From an uncultured Candidatus Saccharibacteria bacterium (lineage in GTDB: Bacteria; Patescibacteriota; Minisyncoccia; Phycocordibacterales; UBA6065): a stretch of DNA of 61,632 bases. The position numbers and the translations under genes were made by a program. Positions 1 to 61,632 of the stretch are shown piece by piece (position 1 is the first letter of the stretch; each line of letters starts with the position of its first letter). The stretch lies in NCBI GenBank assembly GCA_964495425.1, contig CAZBVG010000004.1, positions 1 through 61,632 of the forward strand, in the 5' to 3' direction. Under the pieces are notes generated by a model. That model ran no database searches. It was not told the origin of the DNA and saw only the letters and a list, made by a program, of their open reading frames with translations.

Positions 1-700
<700 letters not shown>

Positions 701-886
701 TTTAAAAACCACTTAAACTTTCTCTCAATGATCTATATTTGCTTACAACAAATATAGAACAATACTTTAATTTACCTGTTACTGCATTTTCTTTCCCGGA
801 AAATGCAGGTTTTCATCTACACGATCTAACGTATAGATGAGCCACCTCTTCGCTCTTGAAAAGACCTTCGGATCTTGCGATCCAAA

Positions 887-916
887 ATTCTAACGAGGGT
901 GGGATTCTATTGTCAA
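887..916 (-). promoter_or_regulatory. Candidate sigma70-type promoter for the 23S rRNA
   Basis: On the minus strand: TTGACA (rc of 911-916), an 18-nt spacer, then TAGAAT (rc of 887-892). It sits about 180 nt upstream of the inferred 23S 5' end. Confidence 0.5.
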
Positions 917-930
917 AAAACAGCTTCTCT

Positions 931-956
931 AAACAAAAACCGCTCGAGTGGAGCGG
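931..956 (-). terminator. Intrinsic terminator just upstream of the 23S promoter
   Basis: Hairpin CCGCTC-GAGTG-GAGCGG (940-956), followed on the minus strand by TTTTTGTTT. Confidence 0.55.
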
Positions 957-1186
957 CATCGAAACTGGCCAAGTCAATGGCCTATTTGATGCGCGCTTTT
1001 ACTTGGGTGTTTCTCATATTTAGAGGTAGAAGTAAGTATACTTATCGCGTTAAAAGAGTCAAGCATTCGCCAGCTTTTCTTCACTTTAGTCAAAAAGACC
1101 ATCACCACACGGCTCAACCAGGCCGTAGAATACTTGACAAAAGCAAATAATAATGCATTATATGCTACAGAACACTAGTCCTTTTT

Positions 1187-1624
1187 ATGCACACACACGC
1201 ACAGATGATAGTTACGATAACTGTTCATCCCTTTGGGTTGGACTTTCACTGTCAGGGCGATTTGATATCGTTGGGCCACGAAAGAGCACAAAATGCTCTT
1301 GGAGTATTCTCCGCACACATCGAGAGGGCTGAAAAAAATACTCAGTTCCTCCGCGCTTACCTTTCACACGGATCATCGTTTGTGTTCGAATATCTTTCAG
1401 ATAATCGAGCGCGAGTCATGGATCTTGAATCAGGCAAAGTGGTTATCGAGGGTGAAGCAATTGAACCCTCAGATGACCCCCACAGTTACGGCATCACATC
1501 CGTCAAAGGGTTTGATGAACTCGTTTATCTATTGCATGTTCGTCAACTCAACAAACTCGAACGACACGGTGTCGGTTTGCTTGAGGCGGAACATGCATCA
1601 ACGCAACCTGCCATCCGACACTAA
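1187..1624 (+). CDS. Hypothetical protein (145 aa)
   Basis: Long ORF preceded by TTGACA at 1134-1139. An alternative ATG lies at 1205. No recognisable domain. Confidence 0.5.
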   Translation: MHTHAQMIVTITVHPFGLDFHCQGDLISLGHERAQNALGVFSAHIERAEKNTQFLRAYLSHGSSFVFEYLSDNRARVMDLESGKVVIEGEAIEPSDDPHSYGITSVKGFDELVYLLHVRQLNKLERHGVGLLEAEHASTQPAIRH

Positions 1625-1627
1625 GCA

Positions 1628-1927
1628 ATGAACCCACTTACCTATCTTAATATTCACTGGATTGCTCTCGCAGCACTGTGCATGATGATTGTCATCACTA
1701 TCATCATCGCCGAAGCATCGCATTCGGTCTATGTACCGAGTCGAAAGCTTACCTTTGGCTGCCTGGGCGTCTTGGCAACAATCGCCGTCGGGTACTTGCT
1801 TCACTTTGTCCTAAAATGGGACATCGGTATGCAAAGTGCCCTCGCCAAAGCCGGTGTGGTTGTCACACTTATACTTATTGCAATACTTTTCTTATTTTTT
1901 AAGATCTTTCAAGATCCCAACAAATAG
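1628..1927 (+). CDS. Small integral membrane protein (99 aa)
   Basis: The ORF starts 4 nt after the previous stop. It has three hydrophobic helices and is followed by a terminator. Confidence 0.6.
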   Translation: MNPLTYLNIHWIALAALCMMIVITIIIAEASHSVYVPSRKLTFGCLGVLATIAVGYLLHFVLKWDIGMQSALAKAGVVVTLILIAILFLFFKIFQDPNK

Positions 1928-1933
1928 GAAATC

Positions 1934-1961
1934 AAAAGCCCGCATCACTGCGGGCTTTTTT
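1934..1961. terminator. Bidirectional intrinsic terminator
   Basis: AAAA-GCCCGC-atcact-GCGGGC-TTTTTT between convergent genes. Confidence 0.8.
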
Positions 1962-1967
1962 CTTTAC

Positions 1968-3008
1968 TTATTTATTCCAGAATCCTCGAACAAATCTCCA
2001 ACCGTACTTCGCAATAATGAGAAGTATGAGTATGTAGACTATGTACTGAATCGCCACGAGCACGAATGCAATAAGTCCGATCGTAATCTGCTGAAGGGTC
2101 TGATTTGTATTTGTAACAAATTGTCGAAGCGCATTCTTCCATGAATCAGCAATGTTCTTTCCATCGACATACTTATTCTCATATACATTGATACGGAAGT
2201 ATGTGTAATCAAGTCGATCAAGCTGATCCCCTTTCGCCTTAGCGAGATAATCAAGCTGCGTATTTATATTGATGCGTTCTTGAGTAAGTCGTTCAATGAT
2301 GCCAATTTTGCTATCAATTATTTTCGCGAGACTTCCTGCGTCCTGAGACCTGGTTGCAATGACGGTTATTTCATCATATGCCTCAAGTGCGCTTTTTAAA
2401 GTTTGATCAATAGCAGCGAGTTTCTTTTGAAGAATTTCCGTCTGGCTTGTGAAATCGCTTATCTGCTCCTTAATAGTCTGGATATTTTCTGAAAGTTCTC
2501 GTGGATCAAGATCTTTGATGATAGCGAGTACTTCTGACACATTCTCATGCTTTACCTTAAAAACATGATTGCAACCTCGATCATATGAAGATGAGTTCTC
2601 AAAAATTACATAGGTCTTCGCCTTAAGATCAGTAATCGCTCCACATGTTTCCTCGAGATTATTAGTCTCGATTGTTGCGTTGTAATCCGTAATCTCAAAT
2701 GCCTCGGCATCGTCGCCGGTCGTACCTCCGTACGAAGGAACGATTGGCATCACATTTCGTGCAGAAAGAGAAATTCCACCACCCTTTCCATATGCCACAG
2801 GCGCCATCGAAGACTCGACCGCATAATCATATGCAATACCGGATGGTGAAGGGGCCACCATGCTTCCTACCGTAAAATTACCGTAGCCTCGGTAGCTTGG
2901 CATTGTAGTGCGAGTAAATGCGGATAGAACAAGAATACCAACCACGATCACAGCCCCAACTTTGAGCAGTTTCTGTTTTCGTGGATCAAGAGATCGAAAG
3001 AATTCCAT
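1968..3008 (-). CDS. Membrane-anchored coiled-coil protein, DUF4349-like
   Basis: N-terminal TM helix, a central coiled-coil region and C-terminal TM helices. The architecture resembles DUF4349, recalled from memory. Confidence 0.6.
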   Translation of the reverse strand: MEFFRSLDPRKQKLLKVGAVIVVGILVLSAFTRTTMPSYRGYGNFTVGSMVAPSPSGIAYDYAVESSMAPVAYGKGGGISLSARNVMPIVPSYGGTTGDDAEAFEITDYNATIETNNLEETCGAITDLKAKTYVIFENSSSYDRGCNHVFKVKHENVSEVLAIIKDLDPRELSENIQTIKEQISDFTSQTEILQKKLAAIDQTLKSALEAYDEITVIATRSQDAGSLAKIIDSKIGIIERLTQERININTQLDYLAKAKGDQLDRLDYTYFRINVYENKYVDGKNIADSWKNALRQFVTNTNQTLQQITIGLIAFVLVAIQYIVYILILLIIAKYGWRFVRGFWNK

Positions 3009-3107
3009 AGGAATTAATTAAGAATAATAAGCTAAGTATACCAAAGAAAAGCCGCACTCATGATGACGTGCGGACTCTCCTTTTCTTACAGTTTTAAGAT
3101 ACGAACA

Positions 3108-3497
3108 TTATTCCATCCCCTTACCTGGGAAGCATCGGCCAAGTGAACAGCTGCCGGCGCCACTGCCAAGAATCATCACAAGCGCCGCTAGAACAGCAAG
3201 TGGTGGCAAAAAACCCTGGAGACCCATCGATCGAGACTCGTAGATTGCCACGAGCATTACAATGGAAAGAATCGCTGCTGCATACTGCGAGTAAAAACCA
3301 GCAATGATAAACATACCGCCGATAAACTCAGAGTACGATGCGACATATGCCCAAAAAGGACTAATGCCGAGTGGAGCGAATATTGTCGCGATTGCCGCTG
3401 GCATGTCAGTGACCTTAATCCATCCCGCGTAAACAAATATTCCTCCAATAATGAGCCGAGCTATTAATGTAAGAATATCCTTGTGCCTGCTTAACAT
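3108..3497 (-). CDS. DoxX family membrane protein
   Basis: LIARLIIGGIFVYAGWIKV is a typical DoxX N-terminus, and there are four TM helices. I prefer the ATG at 3497, because the TTG at 3536 abuts the upstream terminator hairpin. Confidence 0.7.
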   Translation of the reverse strand: MLSRHKDILTLIARLIIGGIFVYAGWIKVTDMPAAIATIFAPLGISPFWAYVASYSEFIGGMFIIAGFYSQYAAAILSIVMLVAIYESRSMGLQGFLPPLAVLAALVMILGSGAGSCSLGRCFPGKGME

Positions 3498-3582
3498 AAT
3501 TAAGTAATGATTTTGATAATAGAGTAATGATAGCAAAAAGCCACATCTTTGCGATGTGGCTTTTTACACACCCACCTAACTA

Positions 3583-4278
3583 CTAGTTGTGGTGGTGATC
3601 AGCAATCTCCTGTCGAACCTTATCAATGTAGCGAGCAGCTGCTTCCTGACCGCCAAGACCAAATGCAAGACCGAATGCGAGCGAGAGAGCAACAACAACG
3701 CCAGTAAAAAGAGTCTGAATCAAGCCAACTGCAATACCCAACTGTACGAGCGCTGTTAGAAGAGCAAAAATCCAAATTGCCCACTTAGTAATAGCACCCA
3801 AGACATTAGCCGATCGAACACCAGCCGCCTTTGTTGATGAAACAACAACCTTCGAGAGAACGTCTGCGATGACGATAGCAACAAGAAGAATGAGAACGGC
3901 AACAATAACCTTAGGCAAGTACAAAAGCACTACCTGCTGGAGGAACATATTAACCTGACTGAGACCAAGTACTTCAAATGAAGCGACGAGGAACGCAACG
4001 ATGACAAACCACTTTACGAGACCGCCAATGAATGCACCTGAATCGAGTGTCATTCCTGCGCGCTTAACAACAGCGCCGAAACCAGCCTGCTCCAAAGCAG
4101 CATCGAGCTTAATCATCTTGATCAAGTGAGAAATGAGGCGACCTACGAGCGCACCGATGATCCATCCAATGATGAAGATCACAATTGCTGCTACGAGGTT
4201 TGGAAGGAATGCTACAAGTCCAGCCCAAATTCCTGAGAATGCGCCTGAAATTGTGTTTCCCCACGTTTGCAATACCAT
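3583..4278 (-). CDS. Polytopic membrane protein with conserved TM-helix repeats
   Basis: Repeated hydrophobic helices and a C-terminal HHHN. I prefer the start MVLQTWGN at 4278. Confidence 0.65.
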   Translation of the reverse strand: MVLQTWGNTISGAFSGIWAGLVAFLPNLVAAIVIFIIGWIIGALVGRLISHLIKMIKLDAALEQAGFGAVVKRAGMTLDSGAFIGGLVKWFVIVAFLVASFEVLGLSQVNMFLQQVVLLYLPKVIVAVLILLVAIVIADVLSKVVVSSTKAAGVRSANVLGAITKWAIWIFALLTALVQLGIAVGLIQTLFTGVVVALSLAFGLAFGLGGQEAAARYIDKVRQEIADHHHN

Positions 4279-4459
4279 ATAAGTGAAATTAAGGGTAAGT
4301 GATAAAAGTGTACGAGGTGCTCCACGGCCGCCTTTAGTACGTAACAATTATACAACGAAAAAAATGCATTTGGGGAATCTTGGGGATAATACTCGCCAAA
4401 AGCCTCGTGTATACACATGCAACGTTCTACGTAAAAATCCGGTATACACCGGATTTTTA

Positions 4460-5086
4460 TTATTGCGCTGAAACACCAATTCGATCTAAGAGCACCCTAT
4501 GAGGAAAATCGAGAACATCACGAATGAGTTTGTCGTTCATGCTTTTTCTGTATGCAAAATCAGGGGCAGATAGCACCGCGTAACGAATATCTTTACCCAT
4601 ATCTGACTCAATAGATTTAACAATACGATCCATTGAGGCTCCCTTAATGTTATCTGCAACAACAAACATATCTAATCGCGCTTCTGTGTTTCGAGTAAAA
4701 ATACCTGACACAAGAACCATCTTGAGCTTTCCTGCCTTTTCAAGCTTCTTAACAATTTCCCTATTCTCTACTGAATGGGTTTTTACAAGAAAATCTGTAA
4801 GCGCATCATTATATGTAAATTTTGGATCAAGAACCCACGCTGCTACTTTTGCCTTCTTCGTAATCTCCTTCTTCCCTTTCTTTATAGTCAGCACCTTCGC
4901 TATCTTTATTTGTTTTGCCAATCCAAGCTTTCTAAGAAACACAATTTCATCCTTGATTTCTCGTGGCTTAACAGACATTTTTTGTTCGAGCTGCTCAAAA
5001 TCAAAAGGAGTAAGCGGATTAAATAAAAAGAGCCTCATCATTTTTACTCGTAATGCCGTTCCGAAAAGTGTTGAAAGTATGTCCAT
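4460..5086 (-). CDS. Hypothetical protein with an N-terminal winged-helix-like region
   Basis: 208-aa ORF. The segment LRVKMMRLFLFNP...IVFLRKLGL resembles a wHTH. Confidence 0.6.
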   Translation of the reverse strand: MDILSTLFGTALRVKMMRLFLFNPLTPFDFEQLEQKMSVKPREIKDEIVFLRKLGLAKQIKIAKVLTIKKGKKEITKKAKVAAWVLDPKFTYNDALTDFLVKTHSVENREIVKKLEKAGKLKMVLVSGIFTRNTEARLDMFVVADNIKGASMDRIVKSIESDMGKDIRYAVLSAPDFAYRKSMNDKLIRDVLDFPHRVLLDRIGVSAQ

Positions 5087-5168
5087 AAGTTTGTATCACG
5101 GGAAAGTATACCACCCTGCTTAAAAACTGGCGAAAAATAGAAAATATAAAGGAAAAAGGGGAAAATTG

Positions 5169-5209
5169 AGCCGGAGCGCGCGCTGAATGACACGCTCCGG
5201 CTATTTTTG
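5169..5209 (+). terminator. Orphan strong hairpin plus T-run in a divergent intergenic region
   Basis: 10-bp stem AGCCGGAGCG / CGCTCCGGCT (5169-5178 / 5193-5202), then ATTTTTG. There is no upstream gene on the plus strand. Confidence 0.35.
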
Positions 5210-5408
5210 TCTTCACACCCAGACTACTGTGGGTGGATTAGACGCCATACGTGCTACCCCAACACGTAGGAAATTACATAACTGTATTGATTGTACCTCC
5301 AAAATCTTGCCGGACAAGCACGATGTCCACAGCAAAGATAGGTTGCAAATATTTCTGAGATATATAGTCTGTAACCAGCACCTTAGTTCATCATATACCG
5401 AAACCCCT

Positions 5409-5804
5409 ATGGCTCTTAAACCACTATTTTTAGATGAGAAGCTTATAGAGTTGATAGCGCGCGAGGCACGTAAAGCTGGTCAAACATACGACAAGTTTCT
5501 CTCAGAGAGAGTGCGTCACAAACCCCGTGTAAAAACACGCACTGTGACACAAAAAGTCTCGACAGTTTCGCAACCCGACAACACAACCACCCCGTTTATA
5601 CCTGAAAAAAAGCTCCCCTACGAACCCCCAACTGTTGATGCTGGCGAGTCTCAACAAATAGGTGTTCATCAAGGGCGAGCAGTATGTGGCTTGTGCAGAG
5701 GCGAGGTAATACTTCCCCGCACTCAACTCATGACGTTGCGAAGTCGTGGTCGAAAAATCTACTGTTTGAAATGTAAGCCAATATCTGTCCCCAAGTCGGC
5801 ATAA
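5409..5804 (+). CDS. Small protein with a C-terminal CxxC...CxxC zinc-ribbon-like motif (131 aa)
   Basis: ATG at 5409 (MALKPLFLDEK...). The motifs are CGLCRG and CLKCK. A terminator hairpin at 5795-5816 overlaps the stop. Confidence 0.55.
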   Translation: MALKPLFLDEKLIELIAREARKAGQTYDKFLSERVRHKPRVKTRTVTQKVSTVSQPDNTTTPFIPEKKLPYEPPTVDAGESQQIGVHQGRAVCGLCRGEVILPRTQLMTLRSRGRKIYCLKCKPISVPKSA

Positions 5805-5862
5805 GCCGACTTTTTTATGCAAACAAAAACCACCGAATGTCGGTGGTTTTTGTGGGAAAGAT

Positions 5863-6240
5863 TTACTTAAGTTCAACCTTACCTCCTGCTGCTTCGATGT
5901 CCTTCTTGATCTTCTCAGCATCTTCCTTCTTAACGCCCTCCTTCAAAACCTTTGGAGCGCCGTCAACAAGATCCTTTGCTTCCTTAAGACCGAGGCCGAG
6001 AGCTTCCTTCACAACCTTGATAACGTTGATCTTTGAAGCGCCGCCGTCCTTAAGTTCAACTGTGAATGTTGACTTCTCTTCTGCTGCCGCTGCACCTCCT
6101 GCTGGAGCTGCTACTGCAACCGCTGCTGCTGATACTCCGAACTTCTCTTCGAGGTGCTTTACGAGCTCGTGGAGATCGAGAACTGACATTGATTCGAGAG
6201 AATCAACGAGAGCCTTAAATTTTGCTGGTGTTTCCGCCAT
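5863..6240 (-). CDS. rplL: 50S ribosomal protein L7/L12
   Basis: The [36 protein letters not shown]...KVELK translation is an unmistakable bL12. Confidence 0.97.
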
Positions 6241-6274
6241 GTGATTTTACTAAATGCGAATAAATTAAACTGAA

Positions 6275-6766
6275 TTAAGCTGACTTCTTCTTTGCAATCT
6301 CGCTTGTCGCAACCACGAATCCTCGAATTGGAGAATTGAAGAGATTGACGATCTGAGCGTAGAGGGTCTTCTTGTCTGGGATTGAAGAATACGTGAGTAC
6401 TTCTTCTTTCGTGATGTACTTTCCTTCGAAAATACCTCCGAGGATCGAGAGCTTGTCCTTATTCTTTTTAAGGAAAGCACCGACTTCACGAGCTGTCGCG
6501 AGGTTGTCAGTTGAATATGCAACTGCAACTTCTGCACCCATCATAGGCTTTGTGCCTGATACCTTTGCGGCATCGAGCGCTCGGCCCATAAGAGTTTTCT
6601 TTGCGACGAGGAATCCGACGCCCTGAGCCTTGAAGCCCTTTCGCATCGTATTCGCCTCGTTTACCTTAAGTCCCTTGAATCCAACAAAGACCGCGCCTTT
6701 CGAATCTTTAAAGACTGATTCGAGCTCTGCTACGAGCTCCTTTTTCTTGTCTTTGGTGATTGGCAT
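6275..6766 (-). CDS. rplJ: 50S ribosomal protein L10
   Basis: 163-aa uL10-like translation immediately upstream of rplL. Confidence 0.93.
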   Translation of the reverse strand: MPITKDKKKELVAELESVFKDSKGAVFVGFKGLKVNEANTMRKGFKAQGVGFLVAKKTLMGRALDAAKVSGTKPMMGAEVAVAYSTDNLATAREVGAFLKKNKDKLSILGGIFEGKYITKEEVLTYSSIPDKKTLYAQIVNLFNSPIRGFVVATSEIAKKKSA

Positions 6767-6946
6767 GAACTGTGTGACTTACGTCTATTAATGAAAAGGC
6801 CGCCTTGTGGGCGGATGGAGTTGAGACGCCTTGTTAGAGCGTTTCGACCTCAGTAGGAGTGCCTCTTTCGAGGATTAGAGCCCAGCTTTTAAGCTGTTAT
6901 GGCTACCTACTTTCTCCGGCCTTTCGAACATGAGACTACCAGAAAC
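6767..6946 (-). promoter_or_regulatory. Structured rplJ leader (candidate L10-leader-type autoregulatory element)
   Basis: About 180 nt of non-coding leader. It includes GGTAGCCATAACAGCTTAAAAGCTGGGC, which recalls the L10-binding region of 23S. A hairpin CCGCC-cacaa-GGCGG plus CCTTTTC (6793-6814) sits just before the start codon. Confidence 0.45.
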
Positions 6947-6970
6947 ATTGAATTTCTACAAGTCTCCTCT

Positions 6971-6998
6971 TTGACAGATCAAACTCTTTATTTATACT
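6971..6998 (+). promoter_or_regulatory. Near-consensus promoter
   Basis: TTGACA (6971-6976), a 16-nt spacer, then TATACT (6993-6998). Confidence 0.55.
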
Positions 6999-7040
6999 AA
7001 ACATCGAACCCGTTCACCGTTACCTCAAATATATACATAT

Positions 7041-7196
7041 ATGGCCTGGTATAACACCAAAGGGAAAACCAACACGACCCGCTGGAATCCAAGCAACCGC
7101 CGCCGCAATCGACTCGACATGGCCGGACGCGCACGCAAAAAACTCATCGAGGCCGCAAACCTCTTGAAAGTCATGGGGAGTGCCCGCGCGATATAA
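7041..7196 (+). CDS. Small, very basic orphan protein (51 aa)
   Basis: Translation is MAWYNTKGKTNTTRWNPSNRRRNRLDMAGRARKKLIEAANLLKVMGSARAI. This ORF is below the ORF-track cutoff. A promoter lies upstream and a terminator downstream. One 60-nt line inside it counted 63% GC. Confidence 0.45.
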   Translation: MAWYNTKGKTNTTRWNPSNRRRNRLDMAGRARKKLIEAANLLKVMGSARAI

Positions 7197-7209
7197 GTAT
7201 TTCCAACAC

Positions 7210-7237
7210 AAAAGCCGCACACTGTGCGGCTTTTTTT
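7210..7237. terminator. Bidirectional intrinsic terminator
   Basis: AAAA-GCCGCAC-actg-GTGCGGC-TTTTTTT. Confidence 0.8.
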
Positions 7238-7239
7238 CT

Positions 7240-7926
7240 TTACTGAGTTGTTGTCATTGCACCCGTCACCTTATCTGCAGTTACTTTCACCGTGAGAGTA
7301 ACGTTATCACTTACATTAGCCAAGAAATCGAGTTCAGGAATTTTAATGCCATAATCTGATCGCTTGATAGTTGTCTTTGCGGTTCCCACAAGCTTATCTC
7401 CCTCAAACTTCATGGTTACACTAAATTCTGCTAGCTGCGTAACACCTGAAATAATGAGATCGCCTTTAACATTCATAGCCATCTCCCCTGTTTCGGTCGC
7501 ACTTCCAGAATAATCAGTTGAAATAGGCTTGAAAATTATATATTCATTCCCCTCTTTACCTGTATTAAGGATAAATCTATTGAGGGCGTTGTCTCGCTTT
7601 TCACTATCGGTAACAAACGTACGTGCATCTATTTTAATTTCTCCAAAATCTATTTGTGGGCCAGTAAAAGCAACATCTCCTGCAATTTGAGTAGTAGTTC
7701 CAACTACATGTTTAGGCTTTCCACTGAGTGTTTCATCAATCTCATATGTCGCAAGTGACCCTTCTTTAGAGATTCGATATACGGTTGTCTTGTCCGACAA
7801 AGGGTTGAGAGTACCCGTAACTGTTTGAACATCAGTTGTTGGCACTGATACCGGTGCAGTGATATAGAGGTATGCCGCAACACCGACAGCGCCCACAATA
7901 ACCAAGGTTCCTAATATTTTTTTCAT
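7240..7926 (-). CDS. YceI-like domain protein, secreted or anchored
   Basis: N-terminal signal/anchor MKKILGTLVIVGAVGVAAYL. YceI-like beta-barrel segments include IKIDARTFVTDSEKRDNALN. Confidence 0.7.
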   Translation of the reverse strand: MKKILGTLVIVGAVGVAAYLYITAPVSVPTTDVQTVTGTLNPLSDKTTVYRISKEGSLATYEIDETLSGKPKHVVGTTTQIAGDVAFTGPQIDFGEIKIDARTFVTDSEKRDNALNRFILNTGKEGNEYIIFKPISTDYSGSATETGEMAMNVKGDLIISGVTQLAEFSVTMKFEGDKLVGTAKTTIKRSDYGIKIPELDFLANVSDNVTLTVKVTADKVTGAMTTTQ

Positions 7927-8116
7927 AAGTAATTGTAAATTGAATGAAGCTTTCAAAACCGCTTGTAGATTTTAGCACTTTGGATGAGATTGGCCCATAT
8001 TTTGACTTATGTGAAAGTATATGTTAGTTTTGACCCCGGACTGAAGGGAGCTACACATGTGCATTGTGCACCTGTGTATTGCCCTTCTACTCTTCACAGA
8101 ACAGGAAATACCACAT

Positions 8117-8878
8117 ATGAAACTGATTCGGTTCATCCTCGCGGCAGTCACCTTGTCGCTCCTCGCGTTGCCCTTCCGGGCGATGGCGATCACAGTCTAC
8201 AACACGAGCATCACGGCAATCTACGGTAGCGGAAATCCCGACACGGGGTGGACCGCCGACAATTCGAACGGCCTCACCCTCGCACTTCGCGCGAAGGGAC
8301 GCAACGACACTGTCTATGCGGGGACGACCCCCAATGACAGTGCTGGTACGTACACATTCGGCACGCAAACCGGTGCGCGCGGACCCTTCAACTACGAGTT
8401 CTCAATCAATTCTGGGACGGCAACGCTCACGAGCTATGATTTCTATCTGGCCGTCGATCAAGATCACTCTGCGGGGTTTACCCCCGTAACAGTGAACCCG
8501 CTGACTTATTGGTTGGACAACTCGTACGGCACCGGCACAACAGCAAATGGTGCAGGCACGGAGACCGGTTTGTTTCCCGGCGCGACTGTTGCCCAAAACT
8601 CGCAAAACATCACATTCGGTGGTTATCCCGGCGGCGCCCTCGGCCTCGTTCCCGACGCGACTTATACCTATGAACTCTACGCAGTTCAATCAGGTGCAGG
8701 TGCAAACGGAACAAGGTTGGCGAGTGTGAGCATGAATGTTGTCGTGGGTGGAGGTGGAGCCGTTCCCGACATCGGTTCATCGGCACTCCTGCTCGGCATC
8801 GGTCTGAGCGGTCTGATGGTTCTCCGGAAACGCCTCACACGCGAATCCGACGGATCCAGCATGGCCGCCGCAGCTTAA
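8117..8878 (+). CDS. Secreted protein with a VPDSG/PEP-CTERM-like C-terminal sorting signal (253 aa), in a high-GC island
   Basis: Signal peptide MKLIRFILAAVTLSLLALPFRAMA. The C-terminal segment AVPDIGSSALLLGIGLSGLMVLRKRL provides the motif, a TM helix and a basic cluster. AGGAAA lies upstream of the ATG at 8117. Lines counted inside the gene gave 63% and 52% GC. Confidence 0.8.
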   Translation: MKLIRFILAAVTLSLLALPFRAMAITVYNTSITAIYGSGNPDTGWTADNSNGLTLALRAKGRNDTVYAGTTPNDSAGTYTFGTQTGARGPFNYEFSINSGTATLTSYDFYLAVDQDHSAGFTPVTVNPLTYWLDNSYGTGTTANGAGTETGLFPGATVAQNSQNITFGGYPGGALGLVPDATYTYELYAVQSGAGANGTRLASVSMNVVVGGGGAVPDIGSSALLLGIGLSGLMVLRKRLTRESDGSSMAAAA

Positions 8879-8931
8879 CTTCTGTCAGCTCCTCAGATAT
8901 AGCAAACCACCCCCTTACGGGAGTGGTTTTT

Positions 8932-9066
8932 TTATTGATTCACTGTTGCCGCCTGGTTTTGCGTGGCTTTTTGATTGATATATCCTGCAAAAAACAAAGT
9001 GACGATACTTGCAGCAATGATCATTGTAAAACCAAGAGCGAATTTAAAAAATGTCTTATCAAACAT
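8932..9066 (-). CDS. Small single-pass membrane protein (44 aa)
   Basis: MFDKTFFKFALGFTMIIAASIVTLFFAGYINQKATQNQAATVNQ begins 12 nt downstream of the LTD/PKD gene. It is below the ORF-track cutoff. Confidence 0.4.
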   Translation of the reverse strand: MFDKTFFKFALGFTMIIAASIVTLFFAGYINQKATQNQAATVNQ

Positions 9067-9078
9067 GTACGTATCATA

Positions 9079-10302
9079 TCATTTTCTCAATTCTTGTATA
9101 AGCTTTTCACGAAACTGAGCCTCAGTCATTCCAGAGGGTAACAGTATTGTTGTCTCTATTAAAGGATTTTCTGACATAACCGTATGTGATGGATTCAAAA
9201 GACGAATAAAGCCAGAAACCGATCGTATGCCTAGTGTTCTGAGAAGAATACGAATGCTTGAGTGAGGCGCAATAATCGTATCTTGAGGAAAAACCTTTCT
9301 ATCGCCTCCTGTCTCAAGCGACCAGCCTCCTATGTTTAACTCATTTCCATCGGCATTCTCGATTACAATTGATGCCGCATCAACATATTCGAGCGATACT
9401 TGCGGTGAAACAATCTTGACTTTAACTTTTGAAACGGCACTCGCTCCGCCAATTGAACTATTTAAAACCACGATATACTCGCCGGGATACTCATAGGTAT
9501 GTGATACAAACTGGCCGCTTGTAATAGAACCGTCTCCCCATGTCCAGACATGAGCGGCAGCATTCCCCACCGGAATATGATTCATGTGTGAAATCTTTGC
9601 TTCAAACGAAAGCGGCACGCCCACAAAACCTATACGCGGCCTGCCTGATGTGACAATCAATTCTGGAGCATCAAAAGAAACATTTGCTATGGCCTGATTA
9701 GCATGTGTCGAACTGGGATCAGGATTCTTTGTTGTTGATGTTATATCATTCCCTGTATCCTCATTGGGAGACGGGAGCGGTGTATCAGACTGTGTCTGTG
9801 ACGTACCTAAACCCGGTGTTGGAGCCGCTGCTATCCAAGATCCCTGAGATGTTTTTTGCAGACTCATACCATCACCCCGTGCACCGATTTCTCCTGAATA
9901 GGTAACCGAGTCGGTATCTGCCCCACTTTCGTTTCGCAACACTACTGTCTCTCCATCATTTCCAAGTGAGAAAACGGAATCAAAAACGAGGCCGGAAAAT
10001 CCGGAATAATCCTCAAGAAACTTTGCAGGAACATCTGAAATAATCGCGTAGCCTTGAGGAGGGATGTGTTGCGAGCCAACTGGGGTAAGTTTATGTGCCA
10101 CATTCCCCTCGAACAATTTCCACGCTGATAGATCCACCGTTTCATTCCCGTCGTTATAGACCTCAATCCATTCTCTCCCGGTATCCGTACCTTCCACATC
10201 AAACATGATTTCGGTTATGTAAACTCCTGCGGATGCAGCCGCAGGCCACATGCACCAGAAACTAATACCCAAAACAAATACGCCTATATATTTTGATCTC
10301 AT
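9079..10302 (-). CDS. Secreted lamin-tail-domain (LTD) + PKD + LTD protein
   Basis: It has a signal peptide. ITEIMFDVEGTDTGREWIEVYNDGNETVDLSAWKL is LTD-like. WTWGDGSITSGQFVSHTYEYPGEYIVVLN is PKD-like. IVIENADGNELNIGGWSLE is a second LTD. Confidence 0.8.
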   Translation of the reverse strand: MRSKYIGVFVLGISFWCMWPAAASAGVYITEIMFDVEGTDTGREWIEVYNDGNETVDLSAWKLFEGNVAHKLTPVGSQHIPPQGYAIISDVPAKFLEDYSGFSGLVFDSVFSLGNDGETVVLRNESGADTDSVTYSGEIGARGDGMSLQKTSQGSWIAAAPTPGLGTSQTQSDTPLPSPNEDTGNDITSTTKNPDPSSTHANQAIANVSFDAPELIVTSGRPRIGFVGVPLSFEAKISHMNHIPVGNAAAHVWTWGDGSITSGQFVSHTYEYPGEYIVVLNSSIGGASAVSKVKVKIVSPQVSLEYVDAASIVIENADGNELNIGGWSLETGGDRKVFPQDTIIAPHSSIRILLRTLGIRSVSGFIRLLNPSHTVMSENPLIETTILLPSGMTEAQFREKLIQELRK

Positions 10303-10347
10303 ACCGCCATCTTTTCACACGGCGATAAAGAAAACGTAAACGCAGTG

Positions 10348-11301
10348 TTAGTAAACTATCTGATCAACAATAAGTCCCGCTTTGTCGTAGAGTGTAATCG
10401 TATCGCGTCTTGAAGCCCACATCTCCCTTCCCTTACCGAGGAAAATGCGCCATCTTTTCTGTTCAAAATCTGCATCGTACTGATGAATCGCAACACACGA
10501 AGGATAATTGAATCGTACTTTCATAAAGTTCTTACACACACTTGTCTGCTCATCAAACTTTTTCTTATCGTCTCGTTCCGGATCCTCACACCGTGAGAGT
10601 CGTGACATATAGTCATAGCACTGATCAGTGACGGTTTGTATCTGTGGGTCATTTTTTGGATACGGACATGCTTTTGTAAGACTTGGTGTAAACGGATATA
10701 CCTTCAAATATCCAGTACATACATTTTCTTTAAAGCTTAGTGGAATCGAAAAGGAATACTGTGTAAATGGACCGCCGGTTGTAACATAAGCAGTTTCTCC
10801 TCTCCCTAGCACAATATTGCTTGCCACCTGTTTACCATTCGGATTAAGAAACTCTGTTCCCTGACCAATGATTGCCACATCTGCCGTCGGGTAAAAATAG
10901 CTGTTGCCGGAGTTCTCGATTGGCTTTGTCCCTTTCCCGTTAGTGAGAACCCATCCGGTTATATTTACTGGATCTCCTGAGTTACGAATAATGACATGCT
11001 CCTCATATGGCTGTGCCGTATTTACGTTTCCTTTTGAAAGACTCACCTTTGCTGCATATGGTGACGTATTTTTGTTTATGGTCGTACCCGATCGCGGGCT
11101 ATTTATACTTCCACCTTGTCCCAAGTCTATAAGTGAATTTGGTCGATACGTAGTGGTGCCTCCCTTTGGAGTAAGATTAGAAAATCCATTAAAGCTACCC
11201 GGCGTCACTTTAGACAAAGCGCCGACTGTTATGAGTAATACAGCTGCCCCTATTACCACAACAACAAGGGATTTTATAAAACCTTTACTCGTCTGTTTCA
11301 T
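10348..11301 (-). CDS. Membrane-anchored LTD-like protein with a C-terminal six-cysteine domain (paralog of 50465-51436)
   Basis: I prefer the start MKQTSKGF at 11301. There is a TM anchor, an LTD-like IIRNSGDPVNITGWVL segment, and a C-terminal CTGYL...CPYP...C...C...C...NYPSC...WRIFL...Y domain. Confidence 0.75.
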   Translation of the reverse strand: MKQTSKGFIKSLVVVVIGAAVLLITVGALSKVTPGSFNGFSNLTPKGGTTTYRPNSLIDLGQGGSINSPRSGTTINKNTSPYAAKVSLSKGNVNTAQPYEEHVIIRNSGDPVNITGWVLTNGKGTKPIENSGNSYFYPTADVAIIGQGTEFLNPNGKQVASNIVLGRGETAYVTTGGPFTQYSFSIPLSFKENVCTGYLKVYPFTPSLTKACPYPKNDPQIQTVTDQCYDYMSRLSRCEDPERDDKKKFDEQTSVCKNFMKVRFNYPSCVAIHQYDADFEQKRWRIFLGKGREMWASRRDTITLYDKAGLIVDQIVY

Positions 11302-11417
11302 GCCTTTTATTATACCCCAAACCAGAACCCGCAAAGCAAAAGCCGCATCTTGCGATGCGGCTTTTACCGAGACGTTAAGTAAAACCTTTCGATTCGACTT
11401 GAGTCGCTACACTACCG

Positions 11418-13352
11418 TTAAGGAAGTGATACTGTTGATGTTCTCCACTCTGACTTGTTAGTCATAGAAGTTGAGTTTGCGTATCCAACAGTTGAGTTAT
11501 ACCATCGGAAACCGTTGATCTGAACAGCGTATGTATTAGCTGATGAACCAGCGATTGTGAACTGAACAGTTACAGGAATCTGTACTGAGTTGTTCTTCGC
11601 GAGGGTAAAGTTTTCACCTGAGGTTGTTACACCTGATGAAGGTACTGAGTACGATACGATAGCGTTAGTACCACCTGCAGCAACTGCTGAAAGTGCACCA
11701 GCTGAAGCACCGTTTCGGTAAGCAGCGAGCCATGTTGTGGTTGTCGTTGCTGAACCGTTTGTACCGAACATAGTTGTCGTAGAAGCTGTTGAGCCGAAGA
11801 CAATGTCTCCACCCATAGCTGTTACGTTAACTGTGAAGTTAGCTGAACCAGTTGATGTCGCAACACCTGAAGTATCGTTTGAAGATACTGAGGTTCGAGT
11901 CATCGTAGGTGTACCAACGAGAGCGAATACAGGTCCGATTGATCGGATTGTCATGTTTTCACCTGATGGTGTACCTGAGTCAGCAACAGTTGTTCCCTGA
12001 TTGTTCTCAGCTGTGATAGATGTTACCGCAGCAGAGATCGTAGTAGCAGTCTCATCTGCTTCTCGGATGTCAGCCTTAACCGTGAGGGTCTTGGTTGAAT
12101 CCTTAGCGACAATGAGGTTATCGATATCATCGAATGTTGCTACACCGCTAGCACCTACAGATTCGCTCTGGATGAGTGTTGAACCATCGTAGAGGTAAAC
12201 CGTAGTTGTAGTTGCGTGGGTAGGAGCGCTGTTCGTGATGGTGATCGAAAGGTCTGTAACCTCTACATCAGCCTTGTTTGCACGAAGGTCGAATGCGAGG
12301 AGAGAGAGCTTGTCGAGCTCATCGTTGTTAGCACCGTTTGATGCAACAACATCAGAAGCCTTGAAGTTTGCTGAGTTAACAGAAGCGTCAAGAGTTGCTG
12401 AATCGAGGAGGCTGCCTGAGATCGAAACTGACTGTGAGAACGAAGAAACAGGACCGTACTGGTCAATGCCAGCACCGTCAATGCCTCGTACGCCATCAGC
12501 AGGAAGAGTGATCGTTCGTGAAGTCTGATCAGCTACCTTGATAGAGCTGTATACGTCCATCTTGATCCAGAGGTTCTTTGTAGAATCCTTTGGAACGTTG
12601 TAGCTGAAGCCACCGAGGGTGAGGTAGTATCGGCCTGAATCCTTCACAACGGTGTTTGAGTTAAGGTCTGCCTGAGCGAGAACCTTTCCTGAATCATCGG
12701 TGAGGTAAGCAGTCTTGTATACCTTTGTGTAGATTGAAGTATCGGTACCGAGGTCAATCTTAACTCGCTGAACATTGATGTCAGAAAGCTTAGCCTGAAC
12801 CTTTACGCCCAATACTGCATGCATTGAGTCACCTTCGTAAACTGTAGAGTTTGAGATTGAAGTCTTGTCTACAGTGATGGTGCCTTCAACACCTGAGTTA
12901 ACAACAGGAGTTGAACCTCCAGTTGTTCCACCAGTTGTACCGGTTGATGCTGATCCGTTAAGTGCAGCTCGTGTGAGTGGACCTACGTAACCAGTTGTAG
13001 CGATACCCTTTGATGCCTGGTATGACTGAACAGCTGCCTTGGTGATTGAACCAAAGTAACCAGTTGCAGGAGATACCTTGAGCACGTTCTGGAGAGCTGT
13101 AACATCAGCACCTGAAGAACCTACAGTGAGGTCTCGAGTGAAGGTAACAGAAGCTGTTGAAGCTACTGCTGCCTTTGCTGCTGCTGCTTTGTCAGAAGGG
13201 ATAATGTTAAGGGAAATAAGAAGGTCAATGAGCTGTGATGCAGTCAATGCCTGTGCAGAAGCTGTTGAAGCTCCTACTGCTGCGAAGACTGTGAGCACGA
13301 GTGAGAGACCCACTACTGCTGCAACAACCTTCGAAGTTGATGATTTTATCAT
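11418..13352 (-). CDS. Large secreted surface protein with an N-terminal peptidoglycan-binding domain (S-layer-like candidate)
   Basis: It has a signal peptide ending ASA-QA. A PG_binding_1-like segment reads GSSGADVTALQNVLKV...GYFGSITKAAVQSYQASKGIATTGYVGPLTRAAL. About 500 aa of Thr/Ser/Val-rich beta-type sequence follows. Confidence 0.8.
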   Translation of the reverse strand: MIKSSTSKVVAAVVGLSLVLTVFAAVGASTASAQALTASQLIDLLISLNIIPSDKAAAAKAAVASTASVTFTRDLTVGSSGADVTALQNVLKVSPATGYFGSITKAAVQSYQASKGIATTGYVGPLTRAALNGSASTGTTGGTTGGSTPVVNSGVEGTITVDKTSISNSTVYEGDSMHAVLGVKVQAKLSDINVQRVKIDLGTDTSIYTKVYKTAYLTDDSGKVLAQADLNSNTVVKDSGRYYLTLGGFSYNVPKDSTKNLWIKMDVYSSIKVADQTSRTITLPADGVRGIDGAGIDQYGPVSSFSQSVSISGSLLDSATLDASVNSANFKASDVVASNGANNDELDKLSLLAFDLRANKADVEVTDLSITITNSAPTHATTTTVYLYDGSTLIQSESVGASGVATFDDIDNLIVAKDSTKTLTVKADIREADETATTISAAVTSITAENNQGTTVADSGTPSGENMTIRSIGPVFALVGTPTMTRTSVSSNDTSGVATSTGSANFTVNVTAMGGDIVFGSTASTTTMFGTNGSATTTTTWLAAYRNGASAGALSAVAAGGTNAIVSYSVPSSGVTTSGENFTLAKNNSVQIPVTVQFTIAGSSANTYAVQINGFRWYNSTVGYANSTSMTNKSEWRTSTVSLP

Positions 13353-13742
13353 TTTTGTGTGTACTTCTAGTAATGATGAAACTGAGGAAAGACTTTGACT
13401 AATAAAAAATGCTTTCCGGTTTCCTTCTAATCAATAATCGCACTTCCCTCCGCGCTTCGACAGCGTGATGGAAGGAAATGTGGAGCTAAACATTTTTTAA
13501 GTGTTTAACTCCTGACTATTGCTGGATTTATTTTCCCAGCACTTTATTTTCGAAATCGTTTTGAGTTCTTCAAAAACAAAGTGCTGGGTCGACACAAACC
13601 CAAGCGATAGTTGTAAGGAATGAATGGAATGTCTGAAATGCAGAATACTGTCCGGAACGAATTCTGAGTTCGGAGTTTAAATCGCTATTCGGTTTTCAAG
13701 GACCGATAGTAAGGTCGTGTTCTGACTTTCTGTAACCCGTTA

Positions 13743-13771
13743 ATTATATAGGTCCCGGGAATGCCCGTAAA
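13743..13771 (-). promoter_or_regulatory. Candidate promoter for the surface-protein gene
   Basis: On the minus strand: TTTACG (rc of 13766-13771), a 17-nt spacer, then TATAAT (rc of 13743-13748). This implies a 5' UTR of about 384 nt. Confidence 0.45.
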
Positions 13772-13957
13772 ACCTATAAATGTGGATAAACGAAACTAGG
13801 CAACCAATAAGCTGTTGAAAACAGCGTTTTTAGGCCATATTTCTCGGGTATGTACCACACATATATAGTATACGAAAATCAGCCTAAAATCAAGCTATTC
13901 CATAGATACCGACGGATGAGAATCCCTATTCTTACAGGGTCCCAAAACAGGCTTATT

Positions 13958-14803
13958 TTAAGCCAAAGAATAGGTGCTCCAGCGGCGTTCCCCTTCCTTT
14001 TTGATAGTTCCGCTTGCCACCATCGCAAGAAGCTCTCTTTGAATGGTTTTGGCACTTACACCCTTAATACTGTCTGCAAAATCGTTAATGCTGAGACCTG
14101 ATTTCTTGCTAAGAAGCTTCATGATAATAGCCTGGCGATCATTTTTGGAATCCGGCGCATGTGAAGCCTTATGCTGGATGTCCTTTACTGGCAAGTACTC
14201 TTTCTTTGCTGTCTGCGCTTCTTCTCGAGGAGAGTGTGGTGTGTATGATGTTTGCTGTCCTTTATGACTTACACTTGGGGTCGTAGGAATTTCTGGTGCA
14301 GCATACGCGTTGTCCTTTTGAGGGAATTGCTCCGGTTTTGGTACATCAAAAAATCCTGGATGAAGGACAACCGTCTCTTCATTTGCTTTCTTATTCTCAT
14401 CTTTTTCGATCATTGAAACGAGATTCGTGAACTCACGTGAAAGAATATCGCAGTTCATTTCAGATATGAGACCTGAATGCTTTGCAATTCCAGAAAGCGA
14501 GACTATCTCCAATGAAAGTGCCTGATACTCTTTTATGAGATCCTTTCGCTCAGACAAAGAAACGGTGTTAAATGCAATATTGAGCGCCAAAAGTGAGAGC
14601 GCGTTTTCTCGAATTTTCCATTTCAATGGCTCACTGTCCTTTATAAAATTTGTGATCATGTACACCGCAGTTACGAGCTTTTCGGTCTTCTTGTAGATGT
14701 ATGCAAAATGAGCATTCTGATTGAACAAAACCAAGCCACTCACATCCACATGTGATTGTGCTGCTGCGAGATGTCTTTTTTCGTTGTGGGGTGTTCCTTC
14801 CAT
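13958..14803 (-). CDS. Putative DNA-binding protein with a C-terminal winged HTH
   Basis: The C-terminus RQAIIMKLLSKKSGLSINDFADSIKGVSAKTIQRELLAMVASGTIKKEGERRWSTYSL is DeoR/MarR-like. The N-terminal half is helical. Confidence 0.65.
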   Translation of the reverse strand: MEGTPHNEKRHLAAAQSHVDVSGLVLFNQNAHFAYIYKKTEKLVTAVYMITNFIKDSEPLKWKIRENALSLLALNIAFNTVSLSERKDLIKEYQALSLEIVSLSGIAKHSGLISEMNCDILSREFTNLVSMIEKDENKKANEETVVLHPGFFDVPKPEQFPQKDNAYAAPEIPTTPSVSHKGQQTSYTPHSPREEAQTAKKEYLPVKDIQHKASHAPDSKNDRQAIIMKLLSKKSGLSINDFADSIKGVSAKTIQRELLAMVASGTIKKEGERRWSTYSLA

Positions 14804-14835
14804 GATATCTATATAAAATAAGCTTTATTTGAGAT

Positions 14836-14909
14836 TGTCTTTTATGTGAGTCCTTTAAATTCGTTACCTGGATCACATATCTTGTCCTTTAAATAATATG
14901 TCTTTTATG
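14836..14909. repeat. Two 11-mers, each present twice, in A-B...B-A order
   Basis: A = TGTCTTTTATG at 14836-14846 and 14899-14909. B = GTCCTTTAAAT at 14850-14860 and 14884-14894. They lie in the divergent region between the wHTH gene and ftsK. Confidence 0.7.
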
Positions 14910-15113
14910 AAACTTTGTCAACTTTTGCTGTCCATTATGAGCTGTCATTAAAAGGACGTAAAGGGCAAATGTCATGTCCGAAACAAATCAAATTTGCTGT
15001 AAAGATACCCTACCGCAGGACGGCTACACTGACACACAATTTAGTAGACATCTCTTACTGTTTTTTTGTTAGTAAAAAGATGATTTTGGAAAATGGTATA
15101 ATTGCATGCATCT

Positions 15114-17360
15114 ATGGCTAAAAAGAAAAAGTTTGAAGAGGAAGATATTGAGGAAGAAAAACCGACGAGACGCAAAACCAAGCAAGGATTCGTACGGAAT
15201 CTAAAGGACGAGACTATACAGGGAGTATCTGCAGTAGCTTTCTTTGTCTTGGCTGTTTTTATGTCACTTGCGATCTGGGAGAAAGCTGGAATTGCTGGCT
15301 ACTACACATTCAAAGGACTCTCCTTTTTACTCGGCGTTGGTTACTACCTCCTACCCCTTATATTCGTAGTCTTGGGAATTACCTTTCTTAGAAATCTTCA
15401 CCAGAGATTTGATATGGCGAAAATCTACGGAGCGACACTCTTCCTGGTATCAACTCTCGCCATCATTGAGATAGTATCGGCCGACCAAAGCGGTGGTCTC
15501 ATTGGTCGCTGGGTCTCTTATCCTTTAGTTACACTTTTTGATTCATCGGCAAGCCTCATCTTTTTGGGTGCCCTTGTCATGATTTCAGTACTCATTGCCT
15601 TCAATGAGGAACTCGACCTTAAATCACTTCTTTCATTTAAGAAGAAAAAAGATGATGAGGAAGATGAAGATGCTGATGTTGATATAAAACTATCGATGCC
15701 TATTGAAGAAGAGGTTAAGAAGAAAGAGGAACCGAAGCTCGATAAAATGAAGGACGTAAAACCAGTTACGAGCGTTAAGGTTACCCAACCTGAAAGTGAC
15801 GAGGCTAAAGACTTCATCAAACCAATACGAGATATAGAAAAGGAGTACACGCCTCCCCCACTTTCACTTCTTGAGAGAGATAAAGGTAAGCCAGTGGTAG
15901 GTGACATCAAAGCAAACGCAAACATCATCAAGCGAACCCTCGCAAACTTCGGTATTGATGTTGAAATGGATGAAGTGTCTATTGGACCATCAGTTACCCG
16001 CTATGCCCTAAAACCAGCCGAAGGAGTGAAGCTTTCTCGTATTTCTGCACTCCAAGACAACCTCGCCCTCGCTCTTGCCGCGTCATCAATTCGTATCGAA
16101 GCACCTATTCCAGGAAAATCCCTCGTTGGTATTGAGATTCCAAATACCACCAAGACAATGCTTGGTCTTGGATCTCTTTTCTCTGCAGAAGAGTTTCAAA
16201 CATCAGAAAAACCCCTTCTTACCTCTCTTGGTAAGGGAATCTCAGGTAAATCTCACTTCGCAAACGTGGCAAAGATGCCTCACCTTCTCATTGCCGGCGC
16301 TACTGGCTCAGGAAAATCAGTGACCATTCACGCATTGATTGTCTCGCTACTCTATCGACTCTCTCCGGTAAAGCTCAAATTCATCATGATCGACCCGAAA
16401 CGTGTTGAGCTTACTCTCTACAACAAGATTCCCCACCTCCTTACACCAGTTATTACAGACGCTAAAAAGGCCATTCTTTCACTTAAGTGGGCAGCAAAAG
16501 AAATGGATCGACGCTACAACATCCTCCAGGATCACTCTGTTCGCGATATCGATTCCTATCATAAAAACATATACGAACCTTACTTACAGAAGGTAAAGAT
16601 CAATAAAGGCAAAATGGCTGAAGATGAAAAGCCAAAGGATCCAATGCCGTACATTGTTATTATTATCGACGAATTGGCCGACATCATGCAGACATACCCT
16701 CGTGAGCTTGAAGCGGGTATTGTGCGTCTTGCCCAGATGTCACGAGCTGTCGGTATTCACCTCATGCTTTCAACACAACGACCGTCCGTAAACGTTATTA
16801 CGGGTCTCATCAAAGCAAACATCCCCGCTCGACTTGCCCTACAAGTAGCCTCCCAAATTGATTCGCGAACCATTTTGGATCAACCAGGCGCTGAAAAACT
16901 ACTCGGTGCTGGAGATATGCTCTATCTATCTGGCGAAATGTCGAAGCCGACCCGTATTCAGTGTGCTTACATTTCTGAAAACGAAGTAAAAAAGGTTGTT
17001 AAATTCCTTATTGATAGCAACGCAGACCAGCTTACTGATGAAATTAACCTAGCGGATCCTTCACAGACTAATGATAATTCAATCTTCTCTGCTACCCTCG
17101 ATGATGCAGGTGGCGACGATGGAGATGACGATGACATGTACGAAGAGGCGAAAAAAGTGGTGTTGGAAGCTGGAAAAGCATCTACATCATACATTCAACG
17201 AAAACTACGTGTCGGTTATTCACGCGCTGCTCGCCTTATGGATATTCTCGAGAAGCGAGGTGTTATTGGTCCTGCCGATGGTTCAAAGCCCCGCCCCGTT
17301 ATCTTAGGTGGCGCTGCTGCAGAAACAGGTTCTCCACAAGAAAGCGAAGAATCTTTATAA
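15114..17360 (+). CDS. ftsK: DNA translocase FtsK/SpoIIIE
   Basis: N-terminal TM helices, an acidic linker, the Walker A motif IAGATGSGKS, and a C-terminal gamma wHTH (TSYIQRKLRVGYSRAARLMDILE). I prefer the ATG at 15114. Confidence 0.95.
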   Translation: MAKKKKFEEEDIEEEKPTRRKTKQGFVRNLKDETIQGVSAVAFFVLAVFMSLAIWEKAGIAGYYTFKGLSFLLGVGYYLLPLIFVVLGITFLRNLHQRFDMAKIYGATLFLVSTLAIIEIVSADQSGGLIGRWVSYPLVTLFDSSASLIFLGALVMISVLIAFNEELDLKSLLSFKKKKDDEEDEDADVDIKLSMPIEEEVKKKEEPKLDKMKDVKPVTSVKVTQPESDEAKDFIKPIRDIEKEYTPPPLSLLERDKGKPVVGDIKANANIIKRTLANFGIDVEMDEVSIGPSVTRYALKPAEGVKLSRISALQDNLALALAASSIRIEAPIPGKSLVGIEIPNTTKTMLGLGSLFSAEEFQTSEKPLLTSLGKGISGKSHFANVAKMPHLLIAGATGSGKSVTIHALIVSLLYRLSPVKLKFIMIDPKRVELTLYNKIPHLLTPVITDAKKAILSLKWAAKEMDRRYNILQDHSVRDIDSYHKNIYEPYLQKVKINKGKMAEDEKPKDPMPYIVIIIDELADIMQTYPRELEAGIVRLAQMSRAVGIHLMLSTQRPSVNVITGLIKANIPARLALQVASQIDSRTILDQPGAEKLLGAGDMLYLSGEMSKPTRIQCAYISENEVKKVVKFLIDSNADQLTDEINLADPSQTNDNSIFSATLDDAGGDDGDDDDMYEEAKKVVLEAGKASTSYIQRKLRVGYSRAARLMDILEKRGVIGPADGSKPRPVILGGAAAETGSPQESEESL

Positions 17361-17390
17361 TTCCTTTATACATAATCTGAGACACTAGCC

Positions 17391-17744
17391 ATGACCGATC
17401 GCCGCAAAATAAAACAGCTTCTAAAATTCTGGGTTGCCCTCTGTGCACTTGGTGTAGTCATTGGCTACGCTGGATTCCGGGCACATAACCTAGTTGCCGG
17501 ACCAAAACTTATTGTCGAGTCCCCTGCTGATGGCTCCGTTACAGGTAATCCGTACGTAGAAATCAAGGGAACGGTAAAAAACATCTCATTTCTTACCCTT
17601 AACGACAATAAAATTTTCACCGACGAAGCAGGAGTTTGGAACGAGAAAATCCTTCTCTCCTATGGGTATAATGTAGTATCGGTAGAAGCCAAGGATCGGT
17701 TCGGCAGATCGGTGAAGAAAACACTGCAATTAATGTATAAGTAA
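17391..17744 (+). CDS. Membrane-anchored small protein with an Ig-like beta domain
   Basis: 117-aa ORF with an N-terminal TM helix, tightly packed between ftsK and recA. Confidence 0.6.
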
Positions 17745-17749
17745 AATAT

Positions 17750-18808
17750 ATGGCAAAAAAAGAAAAGAAAGACACGACAGCAAAAGAGGCCTCTGTAGAA
17801 AGCTCTCCGTCCAAAGAAAGAGTAAATATCGAAGACACCCTTTCTGCAATTAAGACCAAGTTTGGTGATGAAGCCATCATGAAACTTGGGGAAAAACCAA
17901 AAGTTAATGTGAATGCTATTCCAACCGGCTCAATCGGACTCGACGCGGCTTTGGGCATCGGAGGTGTGCCCCGCGGAAGAATCATCGAAATTTTTGGTCC
18001 AGAATCATCTGGTAAAACGACCCTTTCTCTTCACATCATTGCCGAGGCACAAAAACTTGGTGGCATTTGCGCCTTTATTGATGCCGAACATGCTATGGAT
18101 CCGGAATATTCCAAGCGCATAGGTGTAAAAACAGAAGAACTCCTCATTTCTCAGCCAGACACAGGTGAACAAGCACTTGAAATAGTTGAATCCCTCGTAC
18201 GCTCTGGAAAGCTTGATGTAATCGTCATAGACTCAGTTGCCGCTCTTACACCAAAAGATGAAATCGAGGGAGATATGGGTGCGCAACATATGGGTAAACA
18301 GGCTCGCCTTATGTCACAAGCCTTGCGAAAGCTCACAGCAATCACCGCAAAATCAAAAACGGTGGTTATCTTCATCAATCAGATCCGTATGCAAATCGGT
18401 GTCATGTTTGGAAACCCTGAAACTACACCGGGCGGCAAGGCTCTCAAATTCTATACATCAGTTCGCCTTGATATCCGACGTATTGCGCAGATTAAAAAAG
18501 GTGAAGAAGTAGTTGGAGGACGTGTCCGTGTAAAAGTAGTTAAAAATAAAGTCGGCGCACCCTTTAAACAGACTGAATTTGATCTCATGTATAACGAGGG
18601 TATTTCACGTGAAGGTGAAATTATCGCTCTCGGCGAAGTCTACGGCATTATTGGCAAATCAGGTGCATCATACTCTTACTCCCCAGAAGGCGGTGAAAAG
18701 ATTCCCCTCGGTCGTGGATATGACGCAACCAGACAGTTTCTCAAAGAAAGTACCAAAGTTACAAACGAAATCCTTAAAAAGATTCGAGAGAAACTTAAAG
18801 AAATTTAA
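17750..18808 (+). CDS. recA: Recombinase RecA
   Basis: [10 protein letters not shown] Walker A motif and a full-length RecA-like translation. Confidence 0.98.
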
Positions 18809-18994
18809 ACCTCGATTTAGGAACTCAAAACCCGCTTCAGATACACCTGAGCGGGTTTTAAGTAAACTTGGTATGCACCGAAGGTTCATACCAAAGACAC
18901 AATAGCCCACCTACATAAAGCAATTCTAAAATTGGACTTTTAGATGACGGTAAGCTAGGATAAAGCCCTATTAAGCCATTATTTTCGCATCATC

Positions 18995-19567
18995 ATGTCA
19001 TTAATCGAATATAACGAAATAACCGCTCGTAAATACATCCTCATCAACAGCGAGCCGTATGAGGTTTTGGAAAATCATATTTTCCGAATGCAGCAGCGAA
19101 AGCCTCAAAATAAGACCAAAATCAAAAACCTTCTCACAGGCAAGATCGCAGATATGACCTTCCATCAGTCTGATAAAGTAGAAGAAGCAGAAATTGATGA
19201 AAAGGAAGTAAAGTATCTTTACACAACCAAGGGTGAATTCTGGTTCTGTGAAGCAAATGATCCATCAAAGCGTTTTAAAATCTCTGAAGAAATTCTTGAT
19301 GTGAAAGCAAAGTTTCTAAAGGCAAATTCTATCTATGATGCGATGGTGTTTAATGAAAAAATCTTCGGCATCAAACTTGATCCGACCGTAGATCTTAAGG
19401 TTGTTGAAGCACCACCTGGTATTAAGGGTGACACCGCTCGTGGTGGAAACAAGATGGTAAAGGTTGAAACCGGCGCCATGATCTCTGCCCCACTCTTCGT
19501 AAATGAAGGAGATGTAATCAGAATCAATACAGAAAGCGGCGAGTACCGAGAACGAGTAAACAAATAA
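18995..19567 (+). CDS. efp: Translation elongation factor P
   Basis: 190-aa EF-P-like translation with three OB/KOW-type domains (GDTARGGNKMVKVETGA). Confidence 0.93.
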   Translation: MSLIEYNEITARKYILINSEPYEVLENHIFRMQQRKPQNKTKIKNLLTGKIADMTFHQSDKVEEAEIDEKEVKYLYTTKGEFWFCEANDPSKRFKISEEILDVKAKFLKANSIYDAMVFNEKIFGIKLDPTVDLKVVEAPPGIKGDTARGGNKMVKVETGAMISAPLFVNEGDVIRINTESGEYRERVNK

Positions 19568-19586
19568 TAAAAAAAACCGCGTGCTC

Positions 19587-19964
19587 TCACGCGGTTTTTG
19601 CTAGGCTGTCTCGGACAAAAGTAAAAGGATCACCGGAAGTAAGTTCTCGTGAGAACCAACCCTTCTCAGGCACTTTCTCGCCACAGAAAGGCGCTTCGTG
19701 CCACAAAGGATGGTCTGCCCACCATAAAGGGCACACATTCCAGAACAATCGCACAGTTACCGGAAATTCTGATACACGACGACCGATCAGTACAAAACGT
19801 CCTGATGTGGCAGGTAGTGCCTGCCTAACGTGTCTTCGTACAATATCAGCGAATCTCCCCTCTGAGAACGTGATAGACCCCACATCTACATTCGAACTAC
19901 AATCCACTGTTACAGAAATGAGAAGATTCTCATTGAAAAGATTGAAATCAGTGATTTGATACAT
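19587..19964 (-). CDS. Orphan hypothetical protein (125 aa)
   Basis: An ORF sits between the efp terminator and the rpsR terminator. It has no visible SD and a Trp/Cys-rich tail. Two lines inside it counted 53-55% GC. Confidence 0.35.
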   Translation of the reverse strand: MYQITDFNLFNENLLISVTVDCSSNVDVGSITFSEGRFADIVRRHVRQALPATSGRFVLIGRRVSEFPVTVRLFWNVCPLWWADHPLWHEAPFCGEKVPEKGWFSRELTSGDPFTFVRDSLAKTA

Positions 19965-20034
19965 GATAAGTTGCTTCTATGCTCAAGCTTACATACAAAA
20001 AGCCCGACCGCAAGGTCGGGCTTTTTGCTGTAAC

Positions 20035-20238
20035 TTATCGAGCTACGAATGGAAGAAGTCCCATGAATCGAGCTCTCTTTACTGCCTCAGCGAGTTTTCG
20101 CTGATAGAGTGCTGAAACGTTGGTTCGCTTCTTACCCAAGATTCGAGCATGAGGATTGAGAAACTTCTTGAGGATCTCAGTATCCTTATAGTCGACGTGC
20201 TTGATGTTATTTTCCTTGAAGAAACACTGCTTGCTCAT
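20035..20238 (-). CDS. rpsR: 30S ribosomal protein S18
   Basis: MSKQCFFKENNIKHVDYKDTEILKKFLN... is a typical bS18. Confidence 0.95.
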   Translation of the reverse strand: MSKQCFFKENNIKHVDYKDTEILKKFLNPHARILGKKRTNVSALYQRKLAEAVKRARFMGLLPFVAR

Positions 20239-20255
20239 AATAGTTAATTAATTTT

Positions 20256-20723
20256 TTAGAATGGAATGTCTTCTGGATTGATGTCCTCTGAAGGATAGTC
20301 GATCGTATCGACCGCATCTTTCTTTGAAGATCCCTTTGAAGCTTTTGCTGGTGCCTCTCCTGCTGGAGCTGCGCTACCACCAAATGATCCGCCGGCCTTT
20401 GGACCGAACTGGACTGCTTCTGCGACGATTTCTGTTCGGTATTTTTTCTCACCCGAAGTTTTGTCGTCCCATGACCTCGTCTGAATCCTACCTTCGACAT
20501 AGACCTGCTGCCCTTTCTTAAGATACTGAGCTGACGTTTCTGCCTGGCGACCGAACACTACCACATTGTGGAAGTCCGATGCTTCCTGCTTTGCGCCACT
20601 TTTGTCTTTCCATACACGATTTGTCGCGATAGAAAGTGAAGCCACCTGCATTCCTGAAGGAAGCGCCTTCAATTCAGGATCTCTTGTAAGGTTGCCTATA
20701 ATTAAGGCTTTATTGAGATACAT
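20256..20723 (-). CDS. ssb: Single-stranded DNA-binding protein
   Basis: OB fold starting MYLNKALIIGNLTRDPEL, a Gly/Ala-rich linker, and an acidic tail ending DIPF. Confidence 0.95.
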   Translation of the reverse strand: MYLNKALIIGNLTRDPELKALPSGMQVASLSIATNRVWKDKSGAKQEASDFHNVVVFGRQAETSAQYLKKGQQVYVEGRIQTRSWDDKTSGEKKYRTEIVAEAVQFGPKAGGSFGGSAAPAGEAPAKASKGSSKKDAVDTIDYPSEDINPEDIPF

Positions 20724-20801
20724 AATTCGTTAGATACGTTTAAAGACTAATAAGGTGTACCAAGTTTAACCTTAGTCTACCATGTCCCGGACGTCTTTAA
20801 A

Positions 20802-21263
20802 TTATGCGACGAGCTTCTCGATTGATTTGTCAATTTCCTCTGGAGATACCTTGTCAGCATCTTTACCCTCTTCAATCTTTTCCTCCTTCTCCTGAGGCAA
20901 TACTTTTGCTCCGTAAAGAGTATTCTCTCGAACCGTCTTGATAAGAATGTATCGAAGAATCTTTTCGTTTCCATCAAGAGCCTTCTTGATATCTGCTGAA
21001 GTTTCTGGTGCTGCTTCGAACTTAATCCATCCGAAGTAAGCTGTGTCGTATCGATGTCGAGCTGGACCGATAGCTTTGATCATCGTGTAGGCAAGGTTAC
21101 GAAGCTTTGGGAATTCCTCAGAAATAATCGTAGCCTTTGCCTCTCCAAGAACTGCCTTGATAGCATCTACCTCTGCAGGTAGTTTCTCTGGAGAAACAGC
21201 GGGAACGATGTGGAAACCCACTTCGTAGACGGTGCCTGCCGTCTTAACTGTCTCTTTTGTCAT
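20802..21263 (-). CDS. rpsF: 30S ribosomal protein S6 with an acidic C-terminal extension
   Basis: I prefer the start MTKETVKT at 21263. The core is bS6-like, and the gene lies upstream of ssb-rpsR. Confidence 0.85.
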   Translation of the reverse strand: MTKETVKTAGTVYEVGFHIVPAVSPEKLPAEVDAIKAVLGEAKATIISEEFPKLRNLAYTMIKAIGPARHRYDTAYFGWIKFEAAPETSADIKKALDGNEKILRYILIKTVRENTLYGAKVLPQEKEEKIEEGKDADKVSPEEIDKSIEKLVA

Positions 21264-21377
21264 TTTTGTATGACTAAACTTATAAACTAACCTTGCAATA
21301 AGCCGTTTTCTTGGCAGAAAACTTATCCAAAGCAAGTACCAGACATACTACCTGAAAATGGCCCAAAAGCAAGAAAA

Positions 21378-22238
21378 TTAGAGCTTAAATAGCGTGAATG
21401 CATTATCTACCAATTGCTTTCTTCCCTCTTCGAGATTAAGCCCTTTGATACCAATTATTTTATCTGCGGTATGAGTTACAAATGATGGCTCGTTTCTCTT
21501 TCCTCGTTCTGGCACTGGTGCCACGTACGGACAGTCAGTTTCAGACATAATTCGATCAGCGGGTACAGCCTCAACAAGCTCCTTGTACTGTTTTGCAAAA
21601 GTCACAACACCTGTAAATGAAAGATAGAAACCTAAATCAAGAAACGCCTTTGCTTCATCAAGTGATCCAGCAAAAAAGTGTGTATCTCCTCGAAGTTTAT
21701 CGCCGTGAATCTTTTTATACGGCTTCAAAATGTCCAAAACGTCCTTATACGCATTACCTCCCTCACCCGAACGGATGTGGAGCATCAGAGGTAAATCAAA
21801 CTCGAGCGCCAATTCAATCTGATCTTTGAACGCCTTTATCTGTCGCTGTTTTTCTTCATCTGTTGGGAATCGATAGTAATCAAGACCGCACTCGCCTATT
21901 CCCACAACCTTCTTGCCACCTTCTTTAATAAGTTTTCGGTAAAAATCAGGATTAAAATTTTCTCCTTTTGAAGTAAAACTTTTTGTTTCTTCGCCAATTT
22001 CATCTGTATCGTGAAATGAAGGATTCACATGAATCGGATGAAGACCCACAATGGCATAAACACCCGTTGGAAACTCTGTGGTCATTTCCACCGCCTTTTG
22101 TGACGTGTGTTCCTGCGTCCCAATATTAATGAACCACACACCTTTGTCGTGTGCTCTTTTGATCACTTCTGCCCTCTCAGCATCAAACACCTTGAAGTTG
22201 GTGTGGGCGTGAATGTCGATAAACTGAGGCTTTTTCAT
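21378..22238 (-). CDS. TatD family metal-dependent hydrolase
   Basis: FIDIHAHTNF near the N-terminus, plus GECGLDY and ETDCPY motifs. Confidence 0.88.
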   Translation of the reverse strand: MKKPQFIDIHAHTNFKVFDAERAEVIKRAHDKGVWFINIGTQEHTSQKAVEMTTEFPTGVYAIVGLHPIHVNPSFHDTDEIGEETKSFTSKGENFNPDFYRKLIKEGGKKVVGIGECGLDYYRFPTDEEKQRQIKAFKDQIELALEFDLPLMLHIRSGEGGNAYKDVLDILKPYKKIHGDKLRGDTHFFAGSLDEAKAFLDLGFYLSFTGVVTFAKQYKELVEAVPADRIMSETDCPYVAPVPERGKRNEPSFVTHTADKIIGIKGLNLEEGRKQLVDNAFTLFKL

Positions 22239-22269
22239 ATTTTTACAGAATACGTCCAATTGACTAAAA

Positions 22270-22650
22270 ATGCACGAGGAGTACGATGCATCTGGGATCT
22301 TCTATATGAATTCATATGATCTTAACGCAGCGGAGCGTGAGCACGCAAAAGACCGGAGAATCCTTTTTGTAGTTTGTTTTGTTCTCTCATGGATTCTCAC
22401 TACCTGGATGGTTACGACAAGTATCTTCAGGCTTCCTTTTTTCTTGACTCTCTTGCTTCTAATTCCCTACAGCGTCATCATATCGATGATCGCAACAGGC
22501 GGCGCTGAATATCTCTACAGGAAAAATAATCCGTACCAAAAACCACCGTCAGATGATGGTGGTTTTTTATTCCTTTCGCAAGAAGAGTGGCGACTCAGGC
22601 ATTTTGTTTTCTTTCACCAAAATCTTAATCGTTTCAGCGGTTTTCGGTAA
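22270..22650 (+). CDS. Small membrane protein; 3' end uncertain
   Basis: It has two or three TM helices. As called, the ORF reads through the metG terminator hairpin and overlaps the metG 3' end by 84 nt. Confidence 0.4.
   Translation: MHEEYDASGIFYMNSYDLNAAEREHAKDRRILFVVCFVLSWILTTWMVTTSIFRLPFFLTLLLLIPYSVIISMIATGGAEYLYRKNNPYQKPPSDDGGFLFLSQEEWRLRHFVFFHQNLNRFSGFR
22537..22568. terminator. Bidirectional intrinsic terminator downstream of metG
   Basis: AAAAA-CCACCGTC-aga-TGATGGTGG-TTTTTT. Confidence 0.75.
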
Positions 22651-24006
22651 AATTGGTGAAAGAAGCACACCAACCGAATACAATCTCTCGCAGAGTTCCT
22701 CAATGATCTTTACTGCGGCTTTTTTATCTGTTTTTACGAGCTTAAATGGCGCCTTTTCTTGAATAAGCTGATCCGCATCAGTAATTTCCTTCCACACAGC
22801 ATTTGTAGCCGCCTGAATATCAAAGCTCTCGAGTGCTTTTATATACTCCTTATTTGAAATCTTGTCGCTTACCTTTACAGGCTTATCAAGATGCGTCGTC
22901 GCCATTTTCATGACACGCGACACAAGATTTCCTAAACCATTTGCCAAACTTGTATTGTAGGTGAGCTTAAATCGATCCATCGTAAACGGTGAGTCTTCAA
23001 AAGCACCAATTTCTCGACATACGAAATAACGAAGGGCTTCAGTGCCATATTCGTTCACCACATCAATTGGACTGATCACATTACCCAAAGACTTCGACAT
23101 CTTTACTCCACCGTCACCTGTCACGAAACCATTCACCACCACAGTATGTGTCGGTGGTAATTCAGCGGCAATAAGCATTGCCTGCCACATAACAGACTGG
23201 AATCGCGTATTATCCTTTCCACAATACTGGGTCGGAGTACCTTTCTCCCAGAATTTTTTAAAAGTTTCTTTGTCTTCCGGCCAACCCAATGTTGAGATGT
23301 AATTTGTAAGCGCGTCAAACCACACATACATTACATGAGCATCATCACCCGGGACAGGAACTCCCCATGGCATTTTTGATTTAAGACGAGAAATACTAAA
23401 GTCTTCGAGTCCTCGTTTTATGAATTCCCTCATTTCATTCATACGGAATTCAGGCACGATATTGTGACCTTTTGTATCGTAGAGCCGTATAAGCTTGTCG
23501 CCAAATGCTGAAAACTTAAAGAAGTAATTCTCTTCATTGATAATCTCAATCTCGAGATGCGGGTGTATCTGACAGCGGCCATTCACTAGCTCTGAGTCGG
23601 TTTTAGTTTCCTCGCAACCAACACAGTATTTTGATTTGTAATTTTTTTTGTAAATATATCCGTTCTTTTCAACTCTTTTCCAAAACTCTTGCGCCGCCTG
23701 TTCGTGATGTGCGTCTGTTGTACGAATGAAATGAATGTCTTCGCTTACCCCTAGTCGTGGCATAAGTTCACGGAATTTAGCAGCATATTCGTCGACATAT
23801 ACTTTCACATCCTTACCAGCTTTGTCGGCTGCCTTAAAGAGCTTTTGACCGTGCTCGTCTGTACCAGTATTAAAAAATACCTCGTAGCCCGAGAGTCTCT
23901 TCCAGCGAGCAATCACATCCGCACGCACCATTTCCATCGCAAAACCAACGTGTGGTTCAGCATTTACATACGGCAGCGTAGTAGTGATGTAAAATGATTT
24001 CGACAT
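22567..24006 (-). CDS. metG: Methionyl-tRNA synthetase (minimal form, no C-terminal tRNA-binding domain)
   Basis: PYVNAEPHVGF (HIGH-type motif), KMSKSLGN, and CxxC knuckles. Confidence 0.96.
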   Translation of the reverse strand: MSKSFYITTTLPYVNAEPHVGFAMEMVRADVIARWKRLSGYEVFFNTGTDEHGQKLFKAADKAGKDVKVYVDEYAAKFRELMPRLGVSEDIHFIRTTDAHHEQAAQEFWKRVEKNGYIYKKNYKSKYCVGCEETKTDSELVNGRCQIHPHLEIEIINEENYFFKFSAFGDKLIRLYDTKGHNIVPEFRMNEMREFIKRGLEDFSISRLKSKMPWGVPVPGDDAHVMYVWFDALTNYISTLGWPEDKETFKKFWEKGTPTQYCGKDNTRFQSVMWQAMLIAAELPPTHTVVVNGFVTGDGGVKMSKSLGNVISPIDVVNEYGTEALRYFVCREIGAFEDSPFTMDRFKLTYNTSLANGLGNLVSRVMKMATTHLDKPVKVSDKISNKEYIKALESFDIQAATNAVWKEITDADQLIQEKAPFKLVKTDKKAAVKIIEELCERLYSVGVLLSPILPKTAETIKILVKENKMPESPLFLRKE

Positions 24007-24055
24007 GTGATTTTAAGACTACAGTGTTTAAGAAAAGAATCAAGCGAACGAAATA

Positions 24056-25156
24056 TTAGGCAATAGAGCGCTTTTTCTGCATATCATCGATGAATTCCAT
24101 AATCATAGAAGCAATAGGTACACACAAAATGATACCCAAGAAACCTGCTAGCTTTAGCCCCACAAGAAGCGCAAGAATAACGAGGATTGGTGGGACACCT
24201 ACAATTTTCTTTACCACTAACGGGTAAATAAGATGATTCTCTAGCTGTTGAATCACGATATATAAACCAGCAACAACAAAAGCCGCTGATGTACCCGTAT
24301 CAGAATATGCGGTTGCAATGGCAGGAATTGCCGCGATAATTGGACCGAAAAGTGGAATCATTTCGAGAAAGGCGGCAAATACGGCAAACAAAAGTGCATT
24401 TTTTACACCAAGAAGCGCAAGGCCAATATAGACAAGTACACCGACAACAAGAGCGAGAATAAGCTGCCCTTGCATCCAAAGCGCGATTTTTGTCTGTGTT
24501 CGCTTCCACAAACTTACCACGTACCCTTCCTGTTTATCAGGGACAACAGTACGCAAAAAATGCTCCACTCCATCTTCTTGAACTGCAAGATAAAACGAAA
24601 GCACCACAATGAGTATGAAAGAGAGAATACCGCCAAACACCGAACTGGCTGAATGCACAAATCCAGCAGAAACTGCCGTTATAGCTTCATTAATTCCCTC
24701 TACTGCCCCTTGAATCGAGAAATCTTTGGATGAAGTAGTTATAAGCTTACGAGACTCATCGATCCCTTCAGCAAGCGTAATCGCCGCCTGCTTTGACTGC
24801 TCTGTTGTTTCTTCATCGAGCGGATTCCAAAGTGAAGATGAAGAGAGATACTCGGGGACTGAATTTAAAAATTCAGATGTATCCTGAAGCAATCTAGGTA
24901 CGAATGAATAGAACACGCTCACCAAAATACTACCGATAATTGCATAGGTAATGAGTGCAGAGATAACTCGTGGCAAAGATTTATCCATAAACCACTTCAC
25001 CATAGGCTCAAGTGAAGAAGCTATCACAACCGCAGTCAAAACAACGAGAATAATATCCTTTAACATGAAAAGAACGATTGTGCAGACAATCAATAGAATG
25101 CCCTTTGCAATAGTCATTAGGCTTATTTCTACGCGTGTTTCGTTCATTTCCTTCAT
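24056..25156 (-). CDS. AI-2E family transporter (PerM/UPF0118)
   Basis: Polytopic, with the characteristic C-terminal LEMIPLFGPIIAAIPA region. Confidence 0.85.
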   Translation of the reverse strand: MKEMNETRVEISLMTIAKGILLIVCTIVLFMLKDIILVVLTAVVIASSLEPMVKWFMDKSLPRVISALITYAIIGSILVSVFYSFVPRLLQDTSEFLNSVPEYLSSSSLWNPLDEETTEQSKQAAITLAEGIDESRKLITTSSKDFSIQGAVEGINEAITAVSAGFVHSASSVFGGILSFILIVVLSFYLAVQEDGVEHFLRTVVPDKQEGYVVSLWKRTQTKIALWMQGQLILALVVGVLVYIGLALLGVKNALLFAVFAAFLEMIPLFGPIIAAIPAIATAYSDTGTSAAFVVAGLYIVIQQLENHLIYPLVVKKIVGVPPILVILALLVGLKLAGFLGIILCVPIASMIMEFIDDMQKKRSIA

Positions 25157-25168
25157 GGGTCAATGATA

Positions 25169-26440
25169 CTACGTATTCAACACTTTTTTGAGTGCCGCTA
25201 GATCTATACCCTTTCCAATGACGCCTACTGTAAGTTTTTTTGAATCAAAGAGAGTGGCAGCAACTCGCTGTATATCTTCAGCGGTTATTTTTGAATAAAT
25301 CTCATCAAATTTTTCAGGAGTATAAATATCATTTTTTATTACTTCTTGATCTACAAGAAAATCAGCTACATCGTCTGATGTCTCAAGACCCATACGAAGA
25401 TGCGCACGCCGGTATTCTTTCACTTTCTCAAGCTCTTGAACTGAAACAAGTTCATACTTTATTCGATCTGTTTCTTTCAATATCGCATCAACGATTTCTG
25501 GCACACGTGCATGCGCTGTACCGGTCGAGATATAAAAACGTCCAAAAGTTTTACTTGTGCCATGGTGCGCACCAATATAGTATCCCGAACCCAACTCTTC
25601 GCGGAGTTTTATAAAAAGACGCGAGCTCATACCTGCACGCAAAATATTTCTAACCATGCTGGCAACGTAACGGTCTGGATGCTTTCGATCAAATGTCCTC
25701 CACGACAAAATAATATGAGCCTGATCTGTGTCCTTTTCCAACGAGACAAGCTCTGGTCCCTCCTGAATTCTGTCCTTTGTCGGTAATCCAGGCCGAGATT
25801 CAGCATCTTTCAAATCACTGAATGTTTGTCGTGCCCATGAGAGCATCTCCTCTTCATCGATTCCACCAGCTATAGCAATAACAGTATTCTTGGGAGTGTA
25901 TTGAGATTTTTTGTATGCAATAAGATCATCACGAGTAATTGCCTTCACAGTTTCTTTTGTGCCTAACACATCTCTCGAGGCTGGCTCACCTTTATACATA
26001 TGCTTCACAAGCGCCTCACTAATTTTTTCTTGAGGGTCATCACCATACATATCTATCTCACCCATAACTACCCCCTTCTCCTTTTCAATTTCTGCTACAG
26101 GAAAAATTGAGTGTTTGTACACATCAGACACCACATCAGCAATTTTTGCGAAATGTCGCACATCAGCTTTTGCCCAATATCCTGTCACCTCACTCCCCGT
26201 GAATGCATTATATGAAGCTCCGATCGAATCAAGTTCTGTAGAAATATCTCTCGCCGTAGGTCGTTTCTCGGTTCCCTTAAAACACATATGCTCCAAAAAA
26301 TGTGAGATACCGGATTGCTCAGGTGTTTCATGATGACTGCCCGTAGCCACATTTATCATCACGGTCACAGTTGGATTTCCCGCCATTGGAGCGGTAATCA
26401 CGCGAACACCATTCGGAAGAATTGTTTTGGTAAATTTCAT
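25169..26440 (-). CDS. M16 family zinc peptidase (insulinase-like)
   Basis: HFLEHMCFKG provides the HxxEH zinc motif, followed by EIDMYGDDP. Confidence 0.9.
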   Translation of the reverse strand: MKFTKTILPNGVRVITAPMAGNPTVTVMINVATGSHHETPEQSGISHFLEHMCFKGTEKRPTARDISTELDSIGASYNAFTGSEVTGYWAKADVRHFAKIADVVSDVYKHSIFPVAEIEKEKGVVMGEIDMYGDDPQEKISEALVKHMYKGEPASRDVLGTKETVKAITRDDLIAYKKSQYTPKNTVIAIAGGIDEEEMLSWARQTFSDLKDAESRPGLPTKDRIQEGPELVSLEKDTDQAHIILSWRTFDRKHPDRYVASMVRNILRAGMSSRLFIKLREELGSGYYIGAHHGTSKTFGRFYISTGTAHARVPEIVDAILKETDRIKYELVSVQELEKVKEYRRAHLRMGLETSDDVADFLVDQEVIKNDIYTPEKFDEIYSKITAEDIQRVAATLFDSKKLTVGVIGKGIDLAALKKVLNT

Positions 26441-26565
26441 AATCGTGAGTATAGCATTCGGTCCTTGGTGAAAGTATTTGCTTTTTTATAATATATATTG
26501 CATAGTATTAATAGCCAGCACGTCACCCACAATCAAGGAACACGGCCTTAAAATCGTGTATCTCC

Positions 26566-26802
26566 ATGGATAAATCCCCAAAGAATGTTTGGATGCACAT
26601 AAACAACTCTGTTGGTTATCTCTGCATCTTCCTTGTCCTTGCGTTCTTCTCGCTCGGAGCAAGTGTCGGTTTCTGGTACTTCATGCACGGCACACCCCCA
26701 GCCTTCAGCGTGCAGTTCATCATGATCTGGATAGTGAGTGCGGTTATCTTGGTGTTATGCATCAAGGAAACCAATCATTACATCGTTCATGATCGTGATT
26801 GA
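26566..26802 (+). CDS. Small membrane protein (78 aa)
   Basis: Two TM helices, followed by a GC-rich terminator hairpin at 26808-26832. Confidence 0.5.
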   Translation: MDKSPKNVWMHINNSVGYLCIFLVLAFFSLGASVGFWYFMHGTPPAFSVQFIMIWIVSAVILVLCIKETNHYIVHDRD

Positions 26803-26838
26803 AAAAGCCCCGGTTGCGTACGCAACCGGGGCTATTCT

Positions 26839-28170
26839 TTATTTTCCTAATTTCTGTGAAAGATATGAAGCCAAATCTTTCAGCATAATCTTTTCCTGGT
26901 CACCCGTATCACGATCTCTGACAGTCACTGGATGGCCTGCCTTTTCAAGCGTATCAAAATCAACCGTAACGCAAAACGGTGTACCAATTTCATCCTGTTT
27001 TCGATATCTCTTACCAATAGAACCAGCCGCATCATACTCAACTGCACCAAATTCTTTTCGGAGCACTTTATATATCTCCTGTGCCTTTTCTGTAAGCGCC
27101 TCCTTATTTTTAAGAAGCGGAAACACTGCTACCTTTATCGGCGCAACTGCTGGAGAAAGTTTGAGATAAACACGTTTTTCACCCGCCAACTCATCTTCCC
27201 TATAAGCGGAAGACAAGACCGCAAGAACGGTTCGATCGACACCAAACGATGGTTCAATAACGTGTGGCACAAATCTCGCCTTTGTTTCTTCATCAAAATA
27301 TGAAAGATCAACATTTGATGCTGCTGCGTGTGCTTTCAGATCAAAGTCTGTTCGATACGCAAGACCATACAGTTCCTTTTTACCGAACGGGTACTCAAAT
27401 TCAAAATCGATCGTGCGCTTTGAATAGTGCGCAAGGTCCTCAGGAGCTATTTCGAGTTCGTGCACGCTCTTCTTTGGCAAACCTATATCTGTCGTAAACG
27501 CATGGACTTCTTTTACAAAATGATCAAACACTTCCTTCCAATTCTTTGGATCAACAAAATACTCAATTTCCATCTGCTCGAATTCACGAGTTCTGAAAAT
27601 AAAGTCGCGAGGAGCAATTTCGTTTCGAAATGCCTTACCTATTTGAGCCATACCAAATGGAAGTTTGGGATGGAATGTATCAAGAATATTCTTGAAATTC
27701 ACAAACATGCCCTGGGCCGTTTCGGGTCGTAGATACGAAACCGCTGCGTCATCTTCCATAGCTCCCACATGGGTTTTAAACATCATATTAAACTGCTTTT
27801 CCGCACCAAGCTTGCCGCCGCATTCAGGGCATTTCTTTGTATCCTCAAGATGATCTGCACGGAATCGTCTCTTACACTTTTCACATTCAACCAATGGATC
27901 TGAAAAGCCTCCAACATGGCCTGAGGCTTTCCAGGTATTCTGATTCATCAAAATTGCAGCATCCATGCCATACATATCATCTCGATCTGTCACAAATCTC
28001 TTCCACCAGAGATGCTTTATGTTATGTTTGAGCGCTACACCCAACGGTCCGTAGTCCCACGTACCGGCAAGACCACCATAAATTTCAGAGCCTTGAAATA
28101 TAAAACCTCGTCTCTTGCAAAGAGAAATGAGATTTTCCATTACTGCATTTTTTTCTTCTTTTTTTGCCAT
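26839..28170 (-). CDS. glyQS: Glycyl-tRNA synthetase, alpha2 (class II) type
   Basis: RGFIFQGSEIYGGLAGTWDYGPLG and FRNEIAPRDFIFRTREFEQMEIEYF motifs. Confidence 0.96.
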   Translation of the reverse strand: MAKKEEKNAVMENLISLCKRRGFIFQGSEIYGGLAGTWDYGPLGVALKHNIKHLWWKRFVTDRDDMYGMDAAILMNQNTWKASGHVGGFSDPLVECEKCKRRFRADHLEDTKKCPECGGKLGAEKQFNMMFKTHVGAMEDDAAVSYLRPETAQGMFVNFKNILDTFHPKLPFGMAQIGKAFRNEIAPRDFIFRTREFEQMEIEYFVDPKNWKEVFDHFVKEVHAFTTDIGLPKKSVHELEIAPEDLAHYSKRTIDFEFEYPFGKKELYGLAYRTDFDLKAHAAASNVDLSYFDEETKARFVPHVIEPSFGVDRTVLAVLSSAYREDELAGEKRVYLKLSPAVAPIKVAVFPLLKNKEALTEKAQEIYKVLRKEFGAVEYDAAGSIGKRYRKQDEIGTPFCVTVDFDTLEKAGHPVTVRDRDTGDQEKIMLKDLASYLSQKLGK

Positions 28171-28174
28171 GAAT

Positions 28175-30088
28175 TTAATTCTGAACTACATCGTCGCCTT
28201 CTTTAAATGTTAGGTCGGTTGATGTTCGTGTTGAAAGTGATGGTGCGGTATTTTGAATGGTAACTCCCGTAAATGCATCCACACCCGTAATTTTTGTATT
28301 GGTGACAAGCGATGGAGTTGTTCCAACCTGGTTGATACTTGGTCGAAGCGATACCTGGAACGACACCTGTTTGCCTCCGCTAGCGTCCGTATTTCGCGGC
28401 ACACTACCCACATTCCAGGTTATGGTACCTCCTGTCGAATTGTAGGTTATTTGTGCATCCGAAGGGCTTATAGCATCTGTCCATGATACATATGGAGGAA
28501 GTGAGGCTGTTACCTTCGCACCGGTGATATTATTCGAAGTATTCGTAACTGTCCATACTATCGTGTAGGTTGTCACCTGGTCTGCTCTTGGAGGAATCGG
28601 GCCTGTATTTGATAGACTTCCTTGATTGCGAAGCGCACGAGCTGAAAGCGTAAGATTCGAAACCAGCTTCACAGAACGTGTTACCGCAGAAGTAATCTCC
28701 TGAGGTACGCCGCCGGTATCGACTCGACTGCCCTTTGCCGATACAGTTACGCTCATTTGAGGATTAAGTACAGATTGCCCGGGTGCAGCGTTGCTTGATG
28801 CAAAACTAAAACTTACACGACCGTTTTCTCCCGGAGCTACCGTATCAAGACCAGACGTCCTTCCCGCCTCCCAAATGATTGTGTTATTGAGAGAATCATA
28901 AAATCCTCCATCAACAGTCACCGAGCTTTTATTAAGCACATTTCCTGTTAGCTTGGCTTCGATGCGAGCATTCGTAATCTTGTCAGGACTATTATTTGTC
29001 CAAATAATTTCAGCTCGAATAGGTCGGCCGGGTTCAGCAGCTATATCGCCTCGATTCCCATCAAATGCGACATCAATTCCAAGAAACGGTCGCTCTATGG
29101 TGAATGAATGATCACGAGAAACGATATTGGTTGCAATTTCTCGTTCATTTGAAGCGCTTTGAATTCCAACATTTGCTCGCAATACGCGCTCCTCATCATT
29201 TTGACCTTCAGTTGTTGCTTGAAGCTTTATTGTTCGCTTTGCGCCAGGTGAAAGATCACCGATCTTCCATATGCTGTTTCCATATGACGGTTGTGGGCTC
29301 GCTGACGTTACAGTAAATCCAAATGGATAATCCAAACTAACCAAAAGATCACGCACAGGGACGGTTGTATTTGATGTAACCGTAACTGTAAAATCTGACG
29401 CTTGGCCTCCAAGTACTTTATCGAGTCCATCAATTGTCACAATCACTGGTGAAGATGAGATAGAAACACTGTATTCCTTTTCTTTATAGAATGTTGCGTT
29501 CGAGTTTTCTGTTTGATACTCAACTTTAAATTGAATATTTTTTTGAGCACCCTCTTCACCAAACAGAATCGAAGAAAGTGACTGCTGAGCCACGGATTGA
29601 GACTTAATACTTCCCAACGGGAGCTTCACTCGGGTAAGTTCGATTGACGCATTTGAAGCATCCTTGGTGCCTTCAGGGTACTCAACAATAAGATTTACAT
29701 TCTCGATATTCGTAGCATTACGATTCACTACAGAAACATTGAGTCCAAGCGGTTCTCCACCGGTAATGGATACCGGGCCTTCAATCAGAATGTTTACGTT
29801 GTCTGCGGAAACGAAGTTTTTACCACCGAACAATGTGTATCCACCAATAACCGCAGCGACGATGAAAAAAACAAACGCGCTTATAAAAAGATAACTATAC
29901 GTCTTTCGTACCGTTCTCATCCGTACAGGGTCTTCCATATCTGCTTCCTTTTCATCCTGCCAAGTCTGAGGAACTTCTGTTGCACCTTGATGAATTGTGT
30001 GGCGCATATCTGTAGCCATCTCGCCGGTTCGAGAATAGAGGCTTTTATTCACTCGCTCTAAAGGACTCTTTTTATCTGATTCAAACAT
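28175..30088 (-). CDS. Large membrane-anchored extracytoplasmic protein with repeated Ig/CARDB-like beta domains
   Basis: A cytoplasmic N-terminus, one TM helix (YLFISAFVFFIVAAVIGGYTLF), then about 540 aa of repeated beta-rich modules. Confidence 0.7.
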   Translation of the reverse strand: MFESDKKSPLERVNKSLYSRTGEMATDMRHTIHQGATEVPQTWQDEKEADMEDPVRMRTVRKTYSYLFISAFVFFIVAAVIGGYTLFGGKNFVSADNVNILIEGPVSITGGEPLGLNVSVVNRNATNIENVNLIVEYPEGTKDASNASIELTRVKLPLGSIKSQSVAQQSLSSILFGEEGAQKNIQFKVEYQTENSNATFYKEKEYSVSISSSPVIVTIDGLDKVLGGQASDFTVTVTSNTTVPVRDLLVSLDYPFGFTVTSASPQPSYGNSIWKIGDLSPGAKRTIKLQATTEGQNDEERVLRANVGIQSASNEREIATNIVSRDHSFTIERPFLGIDVAFDGNRGDIAAEPGRPIRAEIIWTNNSPDKITNARIEAKLTGNVLNKSSVTVDGGFYDSLNNTIIWEAGRTSGLDTVAPGENGRVSFSFASSNAAPGQSVLNPQMSVTVSAKGSRVDTGGVPQEITSAVTRSVKLVSNLTLSARALRNQGSLSNTGPIPPRADQVTTYTIVWTVTNTSNNITGAKVTASLPPYVSWTDAISPSDAQITYNSTGGTITWNVGSVPRNTDASGGKQVSFQVSLRPSINQVGTTPSLVTNTKITGVDAFTGVTIQNTAPSLSTRTSTDLTFKEGDDVVQN

Positions 30089-30112
30089 TTCCGCATTATA
30101 CCACGAAGACGC

Positions 30113-30679
30113 CTAGAGCTGAGTCTCCTTCAACGCCTTATTTATCTCCATGATTACCTCCTTTTTCTTGGACTGAATGAGCGGCAGATTGTATACGGAA
30201 AATTCATCCTTAGCTTCCTGCCCCAATATTATGTGCACATCGAGATATCCGAGCGAAGAAAGCACGTGAATAAGCGCAAGTGATTCAAACGCGATCTGCT
30301 CCTCCCTAGTAAGAGCCATGTATTTCTCGTCAAAAAGCGCCAATAAAGCCGAAAAAAGTTTTTCATTCACTTCTTCTCCTTGAACAAGTCTTCGAACCAA
30401 CGAAAGCACACGAGCGCGCATAAGCATGTTTTCTTGAGGTGATTTTTTGTCATGTGCCCCCGTGAGCCTCCACACCTCCCTTCCTTTCACAAGCGAAAAA
30501 GTAGCGAGCGAATATTCTTCGATCGCATAACGAAGTTTTGAAGCAAGAAGTCTCACCCCTTGAGCCTTTGCTTTAATGAGGCCAAAATCCTTGGTGTAAA
30601 TCCAAAAGGTTTTTGAAGCTTCTCCCGAAGGGGTACTTCCGAGTACAAATCCTTCTGTAGTATAGACGGCGTATGACAT
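30113..30679 (-). CDS. recO: DNA repair protein RecO (short form)
   Basis: N-terminal OB-fold pattern TEGFVLGSTPSGEASKTFWIYTKDFGLIKAKAQGVR. Confidence 0.8.
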   Translation of the reverse strand: MSYAVYTTEGFVLGSTPSGEASKTFWIYTKDFGLIKAKAQGVRLLASKLRYAIEEYSLATFSLVKGREVWRLTGAHDKKSPQENMLMRARVLSLVRRLVQGEEVNEKLFSALLALFDEKYMALTREEQIAFESLALIHVLSSLGYLDVHIILGQEAKDEFSVYNLPLIQSKKKEVIMEINKALKETQL

Positions 30680-30765
30680 ACCTAGATTGTAACAAAGAAG
30701 ATCCTTGCGTTTATGGCATATGTAGGTTAAAAAGTGAACAGAGTTTTTTCACATTCAACCTAACT

Positions 30766-31377
30766 ATGAGTATCACTCAAGCAAAAAGAGGCACCTTAAC
30801 TGCTCTTACCGGACCTTTCTGTTGCGGGAAGACAAAAATCGCCGAGCGTCTCGTCGCTACGGGTGAGGTGCGCAAAGTGAGAACCGTCACCACCCGCCCT
30901 CCTCGGACACATGAAATCAATGGTAAGCACTACGATTTCTACGATGATGACACCTTCAGGCGTGCAGCTGATGCAGGAAAATTCCTGGAAACAGCCACCA
31001 TCAACGGCTTTTTCTACGGAACACCCCGTTCCACCATTCTTGATGGACTCGCCCGCGGTCGTCACTTTGTTGTGTGTATCGATCCACAGGGAATCGAATC
31101 GCTTCTGGCGGATAGGAACGAGCTTCTTGGCGAGGCAATGATCACTATTTACCTTGAAGTATCACTTCAAGAAGCAATCGGGCGTTACCTCGACCGCGAT
31201 TCCTCGTTCTCTCGCCTTGAGCTTGAGCGCAGGATGAAAACACGCGAGACCGAAGAAACCATGAAGCACATCTGCCAATACGTCATCCCTAATCCCAACG
31301 GGATGATTGATGAGGTGTTTCAGAAAATTCGATTGAAGATCGCTCGTAGGAAAAAACAGTTGCACACCTTTGTTTGA
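30766..31377 (+). CDS. gmk: Guanylate kinase
   Basis: GPFCCGKT P-loop (GxxxxGKT), TTRPPRTHEINGKHYDF and GFFYGTP. ATG at 30766. Lines inside the gene counted 67% and 55% GC. Confidence 0.85.
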   Translation: MSITQAKRGTLTALTGPFCCGKTKIAERLVATGEVRKVRTVTTRPPRTHEINGKHYDFYDDDTFRRAADAGKFLETATINGFFYGTPRSTILDGLARGRHFVVCIDPQGIESLLADRNELLGEAMITIYLEVSLQEAIGRYLDRDSSFSRLELERRMKTRETEETMKHICQYVIPNPNGMIDEVFQKIRLKIARRKKQLHTFV

Positions 31378-31404
31378 TCCCAATCCCGCATTATGCGGGA
31401 TTTT

Positions 31405-34400
31405 TTATTTCTTAAATGCGATTTTGAAAGTATATTCTTCAATAACAAGCGGTTGTGCGTGCACCATCGTCTGGTGTTCTACACCTGTCACAAGAGTTAC
31501 CCTCTTTATTTCAGAAGCAAACGCTGAAACGAGTTCTTTACCTTTTTCATCAGAATCAAGGAGAAGAACTACTTTATCTGTAACGGTGAGCTTTTCCGTC
31601 TTGCGGAGTTCCTGGATCGAGCGGATGAGATCGCGCACAACTCCCTCCTTCTTAAGTTCATCTGTAACTTTGGTATCTAGCTCTGTATCATTTTCAAGCG
31701 CAGAGGTGACTATAACTGACTTTACATTTACCTCATCTTGAATAAGTTCAATGTACTCAGGACCAAGTTCCTTTGTTTTTACTTTAAGAAGTGCAAGAGG
31801 CTGACGAACTTTGATATTTGCTTTTGCTCGTTCTTGAAGAGCAAGTGTTACAAGGCGCTTTGTCTCCGCCATGTCTGAAATAACCTTTGCGTCATATGTT
31901 GCTGCAGTTGGCCAGTCTGCAAGGTGTACGCTTTCTGGATCTTGTGCTGTTTTAACCTTACAGAAAAGATGCTCCGCATAGAATGGAGTAAATGGAGCCA
32001 TTATTTTCGAAAACTCTCGCAATATGAATCGAGTGGTCTCGAGCGCATTCTTTCGATCCTGTAGATCATCTGACTTAAATCGATCTCGAGAGCGTCGTAG
32101 GTACCATGTCGAAAGATCATCCACAAAACCAAGAAGTGGTCGAGCACCTTTATCAATCTGATACTTTTCAAGTGCACGTGTTACTTCTTCACGTGTTTCA
32201 AGAAGTCGTCCGTAAATCCAGAGGTCTAAAACGTGAGTTGATGTAAATGAAAGATTCTCCTTTGCAGGCGATGTAGCGTACATCTCATAAAACGAGAGAA
32301 CGTTATCGAGTCTTTGCAGGAGTTTCTTTGAGACTTCATCTACTCCCTTCTCTGAGAATCGAACATCCTCAGCCTTTACCGCCGGCGATGAAGCGAGGAA
32401 ATATCGCAATGAATCCGCACCATACTTTTCAACTGTCGGCATAAGAGGCGGATAATTGTTCTTTGACTTCGACATTTTCTGACCGTCTTCGGCGAGCACG
32501 AGTCCGTTTACCACCACATTCTTGTATGGGCTTACACCAAAGAGCCCCACGCCAAGAACAAGGAGTGAGTAGAACCAACCTCGTGTTTGATCGAGTCCTT
32601 CTGCAATGAAGTCAGCAGGAAAACCAACACGTTTTTTGAAAAGTCCTCCCTTTGGATCGAAGTGTGAACGAGCCCTACCTGTGTAAAACGTCTCACCGTA
32701 TGGCATTGCACCTGATTCAAACCAGCAATCAAAAACTTCAGGAACGCGTTCAAGCATTTCTCCATCTGGCGCCACGTATTCCACGTCATCAATATATGGT
32801 CGATGAAGGTCGAGATTGTAATGTGCATTATGAGGTAATGGCACAAAATCAAACGATCGCATTTCTCCCGGATTACGGAAATAGCGTCGCTCATCATGGA
32901 GCACCTTATCAAAGCTTGGTGTGTCCTCAATGCCGTGAATAATGGTATTACATATTGCACCGTGGCTTACGATGAGAATTCTTTTACCAGAATGCTTTGA
33001 ATCAATGTCATACAGAGTATCGAACACGCGCTTTTTGAGTTCATCAGGTGATTCCATTCCAGGACAAAGTCCATGCGTCCTAATACGCCTATCAGTATCA
33101 CTCCAAAGTTTTCCTTCCTGCTCAGGACCAACTTTGAATTCACGCAATAGGACATCGTATTTAATTTCATGTTCTGGAATACCAAGTTCCTGCGCATATA
33201 TTTTTGCAGTTTCCTTTGCACGCACAAAGTCTGACGCGTAAATTGCATCAATACCGTGTTTTGCTAGTCGTTTCGCCTGTGCCAACACCTGACTCCTGCC
33301 CTTTTCAGTAAGGTGATACACAACACTCACATCAGAATTTGAAATGCCACGAACGTTTGTTTCAGATTCTCCGTGTCGAGCAAGTGTGTATTTGTTGCCC
33401 GATCGTTTTACGTATCGCGAAAGTTCTTTAACTGTACCGATTGTATAGATTTTTCCAGACTCCACACCTCGCCACACAGGAATTGGCGCACCCCAGAAAC
33501 GAGAACGTGAAATTGCCCAATCACGTGCACCTTCAAGCCATTTGCCAAAACGTCCATCACGAATGTCTTCGGGTACCCAACCGACTTTCTTGTTTTGCTT
33601 TACAAGATCATCTTTAAAATCGGTAACTCGAACAAACCATGACGACGTAGCATAGTTAAGAAGCGGAGTCTCACATCTCCAACAATGAGGATAAGAGTGA
33701 ATGATCTTCTTTTTCTCCAAAAGAAATCCATTATGAGCAAGCCATTTGATGATTTCGATATCAGTTTTCTGGTGCCCATCTTTTTCTACTGATTTTGGCT
33801 TTGCGTCGTGTCCAGCAAAATCAATCACCTCCTTCTTTATCTTTCCATCCATGCCAACATGTTGAATAAACGGGAGCTTTTCCCTTTCACCGAGCTTCAT
33901 ATCATCTTCACCGAACGCTGGTGCGATATGCACGATACCGGTTCCGTCCGTTGTTGTTACAAATTCCGCGCCATATATCTTGTATCCATTCTCAATATGC
34001 TTGGTTGCGCTATTGTTGTAGTACGGAAAAAGGGGCTTATACTTTTTGCCAATAAGTTCACGACCAAAGACAGTTTTGAGAACCTTGTATTCCGTCCCAA
34101 ATACCGATCCGACAAGCTGCTGTGCCATAACATATGTCTCCCCCTCTACTTTTCCTGACACATAAACATATTCAACATCTGGGTGAACTGCGAGCGCCAC
34201 GTTACCCGGTAAAGTCCAAGGAGTCGTTGTCCATGCAACAAAGTAAGTTTTAGGAGTAGCCGAGTCTTCAAATTTAATATAGACAGAAATATCTGTAATA
34301 TCTTTGTATCCCTGATTTACCTCAAAATTCGAAAGCGATGTCTCACATCGAGGGCAAATCTGCATCGACTTAAAACCTTCGTAAATGAGACCCTTTTCAC

Positions 34401-34899
34401 TGAGTGTCTTGAAGATCCACCAGACAGACTGCGTATAGCCAGCATCCATGGTTCGATAATCATCAACCATGTCGACCCATCGACCTATTCGAGGAATAAT
34501 ATTTCTCCACTCTTTCGTATATCGAAGCACCGCATCTCGAGCAGCTTCGTTGAATTTTCCAACACCGTAATCCAAAATTTCCTTCTTGGTTTTAAGACCA
34601 AGTTCTTTTTCAATAAGGTTCTCGACAGGCAAACCATGACAGTCCCATCCCCAGCGACGCGCAACATGATACCCTTGCATGGTTTTATAGCGAGGAATAA
34701 CGTCTTTAATGGTTGTCGGCAAAAGGTGTCCAAAATGCGGAAGACCGGTTGCAAATGGAGGGCCATCATAAAACACAAATTCCTTACCACCTTTCTTAAG
34801 CGATTTTGCAAAAATATCGTTCTTTTGCCAAAACGAAAGTACCTTGTCTTCTATTTCAACAAGCTTTGTTTTAGGCTTTGTATCTGGGTTTTCAGCCAT
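31405..34899 (-). CDS. ileS: Isoleucyl-tRNA synthetase carrying an internal histidine-phosphatase-like domain (1164 aa)
   Basis: PHFGH (HIGH), the CP1 editing region and KMSKS are present. There is an extra ~200-aa segment (aa ~497-696) with RHGES...SHG motifs. Confidence 0.96.
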   Translation of the reverse strand: MAENPDTKPKTKLVEIEDKVLSFWQKNDIFAKSLKKGGKEFVFYDGPPFATGLPHFGHLLPTTIKDVIPRYKTMQGYHVARRWGWDCHGLPVENLIEKELGLKTKKEILDYGVGKFNEAARDAVLRYTKEWRNIIPRIGRWVDMVDDYRTMDAGYTQSVWWIFKTLSEKGLIYEGFKSMQICPRCETSLSNFEVNQGYKDITDISVYIKFEDSATPKTYFVAWTTTPWTLPGNVALAVHPDVEYVYVSGKVEGETYVMAQQLVGSVFGTEYKVLKTVFGRELIGKKYKPLFPYYNNSATKHIENGYKIYGAEFVTTTDGTGIVHIAPAFGEDDMKLGEREKLPFIQHVGMDGKIKKEVIDFAGHDAKPKSVEKDGHQKTDIEIIKWLAHNGFLLEKKKIIHSYPHCWRCETPLLNYATSSWFVRVTDFKDDLVKQNKKVGWVPEDIRDGRFGKWLEGARDWAISRSRFWGAPIPVWRGVESGKIYTIGTVKELSRYVKRSGNKYTLARHGESETNVRGISNSDVSVVYHLTEKGRSQVLAQAKRLAKHGIDAIYASDFVRAKETAKIYAQELGIPEHEIKYDVLLREFKVGPEQEGKLWSDTDRRIRTHGLCPGMESPDELKKRVFDTLYDIDSKHSGKRILIVSHGAICNTIIHGIEDTPSFDKVLHDERRYFRNPGEMRSFDFVPLPHNAHYNLDLHRPYIDDVEYVAPDGEMLERVPEVFDCWFESGAMPYGETFYTGRARSHFDPKGGLFKKRVGFPADFIAEGLDQTRGWFYSLLVLGVGLFGVSPYKNVVVNGLVLAEDGQKMSKSKNNYPPLMPTVEKYGADSLRYFLASSPAVKAEDVRFSEKGVDEVSKKLLQRLDNVLSFYEMYATSPAKENLSFTSTHVLDLWIYGRLLETREEVTRALEKYQIDKGARPLLGFVDDLSTWYLRRSRDRFKSDDLQDRKNALETTRFILREFSKIMAPFTPFYAEHLFCKVKTAQDPESVHLADWPTAATYDAKVISDMAETKRLVTLALQERAKANIKVRQPLALLKVKTKELGPEYIELIQDEVNVKSVIVTSALENDTELDTKVTDELKKEGVVRDLIRSIQELRKTEKLTVTDKVVLLLDSDEKGKELVSAFASEIKRVTLVTGVEHQTMVHAQPLVIEEYTFKIAFKK

Positions 34900-34932
34900 A
34901 TGTAAGACTACATTAGCAATTTTCCAACCTTT

Positions 34933-36654
34933 TTACATCTTTTCTGGTACACGCATCCCGAGAAGCTTCAGACCGTTCTCAAGAACAATGCGCACCGATT
35001 GTGTAATCGCTACACGAAGCGGCGACTCTGGATCATCCTTTTTCACGATTACAACATTCGCATACCACGCATTAAACATTGATGAAAGTTCAGTGAGATA
35101 AGTCACAACGAGGTGCGGTGCCCGTTCAACCGATGCCCGTGATACGACTTCCGGAAACTTTGCTACGTGACGCATGAGAACACTGGTGTACATCCCCTCT
35201 TTTGAGACTTTAGGCTTGATCTTCTCTTTCTTTGCCTTATCTAAAACAGACTGAGCACGAACCGCTGTGTACAAAAGATATGGACCTGAATCACCTTCAA
35301 ATGAAATTGATTTATCAAAATCATAAATAATGTCACTTGAGGTGACCTGCTTGAGAATGGAGTATTTTATTGCGGCGATTGCAACTATTTCTGCTGTCTG
35401 CGCCTTTTCCTTATCAGTCATTTCACGACTCTGAAGTTTTTCGTGAACAAGTTTTTCAACATCATGTATGAGAGATTCTCCTGTAATCACATTTCCTTTT
35501 CGTGATGACATTTTCCCTTCGGCAAAACGAAGCATACCGTGTGAAATATGCTCGGTTACTTTTGCTGCTTCAGGCTCAAGTATTTCAAGCGCTTTCAAAA
35601 GCACACGGAAGTAATCTGCTTGCTCATTGGCCGTAATGATTATTGATTTATCTGGACGAACCTTCTTCCACTTTTTTGTGTTAAGACCGAGTTCTTTTGT
35701 CTCGTATGTAGGAATACCCTGTGAGTTTATAAATACACGAGTATGGAGTTTCGGATCATACTTTTCTCCTTTAAATACAACCGCCCCATCTGATTTTTCA
35801 AATATCCCTTTCTCGAGATTTTCCTCAACAAGCGCCAAACCATCATGAACAACTTCACTTTCGAGATAGTAGTAATCGAACTTGGTTCCAAGTTTTTTAT
35901 ATATTTCTTCAAAATGTTTAAGGCTCCAGCGACGACCGAGCTTATAGAGCTTCATGAGTTTGCGATCTTTGCCCTCAAAAATCTTCTTGTTAAGCTCCGT
36001 GATCTCTTTTTTTGCTTCTGGGTTATCTTCGTACGCTGCCGATCCTTCGACATAACATGAGCCAATAAACGCAACACGATCCTTGAGCGCAGAGTATCGT
36101 GAAGGCATTTTCTCCTCATTTTTACATATTGCCCACATAGCCTTTGCCACATGAAGACCAAAGTCGCCTTGATAACACATGCGGCGAATCTTTGCGCCTT
36201 GTGATGCAAGAAGTCGTGCAATCGATTCACCGATCGCATTAGACATAAGGTGACCAATATGGAACTCCTTAAATGGATTTGGGTCAGTATACTCAACAAG
36301 CATCTTCTGTCCTCTCCACTCATTCGAAAATCCGTACAAATCCTTTCGCTTGAGAATTGTTTCGAGCTCGTTTACAAAATATGAATTTGAAAGGAAAAAG
36401 TTTATGAAGCCTGGACCCGCCACCTCTATCTTTTCTATATGTTCGATGTTCTGTTTCGAAAGCTCTGCAGCAATTTTATTTCCAAGCTCACGAGGATTAG
36501 CTTTTGCAGCCTTTGCCAAAGAAAGTGCAACATTGGTCGCAAAATCACCATTCGCCACATCAGCTGGATGTTCGAGGTTGATTTCGCCAACAGAAAGACC
36601 CAAAACCTTAAGGGCTTCCTGTATTTTGGCTTTAATTGTCGTCTGGATGTCCAT
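34933..36654 (-). CDS. argS: Arginyl-tRNA synthetase
   Basis: EFHIGHLMSNAIGES (HIGH motif), a class I ArgRS-like body, and a C-terminal DALR-type domain. Confidence 0.96.
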   Translation of the reverse strand: MDIQTTIKAKIQEALKVLGLSVGEINLEHPADVANGDFATNVALSLAKAAKANPRELGNKIAAELSKQNIEHIEKIEVAGPGFINFFLSNSYFVNELETILKRKDLYGFSNEWRGQKMLVEYTDPNPFKEFHIGHLMSNAIGESIARLLASQGAKIRRMCYQGDFGLHVAKAMWAICKNEEKMPSRYSALKDRVAFIGSCYVEGSAAYEDNPEAKKEITELNKKIFEGKDRKLMKLYKLGRRWSLKHFEEIYKKLGTKFDYYYLESEVVHDGLALVEENLEKGIFEKSDGAVVFKGEKYDPKLHTRVFINSQGIPTYETKELGLNTKKWKKVRPDKSIIITANEQADYFRVLLKALEILEPEAAKVTEHISHGMLRFAEGKMSSRKGNVITGESLIHDVEKLVHEKLQSREMTDKEKAQTAEIVAIAAIKYSILKQVTSSDIIYDFDKSISFEGDSGPYLLYTAVRAQSVLDKAKKEKIKPKVSKEGMYTSVLMRHVAKFPEVVSRASVERAPHLVVTYLTELSSMFNAWYANVVIVKKDDPESPLRVAITQSVRIVLENGLKLLGMRVPEKM

Positions 36655-36709
36655 GAGTGGCTAAAATTAGCGTGTTTTCATTGTATCAGCAATAGAAAGG
36701 TAGTATTGC

Positions 36710-36737
36710 TTGACATTAAAATAATATATGGTATCCT
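36710..36737 (+). promoter_or_regulatory. Candidate promoter with an extended -10
   Basis: TTGACA (36710-36715), a 16-nt spacer, then TGgTATCCT (36729-36737). Confidence 0.45.
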
Positions 36738-36743
36738 GATATC

Positions 36744-36960
36744 AGATGACGGTTTCAAGTGACAACAGAAAAAACACTTAAAGGGGTTCACTTGGTCATG
36801 CCGGCACGGGGGAATATGCTCCTTTGTTAAAAAAATCGCTGTTTTTACCAGTTTTCGCTCGTACTCGAGCGCCTCAGCAATTGAAAAAGTCAGGAAAAAC
36901 TGGAAGAGGGCTTAAGACCTCGAAACCGCCACACAACAAAGCATAATGGCGGTTTTCTTT
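36744..36960 (+). ncRNA. Candidate structured small RNA of unknown family (strand uncertain)
   Basis: No ORF longer than 15 codons on either strand. It contains nested helices: ATGAC..CAAGTGA / TCACTTG-GTCAT; CCAGTTTTC...GAAAAACTGG enclosing GCTCG-tact-CGAGC; and a terminal hairpin AAACCGCCA...TGGCGGTTT plus a T-run. Confidence 0.3.
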
Positions 36961-36963
36961 TAT

Positions 36964-37398
36964 CTATTTTCCTGTAGATCCAAAACCTCTCTCACCTCGT
37001 GCGGACATCGAGAGCTCACCATCTTTCACTTCCTTAAAGTTTACCTCTTCATATTTGTGAATAATCATCTGGGCAACCTTGTGGCCAGGTTCAAATGTAT
37101 AGGTTTCTTTACTCAAGTTCATAACCCCTACACGCACCTCCCCACGATATCCTGAATCTACTACGTTTCCATACGTAATAATGCCGTGTTTGAATGAAAG
37201 TCCGCTCTTTTCATAAATAATTCCCACGCAGCCCTTTGGAATCTCCATCTTGTACCCAGTATTGATCGATGCTCGTTCCATGGGCGCAAGCGTAACTTTC
37301 TCACCTACATAGAGATCAAAACCAGCGTCGCCCGGCATAGCAAACTTTGGCACAGGTACATTTTCGTGAAGCCTCACAATCTTGAGTGTCTTTTTCAT
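36964..37398 (-). CDS. dut: dUTP diphosphatase
   Basis: AMPGDAGFDLY and GYRGEVRVGV motifs. I prefer the start MKKTLKIV at 37398. Confidence 0.93.
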   Translation of the reverse strand: MKKTLKIVRLHENVPVPKFAMPGDAGFDLYVGEKVTLAPMERASINTGYKMEIPKGCVGIIYEKSGLSFKHGIITYGNVVDSGYRGEVRVGVMNLSKETYTFEPGHKVAQMIIHKYEEVNFKEVKDGELSMSARGERGFGSTGK

Positions 37399-37432
37399 AA
37401 AATCACTATAACAAGTAGAAAAAAGACCGCAA

Positions 37433-38155
37433 TTACTTTGCGGTCTTAGAAAGAAACGGTGAAACAATAGCATCAACCTGTGCAAACACGTCATCACGTG
37501 ACTTATTGGCATCAACAAACTTCACCTTGAAAGGAAAAAGTGTACCGAATGTGCGATAAGCCTTCATGACACGGAGATGAAAGTCTGTCTTTCTTTCATC
37601 GTAGTGGTTCATTTCTCCCTTTCGTTCTGCAACTCGTCGAGCGCCCTCTTTAGGATCAACCTCGAGAATGACATAAAGATCAGGAGAGACCTTGGTGTAA
37701 ATAGCACGATGGATTTGGAAGAAAAGCTTTTTGAGAGCATACCCTCCTTCCTGACCACCAATCTGGTAGCCCCAACTCGTTATGCTTCCTCGATTCGACA
37801 CAAATGATCTTCCGCCGAGAATCACGTGCTCAGCCTTTCGATGCATGTGATCTGACCTTCCTGCAGTAACGAGAAGCATCTGGGTTAAAGCATTCGCATC
37901 TCGGGCAAGCTTTGAGTCAAGCATGACCGCACGCATTTCTTCTGCGTATGGAGTACCACCTGGTTCTCGAGAAAATTCAACATAAGGATATTTCACCTTG
38001 AGCTTATCAATCACCGTATCCTTGCCTGCGCCTTCTCCACCATCTATCTGGATAAAAAAGCCGTGAGAAGGATTCTTTCGTGAAAAAATATGCCTGAGAA
38101 GATTTCCTACAAAAATCTCTACGTATAACAGTACTGTTTTCATGTGTTTCTGCAT
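37433..38155 (-). CDS. tmk: Thymidylate (dTMP) kinase
   Basis: FIQIDGGEGAGKDT P-loop and the DRY-like region. There is a ~30-aa N-terminal extension, and an alternative ATG at 38143. Confidence 0.85.
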   Translation of the reverse strand: MQKHMKTVLLYVEIFVGNLLRHIFSRKNPSHGFFIQIDGGEGAGKDTVIDKLKVKYPYVEFSREPGGTPYAEEMRAVMLDSKLARDANALTQMLLVTAGRSDHMHRKAEHVILGGRSFVSNRGSITSWGYQIGGQEGGYALKKLFFQIHRAIYTKVSPDLYVILEVDPKEGARRVAERKGEMNHYDERKTDFHLRVMKAYRTFGTLFPFKVKFVDANKSRDDVFAQVDAIVSPFLSKTAK

Positions 38156-38194
38156 AAAACAATACTCGACTTCGTATAAAAGTCGAGTAATTTG

Positions 38195-39364
38195 TTATTT
38201 TGATCTTAAAACCTTGTCGATCTTCTGAGCGAGTTTGATCATATCCTTCTCTTTCTTACCCCGTGTTGTCTCTCCGGCCGTACCAAGTCGAATTCCCGAT
38301 GGGTCAACCGGCGGTCGAGTATCGTACGGAATCGCGTTCTTGTTTACGATAATTCCCGCTTTCTCAAGTTTATCTGACGCCTCTTTGCCTCCAATCCCCT
38401 CCTTCGCCACATCAACGAGAATAAGATGGCTTTCTGTTCCTCCTGAGATAATTCGCCAGCCAAGATTTGAAAGTTCTTTTGCCAATGTCTGCGCATTACG
38501 AATAACCTGCTTTGCGTATTTTTTAAATGCTGGTGACATTGCTTCCTTAAGGGCAACAGCGATCGCCGCCGTCTGATTCATATGTGGACCACCCTGAAGG
38601 CCCGGGAAAACAGCCCGATCAATCTTTTTATTTAGTTCGCGCTGATCTATTTTTGAAAAAATGAGAGCGCCTCGAGGACCACGAAGTGTTTTATGCGTAG
38701 TTGTGGTAACAACATCTGCATACGGAAATGGTGATGGATATGCTTTGCCCGCAACGAGTCCGGCAACGTGAGACATATCAACCATAAGATATGCACCGCA
38801 GGCTGTAGCAATCTCACGGAATTTTGCCCAATCAATGACGCACGGATATGCGGTAAATCCTGTAATGATCATTTTTGGTTTTTCACGAAGGGCAATTTTT
38901 TTGAGCTCATCATAGTCGAGTACTTCACTTTCCTTTGAAACCCCAAACGGCACCTGGGTCCAAAATTTTCCCGTCGCAGATACTTTATGACCATGCGTAA
39001 GATGTCCTCCGTGATCAAGCGACATACCCATCACCCTGTCTCCCTTCTCCAAAAGACCGACATAGACCGCAAGATTTGCTGGCGATCCTGACAAAGCCTG
39101 CGTATTTACCGCCCAATCAGTTTCAGATAGTCCGAAAAGTTTAAGTGCGCGCTCCGCTGCCAAGTCCTCTACTTTATCTGTAATTGAATTTCCACCGTAA
39201 TATCGTTTACCTGAATACCCTTCCGCGTATTTATTTGTAAGTTCGGAGCCGAGAGCATCGAGCACGTCCTGAGAAACATAATTTTCCGATGCGATCAGAT
39301 TTATAACTGATTTCTGTCTCGCCTTCTCTGCCTTCACAAGCTTTTCTACCTGTTTGTCTTTCAT
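38195..39364 (-). CDS. glyA: Serine hydroxymethyltransferase
   Basis: NLIASENYVS, and TTTTHKTLRGPRG containing the PLP-binding lysine. Confidence 0.96.
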   Translation of the reverse strand: MKDKQVEKLVKAEKARQKSVINLIASENYVSQDVLDALGSELTNKYAEGYSGKRYYGGNSITDKVEDLAAERALKLFGLSETDWAVNTQALSGSPANLAVYVGLLEKGDRVMGMSLDHGGHLTHGHKVSATGKFWTQVPFGVSKESEVLDYDELKKIALREKPKMIITGFTAYPCVIDWAKFREIATACGAYLMVDMSHVAGLVAGKAYPSPFPYADVVTTTTHKTLRGPRGALIFSKIDQRELNKKIDRAVFPGLQGGPHMNQTAAIAVALKEAMSPAFKKYAKQVIRNAQTLAKELSNLGWRIISGGTESHLILVDVAKEGIGGKEASDKLEKAGIIVNKNAIPYDTRPPVDPSGIRLGTAGETTRGKKEKDMIKLAQKIDKVLRSK

Positions 39365-39438
39365 GGGATTGGAAGATTAATTGGTTAGGCACAATATATC
39401 ATGAGCCATCTACAAGCGCAGTAATAAAAAACCCAGAA

Positions 39439-39978
39439 TTATATTCCGGGCTTTGTTTCCAGTGGAAATGGATATGGCTTTGCAAGCACCATATCAAACA
39501 TTCGCTCTGACCAGACGCCCTTTTCCAACAGGGTCATTCTTGTCATAGCAAACCGAGTATCTGGCGAGAGCACAACATCACCGATTTCCTTAAATGAGTG
39601 GATGGCCGAATCAAAATCTTCTGAATCTTCACCATTTTCCTCTCCGACAGATGTAAAATCGAGCGCAAATCCTTCACAAATAATAAACGGGCTACGAAGC
39701 CGCAATGCCGGCCGTGACCGTATGTGAAGAATGAGAAGCTCCCGCAAGGTGAGAAGTCGTTCGGTCTTAGAAACCTTCTTTTCTTGATAAGCAGCCAGAA
39801 AGTTCTCAAACTTACCTAAACCCCGAAGCCGCGGTTCAATGTCGTAATCATCACCCGCACGGGCAGAAAGTGCATCAAACGCTTCACCCGAATAACTACC
39901 TATATGAGCAAGCAATTGTCTGGGTTGGTACTGGGGAGATATGGTAAACCGCCCCAGAATTTTAGGAGACGTGTTCAT
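39439..39978 (-). CDS. Hypothetical protein embedded in the thymidylate module (179 aa from MNTSPK)
   Basis: The ORF has no recognisable motif. It sits between glyA and the divergently transcribed thyX-like gene. Confidence 0.5.
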   Translation of the reverse strand: MNTSPKILGRFTISPQYQPRQLLAHIGSYSGEAFDALSARAGDDYDIEPRLRGLGKFENFLAAYQEKKVSKTERLLTLRELLILHIRSRPALRLRSPFIICEGFALDFTSVGEENGEDSEDFDSAIHSFKEIGDVVLSPDTRFAMTRMTLLEKGVWSERMFDMVLAKPYPFPLETKPGI

Positions 39979-40087
39979 AGAATGATCAATGCTTGCGTAA
40001 TTCAACCACACTTTTGAATTCTTACAAGTTACCAACTTGCTTTATTGGATTTGTTATGAAGAATGAAAGTCAGATACAATACGTTCT

Positions 40088-41386
40088 ATGAGAGAAATAA
40101 TAATTGTTGACGACCTCGCGCCCGAAGCAGTCGCTATGCTTCAAGCGCTTTATTCAAGAAGTCCACGAAGCGTTAAGGAACATTTGGAAGCAGTGCGCAC
40201 ACGCGGAGCAGAAAAGTTCATGGCCTCGTTTTACGTAGGTTATGGACATAAATCAATCGGAGATTGCGGAACCACCTCAATTTTCGTTGAGAATGTAAGT
40301 ATGCTTGCGGCAAAGGCAGTGCAAGACTGGCCACTCTATAGCGGACAGGAAGCTTCAACACGATACCTCGACATGGCATCGCAAGAAGTGCTCAATCCGC
40401 TTGGTTCAAAGGCTGGTAAGGCAATACAAGATGAATGGATGCGATTCTATAGGCATGTACTCGTTGAACTTGTGCCTGTCTTGAAGGAACGCTATCCCAT
40501 CAAGGATGGAGAGGACCCCGTAAAATATGAGAAAGCGATCAAAGCACGATCATTCGATATTGCACGAGGATTTCTCCCTGCCGGTGTCACCACCTATGCT
40601 GCATGGCACACTAACCTGCGCCAGGCATATGACCACGTAAAGGAGATGCGAAATCATCCCCTTGAGGAGATTCGAGAGATCGCAGAGCTCATTTCTACTG
40701 AGCTCAAAACAAAGTATCCCTCGAGTTTCTCGCACAAAGTCTATCCCGCGGAAGAAGCTTTCATTAAAGAAAGCATGGAGGCATTCGCTTATTTTGACGA
40801 CTCAAAAATCGTTAAAAAGTTTTCATACGATGCAACAGGACTTGATCTTAAAGGACTTGCGAAGCACAAGAAACTTCTCAATTCTCGACCGATAAAGTCT
40901 GAACTGCACCAGCGAATGAGACAGTATGGAAATATTGTCTTCACCTTCCCTCTTGATTTCGGATCATACCGAGATCTTCAGAGACACCGCAGTTGCATTC
41001 AGGAAATGCCGCTTCTTTCTATCCGCCACGGCTTCTATTCATGGTATCTCGAACAACTTCCTGAGGGACTTCGAAAGGAAGCTGTGAAAGTGATCAAAGA
41101 GCAGGAAAAGAAAATCAAGGCACTTAAGGCAAGCGACGAGGTTAAACAGTATTACGTTGCCATGGGTTACACTGTAGCCGTAAAACTTACGTCTTCATTG
41201 CCAGCAGCAGTCTACACCGCTGAACTTCGCTCCGGAGATACCGTTCATCCGACACTGCGTGTTCAAGCGCAGCGAATGGGTGATGCGATCAAAGAAGCAG
41301 TGCCTTTCATCAAGATGCATCACGATACTTCTCCAGGTATCTGGAACATCAAGCGAGGCGGTCACGACATTGTGAAGAAATCCTAA
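40088..41386 (+). CDS. thyX: Flavin-dependent thymidylate synthase-like protein, tandem-duplicated ThyX fold (432 aa)
   Basis: The C-terminal half has RHR (40982-40990) followed by S-I-R-H. The N-terminal half has QDW (40322-40330) in the equivalent position but keeps S-T-R-Y (40355-40366). GHKS and ARGFLPAGVTT...NLR blocks match ThyX. Confidence 0.6.
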   Translation: MREIIIVDDLAPEAVAMLQALYSRSPRSVKEHLEAVRTRGAEKFMASFYVGYGHKSIGDCGTTSIFVENVSMLAAKAVQDWPLYSGQEASTRYLDMASQEVLNPLGSKAGKAIQDEWMRFYRHVLVELVPVLKERYPIKDGEDPVKYEKAIKARSFDIARGFLPAGVTTYAAWHTNLRQAYDHVKEMRNHPLEEIREIAELISTELKTKYPSSFSHKVYPAEEAFIKESMEAFAYFDDSKIVKKFSYDATGLDLKGLAKHKKLLNSRPIKSELHQRMRQYGNIVFTFPLDFGSYRDLQRHRSCIQEMPLLSIRHGFYSWYLEQLPEGLRKEAVKVIKEQEKKIKALKASDEVKQYYVAMGYTVAVKLTSSLPAAVYTAELRSGDTVHPTLRVQAQRMGDAIKEAVPFIKMHHDTSPGIWNIKRGGHDIVKKS

Positions 41387-41416
41387 AAACAAAACTCGGC
41401 CACCAGGCCGAGTTTT

Positions 41417-41968
41417 TTATTTCATATTAGCGTAAGTTTCAACTTCAGCATTGAGAATCTGAAGAGATACTCCTGCTTCCTTAAACACTTCTTTGGAACG
41501 CTTTGCTGCGTGATAATCCTTCTTCGCAACAACACGAACAATACCGGCGTTTATAAGGATCTTTGCGCAGGTATAGCACGGAGTCATGTGACAATAGAGC
41601 GTTGATCCGTTAACTGGCACGCCTTCTCGAGCCGCATTTGCAATAGCGTTTTGTTCAGCATGTGTAGTTCTAATGCAGTGTTTTGAGGTTGTCCCATCCT
41701 CTTGAACCACCGTATGCATTTCATGACCCACGTGATCGCAATGGGCAACACCTGCAGGCGCCCCCACATACCCAGTCACCAAAATTCGTTTATCCTTAAC
41801 AATCACACAACCGGATCGTCCCCTATCGCACGTTGCTCGCTCACCAACCACCTCGCTAATTTTTGTAAAATATTCATCCCATGATGGACGAACATGTGGA
41901 TTCATGAGATGCGGATCAGTTTCGCGGATCGGAGTCCCTCCTTTTGAAGTTTTTACATGCTTTGCCAT
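41417..41968 (-). CDS. Deoxycytidylate (dCMP) deaminase
   Basis: HAEQNAI and PCYTCAK zinc-binding motifs, plus a dCMP-deaminase-type N-terminus (WDEYF). Confidence 0.9.
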   Translation of the reverse strand: MAKHVKTSKGGTPIRETDPHLMNPHVRPSWDEYFTKISEVVGERATCDRGRSGCVIVKDKRILVTGYVGAPAGVAHCDHVGHEMHTVVQEDGTTSKHCIRTTHAEQNAIANAAREGVPVNGSTLYCHMTPCYTCAKILINAGIVRVVAKKDYHAAKRSKEVFKEAGVSLQILNAEVETYANMK

Positions 41969-42037
41969 ATATCGAAAGCATACTCTCTTTAGGAAAATAA
42001 AAAAGCCCCTGACATACCAGGGGCATAAAACCGCGCT

Positions 42038-42244
42038 CTATCTTGAAGAGGCTTCGTAAACGGGCGCTTCGTGGCCGCAAAGCGGATTCTTTTTCGTCTC
42101 GTAGGCGAGGTCACTGCTATGAACCACAACCTCAAACGGGTACATTTGCCGCTGGAATGATTCGATTGAGCGGGCAAAGACGATGGCCTCCAGGGATTCG
42201 GGGGCCATATCAGGCAAGATCACATGAACAACAGGTTTACTCAT
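42038..42244 (-). CDS. Small orphan protein (68 aa)
   Basis: MSKPVVHVILPDMAPESLEAIVFARSIESF... Its own terminator GCCCCTG-gtatgt-CAGGGGC plus T-run lies at 41998-42025. One line counted 58% GC. Confidence 0.45.
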   Translation of the reverse strand: MSKPVVHVILPDMAPESLEAIVFARSIESFQRQMYPFEVVVHSSDLAYETKKNPLCGHEAPVYEASSR

Positions 42245-42343
42245 AATATGAACAAGTTTTAAGGGTCCAGAGACGATATTACGGTAATGCCACATAAAAG
42301 CAAATAAAAAGCTCCGTTTGAAACGGAGCTCCTGTGTGGCCGT

Positions 42344-42490
42344 TTAGGCCGCCCTCCCCAAATCAAGCGGAAGGGACAAAGTCTGATCGTCACCGGAAAT
42401 CTTCACGGGAGTTTCAGCGCTTTCATTGTGTTGCTGTTCCGGAGTATAGTCCTCAGGAACAATCCCTTCAATCACCATTTGTGAGTTCAT
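42344..42490 (-). CDS. Small acidic orphan protein (48 aa)
   Basis: MNSQMVIEGIVPEDYTPEQQHNESAETPVKISGDDQTLSLPLDLGRAA is below the ORF-track cutoff. An upstream TTTACA-17 nt-TATCAT promoter-like element is present, and its own terminator lies at 42305-42330. No clear SD. Confidence 0.35.
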   Translation of the reverse strand: MNSQMVIEGIVPEDYTPEQQHNESAETPVKISGDDQTLSLPLDLGRAA

Positions 42491-42664
42491 AAAGCAGAGA
42501 GCGTTTTACTGGACCGTAATTTATGATACTTCTCGCACCATGCAATGTAAACGTAAAACTTGTGCACTTTTGACGCACGGCATTCTTTTTTTTCACCGTC
42601 AACTTTCCCACCAGGAAATTTGTTAAAAAAATAAAAAACCACTCATGAGTGAGTGGTTTTTTAT

Positions 42665-43087
42665 TTACTTAACGTCTACTCCCATGTTTCGTGCCGTACC
42701 TTCTACCATCTTCATTGCTGCGTTAACGTCTGTGGTATTGAGGTCTGGAAGTTTCTTTTCTGCGATTGCCTTTACCTGAGCTTTTGTAAGAGTTCCGATC
42801 TTTACTGAGTTTGGCTTTCCTGAACCAAGTTCCTTGCCCAATGTTTTTAGAATCATTTTTGAGGCAGGCTCAGTCTTGTAGATCATCTTGTATGATCGAT
42901 CATCATAGACCTCGATAATGGTAGGTACCATCTCGCCTATTCGTGTCTTGGTTTCATCGTTAAATCGCTTTACGAATTCACCAATGTTTATACCTGCCTG
43001 TCCGAGTGCAGGTCCGAGCGCCTGGCCAGGAACGGCTTTACCGCCTGGAATCTGGAGCTTAAGCATCTTTGTTACTTTCTTTGCCAT
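42665..43087 (-). CDS. rplK: 50S ribosomal protein L11
   Basis: KLQIPGGKAVPGQALGPALGQAGINIGEF is a typical uL11. Confidence 0.97.
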   Translation of the reverse strand: MAKKVTKMLKLQIPGGKAVPGQALGPALGQAGINIGEFVKRFNDETKTRIGEMVPTIIEVYDDRSYKMIYKTEPASKMILKTLGKELGSGKPNSVKIGTLTKAQVKAIAEKKLPDLNTTDVNAAMKMVEGTARNMGVDVK

Positions 43088-43105
43088 AGTGGGGATAAGG
43101 TTATA

Positions 43106-43651
43106 TTAAATCTTCTTAACTTGCAAGAAATCAAGTTCGACAGGTGTTTCTCGACCAAACATAGAAACGAGAACCTTTACCTTGCCTCGAGCAGTATCAA
43201 CCTCTGATACCTTGCCTTCAAGATCCTTGAATGGACCGTCAGCAATCTTTACCGCATCTTCTGGAGAGAGGTTAATCTCGTGCTTAACTTCAGTTGTATC
43301 CATTCGACCCATAAGCTGGTCAATTTCCTTTGGTGTAAGAGGTACAGGGTGCACACCAGAACCCACGAAACCAGTTACTCGTGGAGTGTTTCGCACAACG
43401 AACCATGATTCGTCGCTTACAACCATATCTACGAGAATATAACCTGGGTATACCTTCTCTTCTTCCTCTACTCGCTTACCGCCCTTTACCTTGATCTTCT
43501 TCTCGGTTGGTACAAGCACGTTGAAAATCTTGTCCTGCATGTTGAGAGAATCAATTCGCTGGCGCAAGTTTCGCGCAACTGCATTTTCATATCCCGCATA
43601 TGTGTGGATCGCGTACCAATGACGCTCACCTCCTGTTTGCTGTTTCGACAT
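43106..43651 (-). CDS. nusG: Transcription termination/antitermination factor NusG
   Basis: NGN domain (WYAIHTYAGYENAV) and a KOW domain (GPFKDLEGKVSEVD). Confidence 0.96.
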   Translation of the reverse strand: MSKQQTGGERHWYAIHTYAGYENAVARNLRQRIDSLNMQDKIFNVLVPTEKKIKVKGGKRVEEEEKVYPGYILVDMVVSDESWFVVRNTPRVTGFVGSGVHPVPLTPKEIDQLMGRMDTTEVKHEINLSPEDAVKIADGPFKDLEGKVSEVDTARGKVKVLVSMFGRETPVELDFLQVKKI

Positions 43652-43653
43652 GA

Positions 43654-43836
43654 TTATTTAAGAATTATTGCTTCAAGACCGAGACCGAATACATAATCTG
43701 CTATAGCGAGCAAAAGTGCGGTTGCAAGTGATAGACCAATAACAAGGAGCGTGTAGTTAATAGCCTGGTTTCGGGTTGGCCAGTTAACATGCTTCATTTC
43801 ACCACGGGTTTCCTTTATATATTCGACGAGTTTCAT
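43654..43836 (-). CDS. secE: Preprotein translocase subunit SecE
   Basis: MKLVEYIKETRGEMKHVNWPTRNQ followed by a single TM helix. It lies directly upstream of nusG. Confidence 0.88.
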   Translation of the reverse strand: MKLVEYIKETRGEMKHVNWPTRNQAINYTLLVIGLSLATALLLAIADYVFGLGLEAIILK

Positions 43837-43952
43837 AAGCAGATTTTGAGAAGAATTTTTGTTATTAAAAACCGCCCCGGAGGGCTGGAATACATACATA
43901 TTACTACATCTTTAGAAAAAAGCAAGCTTTTTCACAGCAATAGATCCTTATA

Positions 43953-44208
43953 TAAAAAAGAACCCCTTCCTGCTTTCGCTGGAAGGGGTGAGCGCTGTCG
44001 TGATTATGAAGCTTCACGACTCCGCTACTTTTGCTCTCTATTTTTAAGAACATTTCTGAACAGTGGAGAACATTACACCGTTACAGAACAGGGTTCGATT
44101 ACTAAGAGGCCTGAACCGCTGTAACTTGCCTGCATCTTCGCATCGGGCGTCAGATGCCTTTGTGGTCGCCGTATTGCGACCCGTCATCTATAGTTTCCTA
44201 TTGGTGAC
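43953..44208 (-). ncRNA. Orphan transcription unit of ~255 nt bounded by a promoter and a terminator: candidate structured RNA of unknown family (or a 47-aa ORF at 44044-44187)
   Basis: It is bounded by a near-consensus promoter and a strong terminator (AACCCCTTCC...GGAAGGGGTT plus T-run, 43953-43990). There are several hairpins: GGTCGC-aatacg-GCGACC, GTTACAG-CGGTTC...GAACC-CTGTAAC and CGTGA...TCACG. One CATCT segment can pair with either of two AGATG segments, giving alternative structures. Confidence 0.4.
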
Positions 44209-44214
44209 ACTAGT

Positions 44215-44242
44215 ATCATAGCATACCTGTATAATTTGTCAA
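44215..44242 (-). promoter_or_regulatory. Near-consensus promoter
   Basis: On the minus strand: TTGACA (rc of 44237-44242), a 16-nt spacer, then TATGAT (rc of 44215-44220). Confidence 0.6.
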
Positions 44243-44292
44243 GCGTTTAAAAGCCACCCGTATGAGGTGGCTTTGTACGGCCTTATAGAGCC

Positions 44293-44727
44293 CTATCTTG
44301 CCTTTGTTCCTGGAGGAATGTCCTTGTGTGGCTCAAGAAGGGAAAATTTACCGTCATCTGTCGAAAGCGCAAACAACATACCGTTTGATTCATACCCTTT
44401 TATCTTTCGCGGCTCGAGATTTGTCACAAACATACATGTTCTACCTACTAATGTAGCTGGATCTGGAAAATACGATGCGATCCCGGAGATAATTTGGCGT
44501 ACATCATGTTTCATTTCAGTCATCTGTATTTCAGCAATCGTATCCCCTTCCGCAACGCCCATTGAGTCAGCAGCGGATTTCTCAGGTGAAATCGTTGCTA
44601 TCTGTTCCGTAATAAAACCAAAGTCTACAGAAAGCTTAAGGAGCTTGTCTGTATTTGGAATTTTTTCTGCAGAAAGAATTTTTCCTGCTTTTATTTCTAC
44701 TTTTGAAAAATCGTCGTATGAAATCAT
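44293..44727 (-). CDS. Stand-alone tRNA-binding (CsaA/Trbp111/EMAP-type OB) domain protein with an internal insertion
   Basis: FSKVEIKAGKILSAEKIPNTDKLLKLSVDFG ... RQIISGIASYF ... NLEPRKIKGYESNGMLF matches the tRNA-binding domain fused to many MetRS/PheRS proteins. Confidence 0.8.
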   Translation of the reverse strand: MISYDDFSKVEIKAGKILSAEKIPNTDKLLKLSVDFGFITEQIATISPEKSAADSMGVAEGDTIAEIQMTEMKHDVRQIISGIASYFPDPATLVGRTCMFVTNLEPRKIKGYESNGMLFALSTDDGKFSLLEPHKDIPPGTKAR

Positions 44728-44741
44728 CTGGTATTTGTTAA

Positions 44742-45146
44742 CTAAAAAAGTCTATCGTTTATGCCCTGATGTCTTACCCTGTCTATGTAGCTTTGCAATA
44801 TAATCGATGCCGCCGAAGCGTCAATCTTGTCAGTCTTACCTAAAAAATGTGCCGCTTGATGAGATGTGAGAAATTCTGGCTCAAAAAGTACCTTATACCC
44901 TAGTTTTCCAAGCTCGACAGCAAAAGGACGAACTTCGTCCATAATACGATTATCCTCACCTTTATTGTTCTTTGATTCACCTATGATAATAGTTTCGATA
45001 TTGCTGCGACGAGCTATTTCAGCGATGTCTCTTAGGAGGTTTCTCGTATTTGGAATAACTGAGTGTGGGAATGCTAAAAGACTCTTGTCGTCTGATAGCG
45101 CGACACCAACTCTCTTTTCACCATAATCTATTCCAAGGAGACGCAT
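44742..45146 (-). CDS. ruvX: Putative pre-16S rRNA nuclease / Holliday junction resolvase-like YqgF
   Basis: MRLLGIDYGEKRVGVALSD N-terminus. Confidence 0.9.
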   Translation of the reverse strand: MRLLGIDYGEKRVGVALSDDKSLLAFPHSVIPNTRNLLRDIAEIARRSNIETIIIGESKNNKGEDNRIMDEVRPFAVELGKLGYKVLFEPEFLTSHQAAHFLGKTDKIDASAASIILQSYIDRVRHQGINDRLF

Positions 45147-45190
45147 ACGAACAGTATAGCAAAAACCGCGTTAAGACGCGGCTTTAATCT

Positions 45191-45280
45191 TGGCGGATAG
45201 GGTGAGATTCGAACTCACGGTCCCCGTGAAGAGACGACAGTTTTCAAGACTGTTGCTTTAGACCACTCAGCCACCTATCC
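45191..45280 (-). tRNA. tRNA-Ser (anticodon UGA), CCA encoded
   Basis: The rc folds as a cloverleaf: acceptor GGATAGG/CCTATCC, anticodon loop CTTGAAA, a long variable arm, T-loop GTTCGAATC, and a 3' GCCA. Confidence 0.92.
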
Positions 45281-45366
45281 GTTCCCGTACAAGTTACACT
45301 AAAGTTGAAAAAACTTCAAAGGAATCCACATGTTCTCTGTGGAATAAGAGGTGTATACTATAGGAC

Positions 45367-45825
45367 ATGAATGGACTTTCTTGGGTAACTCACGAGTACG
45401 TACACAAGCCGAAAACTTCGGAATGGTATTGGACCGTGGGTATTATTACAGCGGCACTGGTTGTCACCTGTATCATTTTTAGCAATTTCCTCTTTGCAAT
45501 CGTGCTCACAATCTCAGTTTTTGCCCTCACTCTCTTTTCAGTGCGAAAACCAAACAATGTAAATATTGCGCTTGGAGAAAAAGGTGTACGTGTCGATACA
45601 ATTCTCTATCCATACAGCACCCTAGATTCCTTTGGCATTGATGAAGAACACCATGATGGTCCCCTTCTCTTCCTCAAATCCAAAAAAGCCTTCATGCCCC
45701 TTGTCTCAATTCACATAAAAGAACACACGCCATCTGAGGTACGTGAATTCATGAAAAAACACCTCAAAGAAGAACATTTTGAGCAAAGCTTCTTCCACTC
45801 ACTCATCGAGGCACTTGGATTCTAA
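45367..45825 (+). CDS. Hypothetical membrane protein (152 aa)
   Basis: Two TM helices near the N-terminus. A terminator AAAAACCACTC-gttaa-GAGTGGTTTTT follows. Confidence 0.6.
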   Translation: MNGLSWVTHEYVHKPKTSEWYWTVGIITAALVVTCIIFSNFLFAIVLTISVFALTLFSVRKPNNVNIALGEKGVRVDTILYPYSTLDSFGIDEEHHDGPLLFLKSKKAFMPLVSIHIKEHTPSEVREFMKKHLKEEHFEQSFFHSLIEALGF

Positions 45826-45863
45826 TCAAAAACCACTCGTTAAGAGTGGTTTTTGATTTCTTG

Positions 45864-45935
45864 TCCCCCCGTGAGGAATCGAACCTCAATCTTGAGTTCC
45901 GCAAACTCATGTCCTATCCATTGAACGACGGGGGG
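45864..45935 (-). tRNA. tRNA-Arg (anticodon GCG), CCA not encoded
   Basis: The rc is CCCCCCG-TC-GTTC-AATGGATA-GGAC-A-TGAGT-TTGCGGA-ACTCA-AGAT-TGAGG-TTCGATT-CCTCA-CGGGGGG-A. A20, C35 and G36 fit Arg identity. Confidence 0.85.
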
Positions 45936-46009
45936 ATAACCGATGTTCCTCTAACTTACAGGAAAAAGCTTCAAAATACAAAAAATCCGGCGAGTGCCGG
46001 ATTTTTTAT

Positions 46010-46276
46010 TTATACCTTTGCCTTCTTAATCATCGCTGAGAGTCGTGACTTCTTTCGTCCTGCCGTGTTTGGCTTGATGAAACCTGTCTTTGCCGCCTTA
46101 TCGATCTCTGAGTAAGCGCCCGGGAGGAGTTTCATTGCCTCATCCTTTTTTCCATCTGCTACAAGCTTCTTGATTTCTTTTGTAGCAAGAGAAACAGCGT
46201 CTCGGTGTCTAATATTGAAAACTCGCTTCCTTTTTGAAGCTCGAAGTGCCTTTTTTGCTGAAGATGTGATTGCCAT
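46010..46276 (-). CDS. rpsT: 30S ribosomal protein S20
   Basis: MAITSSAKKALRASKRKRVFNIRHR... I prefer the start at 46276. Confidence 0.93.
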   Translation of the reverse strand: MAITSSAKKALRASKRKRVFNIRHRDAVSLATKEIKKLVADGKKDEAMKLLPGAYSEIDKAAKTGFIKPNTAGRKKSRLSAMIKKAKV

Positions 46277-46371
46277 ATATGTGGGCGTTACTTTAACAGC
46301 GCCCGCCCAAAAAAGCAAGCCCTAGCAGGTTCATTTGGTGAAATACTCTAATCAATTGCTATACTAGAGGC

Positions 46372-46941
46372 ATGATTACCCACCTTACAGGAACGGTTAT
46401 AGACAAGGAAGAACGATCGGTGGTCTTGGATGTCCATGGTGTTGGTTACAAGGTTTTTGTTACTGGATCAACCATGGAAACACTCAAAGATGGTAAAGAG
46501 ATTTCTCTGTGGACCCATCTTGCGGTACGTGAAGATTCACAAACACTCTACGGCTTCCCTTCAAAAAACGAGCTCTACTTTTTTGAGCTTCTCATTTCAT
46601 CAGTTTCAGGTGTTGGACCAAAAACAGCGCTGGGTATTTTAAATGTTTCGTCCGCAGAAAATATTCGTAGAGCGGTTTCGTCGGGAGATACGTCTCATCT
46701 CACCAAAGTCTCTGGTATTGGTAAAAAAATGGCAGACAAGATAGTCTTGGAACTCAAAGGCAAGTTTGAGGCGGAAACATCATCAGGCATTTCACTTCGT
46801 GATGAAGTTGATGCACTTGAAGCTCTCAAGGCTCTCGGATTCAAACACAACGAAGCACGAGAAGCTCTTAAAGATGTTGACCCAACGATTACAGACACCG
46901 GCGCTCGCGTTAAAAAAGCCTTGAAAATATTAGGAAAATAG
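46372..46941 (+). CDS. ruvA: Holliday junction DNA helicase subunit RuvA
   Basis: MITHLTGTV...GVGYKVFV OB domain and HhH motifs (VSGVGPKTALGIL; VSGIGKKMADKIV). Confidence 0.95.
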   Translation: MITHLTGTVIDKEERSVVLDVHGVGYKVFVTGSTMETLKDGKEISLWTHLAVREDSQTLYGFPSKNELYFFELLISSVSGVGPKTALGILNVSSAENIRRAVSSGDTSHLTKVSGIGKKMADKIVLELKGKFEAETSSGISLRDEVDALEALKALGFKHNEAREALKDVDPTITDTGARVKKALKILGK

Positions 46942-46942
46942 C

Positions 46943-48208
46943 ATGCTCGACTCAATTCTTTATCACATACGAAAACTCATCCCCGTCTGGCTTTTTACAC
47001 GTCTACAGCCTCTCTATCACATCAGTCTCGCCTTTCTTGGTGCAGTTATTTACCGATTCCCTTCTCGCAAAATAAAGGTTGTGGCTGTAACTGGAACTAA
47101 GGGAAAGACCTCTGTAACAGAAATAACGAATGCGATTTTTGAAAAAGCAGGATTTAAAACCGCACTCTCAAATACCATCAGGTTCAAAATCGGTAGCGAA
47201 TCAAAAGACAATCTATACAAGATGTCGATGCCGGGCAGATTTTTTATACAAAAATTCTTACGAGATGCAGTAAATGCGAAGTGTGAATATGTATTTATGG
47301 AAGTTACTTCGCAGGGTGCGCAATTGAATCGACACCGATTTATAGATTTTGATGCCCTTATTTTCACTAATATTGCACCAGAACATATTGAAGCACATGG
47401 CTCATTTGAAAATTACGTAAACGCAAAACTCTCTATTGCCGAGGCGGTCGCACGATCGCATAAATCAAAAACAATACTCATAGCAAATTCAGATGACCGA
47501 CTAAGCGATCTCTTCCTCAAAAAAGATTTTGCTGAAAAAAGACTCTACTCCCTCGAAGACGCCCGACCATACAATATATTCAAAGAGGGTTTTGCTATGA
47601 CTGTAAAAGGTACCCTCATTCGATCTCCACTCTCTGGTGAATTCAATATCTACAATGAACTTGCAGCCGTAACATATGCGGACAGCGAAGGTGTAAAAAT
47701 CGAAGTAGCGCGTGACGCTATTGAAAAATTGGCTCTCATTCGAGGCCGTGTAGAAAAAATTGACGAGGGTCAGGATTTTGCTGTCATCGTCGACTACGCT
47801 CACACCCCAGACTCACTTCAGAAGCTATATGACGTATTTAAGGGCACTCGCCGCATCTGTGTATTGGGCAACACGGGTGGCGGTCGTGACACGTGGAAGC
47901 GCGACGAAATGGCAAAAATTGCCGAAAACGAATGTGATGAAATCATTCTTACAAATGAAGATCCGTATGATGACGATCCTCAGGAAATCGTAAATGACAT
48001 GTCCCTTGTGATCACAAAGAAACCAAAACATGTAATTATGGATCGCCGCGAAGCCATCGCAAAAGCACTCTCACTCGCCCAAACCGGTGATTCTGTCCTC
48101 ATTACCGGAAAAGGAACTGACCCGTACATCATGGGCCCAAACAACACTAAAATCTTATGGAGTGACGCCGAGGTCACCCGCGAAGAATTGAGGAAGTTGG
48201 CACGATAA
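46943..48208 (+). CDS. Mur ligase family protein (MurE-like, no canonical N-terminal domain)
   Basis: VTGTKGKTS P-loop, middle and C-terminal Mur ligase domains (DYAHTPDS). Confidence 0.8.
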   Translation: MLDSILYHIRKLIPVWLFTRLQPLYHISLAFLGAVIYRFPSRKIKVVAVTGTKGKTSVTEITNAIFEKAGFKTALSNTIRFKIGSESKDNLYKMSMPGRFFIQKFLRDAVNAKCEYVFMEVTSQGAQLNRHRFIDFDALIFTNIAPEHIEAHGSFENYVNAKLSIAEAVARSHKSKTILIANSDDRLSDLFLKKDFAEKRLYSLEDARPYNIFKEGFAMTVKGTLIRSPLSGEFNIYNELAAVTYADSEGVKIEVARDAIEKLALIRGRVEKIDEGQDFAVIVDYAHTPDSLQKLYDVFKGTRRICVLGNTGGGRDTWKRDEMAKIAENECDEIILTNEDPYDDDPQEIVNDMSLVITKKPKHVIMDRREAIAKALSLAQTGDSVLITGKGTDPYIMGPNNTKILWSDAEVTREELRKLAR

Positions 48209-48230
48209 AACACAGCGCAAGCGCTGTGTT

Positions 48231-49430
48231 TTATTTATATAATTCGTGTAATTTTGCTCGAGTCTTTTCCCCCACCACTCCATCCTCTCCTTCAATCCCA
48301 TATTTCTCTTGAAACGCGACCAGGGCTTTTCTGGTACATCCCCCAAAAAGTCCAGAAATCGGGCAATCATTAAGTGTTTTTCCCTCAATTGGATACACCC
48401 CCATATTCCGAAGCGCAATCTGAAGTGCGTACACATCAGGATTTTGTGTAAAAGTTTCTGCAATTGCTTGTTTCCATTCGTGCGGCAGAGTTGCTGTTTT
48501 TATAACATCTTCATCGTTTATGCCGAAAAAATAATCCTTAAGACCTTGATATGTTTGGAATGCATACTCATTGATCGCGATTCCTCGTATTGCCTTATCA
48601 GTAATCTGAGTCTCATATACATACGCGTATTCAATCAGAATCGATGGGGTCTTTGCGGTGTTATACCTACCAAGCGCCACAAGTTGCTGGTCTTCAACCA
48701 CACCACCCTTTTCACGTTTCGCATTACTCTGCGGAAATACTTGTGAAAACCTATTATGAACCGCGGTAGCAATTTCTTTTGAAAGTGATGCATTGTCATA
48801 CTGGCTTTCTGGCACATAAATTGCATAGCCCGTAAACTCACCCAGCTTATTTCTTCCTCGCGAACCATAATCATTCACGTGCACATGCACGGCCACATCA
48901 AAGCCTTGCTCGCCCACCCACTTATTTACCCCATACAATCGTGTCGCGACATCTCCACTTACATGTTCATGCACAATCGGATCATCAACGAGATCAATAT
49001 CACCGTCTTGAACTCGCTCGCGCATTATTGATGCCTGCTCGTCTCGCCATGCCTTGATATCGGCAAGGTGCTCATCAAAATATGTCTGAAGTTCTGAATT
49101 CCACGTGCGTGTGTCTCGACCAAGTACGACTTCAAATTTTCCATCGGCCTCAAGATATTCTTTCAGCTTTGAGGCAATCTCAACATTTACGTTACGCTCG
49201 ATGGTATTTTTAAATTCAGAACCACCAAAATTCGGCTCGTGCCCCGGCATTATAAAAACTCGAACTTTTTCTGTTCTCTGTACCGGCTTTTCAATGACCG
49301 AAGTTACAACTGCTGCCGCCTGTGTTACATGCTGCTGTAAGTTAGGCACTGGAAAATCATTCGAGAGCGCATAGAGCGATCCACCGATTACAAGAATTGC
49401 CGCAAAAAAACCTGAATATGTTCGAAGCAT
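48231..49430 (-). CDS. N-acetylmuramoyl-L-alanine amidase with a C-terminal peptidoglycan-binding domain
   Basis: Amidase_3-like blocks (IMPGHEPNFGGSEF, VHVHVNDY, ILIEYAYV). The C-terminal PG_binding_1-like segment reads ALQIALRNMGVY...ALVAFQEKYGI. Confidence 0.85.
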   Translation of the reverse strand: MLRTYSGFFAAILVIGGSLYALSNDFPVPNLQQHVTQAAAVVTSVIEKPVQRTEKVRVFIMPGHEPNFGGSEFKNTIERNVNVEIASKLKEYLEADGKFEVVLGRDTRTWNSELQTYFDEHLADIKAWRDEQASIMRERVQDGDIDLVDDPIVHEHVSGDVATRLYGVNKWVGEQGFDVAVHVHVNDYGSRGRNKLGEFTGYAIYVPESQYDNASLSKEIATAVHNRFSQVFPQSNAKREKGGVVEDQQLVALGRYNTAKTPSILIEYAYVYETQITDKAIRGIAINEYAFQTYQGLKDYFFGINDEDVIKTATLPHEWKQAIAETFTQNPDVYALQIALRNMGVYPIEGKTLNDCPISGLFGGCTRKALVAFQEKYGIEGEDGVVGEKTRAKLHELYK

Positions 49431-49492
49431 TACTGAAATTATACCTGAAGTTTGATCTTTACCGCATCTAACCCCTGCGCTAAGGTTAGGTC

Positions 49493-50419
49493 ATGCCAGA
49501 ACTCCCCGAAGTACAGACGACAGTACATGGAATCAATGAATATGCCACGGGACTTACTATTACCGATGTGTGGACGAGCTACAACAGCCCTTTTCATACG
49601 GGCAAGGACAATATAAGTAATCCCAATTTTTTCAAAACATTTAAAAAAATCATTGTGGGGTCACGTATTTTAAATGCGACCCGTAGAGCAAAGAACGTTC
49701 TCATCCACCTTTCAAACAAGCACACCATTCTTATCCATATGAAAATGACAGGTCATGTGCTCTATGGAACATATACACAAAGTGCTGATCGAAAAGGATG
49801 GACTGCCGTCGGTGCTGGCCCGCTCAGAGACGATCCATTTAATCGCCATATTCGACTCGTGTTTTCACTCTCAAACGGAAAACATCTAGCACTCTCGGAT
49901 CTTCGAAAGTTTGCAAAAGTGACATGTATTAAAGATACAGAGATGCATAATTCTAAGCATATTTCTACAACTGGCCCCGAACCTCTTGATACATCTTTTA
50001 CACTTCAGAACTTCAAAGAACGCCTTCTTGCCCGCCCACAAGGCCCAATAAAAACAGTTCTTATGAATCATGAGATCATTGCGGGTATTGGAAATATTTA
50101 CTCAGATGAAATCTTATGGAGAGCAGGAGTACATCCATTAGAAAAGATCCGTAATATACCCCAGGCGAAGTTCCCTTTACTGTTTAGAGCCATGAAACAA
50201 ACACTGAGCCACGGTATCAATTTTGGCGGTGATTCAATGTCTGATTATCGAAATATTTTGGGCGTACGTGGTGCATTTCAAAATCGTCACAACGCATATC
50301 GAAAAACCGGCAAACCCTGCACAAAACGAGGTTGCACGGGTATAATCACCCGTCTAAAAATCGGTGGTCGAAGCGCCCACTTTTGCGACGCCCACCAAAA
50401 ACTCTTACAGAGAAACTAA
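49493..50419 (+). CDS. mutM: Formamidopyrimidine-DNA glycosylase
   Basis: MPELPEV N-terminus, an H2TH region and a C-terminal zinc-finger-like segment. Confidence 0.92.
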   Translation: MPELPEVQTTVHGINEYATGLTITDVWTSYNSPFHTGKDNISNPNFFKTFKKIIVGSRILNATRRAKNVLIHLSNKHTILIHMKMTGHVLYGTYTQSADRKGWTAVGAGPLRDDPFNRHIRLVFSLSNGKHLALSDLRKFAKVTCIKDTEMHNSKHISTTGPEPLDTSFTLQNFKERLLARPQGPIKTVLMNHEIIAGIGNIYSDEILWRAGVHPLEKIRNIPQAKFPLLFRAMKQTLSHGINFGGDSMSDYRNILGVRGAFQNRHNAYRKTGKPCTKRGCTGIITRLKIGGRSAHFCDAHQKLLQRN

Positions 50420-50464
50420 TGGCACCGCTTCACGTTTAAGGTTTCCTGTTCTATCATTGCTTCT

Positions 50465-51436
50465 ATGGATATTCTCAAAGGTTTACACAAAGAATTTGGC
50501 TGGTTTATTTGGGGCCTCGTTGGTCTAGCATTTATTTGGTTTTTCACCGGCGGTCCACAACGACAAGTTTCGCACGAAGGACCTTTTCTCAAGCCGCCCT
50601 CTCCGCTAAATACAGGTGAGGGTTACGGTGGCTATTACGCTGGTAAACCAACAAATGAAAAAGAAACTCTTGATCTTCCGGAATCACCTGAGACCGTTAT
50701 CAAAAATACCGAAGAGGTTATTAAAAATTTCTTTGATCAATCAGAAGAAGCAAAGAAAATTCACGCTACCTCAATTCTCGCGCAAACAATTACCTTTGAT
50801 GGAAATGCGGGAACAAAAACCACTAAAGCAAATGAAGAATACATTCGTATCGTCGCCAGCCCGCAGCTTAAGGGCAGCATAAATATTTCCGGACTTCTGC
50901 TTAAAGGATACGCCTATAACACTAACGCGTTTATACCGAAGGCGGCAGAACTCCCTCTCACCGGTGTGACGGTGACAAAAAACGATATTTCACTTCCCGC
51001 TTCTGGTCGTGCTCTTATTTCAACAGGACGCTCTCCGATCGGCACATCGTTTCGTGTAAATATGTGCACCGGGTATCTTGATCAGTTTCAATCATATACA
51101 CCTGCCCTTCTCAAAGACTGTCCAAATCCTATTGATGAACTCAAACAGTTTGGGCCAGAAAACGAATCGTCGTGTGTAGACTTTGTAGAAAAACTTCCTC
51201 GTTGCCGAGTATATAGCGGCTCATTCCCTTCTAATGTTTCTGCAAAATGTAAGGCGTTTGTTACCGACAAACTTAACTACAATGCCTGCGCCCTCAATCA
51301 TAAAAATGATGCGAAGTTTTACACGAATGAGTGGAGAGTTTTCCTCGATAAAACAAGTGAGCTTTGGAAAGACAAAAACGAGATCATCCGCCTTATTGAT
51401 GCAAAAGGTAAAACGATAGACGCTATCACCTACTAA
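50465..51436 (+). CDS. Membrane-anchored LTD-like protein with a C-terminal six-cysteine domain (paralog of 10348-11301)
   Basis: It has the same architecture and the same C-terminal pattern: CTGYL...TPALLKDCPNP...C.DF...LPRC...CKAF...NYNAC...H..DA.F...WRVFL...LIDAKGKTIDAITY. Confidence 0.75.
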   Translation: MDILKGLHKEFGWFIWGLVGLAFIWFFTGGPQRQVSHEGPFLKPPSPLNTGEGYGGYYAGKPTNEKETLDLPESPETVIKNTEEVIKNFFDQSEEAKKIHATSILAQTITFDGNAGTKTTKANEEYIRIVASPQLKGSINISGLLLKGYAYNTNAFIPKAAELPLTGVTVTKNDISLPASGRALISTGRSPIGTSFRVNMCTGYLDQFQSYTPALLKDCPNPIDELKQFGPENESSCVDFVEKLPRCRVYSGSFPSNVSAKCKAFVTDKLNYNACALNHKNDAKFYTNEWRVFLDKTSELWKDKNEIIRLIDAKGKTIDAITY

Positions 51437-51900
51437 TCGAACCAGCGGAATAATACGATTCCGGCTGAAACCGACACATTAAGAGACTCTTTCTTTCCTT
51501 TCATTGGAATCTCTGCAATTACATCTGCTTTTGAAAGCAATTGTTTTGATACTCCTTCTACTTCATTTCCAAAAACAACAAGAGCTTTATCGGAAATTTT
51601 TGCTTCTTTGTAATCAACGGATTTTTTGCCCTGCTCAACACACACAATCTGCACACCCTCTTTTTTAAGCTTGTTTACAAGAGCTGTCGGGGTTTTTGCG
51701 TATTCCCATGCAACAGAATTTTCTGCCCCGAGTGAACATTTTGCAAAGTCTTTACGGGGGTTATTGAAACGATCGAGAGGTGTTGGAGTATAGCCCGTTA
51801 TATAGATTTTTGTCACACCCACAGCGTCTGCTGTACGAAAAAGAGCGCCTACATTATAGACAGAGCGAATATCATGAAGGAGGAGGTATATATGCCTCAT
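51433..51900 (-). CDS. SpoU/TrmH family RNA 2'-O-methyltransferase
   Basis: IRSVYNVGALFRTADAVGV plus a C-terminal SLNVSVSAGI knot motif. Confidence 0.88.
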   Translation of the reverse strand: MRHIYLLLHDIRSVYNVGALFRTADAVGVTKIYITGYTPTPLDRFNNPRKDFAKCSLGAENSVAWEYAKTPTALVNKLKKEGVQIVCVEQGKKSVDYKEAKISDKALVVFGNEVEGVSKQLLSKADVIAEIPMKGKKESLNVSVSAGIVLFRWFD

Positions 51901-51908
51901 AAAGCGTG

Positions 51909-51981
51909 TCCGCCCACCAGGAATCGAACCTGGGACCCTCTCCTTAAAAGGGAGCTGCTCTACCGACTGAGCTATGGGCGG
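51909..51981 (-). tRNA. tRNA-Lys (anticodon UUU), CCA not encoded
   Basis: The rc is CCGCCCA-TA-GCTC-AGTCGGTA-GAGC-A-GCTCC-CTTTTAA-GGAGA-GGGTC-CCAGG-TTCGATT-CCTGG-TGGGCGG-A. Confidence 0.88.
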
Positions 51982-52129
51982 AATAAAAGCGATAATAACA
52001 CAAAAACGGCAAAGCTCAATTTTATCCTTTGACTTCTAACACCCTCAGAGCTACTCTTTGAAAGCCGCATCCCTTGTGGCACCTCTTTGCGAAGGATCCT
52101 CGCAAAAGCTCTTCAACATATCGAGAATC

Positions 52130-52483
52130 ATGCCGAGACTACTTTGTTACGAAACTGGTTTCATCATCCAGGCAACGGGGGCGGTATTTGCCATCTCCTG
52201 CCCTGCGACCAACGGAATCTTTCCTATCAATCAAGATCTCATCGACAGGGTTCCGCCGAATACGCGACGACAAGGTATCGGAATGACCTGCAATCCCGAC
52301 GAACGAGGAATCGACATCTACCGCGCATCAGCAACTCAGCAAGATGACGGCACGTATGATCCCACCTCATTCGTGTGTGGAAAGTTTTTCTTTTCCCTCG
52401 CCGAACAGGATGCTCGGAAGTATTTTCCAAAGTCCTTCGAGAAACTCCCGAAACCCGCTGTTAAAAAACAGCGTAGTGCTTAA
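52130..52483 (+). CDS. Orphan hypothetical protein (117 aa from ATG 52130)
   Basis: The ORF lies beside tRNA-Lys and is followed by the bidirectional terminator CCCCCGC-aatat-GCGGGGG. One line counted 52% GC. Confidence 0.45.
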   Translation: MPRLLCYETGFIIQATGAVFAISCPATNGIFPINQDLIDRVPPNTRRQGIGMTCNPDERGIDIYRASATQQDDGTYDPTSFVCGKFFFSLAEQDARKYFPKSFEKLPKPAVKKQRSA

Positions 52484-52511
52484 CACAACCCCCGCAATAT
52501 GCGGGGGCTTT

Positions 52512-53228
52512 TTATATATCGAGTGCAAATTTTTCGAGCTCAATCTCAAAATCAACTTCGCCTCGATGCGCTCGATGATACATAGAAACGAGCTGCGAAA
52601 GCATTTTGTTTATCTCCCCTTCTTTAAAGTTAGACGTGTATCGTTTGGCTTTTCCGAACACAAAAGGATTGAGCCCTGCTTGAGTAGCAGAATCTGTTTT
52701 CTCGGCAAGAGCAAGAGATTTTGCCTGCCAAAAAAGTATTCCATGAATCTCTTCTGCAGCTGCATCGCTATCAAGTGCCTCTCGTACGCCCACCCACAAA
52801 CCTTTCTTGTCTCGTGAACCCAGTGCGTCCGCAAGATGGAAAAATCCACCCGCTTCTTTTTTCTTTCCCTCTGCTGCTTCGTATTCAGTTATCTTCTCCG
52901 CCCTTTTCTCAAGCTTCTTTAAAACTTCTTTGGTGAGTTTGCCTTCAAAAAATATGAAAATATTTGGCGATTCTTGTATCGCGTCTATCTTTTCTAGCAT
53001 CACTTCACGGATCTCTTTATTTTCAAGAGTTCGATCCATAAACAGAATCTGCTTGTTTTCAAAAAGGCCCTGCGTTTGCGTAAGTTCATCAAGTTTCTCA
53101 CGTGTAATATCATCCACAGTAATCACACCCGCTGCAGCGTCAGGTTTTTTACTCTTTAAAGCTTCGAAAAGAGCGTGAGATTTCTCACGAGCTTTATCTA
53201 TATCCGTTCCGTGAATAACGTACAGCAT
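52512..53228 (-). CDS. holA: DNA polymerase III delta subunit-like protein (short HolA-like)
   Basis: The N-terminus MLYVIHGTDIDKAREK...GLFENKQILFM resembles the delta clamp-loader subunit. It lies immediately downstream of polA. The assignment is tentative. Confidence 0.45.
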   Translation of the reverse strand: MLYVIHGTDIDKAREKSHALFEALKSKKPDAAAGVITVDDITREKLDELTQTQGLFENKQILFMDRTLENKEIREVMLEKIDAIQESPNIFIFFEGKLTKEVLKKLEKRAEKITEYEAAEGKKKEAGGFFHLADALGSRDKKGLWVGVREALDSDAAAEEIHGILFWQAKSLALAEKTDSATQAGLNPFVFGKAKRYTSNFKEGEINKMLSQLVSMYHRAHRGEVDFEIELEKFALDI

Positions 53229-53231
53229 GTG

Positions 53232-55595
53232 TTATATCTTCTCCATTTCTCCCCAATTGTCACCCACCTTTGCTTCGGCAACAATGGTAATCCCAAAGAT
53301 ATCCTTTGGTGCAATAATTGCCTCCATTATTTTTTTGATTTCAGGCTCAATCTTTTTGACCACCCCCTCCTTTGCCTCAAGTACAATTTCGTCATGCACC
53401 TGCAGGAGCATGTGTACATCATTTTCAAGCTTATTTTTTCGTATGTATGAATCGATTTCAATCATGGCAAGCTTCACCACATCAGCCTCTGTTCCCTGAA
53501 TAGGAGCATTTATCGCCATACGCTCCGCTGCCGCACGAATGAATGGCAGTTTAGAGTTGATACCATCAAAGTATCTTCGACGGCCAAAATACGTTTCGGT
53601 GTAGCCTTTACGAGCAGCATCTGCCTTTATACCCTCAAGATAATCACGAAGCCCATGGAACTTTTCAAAGTATTCGTTATAAAACTTTTGTGCAGCTTTA
53701 CGATCAACACCCATATTTTTTTGTAATGCGGTTACCCCCATACCGTACATCACACCGAAATTGATCACCTTTGCCTGACTTCGCATTGCCTTTGTGACAT
53801 TTTCAACAGGAACACCGAAAACCTGGGCTGCCACTGCAGCGTGAACATCCTCGCCTCGTCTAAAGATATCAATAAATTTTTCATCTTTTGAAAGAAATGC
53901 GGCGATACGTAACTCTATTTGAGAATAATCGAATGCAAGAAGCTTCCAACCCTTATCGGTGGTAAACGCGTTACGGATTCGACGTCCAAGCTCAGTCTTG
54001 TTCGGAATATTTTGCACGCCTGGATCTTTTGTTGCCATTCGACCGGTTGCTGCACCCGTTTGAATAAACGTTGCGTGCACACGAGAATTTGCATCAAGAA
54101 GTGGTGGAATCGCCTCTATATATGTGCCCAAAAGCTTCGCCAATTCTCGGTATTTGAGGATTTCAGCGATAATTGGATGCTCATCAACAAGCTTTTCAAG
54201 CTCAGATTCTTTTGTTGAAAGAGCGCCACCCGCAGTTTTTTTCTTTGATGTAAGTCCCAGTTTCACAAAGAGCACCTCCCCAAGTTGTTTAGGTGAAGCG
54301 ATATTAAATTCCATATCAGCCATTTTCCAAATCGCCTTTTCAATCTTTTGAAGCTCTTTTCGATACTCAGCACCGAGACTTTCAAGATATTTTTTATCAA
54401 TTTTTACACCAACCTCCTTCATCTTATCGATGACAGGAATGAGTGGTCTCTCAATATCCGTATATACTTTTTCAACACCGCGCTTTTTAATCTCCGCCTG
54501 CAGGATTGCGTATGCCTCGTTGAATGTTTTTGCTTTAGTAAAATTCATCACATCCTCAGGTTTAGGATCTGTAAGATTGGAATTAATAAGCCACAACATG
54601 ATTGCTGCTTCCTTGAATTTCTCACCATCTACAGTCATATCAAGTACCGGTGCTTCATTTTTAATTTCTTCAACCTCTTTGCTCGTGTCCTGTCCAAGCA
54701 CTCGTTTCAAATTGAGCCCCATCGTTCTAAACTCGAGATCAGTAAAGAGTTTTGTCGCCTTATCTACATCAACACCTTCCTTCCATGTCTTTTCAGGAAG
54801 CTTCCACTCAATTGGCGCATCACGACGAATCGTTGCTAACACTTTTGAAAACTCGGCATCTTCCTTCCCTGTTTCAAGGAGCTCGATGATTCGCGGAGTA
54901 ATGCCCGCTTTAATAAATTGCTCTTTATCTTTTTTGAGAGCTTTGTATATATTCTCAATTGAACCAAAGGTATTAATAAGAATTGTTGCGGTTTTTTCTC
55001 CAATACCCTTAATGCCAATGATGTTATCTGAAGGATCTCCTCGAAGACCTTTATAATCTGGCAACAATTCAGGACCGAATCCAAATCGCTCCCGAACAGC
55101 CTTTTCATCATAAATAATGGTGTCTTTGATTCCCTTCTTCAAGGTATACACACGAACCTTCTCACCTTGAACAAGCTGAAGCGTGTCCATATCGCCCGAT
55201 GCAATAATTACTTCCAGATTTTTATCCTTCTTTGTTTTTTCAACAATAGTTCCCAATATGTCATCTGCCTCAAATCCTTCTTTATCATAGACAGGAATGC
55301 CTAACGCAGAAAACACATCACGAGAACGAATTATTTGTGCGACAAGCTCAGGATCAGTCTTTGCTCGACCGGCTTTATAATCCTTGTATGCCTCGTGCCT
55401 GTGTGTTGGTTTTGGTAAATCATATGCAGCAACAACATAATCAGGTTTGAGTTTTTCAATCGCGGAAAACAACATGGTACAGACACCGTAGATTCCACCC
55501 GTCGGTTCCCCTTTTGAAGTCGCAAAATCGGGAATCGCGTGGTATGCCCGATGAATAATTGCGTGTGAGTCGAGTAAGATAAGGCGTTTTGACAT
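53232..55595 (-). CDS. polA: DNA polymerase I (5'-nuclease plus polymerase domains)
   Basis: LLDSHAIIHRAYHA 5'-nuclease N-terminus. Polymerase motifs DYSQIELR, RSQAKVINFGVMYG and QVHDEIV. I prefer the start MSKRLILL at 55595. Confidence 0.96.
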   Translation of the reverse strand: MSKRLILLDSHAIIHRAYHAIPDFATSKGEPTGGIYGVCTMLFSAIEKLKPDYVVAAYDLPKPTHRHEAYKDYKAGRAKTDPELVAQIIRSRDVFSALGIPVYDKEGFEADDILGTIVEKTKKDKNLEVIIASGDMDTLQLVQGEKVRVYTLKKGIKDTIIYDEKAVRERFGFGPELLPDYKGLRGDPSDNIIGIKGIGEKTATILINTFGSIENIYKALKKDKEQFIKAGITPRIIELLETGKEDAEFSKVLATIRRDAPIEWKLPEKTWKEGVDVDKATKLFTDLEFRTMGLNLKRVLGQDTSKEVEEIKNEAPVLDMTVDGEKFKEAAIMLWLINSNLTDPKPEDVMNFTKAKTFNEAYAILQAEIKKRGVEKVYTDIERPLIPVIDKMKEVGVKIDKKYLESLGAEYRKELQKIEKAIWKMADMEFNIASPKQLGEVLFVKLGLTSKKKTAGGALSTKESELEKLVDEHPIIAEILKYRELAKLLGTYIEAIPPLLDANSRVHATFIQTGAATGRMATKDPGVQNIPNKTELGRRIRNAFTTDKGWKLLAFDYSQIELRIAAFLSKDEKFIDIFRRGEDVHAAVAAQVFGVPVENVTKAMRSQAKVINFGVMYGMGVTALQKNMGVDRKAAQKFYNEYFEKFHGLRDYLEGIKADAARKGYTETYFGRRRYFDGINSKLPFIRAAAERMAINAPIQGTEADVVKLAMIEIDSYIRKNKLENDVHMLLQVHDEIVLEAKEGVVKKIEPEIKKIMEAIIAPKDIFGITIVAEAKVGDNWGEMEKI

Positions 55596-55690
55596 ACCTA
55601 CAGCATATCTCATGCTGGTAGACATATATGTATTGACAAAATAGATTTCACTTGTAAAATCACACTCAGACCCTTCCCTACAATCACGTA

Positions 55691-56077
55691 ATGAAAATCA
55701 TTAAATCGGACTTTTACAACCACGAGGCTATCACTCGAGATGGTTTAATTGATGCCAGTGCACTTGCTGAGCTCAAACGCGATCCTGAACAAGGTTTAAC
55801 CGTTATCAAACAATTCCGTCAGACCATTAAATCGACACTCGTTGATTTTGATCGGCGCTGGCGCCTCCTCTGTAAAGGTAATGAAGAGGAGTTGGGTGAA
55901 TGGAATGCTCGATTGCTCGTTGCCCATCTCAAGCTCGCAATAATCGATCGAGAACTTGCATCCAACAACCTGCTCTTTAACTGGGATCTCGTTCTTGATG
56001 CAATGGGATTCCTCAACGCGCTTCGTGAGACAACCGACTTAATCCTCGCGCATAACGAGAATCTACCGAAAGCCTAA
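55691..56077 (+). CDS. Hypothetical helical protein (128 aa)
   Basis: ORF with a terminator following at 56078-56109. No recognisable motif. Confidence 0.5.
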   Translation: MKIIKSDFYNHEAITRDGLIDASALAELKRDPEQGLTVIKQFRQTIKSTLVDFDRRWRLLCKGNEEELGEWNARLLVAHLKLAIIDRELASNNLLFNWDLVLDAMGFLNALRETTDLILAHNENLPKA

Positions 56078-56109
56078 CTGACTCGAAGACCACCTATGTG
56101 TGGTCTTTT

Positions 56110-56544
56110 TTATTTCACCTCTATTTCCCTTGAATACTCATCTACAAACCTAAAATAAATCCTTATCGCATCGTGCGGCAACGCTCCCCCTATGTTCTCT
56201 GGCCATTCAATTATGATTATATTCCCGCTATCAGAAAGTGTTCCCTTCCATCCGAGTTTCTCTATATCTTTTGATTTTTCAAGTCGATAGGCGTCTATGT
56301 GAATGAATTTCTTGAAATGATGATGGTTCCCAATATCAAACCTTTTTTCAATAACAAACGTGGGGCTTGTTATATTTTCAGGTGAGATTCCCAAGGCACC
56401 TGCAAATGCTTTAGTAAATGTGGTTTTGCCTGAACCAAGATCGCCAGACAAAGCAACTACTGTTGCGTGACCTGAATGAGGGTGAATTTTTACAAGAATT
56501 TCCTTTGCAAATTTTTCTGTATCCTTGAGACTTTTTGAAATCAT
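56110..56544 (-). CDS. tsaE: tRNA t6A37 biosynthesis ATPase TsaE
   Basis: LSGDLGSGKTTFTKAFAGALGI P-loop. I prefer the start MISKSL at 56544, because a terminator hairpin lies at ~56570-56600. Confidence 0.88.
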   Translation of the reverse strand: MISKSLKDTEKFAKEILVKIHPHSGHATVVALSGDLGSGKTTFTKAFAGALGISPENITSPTFVIEKRFDIGNHHHFKKFIHIDAYRLEKSKDIEKLGWKGTLSDSGNIIIIEWPENIGGALPHDAIRIYFRFVDEYSREIEVK

Positions 56545-56612
56545 AACCTTCACTTTATAGCATAAAAACAAAGAGGGCTCGACTTTGCAGTCGAGCCCAA
56601 CTTGAATCTGTC

Positions 56613-57272
56613 TCACTTCACCACTTTCCGACTTCCGCCGGAATTGCCGCCCGAATTACTCCGGGTGCCGTAGTTCTGAGAACCTTTCGTATACGTCGAC
56701 TGCTTGTTGTATGCGGGCGTCGTATTCGGTTGGTTTCCAGAACCAGCGGTGTATGTGGAGTGCTTGTCGTAGGTTCCGGTCGAAGTGTTAACGGGATTGC
56801 CCGGTCCAGCCGTATAGGTTGACCGACCGCTCCCGTAACTTCCACCGCCCACCACCCCGCTACCAAATCCAATCGTGTAATCGTATTCGGGTGAATTGCG
56901 AGTGGTGATATTTGGCCTATCAACAAACTCTTCCCAAGTAACCGTTGTGAAGTGGTTACGCCCACCGATTCGCACAAACTGGGTCGTGTCTCTGATGAAG
57001 AGACGCTCCCCAGTCTGGGTGTAGATATACACCTTGCTTGTGAGGGGAATATTTTCGTAGTCGTTATACATACGAAAATAAATCTTCCTCATCGAGTCGG
57101 CTGGAACTTCCTTGAACTCGAGCTTGGTCCCAACGTAGAAATCTACGTAGTGACCCTGCGGGAGCTTATTCATGACGATGGCGTGATTTTTCGTATCACG
57201 GGTCGGGAGGGTGCCGCACCCAGAAACAAACAGTGAAGTGATGCTTGCAAAGAACAGAGCGATGATTTTCAT
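56613..57272 (-). CDS. Lipoprotein with C-terminal STYT(A/K)G repeats
   Basis: The lipobox is LFVSGC. The C-terminus has three ~20-aa repeats (STYTAGPGNPVNTSTGTYDKH / STYTAGSGNQPNTTPAYNKQ / STYTKGSQNYG...). Confidence 0.75.
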   Translation of the reverse strand: MKIIALFFASITSLFVSGCGTLPTRDTKNHAIVMNKLPQGHYVDFYVGTKLEFKEVPADSMRKIYFRMYNDYENIPLTSKVYIYTQTGERLFIRDTTQFVRIGGRNHFTTVTWEEFVDRPNITTRNSPEYDYTIGFGSGVVGGGSYGSGRSTYTAGPGNPVNTSTGTYDKHSTYTAGSGNQPNTTPAYNKQSTYTKGSQNYGTRSNSGGNSGGSRKVVK

Positions 57273-57390
57273 AAACTAAACAGAATCTGAGGTTGATGTT
57301 GATGAAATGTCTAACTATGTTAATTATACCATGTTTTATGCCTTAAAGTCAATAGTAAGAAAACGGCTTAAAAACGGTACAATATTCCAC

Positions 57391-59112
57391 ATGACAGTCT
57401 CTTTTGATGAAGAAAAACAGGATAAGAAACTCGAGGAATTCAAACACCGCGAGCAAGAAGACGTAGCTCAGATTATTGCCAGCCGAAATGGTCTTGAATA
57501 CATCGATCTTTCCGTTGTTGGTATAAGTATGGACGCGCTTCGTCTCATCCCACTTGAGGAAGCAAAAAACGGGAACATTGCGCCCTTCTCACTTGTTGGT
57601 AAACGTCTTAAGACCGCCGTCTCATCTCCAGTCAATCCAAAAACCCTTGCGGTCATAGATCGCCTTAAAAATGCTGGATACGATGTCATCGTATTTGTCG
57701 CTTCCCCACTTTCACTTGAAAAGGTATGGAGTAGATATTCTGACCTCACGTTTACAACAGAAACAAAAGCGGGAGCTCTCGAAGTCTCAAGCGAGGACAT
57801 TCGCGGGTACCTTGGTCAGATACACACAATTGATGACGTAAAGAAAACTGTTGGTGAAATTCTTAAACTCACCAAAGCTTTTCGTATTTCAAAAATCCTT
57901 GAAGTTGTTTTGTCTGGAGCTCTCGCCACAAAGGCATCCGACGTGCACGTTGAACCTGAGGAAGCATACGCCCGCCTGCGATATCGCCTTGATGGCGTGC
58001 TTACAGATGTCATTTCATTTGACCTTGAGACATACAAGCTTCTTCTGTCACGCATCAAACTCCTTTCCGGTCTTAAGTTAAACGTTAAAACTGAGGCTCA
58101 AGACGGCCGCTTTAGCGTAAAGGTTGGAGAAGATGAAATTGAGATTCGAACCTCTATCCTTCCAGGTGCATACAACGAATCGATTGTGTTGCGATTACTT
58201 AATCCAAAATCAATTCAGGTACCGCTTGAGGACTTGGGAATCAACCCAAAACTTATGAGTATTATTACCAAAGAAATTTCTCGTCCTAACGGCATGATTC
58301 TCGTGACTGGTCCAACAGGATCAGGTAAAACAACTGCGCTCTACGCATTTTTACGAAAAATTCATACGCCTGATGTCAAAATCATCACAATCGAAGATCC
58401 GATTGAATATCACCTTCCGGGAATCGTACAGACTCAGGTAAATGTCGACAAAAATTATACATTCGCCCTCGGTTTGCGATCAGCACTTCGACAAGACCCT
58501 GATGTGATCATGGTGGGTGAAATTCGAGACGAAGAAACTGCAAAAATTGCCATCAACTCCGCTGAAACAGGTCACCTTGTGCTTTCAACGCTCCACACCA
58601 ACTCAGCTGCCGGCGCCTTCCCTCGTCTCGTCGATCTCGGTGTAAATCCAAAAACAATTACTTCGGCTGTAAACATCGTTCTCGCACAAAGACTTGTTCG
58701 AACACTATGTCCAACGTGTAAAAAAGAAATTGCACTTGAAGGTGAGCAGAAAAAATATATCCAAGATGTAATCCAGAGTGTTCACGATCGATCTCTAGTA
58801 GCTGGATTGCAAACAGAGAAAATATGGCTGCCTGTTGGGTGTGAAAAGTGTAATGGTTCTGGTTATAAAGAACGGCTTGGTATTCGTGAAGGAATTATTG
58901 TTGATGGTAGTCTCGAAAAAATCATTTCTTCGTATTCAACAAGTGAACGAGATATTAAAGCGGCAACAAAAGCACAAGGAATTCCCGACATGCTCCAAGA
59001 TGGTATTATTCGCGTACTTGAGGGTAAGACATCACTGGATGAATTAAGGCGAGTTATTGATCTCACAGAAGAATTACCTGAGGAAAAACCCCTCGAAAAT
59101 CCTCTCGTATAG
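57391..59112 (+). CDS. pilB: Type II secretion / type IV pilus assembly ATPase (GspE/PilB family)
   Basis: N-terminal T2SSE_N-like domain, Walker A GPTGSGKTT, Asp and His boxes, and a tetracysteine motif (CPTC...CEKC). Confidence 0.92.
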   Translation: MTVSFDEEKQDKKLEEFKHREQEDVAQIIASRNGLEYIDLSVVGISMDALRLIPLEEAKNGNIAPFSLVGKRLKTAVSSPVNPKTLAVIDRLKNAGYDVIVFVASPLSLEKVWSRYSDLTFTTETKAGALEVSSEDIRGYLGQIHTIDDVKKTVGEILKLTKAFRISKILEVVLSGALATKASDVHVEPEEAYARLRYRLDGVLTDVISFDLETYKLLLSRIKLLSGLKLNVKTEAQDGRFSVKVGEDEIEIRTSILPGAYNESIVLRLLNPKSIQVPLEDLGINPKLMSIITKEISRPNGMILVTGPTGSGKTTALYAFLRKIHTPDVKIITIEDPIEYHLPGIVQTQVNVDKNYTFALGLRSALRQDPDVIMVGEIRDEETAKIAINSAETGHLVLSTLHTNSAAGAFPRLVDLGVNPKTITSAVNIVLAQRLVRTLCPTCKKEIALEGEQKKYIQDVIQSVHDRSLVAGLQTEKIWLPVGCEKCNGSGYKERLGIREGIIVDGSLEKIISSYSTSERDIKAATKAQGIPDMLQDGIIRVLEGKTSLDELRRVIDLTEELPEEKPLENPLV

Positions 59113-59129
59113 TGCGGTACAATAGAGCC

Positions 59130-59498
59130 ATGATAAATAAATCAAATATTCCTCAGGCTCTCGATGAATTAAAACGAGTCATATCACGTGAGTCAGAAGA
59201 TATCCGAAAAGACGAGGCAGAATTAGTTGAAGCGCATAGAAAAGTAGAAACAACCAAGGCAGAAATAAAGAACACGGAACTTAAAATTAAAGAAATGGAG
59301 GCGCAAATCCATCAATTAAAGCAGGATGCCAGCCAGAAAAAAGTTTTTTTACCGAAAGATGAAGCCTTGGTGCACAAACTTGAGTCAGATTTAGAGAAAG
59401 TTCGTCATGAATACGCACGACATCAACACGAAATTACTGAATTTCAGTCTGAACTCGCGCGAGTTCAAAAATCTGGTCCGAAAGGTGGTAAAGAGTAG
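59130..59498 (+). CDS. Coiled-coil protein (122 aa)
   Basis: The sequence is heptad-rich and Glu/Lys-rich. It lies immediately downstream of pilB. Confidence 0.55.
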   Translation: MINKSNIPQALDELKRVISRESEDIRKDEAELVEAHRKVETTKAEIKNTELKIKEMEAQIHQLKQDASQKKVFLPKDEALVHKLESDLEKVRHEYARHQHEITEFQSELARVQKSGPKGGKE

Positions 59499-59644
59499 GA
59501 CTCTTTAGTTGCATAAGTCAATTTGTCTCATCCCCTATCGTGTGTTCTCTTGAAAATTTGCTATTGCCGTAAGTATTTACTGGAGTACTATAACTTCAGA
59601 AACAAAAACCACTCGCGTGTGCGAGTGATTGAAAGTTCCAGAAG

Positions 59645-59790
59645 ATAAATCTCTAAGCAATACTTAAAGATGTGCATCTAAAGTTAAGCAGAGTTCTTAG
59701 GATAGCCCCAGTAGGAAGACCGGAGTCTAACCAGAACGTCCCGAGAATATCAACTAGTAAACCGTAAGGTTTAATTGCTTAGAGATTTAT
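59645..59790. repeat. 17-bp perfect inverted repeat enclosing a 112-bp structured core
   Basis: The arms are ATAAATCTCTAAGCAAT (59645-59661) and ATTGCTTAGAGATTTAT (59774-59790). The core contains AGATG-tg-CATCT, AGAC-cgga-GTCT and AAACC-gtaa-GGTTT hairpins. Confidence 0.8.
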
Positions 59791-59850
59791 ACTCTGGAAT
59801 ACTATATTTCAACTGATCTTGTAGCGATATCTTAGCACGAAGAAACTCAT

Positions 59851-60879
59851 ATGTCAAGTACTCCCCAGTCACGGAAAGAGCAAGGCGAAAATAAGGCCTC
59901 AAATAAGGGTTCTTTTGGAAATGACGAACTTTTCCTTGATACCACGCTTCGCCCCGCTGTATGGGATGAATATGTTGGTCAAAAAAGTATAAAAGAAAAT
60001 TTAAAAGTTCTTTTGCGTGCTGCAAAAGAGCGAAATCATCCGCCTGAACACATTTTATTCTACGGTCCTCCTGGTTTAGGTAAGACCACGCTCGCCCACC
60101 TCATTGCAAAAGAGACATCAAGCCAACTGAAAACAACATCTGGCCCAGCTATAGAAAAAGTTGGAGACCTTGCATCAATACTTACCAACCTTGCACCAGG
60201 CGATATGCTTTTTATCGACGAGATTCATCGCTTGAACAAAGCAATTGAAGAAGTCCTCTACCCTGCTATGGAATCAGGCTCGCTCGATATTATTATCGGC
60301 AAAGGGCCTTCAGCACGAACGATTCAACTTGAACTTCCGCCATTTACACTCATCGCAGCTACCACTCGAATCGCCCTTCTCTCCGCCCCACTGCGATCCC
60401 GCTTCTCAGGAGGTACCTTTAGACTCGAATTTTACACAGAAAAGGAAATTCAGCAGATAATCCATCGTTCAGCCAAGCTTTTGAAGATCGATATTGATGA
60501 AAAATCGTCAGAAAAGATAGCCAAACGAAGCCGTTTCACTCCGCGAACCGCAAACTTTCTTCTCAAACGCGTTCGAGACCTCGCTCAAGTAGAAAAAACT
60601 GCGGTTTCGACAGAGATTGTTGATCGGGCACTCACCATGCTTGGAATCGATGAGTTGGGACTTACCCAAAGCGACCGTGATCTCCTCTCAACACTCATCG
60701 AAAAATTTAAGGGCGGACCAGTGGGACTGAATACACTCGCTGCGTCGCTTGCTGAAGAGGAAGCAACAGTAGAAGAAGTACATGAGCCTTACCTTCTCCA
60801 ACTCGGACTCATCGAACGAACACCAAGAGGGCGTAAAGTTACGGAAAAAGCGTTTGAACATTTGAAGATTAAGAAGTAA
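59851..60879 (+). CDS. ruvB: Holliday junction DNA helicase RuvB
   Basis: GPPGLGKTTLA Walker A, DEIHRL, and a C-terminal wHTH. Confidence 0.97.
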   Translation: MSSTPQSRKEQGENKASNKGSFGNDELFLDTTLRPAVWDEYVGQKSIKENLKVLLRAAKERNHPPEHILFYGPPGLGKTTLAHLIAKETSSQLKTTSGPAIEKVGDLASILTNLAPGDMLFIDEIHRLNKAIEEVLYPAMESGSLDIIIGKGPSARTIQLELPPFTLIAATTRIALLSAPLRSRFSGGTFRLEFYTEKEIQQIIHRSAKLLKIDIDEKSSEKIAKRSRFTPRTANFLLKRVRDLAQVEKTAVSTEIVDRALTMLGIDELGLTQSDRDLLSTLIEKFKGGPVGLNTLAASLAEEEATVEEVHEPYLLQLGLIERTPRGRKVTEKAFEHLKIKK

Positions 60880-60893
60880 ATTAGCGTACACAT

Positions 60894-61421
60894 ATGTCAG
60901 GACACAATAAATGGTCACAAATAAAACATAAAAAGGCGAAAACAGACGGAGCAAAGTCAAAACTGTATTCAAAGTACTCAAAACTTATCTCTGCAGAGGC
61001 GCAGAAGGTTAAGGGTGACAAAAACTCCCCTTCTCTGCGAGCTTTGATCGAGCGAGCAAAGTCCGAAGATGTTACCAACGAAGTTATCGAACGAGCCGTA
61101 AAGAAAGGAAACGAACCTGGTGTAGCACTTGAAGCTATTACCTATGAGGCATACGGTCCAGGCGGCTGCGCAATGATTATTGAGGCACTTACAACAAACA
61201 AAAATAAGGCTGCGCAAGAAGTAAAACACATTCTTTCAGCAAACGGATTCTCTCTTGCAACTCCTGGTAGCGCTTCATGGGCATTTAAGCGTGAAGGTAC
61301 TAACTGGATTGCTACAACAAGTGTAGAGCTTGAAGATGCTGACTTGGGCGCACTTGAAAAACTTGTGGATGAGCTTGAAAACAACGAGGAAGTTCAGGAA
61401 GTATTTACAAACGTTGAATAA
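60894..61421 (+). CDS. yebC: YebC/PmpR family protein (short, 175 aa)
   Basis: MSGHNKWSQIKHKKAKTDGAKSK N-terminus. Confidence 0.88.
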   Translation: MSGHNKWSQIKHKKAKTDGAKSKLYSKYSKLISAEAQKVKGDKNSPSLRALIERAKSEDVTNEVIERAVKKGNEPGVALEAITYEAYGPGGCAMIIEALTTNKNKAAQEVKHILSANGFSLATPGSASWAFKREGTNWIATTSVELEDADLGALEKLVDELENNEEVQEVFTNVE

Positions 61422-61458
61422 AACAGGCCAAGTGCTTGTTTTTTGTTATGATTGGCTC

Positions 61459-61632
61459 ATGAGACTCATCGCCATCGATCCTGGATACGAACGACTAGGT
61501 ATAGCTATTATCGAAAAAAATCCTCGAGAAAAAGAAGTTCTTTTGTATTCGGATTGCTTTAAAACCGACAAAAAACTGCCCCACTATGAGCGACTTGGGC
61601 TTATTGGCACTGAAATCAATCGTATTATTAGT
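61459..61632 (+). CDS. ruvC: Crossover junction endodeoxyribonuclease RuvC, N-terminal fragment (runs off the window)
   Basis: MRLIAIDPGYERLGIAIIE... from the ATG at 61459, open to the end of the window. Confidence 0.85.
   Translation, partial: MRLIAIDPGYERLGIAIIEKNPREKEVLLYSDCFKTDKKLPHYERLGLIGTEINRIIS

Follow-up and report, generated by a model that had tools for sequence, protein, structure and literature searches.

A PhoE-like histidine phosphatase domain inserted in the Rossmann fold of isoleucyl-tRNA synthetase in Paceibacteria/Parcubacteria

Few enzymes are as conserved or as well studied as the aminoacyl-tRNA synthetases, and new catalytic domains in their cores are rare. The textbook case is CP1, the editing domain of IleRS, ValRS and LeuRS, which is universal and ancient and acts on aminoacyl-tRNA or the adenylate. 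Together with the leucine-specific domain of bacterial LeuRS, it sets the precedent for globular domains, one of them a hydrolase, in loops of the class Ia Rossmann fold. An IleRS with an inserted enzyme is also recognised by a database family, NCBIfam NF040702 ('ileS_w_GNAT'), on which our literature search found no paper. Histidine phosphatases are likewise joined to nucleotide-handling enzymes in the mycobacterial RNase H/acid phosphatase (NF005567) and in MutT1 (NF052459), where a Nudix domain is combined with a His_Phos domain that is reported to process the nucleotide product of its partner.

The window, by which we mean the whole 61,632-nt stretch of DNA analysed here, encodes a protein that differs from each of these. 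It appears to be one polypeptide with two enzymes, an IleRS and a PhoE-like histidine phosphatase. Unlike CP1, the inserted domain is a lineage-specific member of an unrelated superfamily, with predicted phosphatase chemistry. The enzyme inserted in NF040702 is a different one, an N-acetyltransferase, and the NF005567 and NF052459 proteins are end-to-end fusions with other partners. The window protein matched the latter two profiles weakly, far under their cutoffs (E = 1.5e-14, score 54 against 326, and E = 5e-5, 23 against 475, respectively), and was also below the cutoffs of NF040702 (305 against 1999) and of the MupA/MupB mupirocin-resistance IleRS (725 and 688 against 1900). The sequence-only reading knew of no described IleRS of this kind, and a literature search aimed at phosphatase-in-IleRS found no paper on an IleRS with a built-in histidine phosphatase.

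Judged by its sequence, the ileS product is a normal, functional-looking type 2 IleRS. The gene (31405-34899, minus strand, stop codon included) is a single open frame of 1164 aa without interruption, as had been read earlier, and the whole protein scored 854.3 bits against the IleRS equivalog TIGR00392 (cutoff 621.4). E-values ranged from 1e-206 to 1e-191 against IleRS2 and the T. thermophilus and yeast enzymes, versus 1e-90 to 1e-71 against type 1 IleRS. With the type 2 (eukaryote-like, mupirocin-resistant) IleRS of Priestia megaterium (IleRS2, 8C8U/8C8V; E = 2.5e-206), T. thermophilus (1ILE) and yeast (8WND), it shares domain order, motifs, CP1 and the C-terminal DUF5915 domain. All features below lie on the minus strand. 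The N-terminal part (aa 1-496, 33412-34899) holds the first Rossmann half, the CP1 editing domain and the CP core up to strand 1 of the knuckle hairpin. Within it, the HIGH-type signature PHFGH (aa 54-58, 34726-34740) has H55 and G57 invariant among homologs and H58 conserved in at least 90%. The CP1-only structures 1WK8 and 1UE0 align to aa 197-405, and the CP1 editing residues, such as WTTTPWT at 223-229 and D333, were invariant in 82 homologs. The catalytic domain resumes at aa 690-860 (32320-32832) with hairpin strand 2, DLHRPYIDD, WFESG, DQTRGWF and the KMSKS loop. In the KMSKS signature itself (aa 808-812, 32464-32478), K808 and K811 were invariant among homologs, and S810 was Ser in 104 and Ala in 16 of 120 insert-bearing IleRS. 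An anticodon-binding domain (Pfam Anticodon_1, aa 892-1036, 31792-32226, E = 5e-27) and DUF5915, typical of type 2 IleRS (aa 1074-1164, 31408-31680, E = 8e-18), complete the protein. Hence, the IleRS motifs are intact, as the sequence-only reading had it.

As context outside the insert, argS lies directly upstream on the same strand, after a gap of 33 nt (34933-36654, minus strand). It encodes an arginyl-tRNA synthetase of 573 aa (Pfam Arg_tRNA_synt_N, tRNA-synt_1d and DALR_1) without a phosphatase domain, and the same adjacency was seen at one homolog locus (L095). An ARAGORN call of 'tRNA-Stop (tta)' was rejected as a suppressor tRNA; it is a register error, and the loop CU-UUU-AA identifies tRNA-Lys(UUU).

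The alignment to 8C8U breaks only at chain residue 477: residues 15-496 of the query match chain residues 12-477, and residues 690-1065 match 477-850. Therefore, the extra segment is aa 497-689, with one insertion point (193 aa, 32833-33411, minus strand). In type 2 IleRS this position holds a hairpin of ~35 residues, often a Zn knuckle, which agrees with the few dozen residues expected beforehand; the flanking blocks RFWGAPIPVW and DLHRPYIDD were also placed correctly, ending at W476 and beginning at D697. The segment is inserted at the tip of this small knuckle hairpin, itself an interruption of the second Rossmann half, and is thus internal rather than terminal, as proposed. The interval first given, 32809-33411, had the start residue exactly right but ran 8 residues beyond the C-terminal junction, and the location 'just before KMSKS' was too close, since that motif follows the insert only after about 120 residues.

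The insert is a complete branch-1 histidine phosphatase, in line with the original claim. Pfam His_Phos_1 (PF00300) matched aa 506-661 (32917-33384) over profile positions 3-162 of 194 (E = 6e-28, 98.3 bits). With the insert alone, E was 3e-29 and the score 102.5 bits, about 80 bits above the gathering score of 21.7. The RHG motif (aa 508-510, 33370-33378) provides R508 and the nucleophile H509, R560 (33220-33222) is the second phosphate-binding arginine, E587 (33139-33141) is the candidate proton donor, and H646 in the SHG block (32962-32964) is the second catalytic histidine. All five residues were invariant in 120/120 homologs; the position of E587 was E or D in 98/98 IleRS representatives, and equivalents of R508 and H509 were present in every synthetase-embedded and free copy examined.

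The predicted structure is consistent with a separate phosphatase globule. AF2 modelled the full-length product with a pLDDT of 87.5 and a pTM of 0.77, and this model superposed on 8C8U, 8WND and 1ILE with target-normalised TM values of 0.78-0.85. The insert region was predicted as a confident autonomous globule (pLDDT 90-97, junctions 87-93); modelled alone, it reached a pLDDT of 92.2 and a pTM of 0.90. Foldseek returned 286 PDB matches at E <= 0.001, with PhoE of Geobacillus stearothermophilus (PhoE/YhfR, 1H2E and 1EBB), a broad-specificity phosphatase, as the best (TM 0.78-0.79, E = 6e-12, 27-28% identity). PhoE was also the best PDB sequence match (E = 6e-11). The nearest structures, PhoE, TIGAR, PspA, Rv3214, CobC-like, HFP and Rv2419c, are all small-molecule phosphatases, and true dPGMs ranked below the PhoE-type enzymes. 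PhoE and its relatives PspA, TIGAR, CobC-type and Rv2419c share fold and catalytic residues with the insert, but they are free-standing proteins of ~200 aa, whereas the insert sits within the catalytic domain of another enzyme.

Likeness in fold to small-molecule phosphatases says rather little about specificity, since the superfamily is plastic. The insert fell below the cutoffs of the dPGM equivalogs (dPGM_arch 72 against 225, pgm_1 24 against 81.7, GpmB 52.5 against 261; TIGR01258, NF038349 and related) and of SixA (34.9 against 74.5), CobC (58.9 against 162.9) and PspA (36 against 350). It reached no NCBIfam equivalog cutoff, and therefore specificity is not transferable from the PhoE-type relatives. 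We rejected the insert as the phosphoglycerate mutase of the cell, because of the dPGM scores, the structural ranking nearer to phosphatases and the presence of two iPGM genes in an insert-less ValRS relative.

The possibility that the architecture is an artefact, through misassembly, a chimeric contig, an intein or a decaying pseudogene, can be practically dismissed; we found no support for it. PF00300 was present in 120/120 closest homologs (54-100% identity), which were drawn from NCBI, JGI, ENA and Logan assemblies and carry the architecture in frame. Moreover, 80/80 inspected species-representative genomes of Paceibacteria/Parcubacteria showed IleRS-N, insert and IleRS-C in a single frame with the same junction. 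The GC content of the insert (0.43) is similar to that of its flanks. No Hint/intein Pfam domain was matched, and the junctions lack intein nucleophiles: V497 comes first, and H690-N691 is followed by A692 instead of Cys, Ser or Thr. The segment is also modelled as a His_Phos fold, and its dN/dS of about 0.05 speaks against a decaying gene. The earlier arguments against an intein and against misassembly thus hold.

The insertion is old and has become fixed throughout the Paceibacteria/Parcubacteria branch of Patescibacteria, and the wider survey extends the architecture from the window gene to a whole lineage. Site 1, the site described here, holds His_Phos in 114/114 classifiable Paceibacteria-type proteins. 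Insert-bearing IleRS occur in at least 80 related uncultured species and probably in hundreds, with at least 480 matches confirmed by tblastn among GTDB species genomes. The insert is kept under strong purifying selection: dN/dS against the two closest homologs was about 0.05 for the whole insert and about 0.04 for the core. It is the most variable region overall (identity to the reference 0.43 versus 0.70), and despite this variability its five catalytic residues are intact. The phosphatase-in-IleRS architecture is real, widespread, selected and, in the papers searched, undescribed, and it is highly likely that it includes an active enzyme, as predicted from these residues. The insert would then act as a phosphohydrolase with a phosphohistidine intermediate.

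A role that needs no catalysis might be imagined as well, in which the domain braces the hairpin and KMSKS region or senses a phosphometabolite and tunes IleRS to the metabolic state. The pLDDT of 87-93 at the modelled junctions suggests a rigid connection, and the knuckle cysteines are gone from the window IleRS. However, binding or scaffolding alone would not demand five invariant catalytic residues including the proton-donor Glu, and in ordinary IleRS the hairpin suffices without an insert. Furthermore, 42/120 homologs retain the 2+2 Cys knuckle around the insert, and one protein (P0228) keeps the knuckle while its His_Phos domain is located elsewhere. We therefore regard a non-catalytic role as improbable. 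The idea that the insert replaces a lost zinc knuckle was also rejected as a general rule, given the same 42/120 homologs and the insert-bearing ValRS forms, which keep these cysteines too.

The insert belongs to a broader pattern in Patescibacteria, whose class Ia synthetases carry inserted enzyme domains. In the IleRS of Gracilibacteria/Peregrinibacteria, His_Phos also occurs at two other loops, with up to three copies per protein; site 1 only was occupied in 38 Gracilibacteria-type proteins, site 2 only in 42 and site 3 only in 5, and combinations occurred as well. Guests among 120 such proteins were His_Phos (107), GNAT (16), kinase (5) and DUF559 (5), and IleRS of the ileS_w_GNAT kind were found in this group, often together with His_Phos. 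A paper on SB-203208 was rejected as an explanation of the GNAT-IleRS, as it deals with separate enzymes and no fusion. The ValRS of Falkow-, Kuenen- and Uhrbacteria carry His_Phos at the homologous site 1, whereas close relatives are without it. A His_Phos fusion to the C-terminus of ArgRS was found on one contig only, and was therefore counted as a single observation and not as a recurrent family. The catalytic residues were intact in the IleRS, ValRS and ArgRS contexts. In a neighbour-joining tree of 167 domain copies, too poorly resolved at distances of 0.6-0.7 for a count of the insertion events, ValRS copies were nearest to IleRS copies and the ArgRS copy to free-standing proteins.

These data bear on the possibility that IleRS and ValRS are just good hosts, and that a housekeeping phosphatase unrelated to charging was caught in a permissive loop of a gene that is both essential and highly expressed, where it was kept as the sole copy of the cell. 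Related IleRS also host GNAT, P-loop kinase, DUF559 endonuclease-like, serine hydrolase, HAD and Y1 transposase domains, and this diversity indicates that the loops tolerate many things, including ORFs derived from mobile elements. Position and copy number of His_Phos vary, which means that the geometry need not be exact. The fold is like that of generic small-molecule phosphatases, and the window has no second His_Phos gene. Yet, His_Phos occupies 107/120 Gracilibacteria-type and 120/120 Paceibacteria-type IleRS, while the far more abundant GNAT, HAD, alpha/beta hydrolase and P-loop domains are rarely guests. Independent attachments of His_Phos affected at least three loops of IleRS and also ValRS and ArgRS, and in one Gracilibacteria-type IleRS site 3 is occupied not by His_Phos but by an unrelated phosphatase of the HAD type, which also matches Put_Phosphatase, that is, a second phosphatase fold at the same loop. 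In addition, the fusion partners recovered among the 150 best representatives were all class Ia synthetases. A mere passenger thus seems unlikely to us.

As to its source, capture of an adjacent free-standing His_Phos gene was rejected, because there is no such gene beside valS, neither in an insert-less locus (L081) nor in an insert-bearing one (L083), the 4 kb around ileS contained none in any of 80 loci, and the window has none. An apparently free-standing closest relative (P0130) proved to be an IleRS fragment, as its cluster has a 723-aa member.

If the domain is tied to charging, tRNA itself might be its substrate. The phosphatase could strip a 3'-phosphate, a phosphate derived from a 2',3'-cyclic end or a 3'-pyrophosphate left by toxSAS or ribotoxin damage, and so restore chargeable tRNA on the synthetase. 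Every host is a tRNA-binding enzyme, and some related IleRS (P0461, P0476) combine His_Phos with an AAA_33/Zeta-type P-loop kinase, a pairing that recalls the polynucleotide kinase-phosphatase enzymes of RNA repair. Such damage has a precedent in toxSAS toxins, which pyrophosphorylate tRNA at its 3'-CCA end and thereby block aminoacylation (10.1101/2021.04.30.441581; PMC11559606). On the other hand, the structural neighbours are small-molecule enzymes, the insert is near-neutral rather than basic, with acidic counterparts in ValRS (pI 5.5, net charge about -7), co-occurrence with a kinase is rare (5/120), and PADLOC gave no defence-system match, so that a defence link was rejected. We also know of no histidine phosphatase that acts on RNA ends. 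Taken together, healing of tRNA ends appears rather unlikely.

A protein substrate is less probable still. Histidine phosphatases include the protein phosphatases SixA, PGAM5 and Sts, and the KMSKS motif is present in the window IleRS, so that the domain might clear an inhibitory phosphoserine from the KMSKS loop set by HipA/HipT-like toxin kinases. Such kinases are known to act on synthetase loops: the phosphorylated residues are S239 in the KLSKR loop of GltX for HipA and S197 in the KMSKS loop of TrpS for HipT (PMC6581861). However, where S810 is Ala (16/120 insert-bearing IleRS) the phosphatase residues are still invariant, the SixA score was 35 against a cutoff of 74.5, and the 50 structural matches listed for the insert contained no phosphoprotein phosphatase. 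Insertions at distant loops and tandem arrays also seem ill-suited to a phosphatase acting in cis on one loop. This makes self-repair very improbable.

Our preferred reading is that the insert is a tethered small-molecule phosphohydrolase tied to the synthetase, to which, as a whole, we assign a probability of roughly 0.5. Its selective value would come from the physical and stoichiometric tie to class Ia synthetases. Since His_Phos was attached repeatedly, at several loops and in one to four copies, its exact geometry relative to the aminoacylation site seems unimportant. A small phosphorylated molecule would be a likelier substrate than tRNA or protein; a macromolecular one is disfavoured by the charge of the IleRS and ValRS copies and by the S810 variants. 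That the domain acts on a small molecule and is functionally coupled to synthetases has, in our view, about even odds. The earlier suggestion that it hydrolyses a by-product of the synthetase is compatible with these findings. Speculatively, the substrate may be a phosphate-bearing compound that the aminoacylation and editing cycle produces or binds, most likely pyrophosphate or a nucleotide, and local hydrolysis might pull or tune the ATP-consuming reactions of IleRS and ValRS in organisms with minimal metabolism. The specific choice of PPi or a nucleotide is tentative, at well below even odds. Histidine phosphatases are mainly phosphomonoesterases, with few precedents for hydrolysis of PPi or NDPs, and the GNAT, kinase and hydrolase domains co-inserted in related IleRS are not accounted for by such a role.

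In a broader proposal, phosphatase chemistry would be an accessory step of tRNA charging in CPR bacteria that is maintained by selection and has so far gone unrecognised. IleRS, ValRS and occasionally ArgRS would serve as platforms for one to four predicted-active His_Phos domains, sometimes with kinase, acetyltransferase or hydrolase modules, which would act in cis on a molecule of the aminoacylation cycle, such as a blocking phosphate on tRNA ends or a phosphorylated by-product or inhibitor. We consider this proposal unlikely; if true, it would represent a new kind of repair or quality control built into a core enzyme of translation.

The finding also matters for annotation. Under present names, such essential IleRS genes appear as 'class I tRNA ligase family protein' or 'GNAT family N-acetyltransferase', and one IleRS fragment carries the label phosphoglycerate mutase gpmB/K15634. 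Mislabelling of this kind can lead to distorted metabolic reconstructions of the genomes concerned. For the biology of the lineage, a large bacterial radiation has, within the Rossmann fold of its only recognisable IleRS, an entire second enzyme, and the attachment of phosphatases arose repeatedly, at other IleRS loops and in ValRS. This points to an unrecognised link between phosphatase chemistry and tRNA charging in minimal, host-dependent bacteria, which would need a phosphatase coupled to charging. The phosphatase-IleRS may thus throw light on a new side of translation, or of the nucleotide economy, in bacteria that do not grow alone in culture.

The ileS gene of the window (31405–34899, minus strand) is a single ORF without interruption, and its translation is an isoleucyl-tRNA synthetase (IleRS) of 1164 aa that passes the NCBIfam IleRS equivalog model (854 bits vs. 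a cutoff of 621 bits). Pfam breaks its class I catalytic domain in two, the first part (aa 20–497) matching profile positions 2–267 of 414. Between both parts lies a histidine-phosphatase domain (His_Phos_1, PF00300; aa 506–661, E = 6e-28), which was also found when the insert was excised and searched alone (E = 3e-29). The RHG motif claimed by the sequence-only reading lies at aa 508–510 (window 33370–33378), and the other phosphatase residues that it named (R560, E587 and H646), as well as the synthetase motifs PHFGH (aa 54–58) and KMSKS (aa 808–812), were all confirmed in place. The insert and its flanks have the same GC content. Two further ORFs overlap ileS, one of 142 aa in another frame (32532–32960, minus strand) and one of 123 aa on the opposite strand (31370–31741, plus strand). 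Both are almost certainly spurious, since the ileS frame is strongly conserved.

The best solved relative of the window IleRS is 8C8U, the type 2 IleRS (IleRS2) of P. megaterium. Residues 15–496 align to positions 12–477 of its chain and residues 690–1065 to positions 477–850. Because this alignment is continuous on either side of aa 497–689, the insert comprises 193 residues (window 32833–33411) at one insertion point. This point, hereafter site 1, is the tip of a short hairpin, with the RxWGxPxPxW strand on one side and the DLHRPYIDD...WFESG segment on the other. In IleRS2 and many relatives the hairpin is a four-cysteine knuckle, whereas the window protein lacks cysteines at this place. The 2 + 2 cysteines around the insert are retained in 42 of 120 insert-bearing homologs, which indicates that the window IleRS lost its knuckle secondarily rather than having it replaced by the insert. 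Pfam and the translation revealed no intein signature in the insert or its junctions.

PF00300 was present in all of the 120 best database homologs (54–100% identity, 1123–1213 aa), drawn from NCBI, JGI, ENA and Logan assemblies; those with names belong to Paceibacterota, Parcubacteria, Taylorbacteria or Patescibacteria. Scanning GTDB, with one genome per species, with an alignment of the insert only gave at least 480 confirmed matches. Among these, all 80 loci inspected carried IleRS-N, insert and IleRS-C in one stop-free frame with the same junction, under names including Kaiser-, Zambryski-, Taylor- and Nomurabacteria and Minisyncoccia. The chance that an artefact explains this architecture is practically negligible. 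The label 'uncultured Candidatus Saccharibacteria' is generic to many MAGs and no guide to taxonomic range. One Patescibacteria-type, insert-bearing ileS occurs in a MAG labelled 'Spirochaetia bacterium' (QYPD01000003.1), where the short contig (8.5 kb) was most likely mis-binned.

No other region of the protein varies as much as the insert, whose mean identity to its counterpart in the window is 0.43 vs. ~0.70 for the Rossmann parts. Nevertheless, R508, H509, R560, E587 and H646 were unchanged in 120 of 120 homologs, and the IleRS catalytic and editing residues were likewise invariant. Compared codon by codon with its two closest homologs, the gene has a dN of 0.12–0.15 in the insert and 0.06–0.12 in the rest, with dN/dS ratios of ~0.05 and ~0.04, respectively, which are approximate because dS is saturated. 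Synthetase and phosphatase both look functional. Our analysis shows one bifunctional polypeptide, in which an intact IleRS is combined with an intact, selected histidine-phosphatase module. The embedded phosphatase is most likely catalytically active; an alternative role as a non-catalytic brace or sensor, set beside catalytic residues that never vary, is very unlikely.

The same phosphatase family recurs elsewhere. When 1.84 billion cluster representatives were searched exhaustively using only the insert, 373 proteins matched at E ≤ 1e-10. The best 150 comprised 89 IleRS or IleRS fragments, 3 valyl-tRNA synthetases (ValRS) and 58 proteins without an IleRS-flank match; the latter were one ArgRS fusion and short or double-domain proteins without a synthetase flank, including a few IleRS fragments. 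One full-length ValRS (P0269; 956 bits vs. a cutoff of 704) carries His_Phos at the homolog of site 1. Another protein, from ENA contigs of up to 3.9 kb (P0121), consists of the N-terminal half of a ValRS and, behind it, four His_Phos copies in tandem, which have diverged from one another and all retain the catalytic residues; it is probably cut off by the contig end. The ValRS insertion is patchy (~20 of 120 hits; Falkow-, Kuenen- and Uhrbacteria) and absent from relatives with ~70% core identity, and is thus a separate, younger event. The ArgRS with a C-terminal His_Phos was found on a single 70-kb contig only (Ga0180433_10000452; locus L084, 4660–6741, plus strand), where the normal ArgRS end ...APEHM continues in one frame into His_Phos (FNNSYFFLRHGE...). 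With a pI of 9.6, this copy is unusually basic.

Further insertion sites occur in IleRS of the Gracilibacteria/Peregrinibacteria/Peribacteria type, where 107 of 120 proteins contained His_Phos. Sites were assigned by position relative to conserved motifs, with 14 proteins overall left unclassified; site 2 lies between the post-KMSKS helix and the anticodon-binding bundle, and site 3 after WF(E/D)SG. His_Phos occupied only site 1 in 38 of these 120 proteins, only site 2 in 42 and only site 3 in 5, while 14 had site combinations, including three copies at three sites; 13 lacked His_Phos and 8 were unclassifiable. The catalytic residues were intact in every synthetase context. Copies in the same protein are strongly diverged (distance ~0.7) and are thus not recent duplications; a tree of the domain copies had poor resolution. 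Since position and copy number vary, we argue that the exact geometry of the phosphatase on the synthetase is not essential.

Other enzymes are inserted in these 120 proteins as well: GNAT acetyltransferases in 16, which explains the NCBIfam model 'ileS_w_GNAT', AAA_33/AAA_18/Zeta-type P-loop kinases in 5, endonuclease-like DUF559 in 5, a serine hydrolase in 1 and a Y1 transposase domain in 1. In one protein (P0460), a HAD phosphatase, also matching Put_Phosphatase, takes the place of His_Phos at site 3. In this branch (P0400–P0515, homologs of P0135), IleRS is a hotspot for the insertion of enzyme domains, with 1–3 His_Phos copies at three loops and lengths up to 1859 aa, and some members are named just 'GNAT family N-acetyltransferase' at source. 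Such varied guests are what one might expect if a housekeeping phosphatase without a functional link to charging merely rode in a permissive loop, but we regard this explanation as rather unlikely. Several loops and three synthetases acquired the same family independently, it outnumbers far commoner superfamilies as a guest, and an unrelated phosphatase fold takes its place once. This suggests that the phosphatase would owe its value to its physical link with class Ia synthetases.

What the phosphatase may act on is suggested by its predicted structure. An AlphaFold model of the whole protein, built on an 82-sequence alignment, reached a mean pLDDT of 87.5 and a pTM of 0.77, with insert blocks at pLDDT 90–97 and both junctions confident; for its IleRS body, the target-normalised TM scores against structures of type 2 IleRS were 0.78–0.85. 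Modelled alone (pLDDT 92.2, pTM 0.90), the insert was structurally nearest to PhoE (TM 0.78–0.79), followed by TIGAR, the phosphoserine phosphatase PspA, Rv3214, the CobC-like TTHB049, a riboflavin-pathway HFP and Rv2419c, all of them small-molecule phosphatases. The insert scored below the curated cutoffs for dPGM, CobC, SixA and PspA, and hence its sequence places it within the histidine-phosphatase superfamily but outside every characterised subfamily.

A small molecule is, in our view, a more likely substrate than tRNA or the KMSKS serine, because of these structural neighbours, because the insert is near-neutral and the ValRS copies are acidic, and because the KMSKS serine (S810) is Ala in 16 of 120 insert-bearing homologs. 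HipA and HipT phosphorylate a serine of the corresponding loop in GltX and TrpS, respectively (PMC6581861), yet with such replacements a role in undoing a modification of this type is very unlikely. ToxSAS enzymes pyrophosphorylate tRNA CCA ends (10.1101/2021.04.30.441581; PMC11559606), and healing of such ends could be another task, one that we consider fairly unlikely given the charge and the structural neighbours. PADLOC defence models gave no match. Our preferred, speculative reading, with a probability of about one in four, is that the small molecule would be a phosphate-bearing compound which the aminoacylation and editing cycle either produces or binds, namely PPi or a nucleotide.

The gene order SHMT-tmk-dut-argS-ileS-gmk-recO is kept in close relatives. 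In the window, ileS lies in a housekeeping cluster (24056–39364) of SHMT, thymidylate kinase, dUTPase, argS, ileS and guanylate kinase (opposite strand), followed by a recO-like gene, a DUF11/CLIPPER protein, a class II synthetase, an M16 peptidase and an AI-2E transporter, and just 33 nt separate argS and ileS. The locus of an 82%-identical homolog (L095) has the same cluster order. In another Patescibacteria MAG (L081, 108–4596, plus strand), an enolase gene and two neighbouring genes for cofactor-independent phosphoglycerate mutase (iPGM) lie upstream of an insert-less valS; tyrS and argS follow valS, and thus synthetase genes are clustered in these genomes. Elsewhere in the window, a tRNA gene (51908–51981, minus strand; Rfam 68.8 bits) was called 'tRNA-Stop' with anticodon TTA by ARAGORN. 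Under canonical numbering its anticodon loop reads C32-U33-UUU-A37-A38, and most likely the gene is an ordinary tRNA-Lys(UUU) and this suppressor call a one-base register error. The window edge truncates a bacterial 23S rRNA gene (1–694, minus strand; first ~629 positions, Rfam 438 bits), and this fragment could serve for phylogenetic placement of the organism.

Searches of full-text literature yielded no description of a histidine phosphatase inside IleRS or fused to a tRNA synthetase, no paper on a GNAT-IleRS fusion, and nothing relevant to the IleRS-phosphatase architecture in work on Patescibacteria synthetase insertions and CPR histidine phosphatases. The gain of accessory domains by synthetases is of a known kind; what is new is a lineage-wide, multi-site and multi-copy histidine phosphatase within a class Ia catalytic core. 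Such IleRS proteins are already public, with precomputed Pfam domains and uninformative names. One fragment of an insert-bearing IleRS, 212 aa long and from TARA Oceans (P0130/P0399), is labelled 'COG0406 K15634', a gpmB-type phosphoglycerate mutase, at source. When the metabolism of these bacteria is reconstructed, automated pipelines can mistake the IleRS insert for a glycolytic enzyme.
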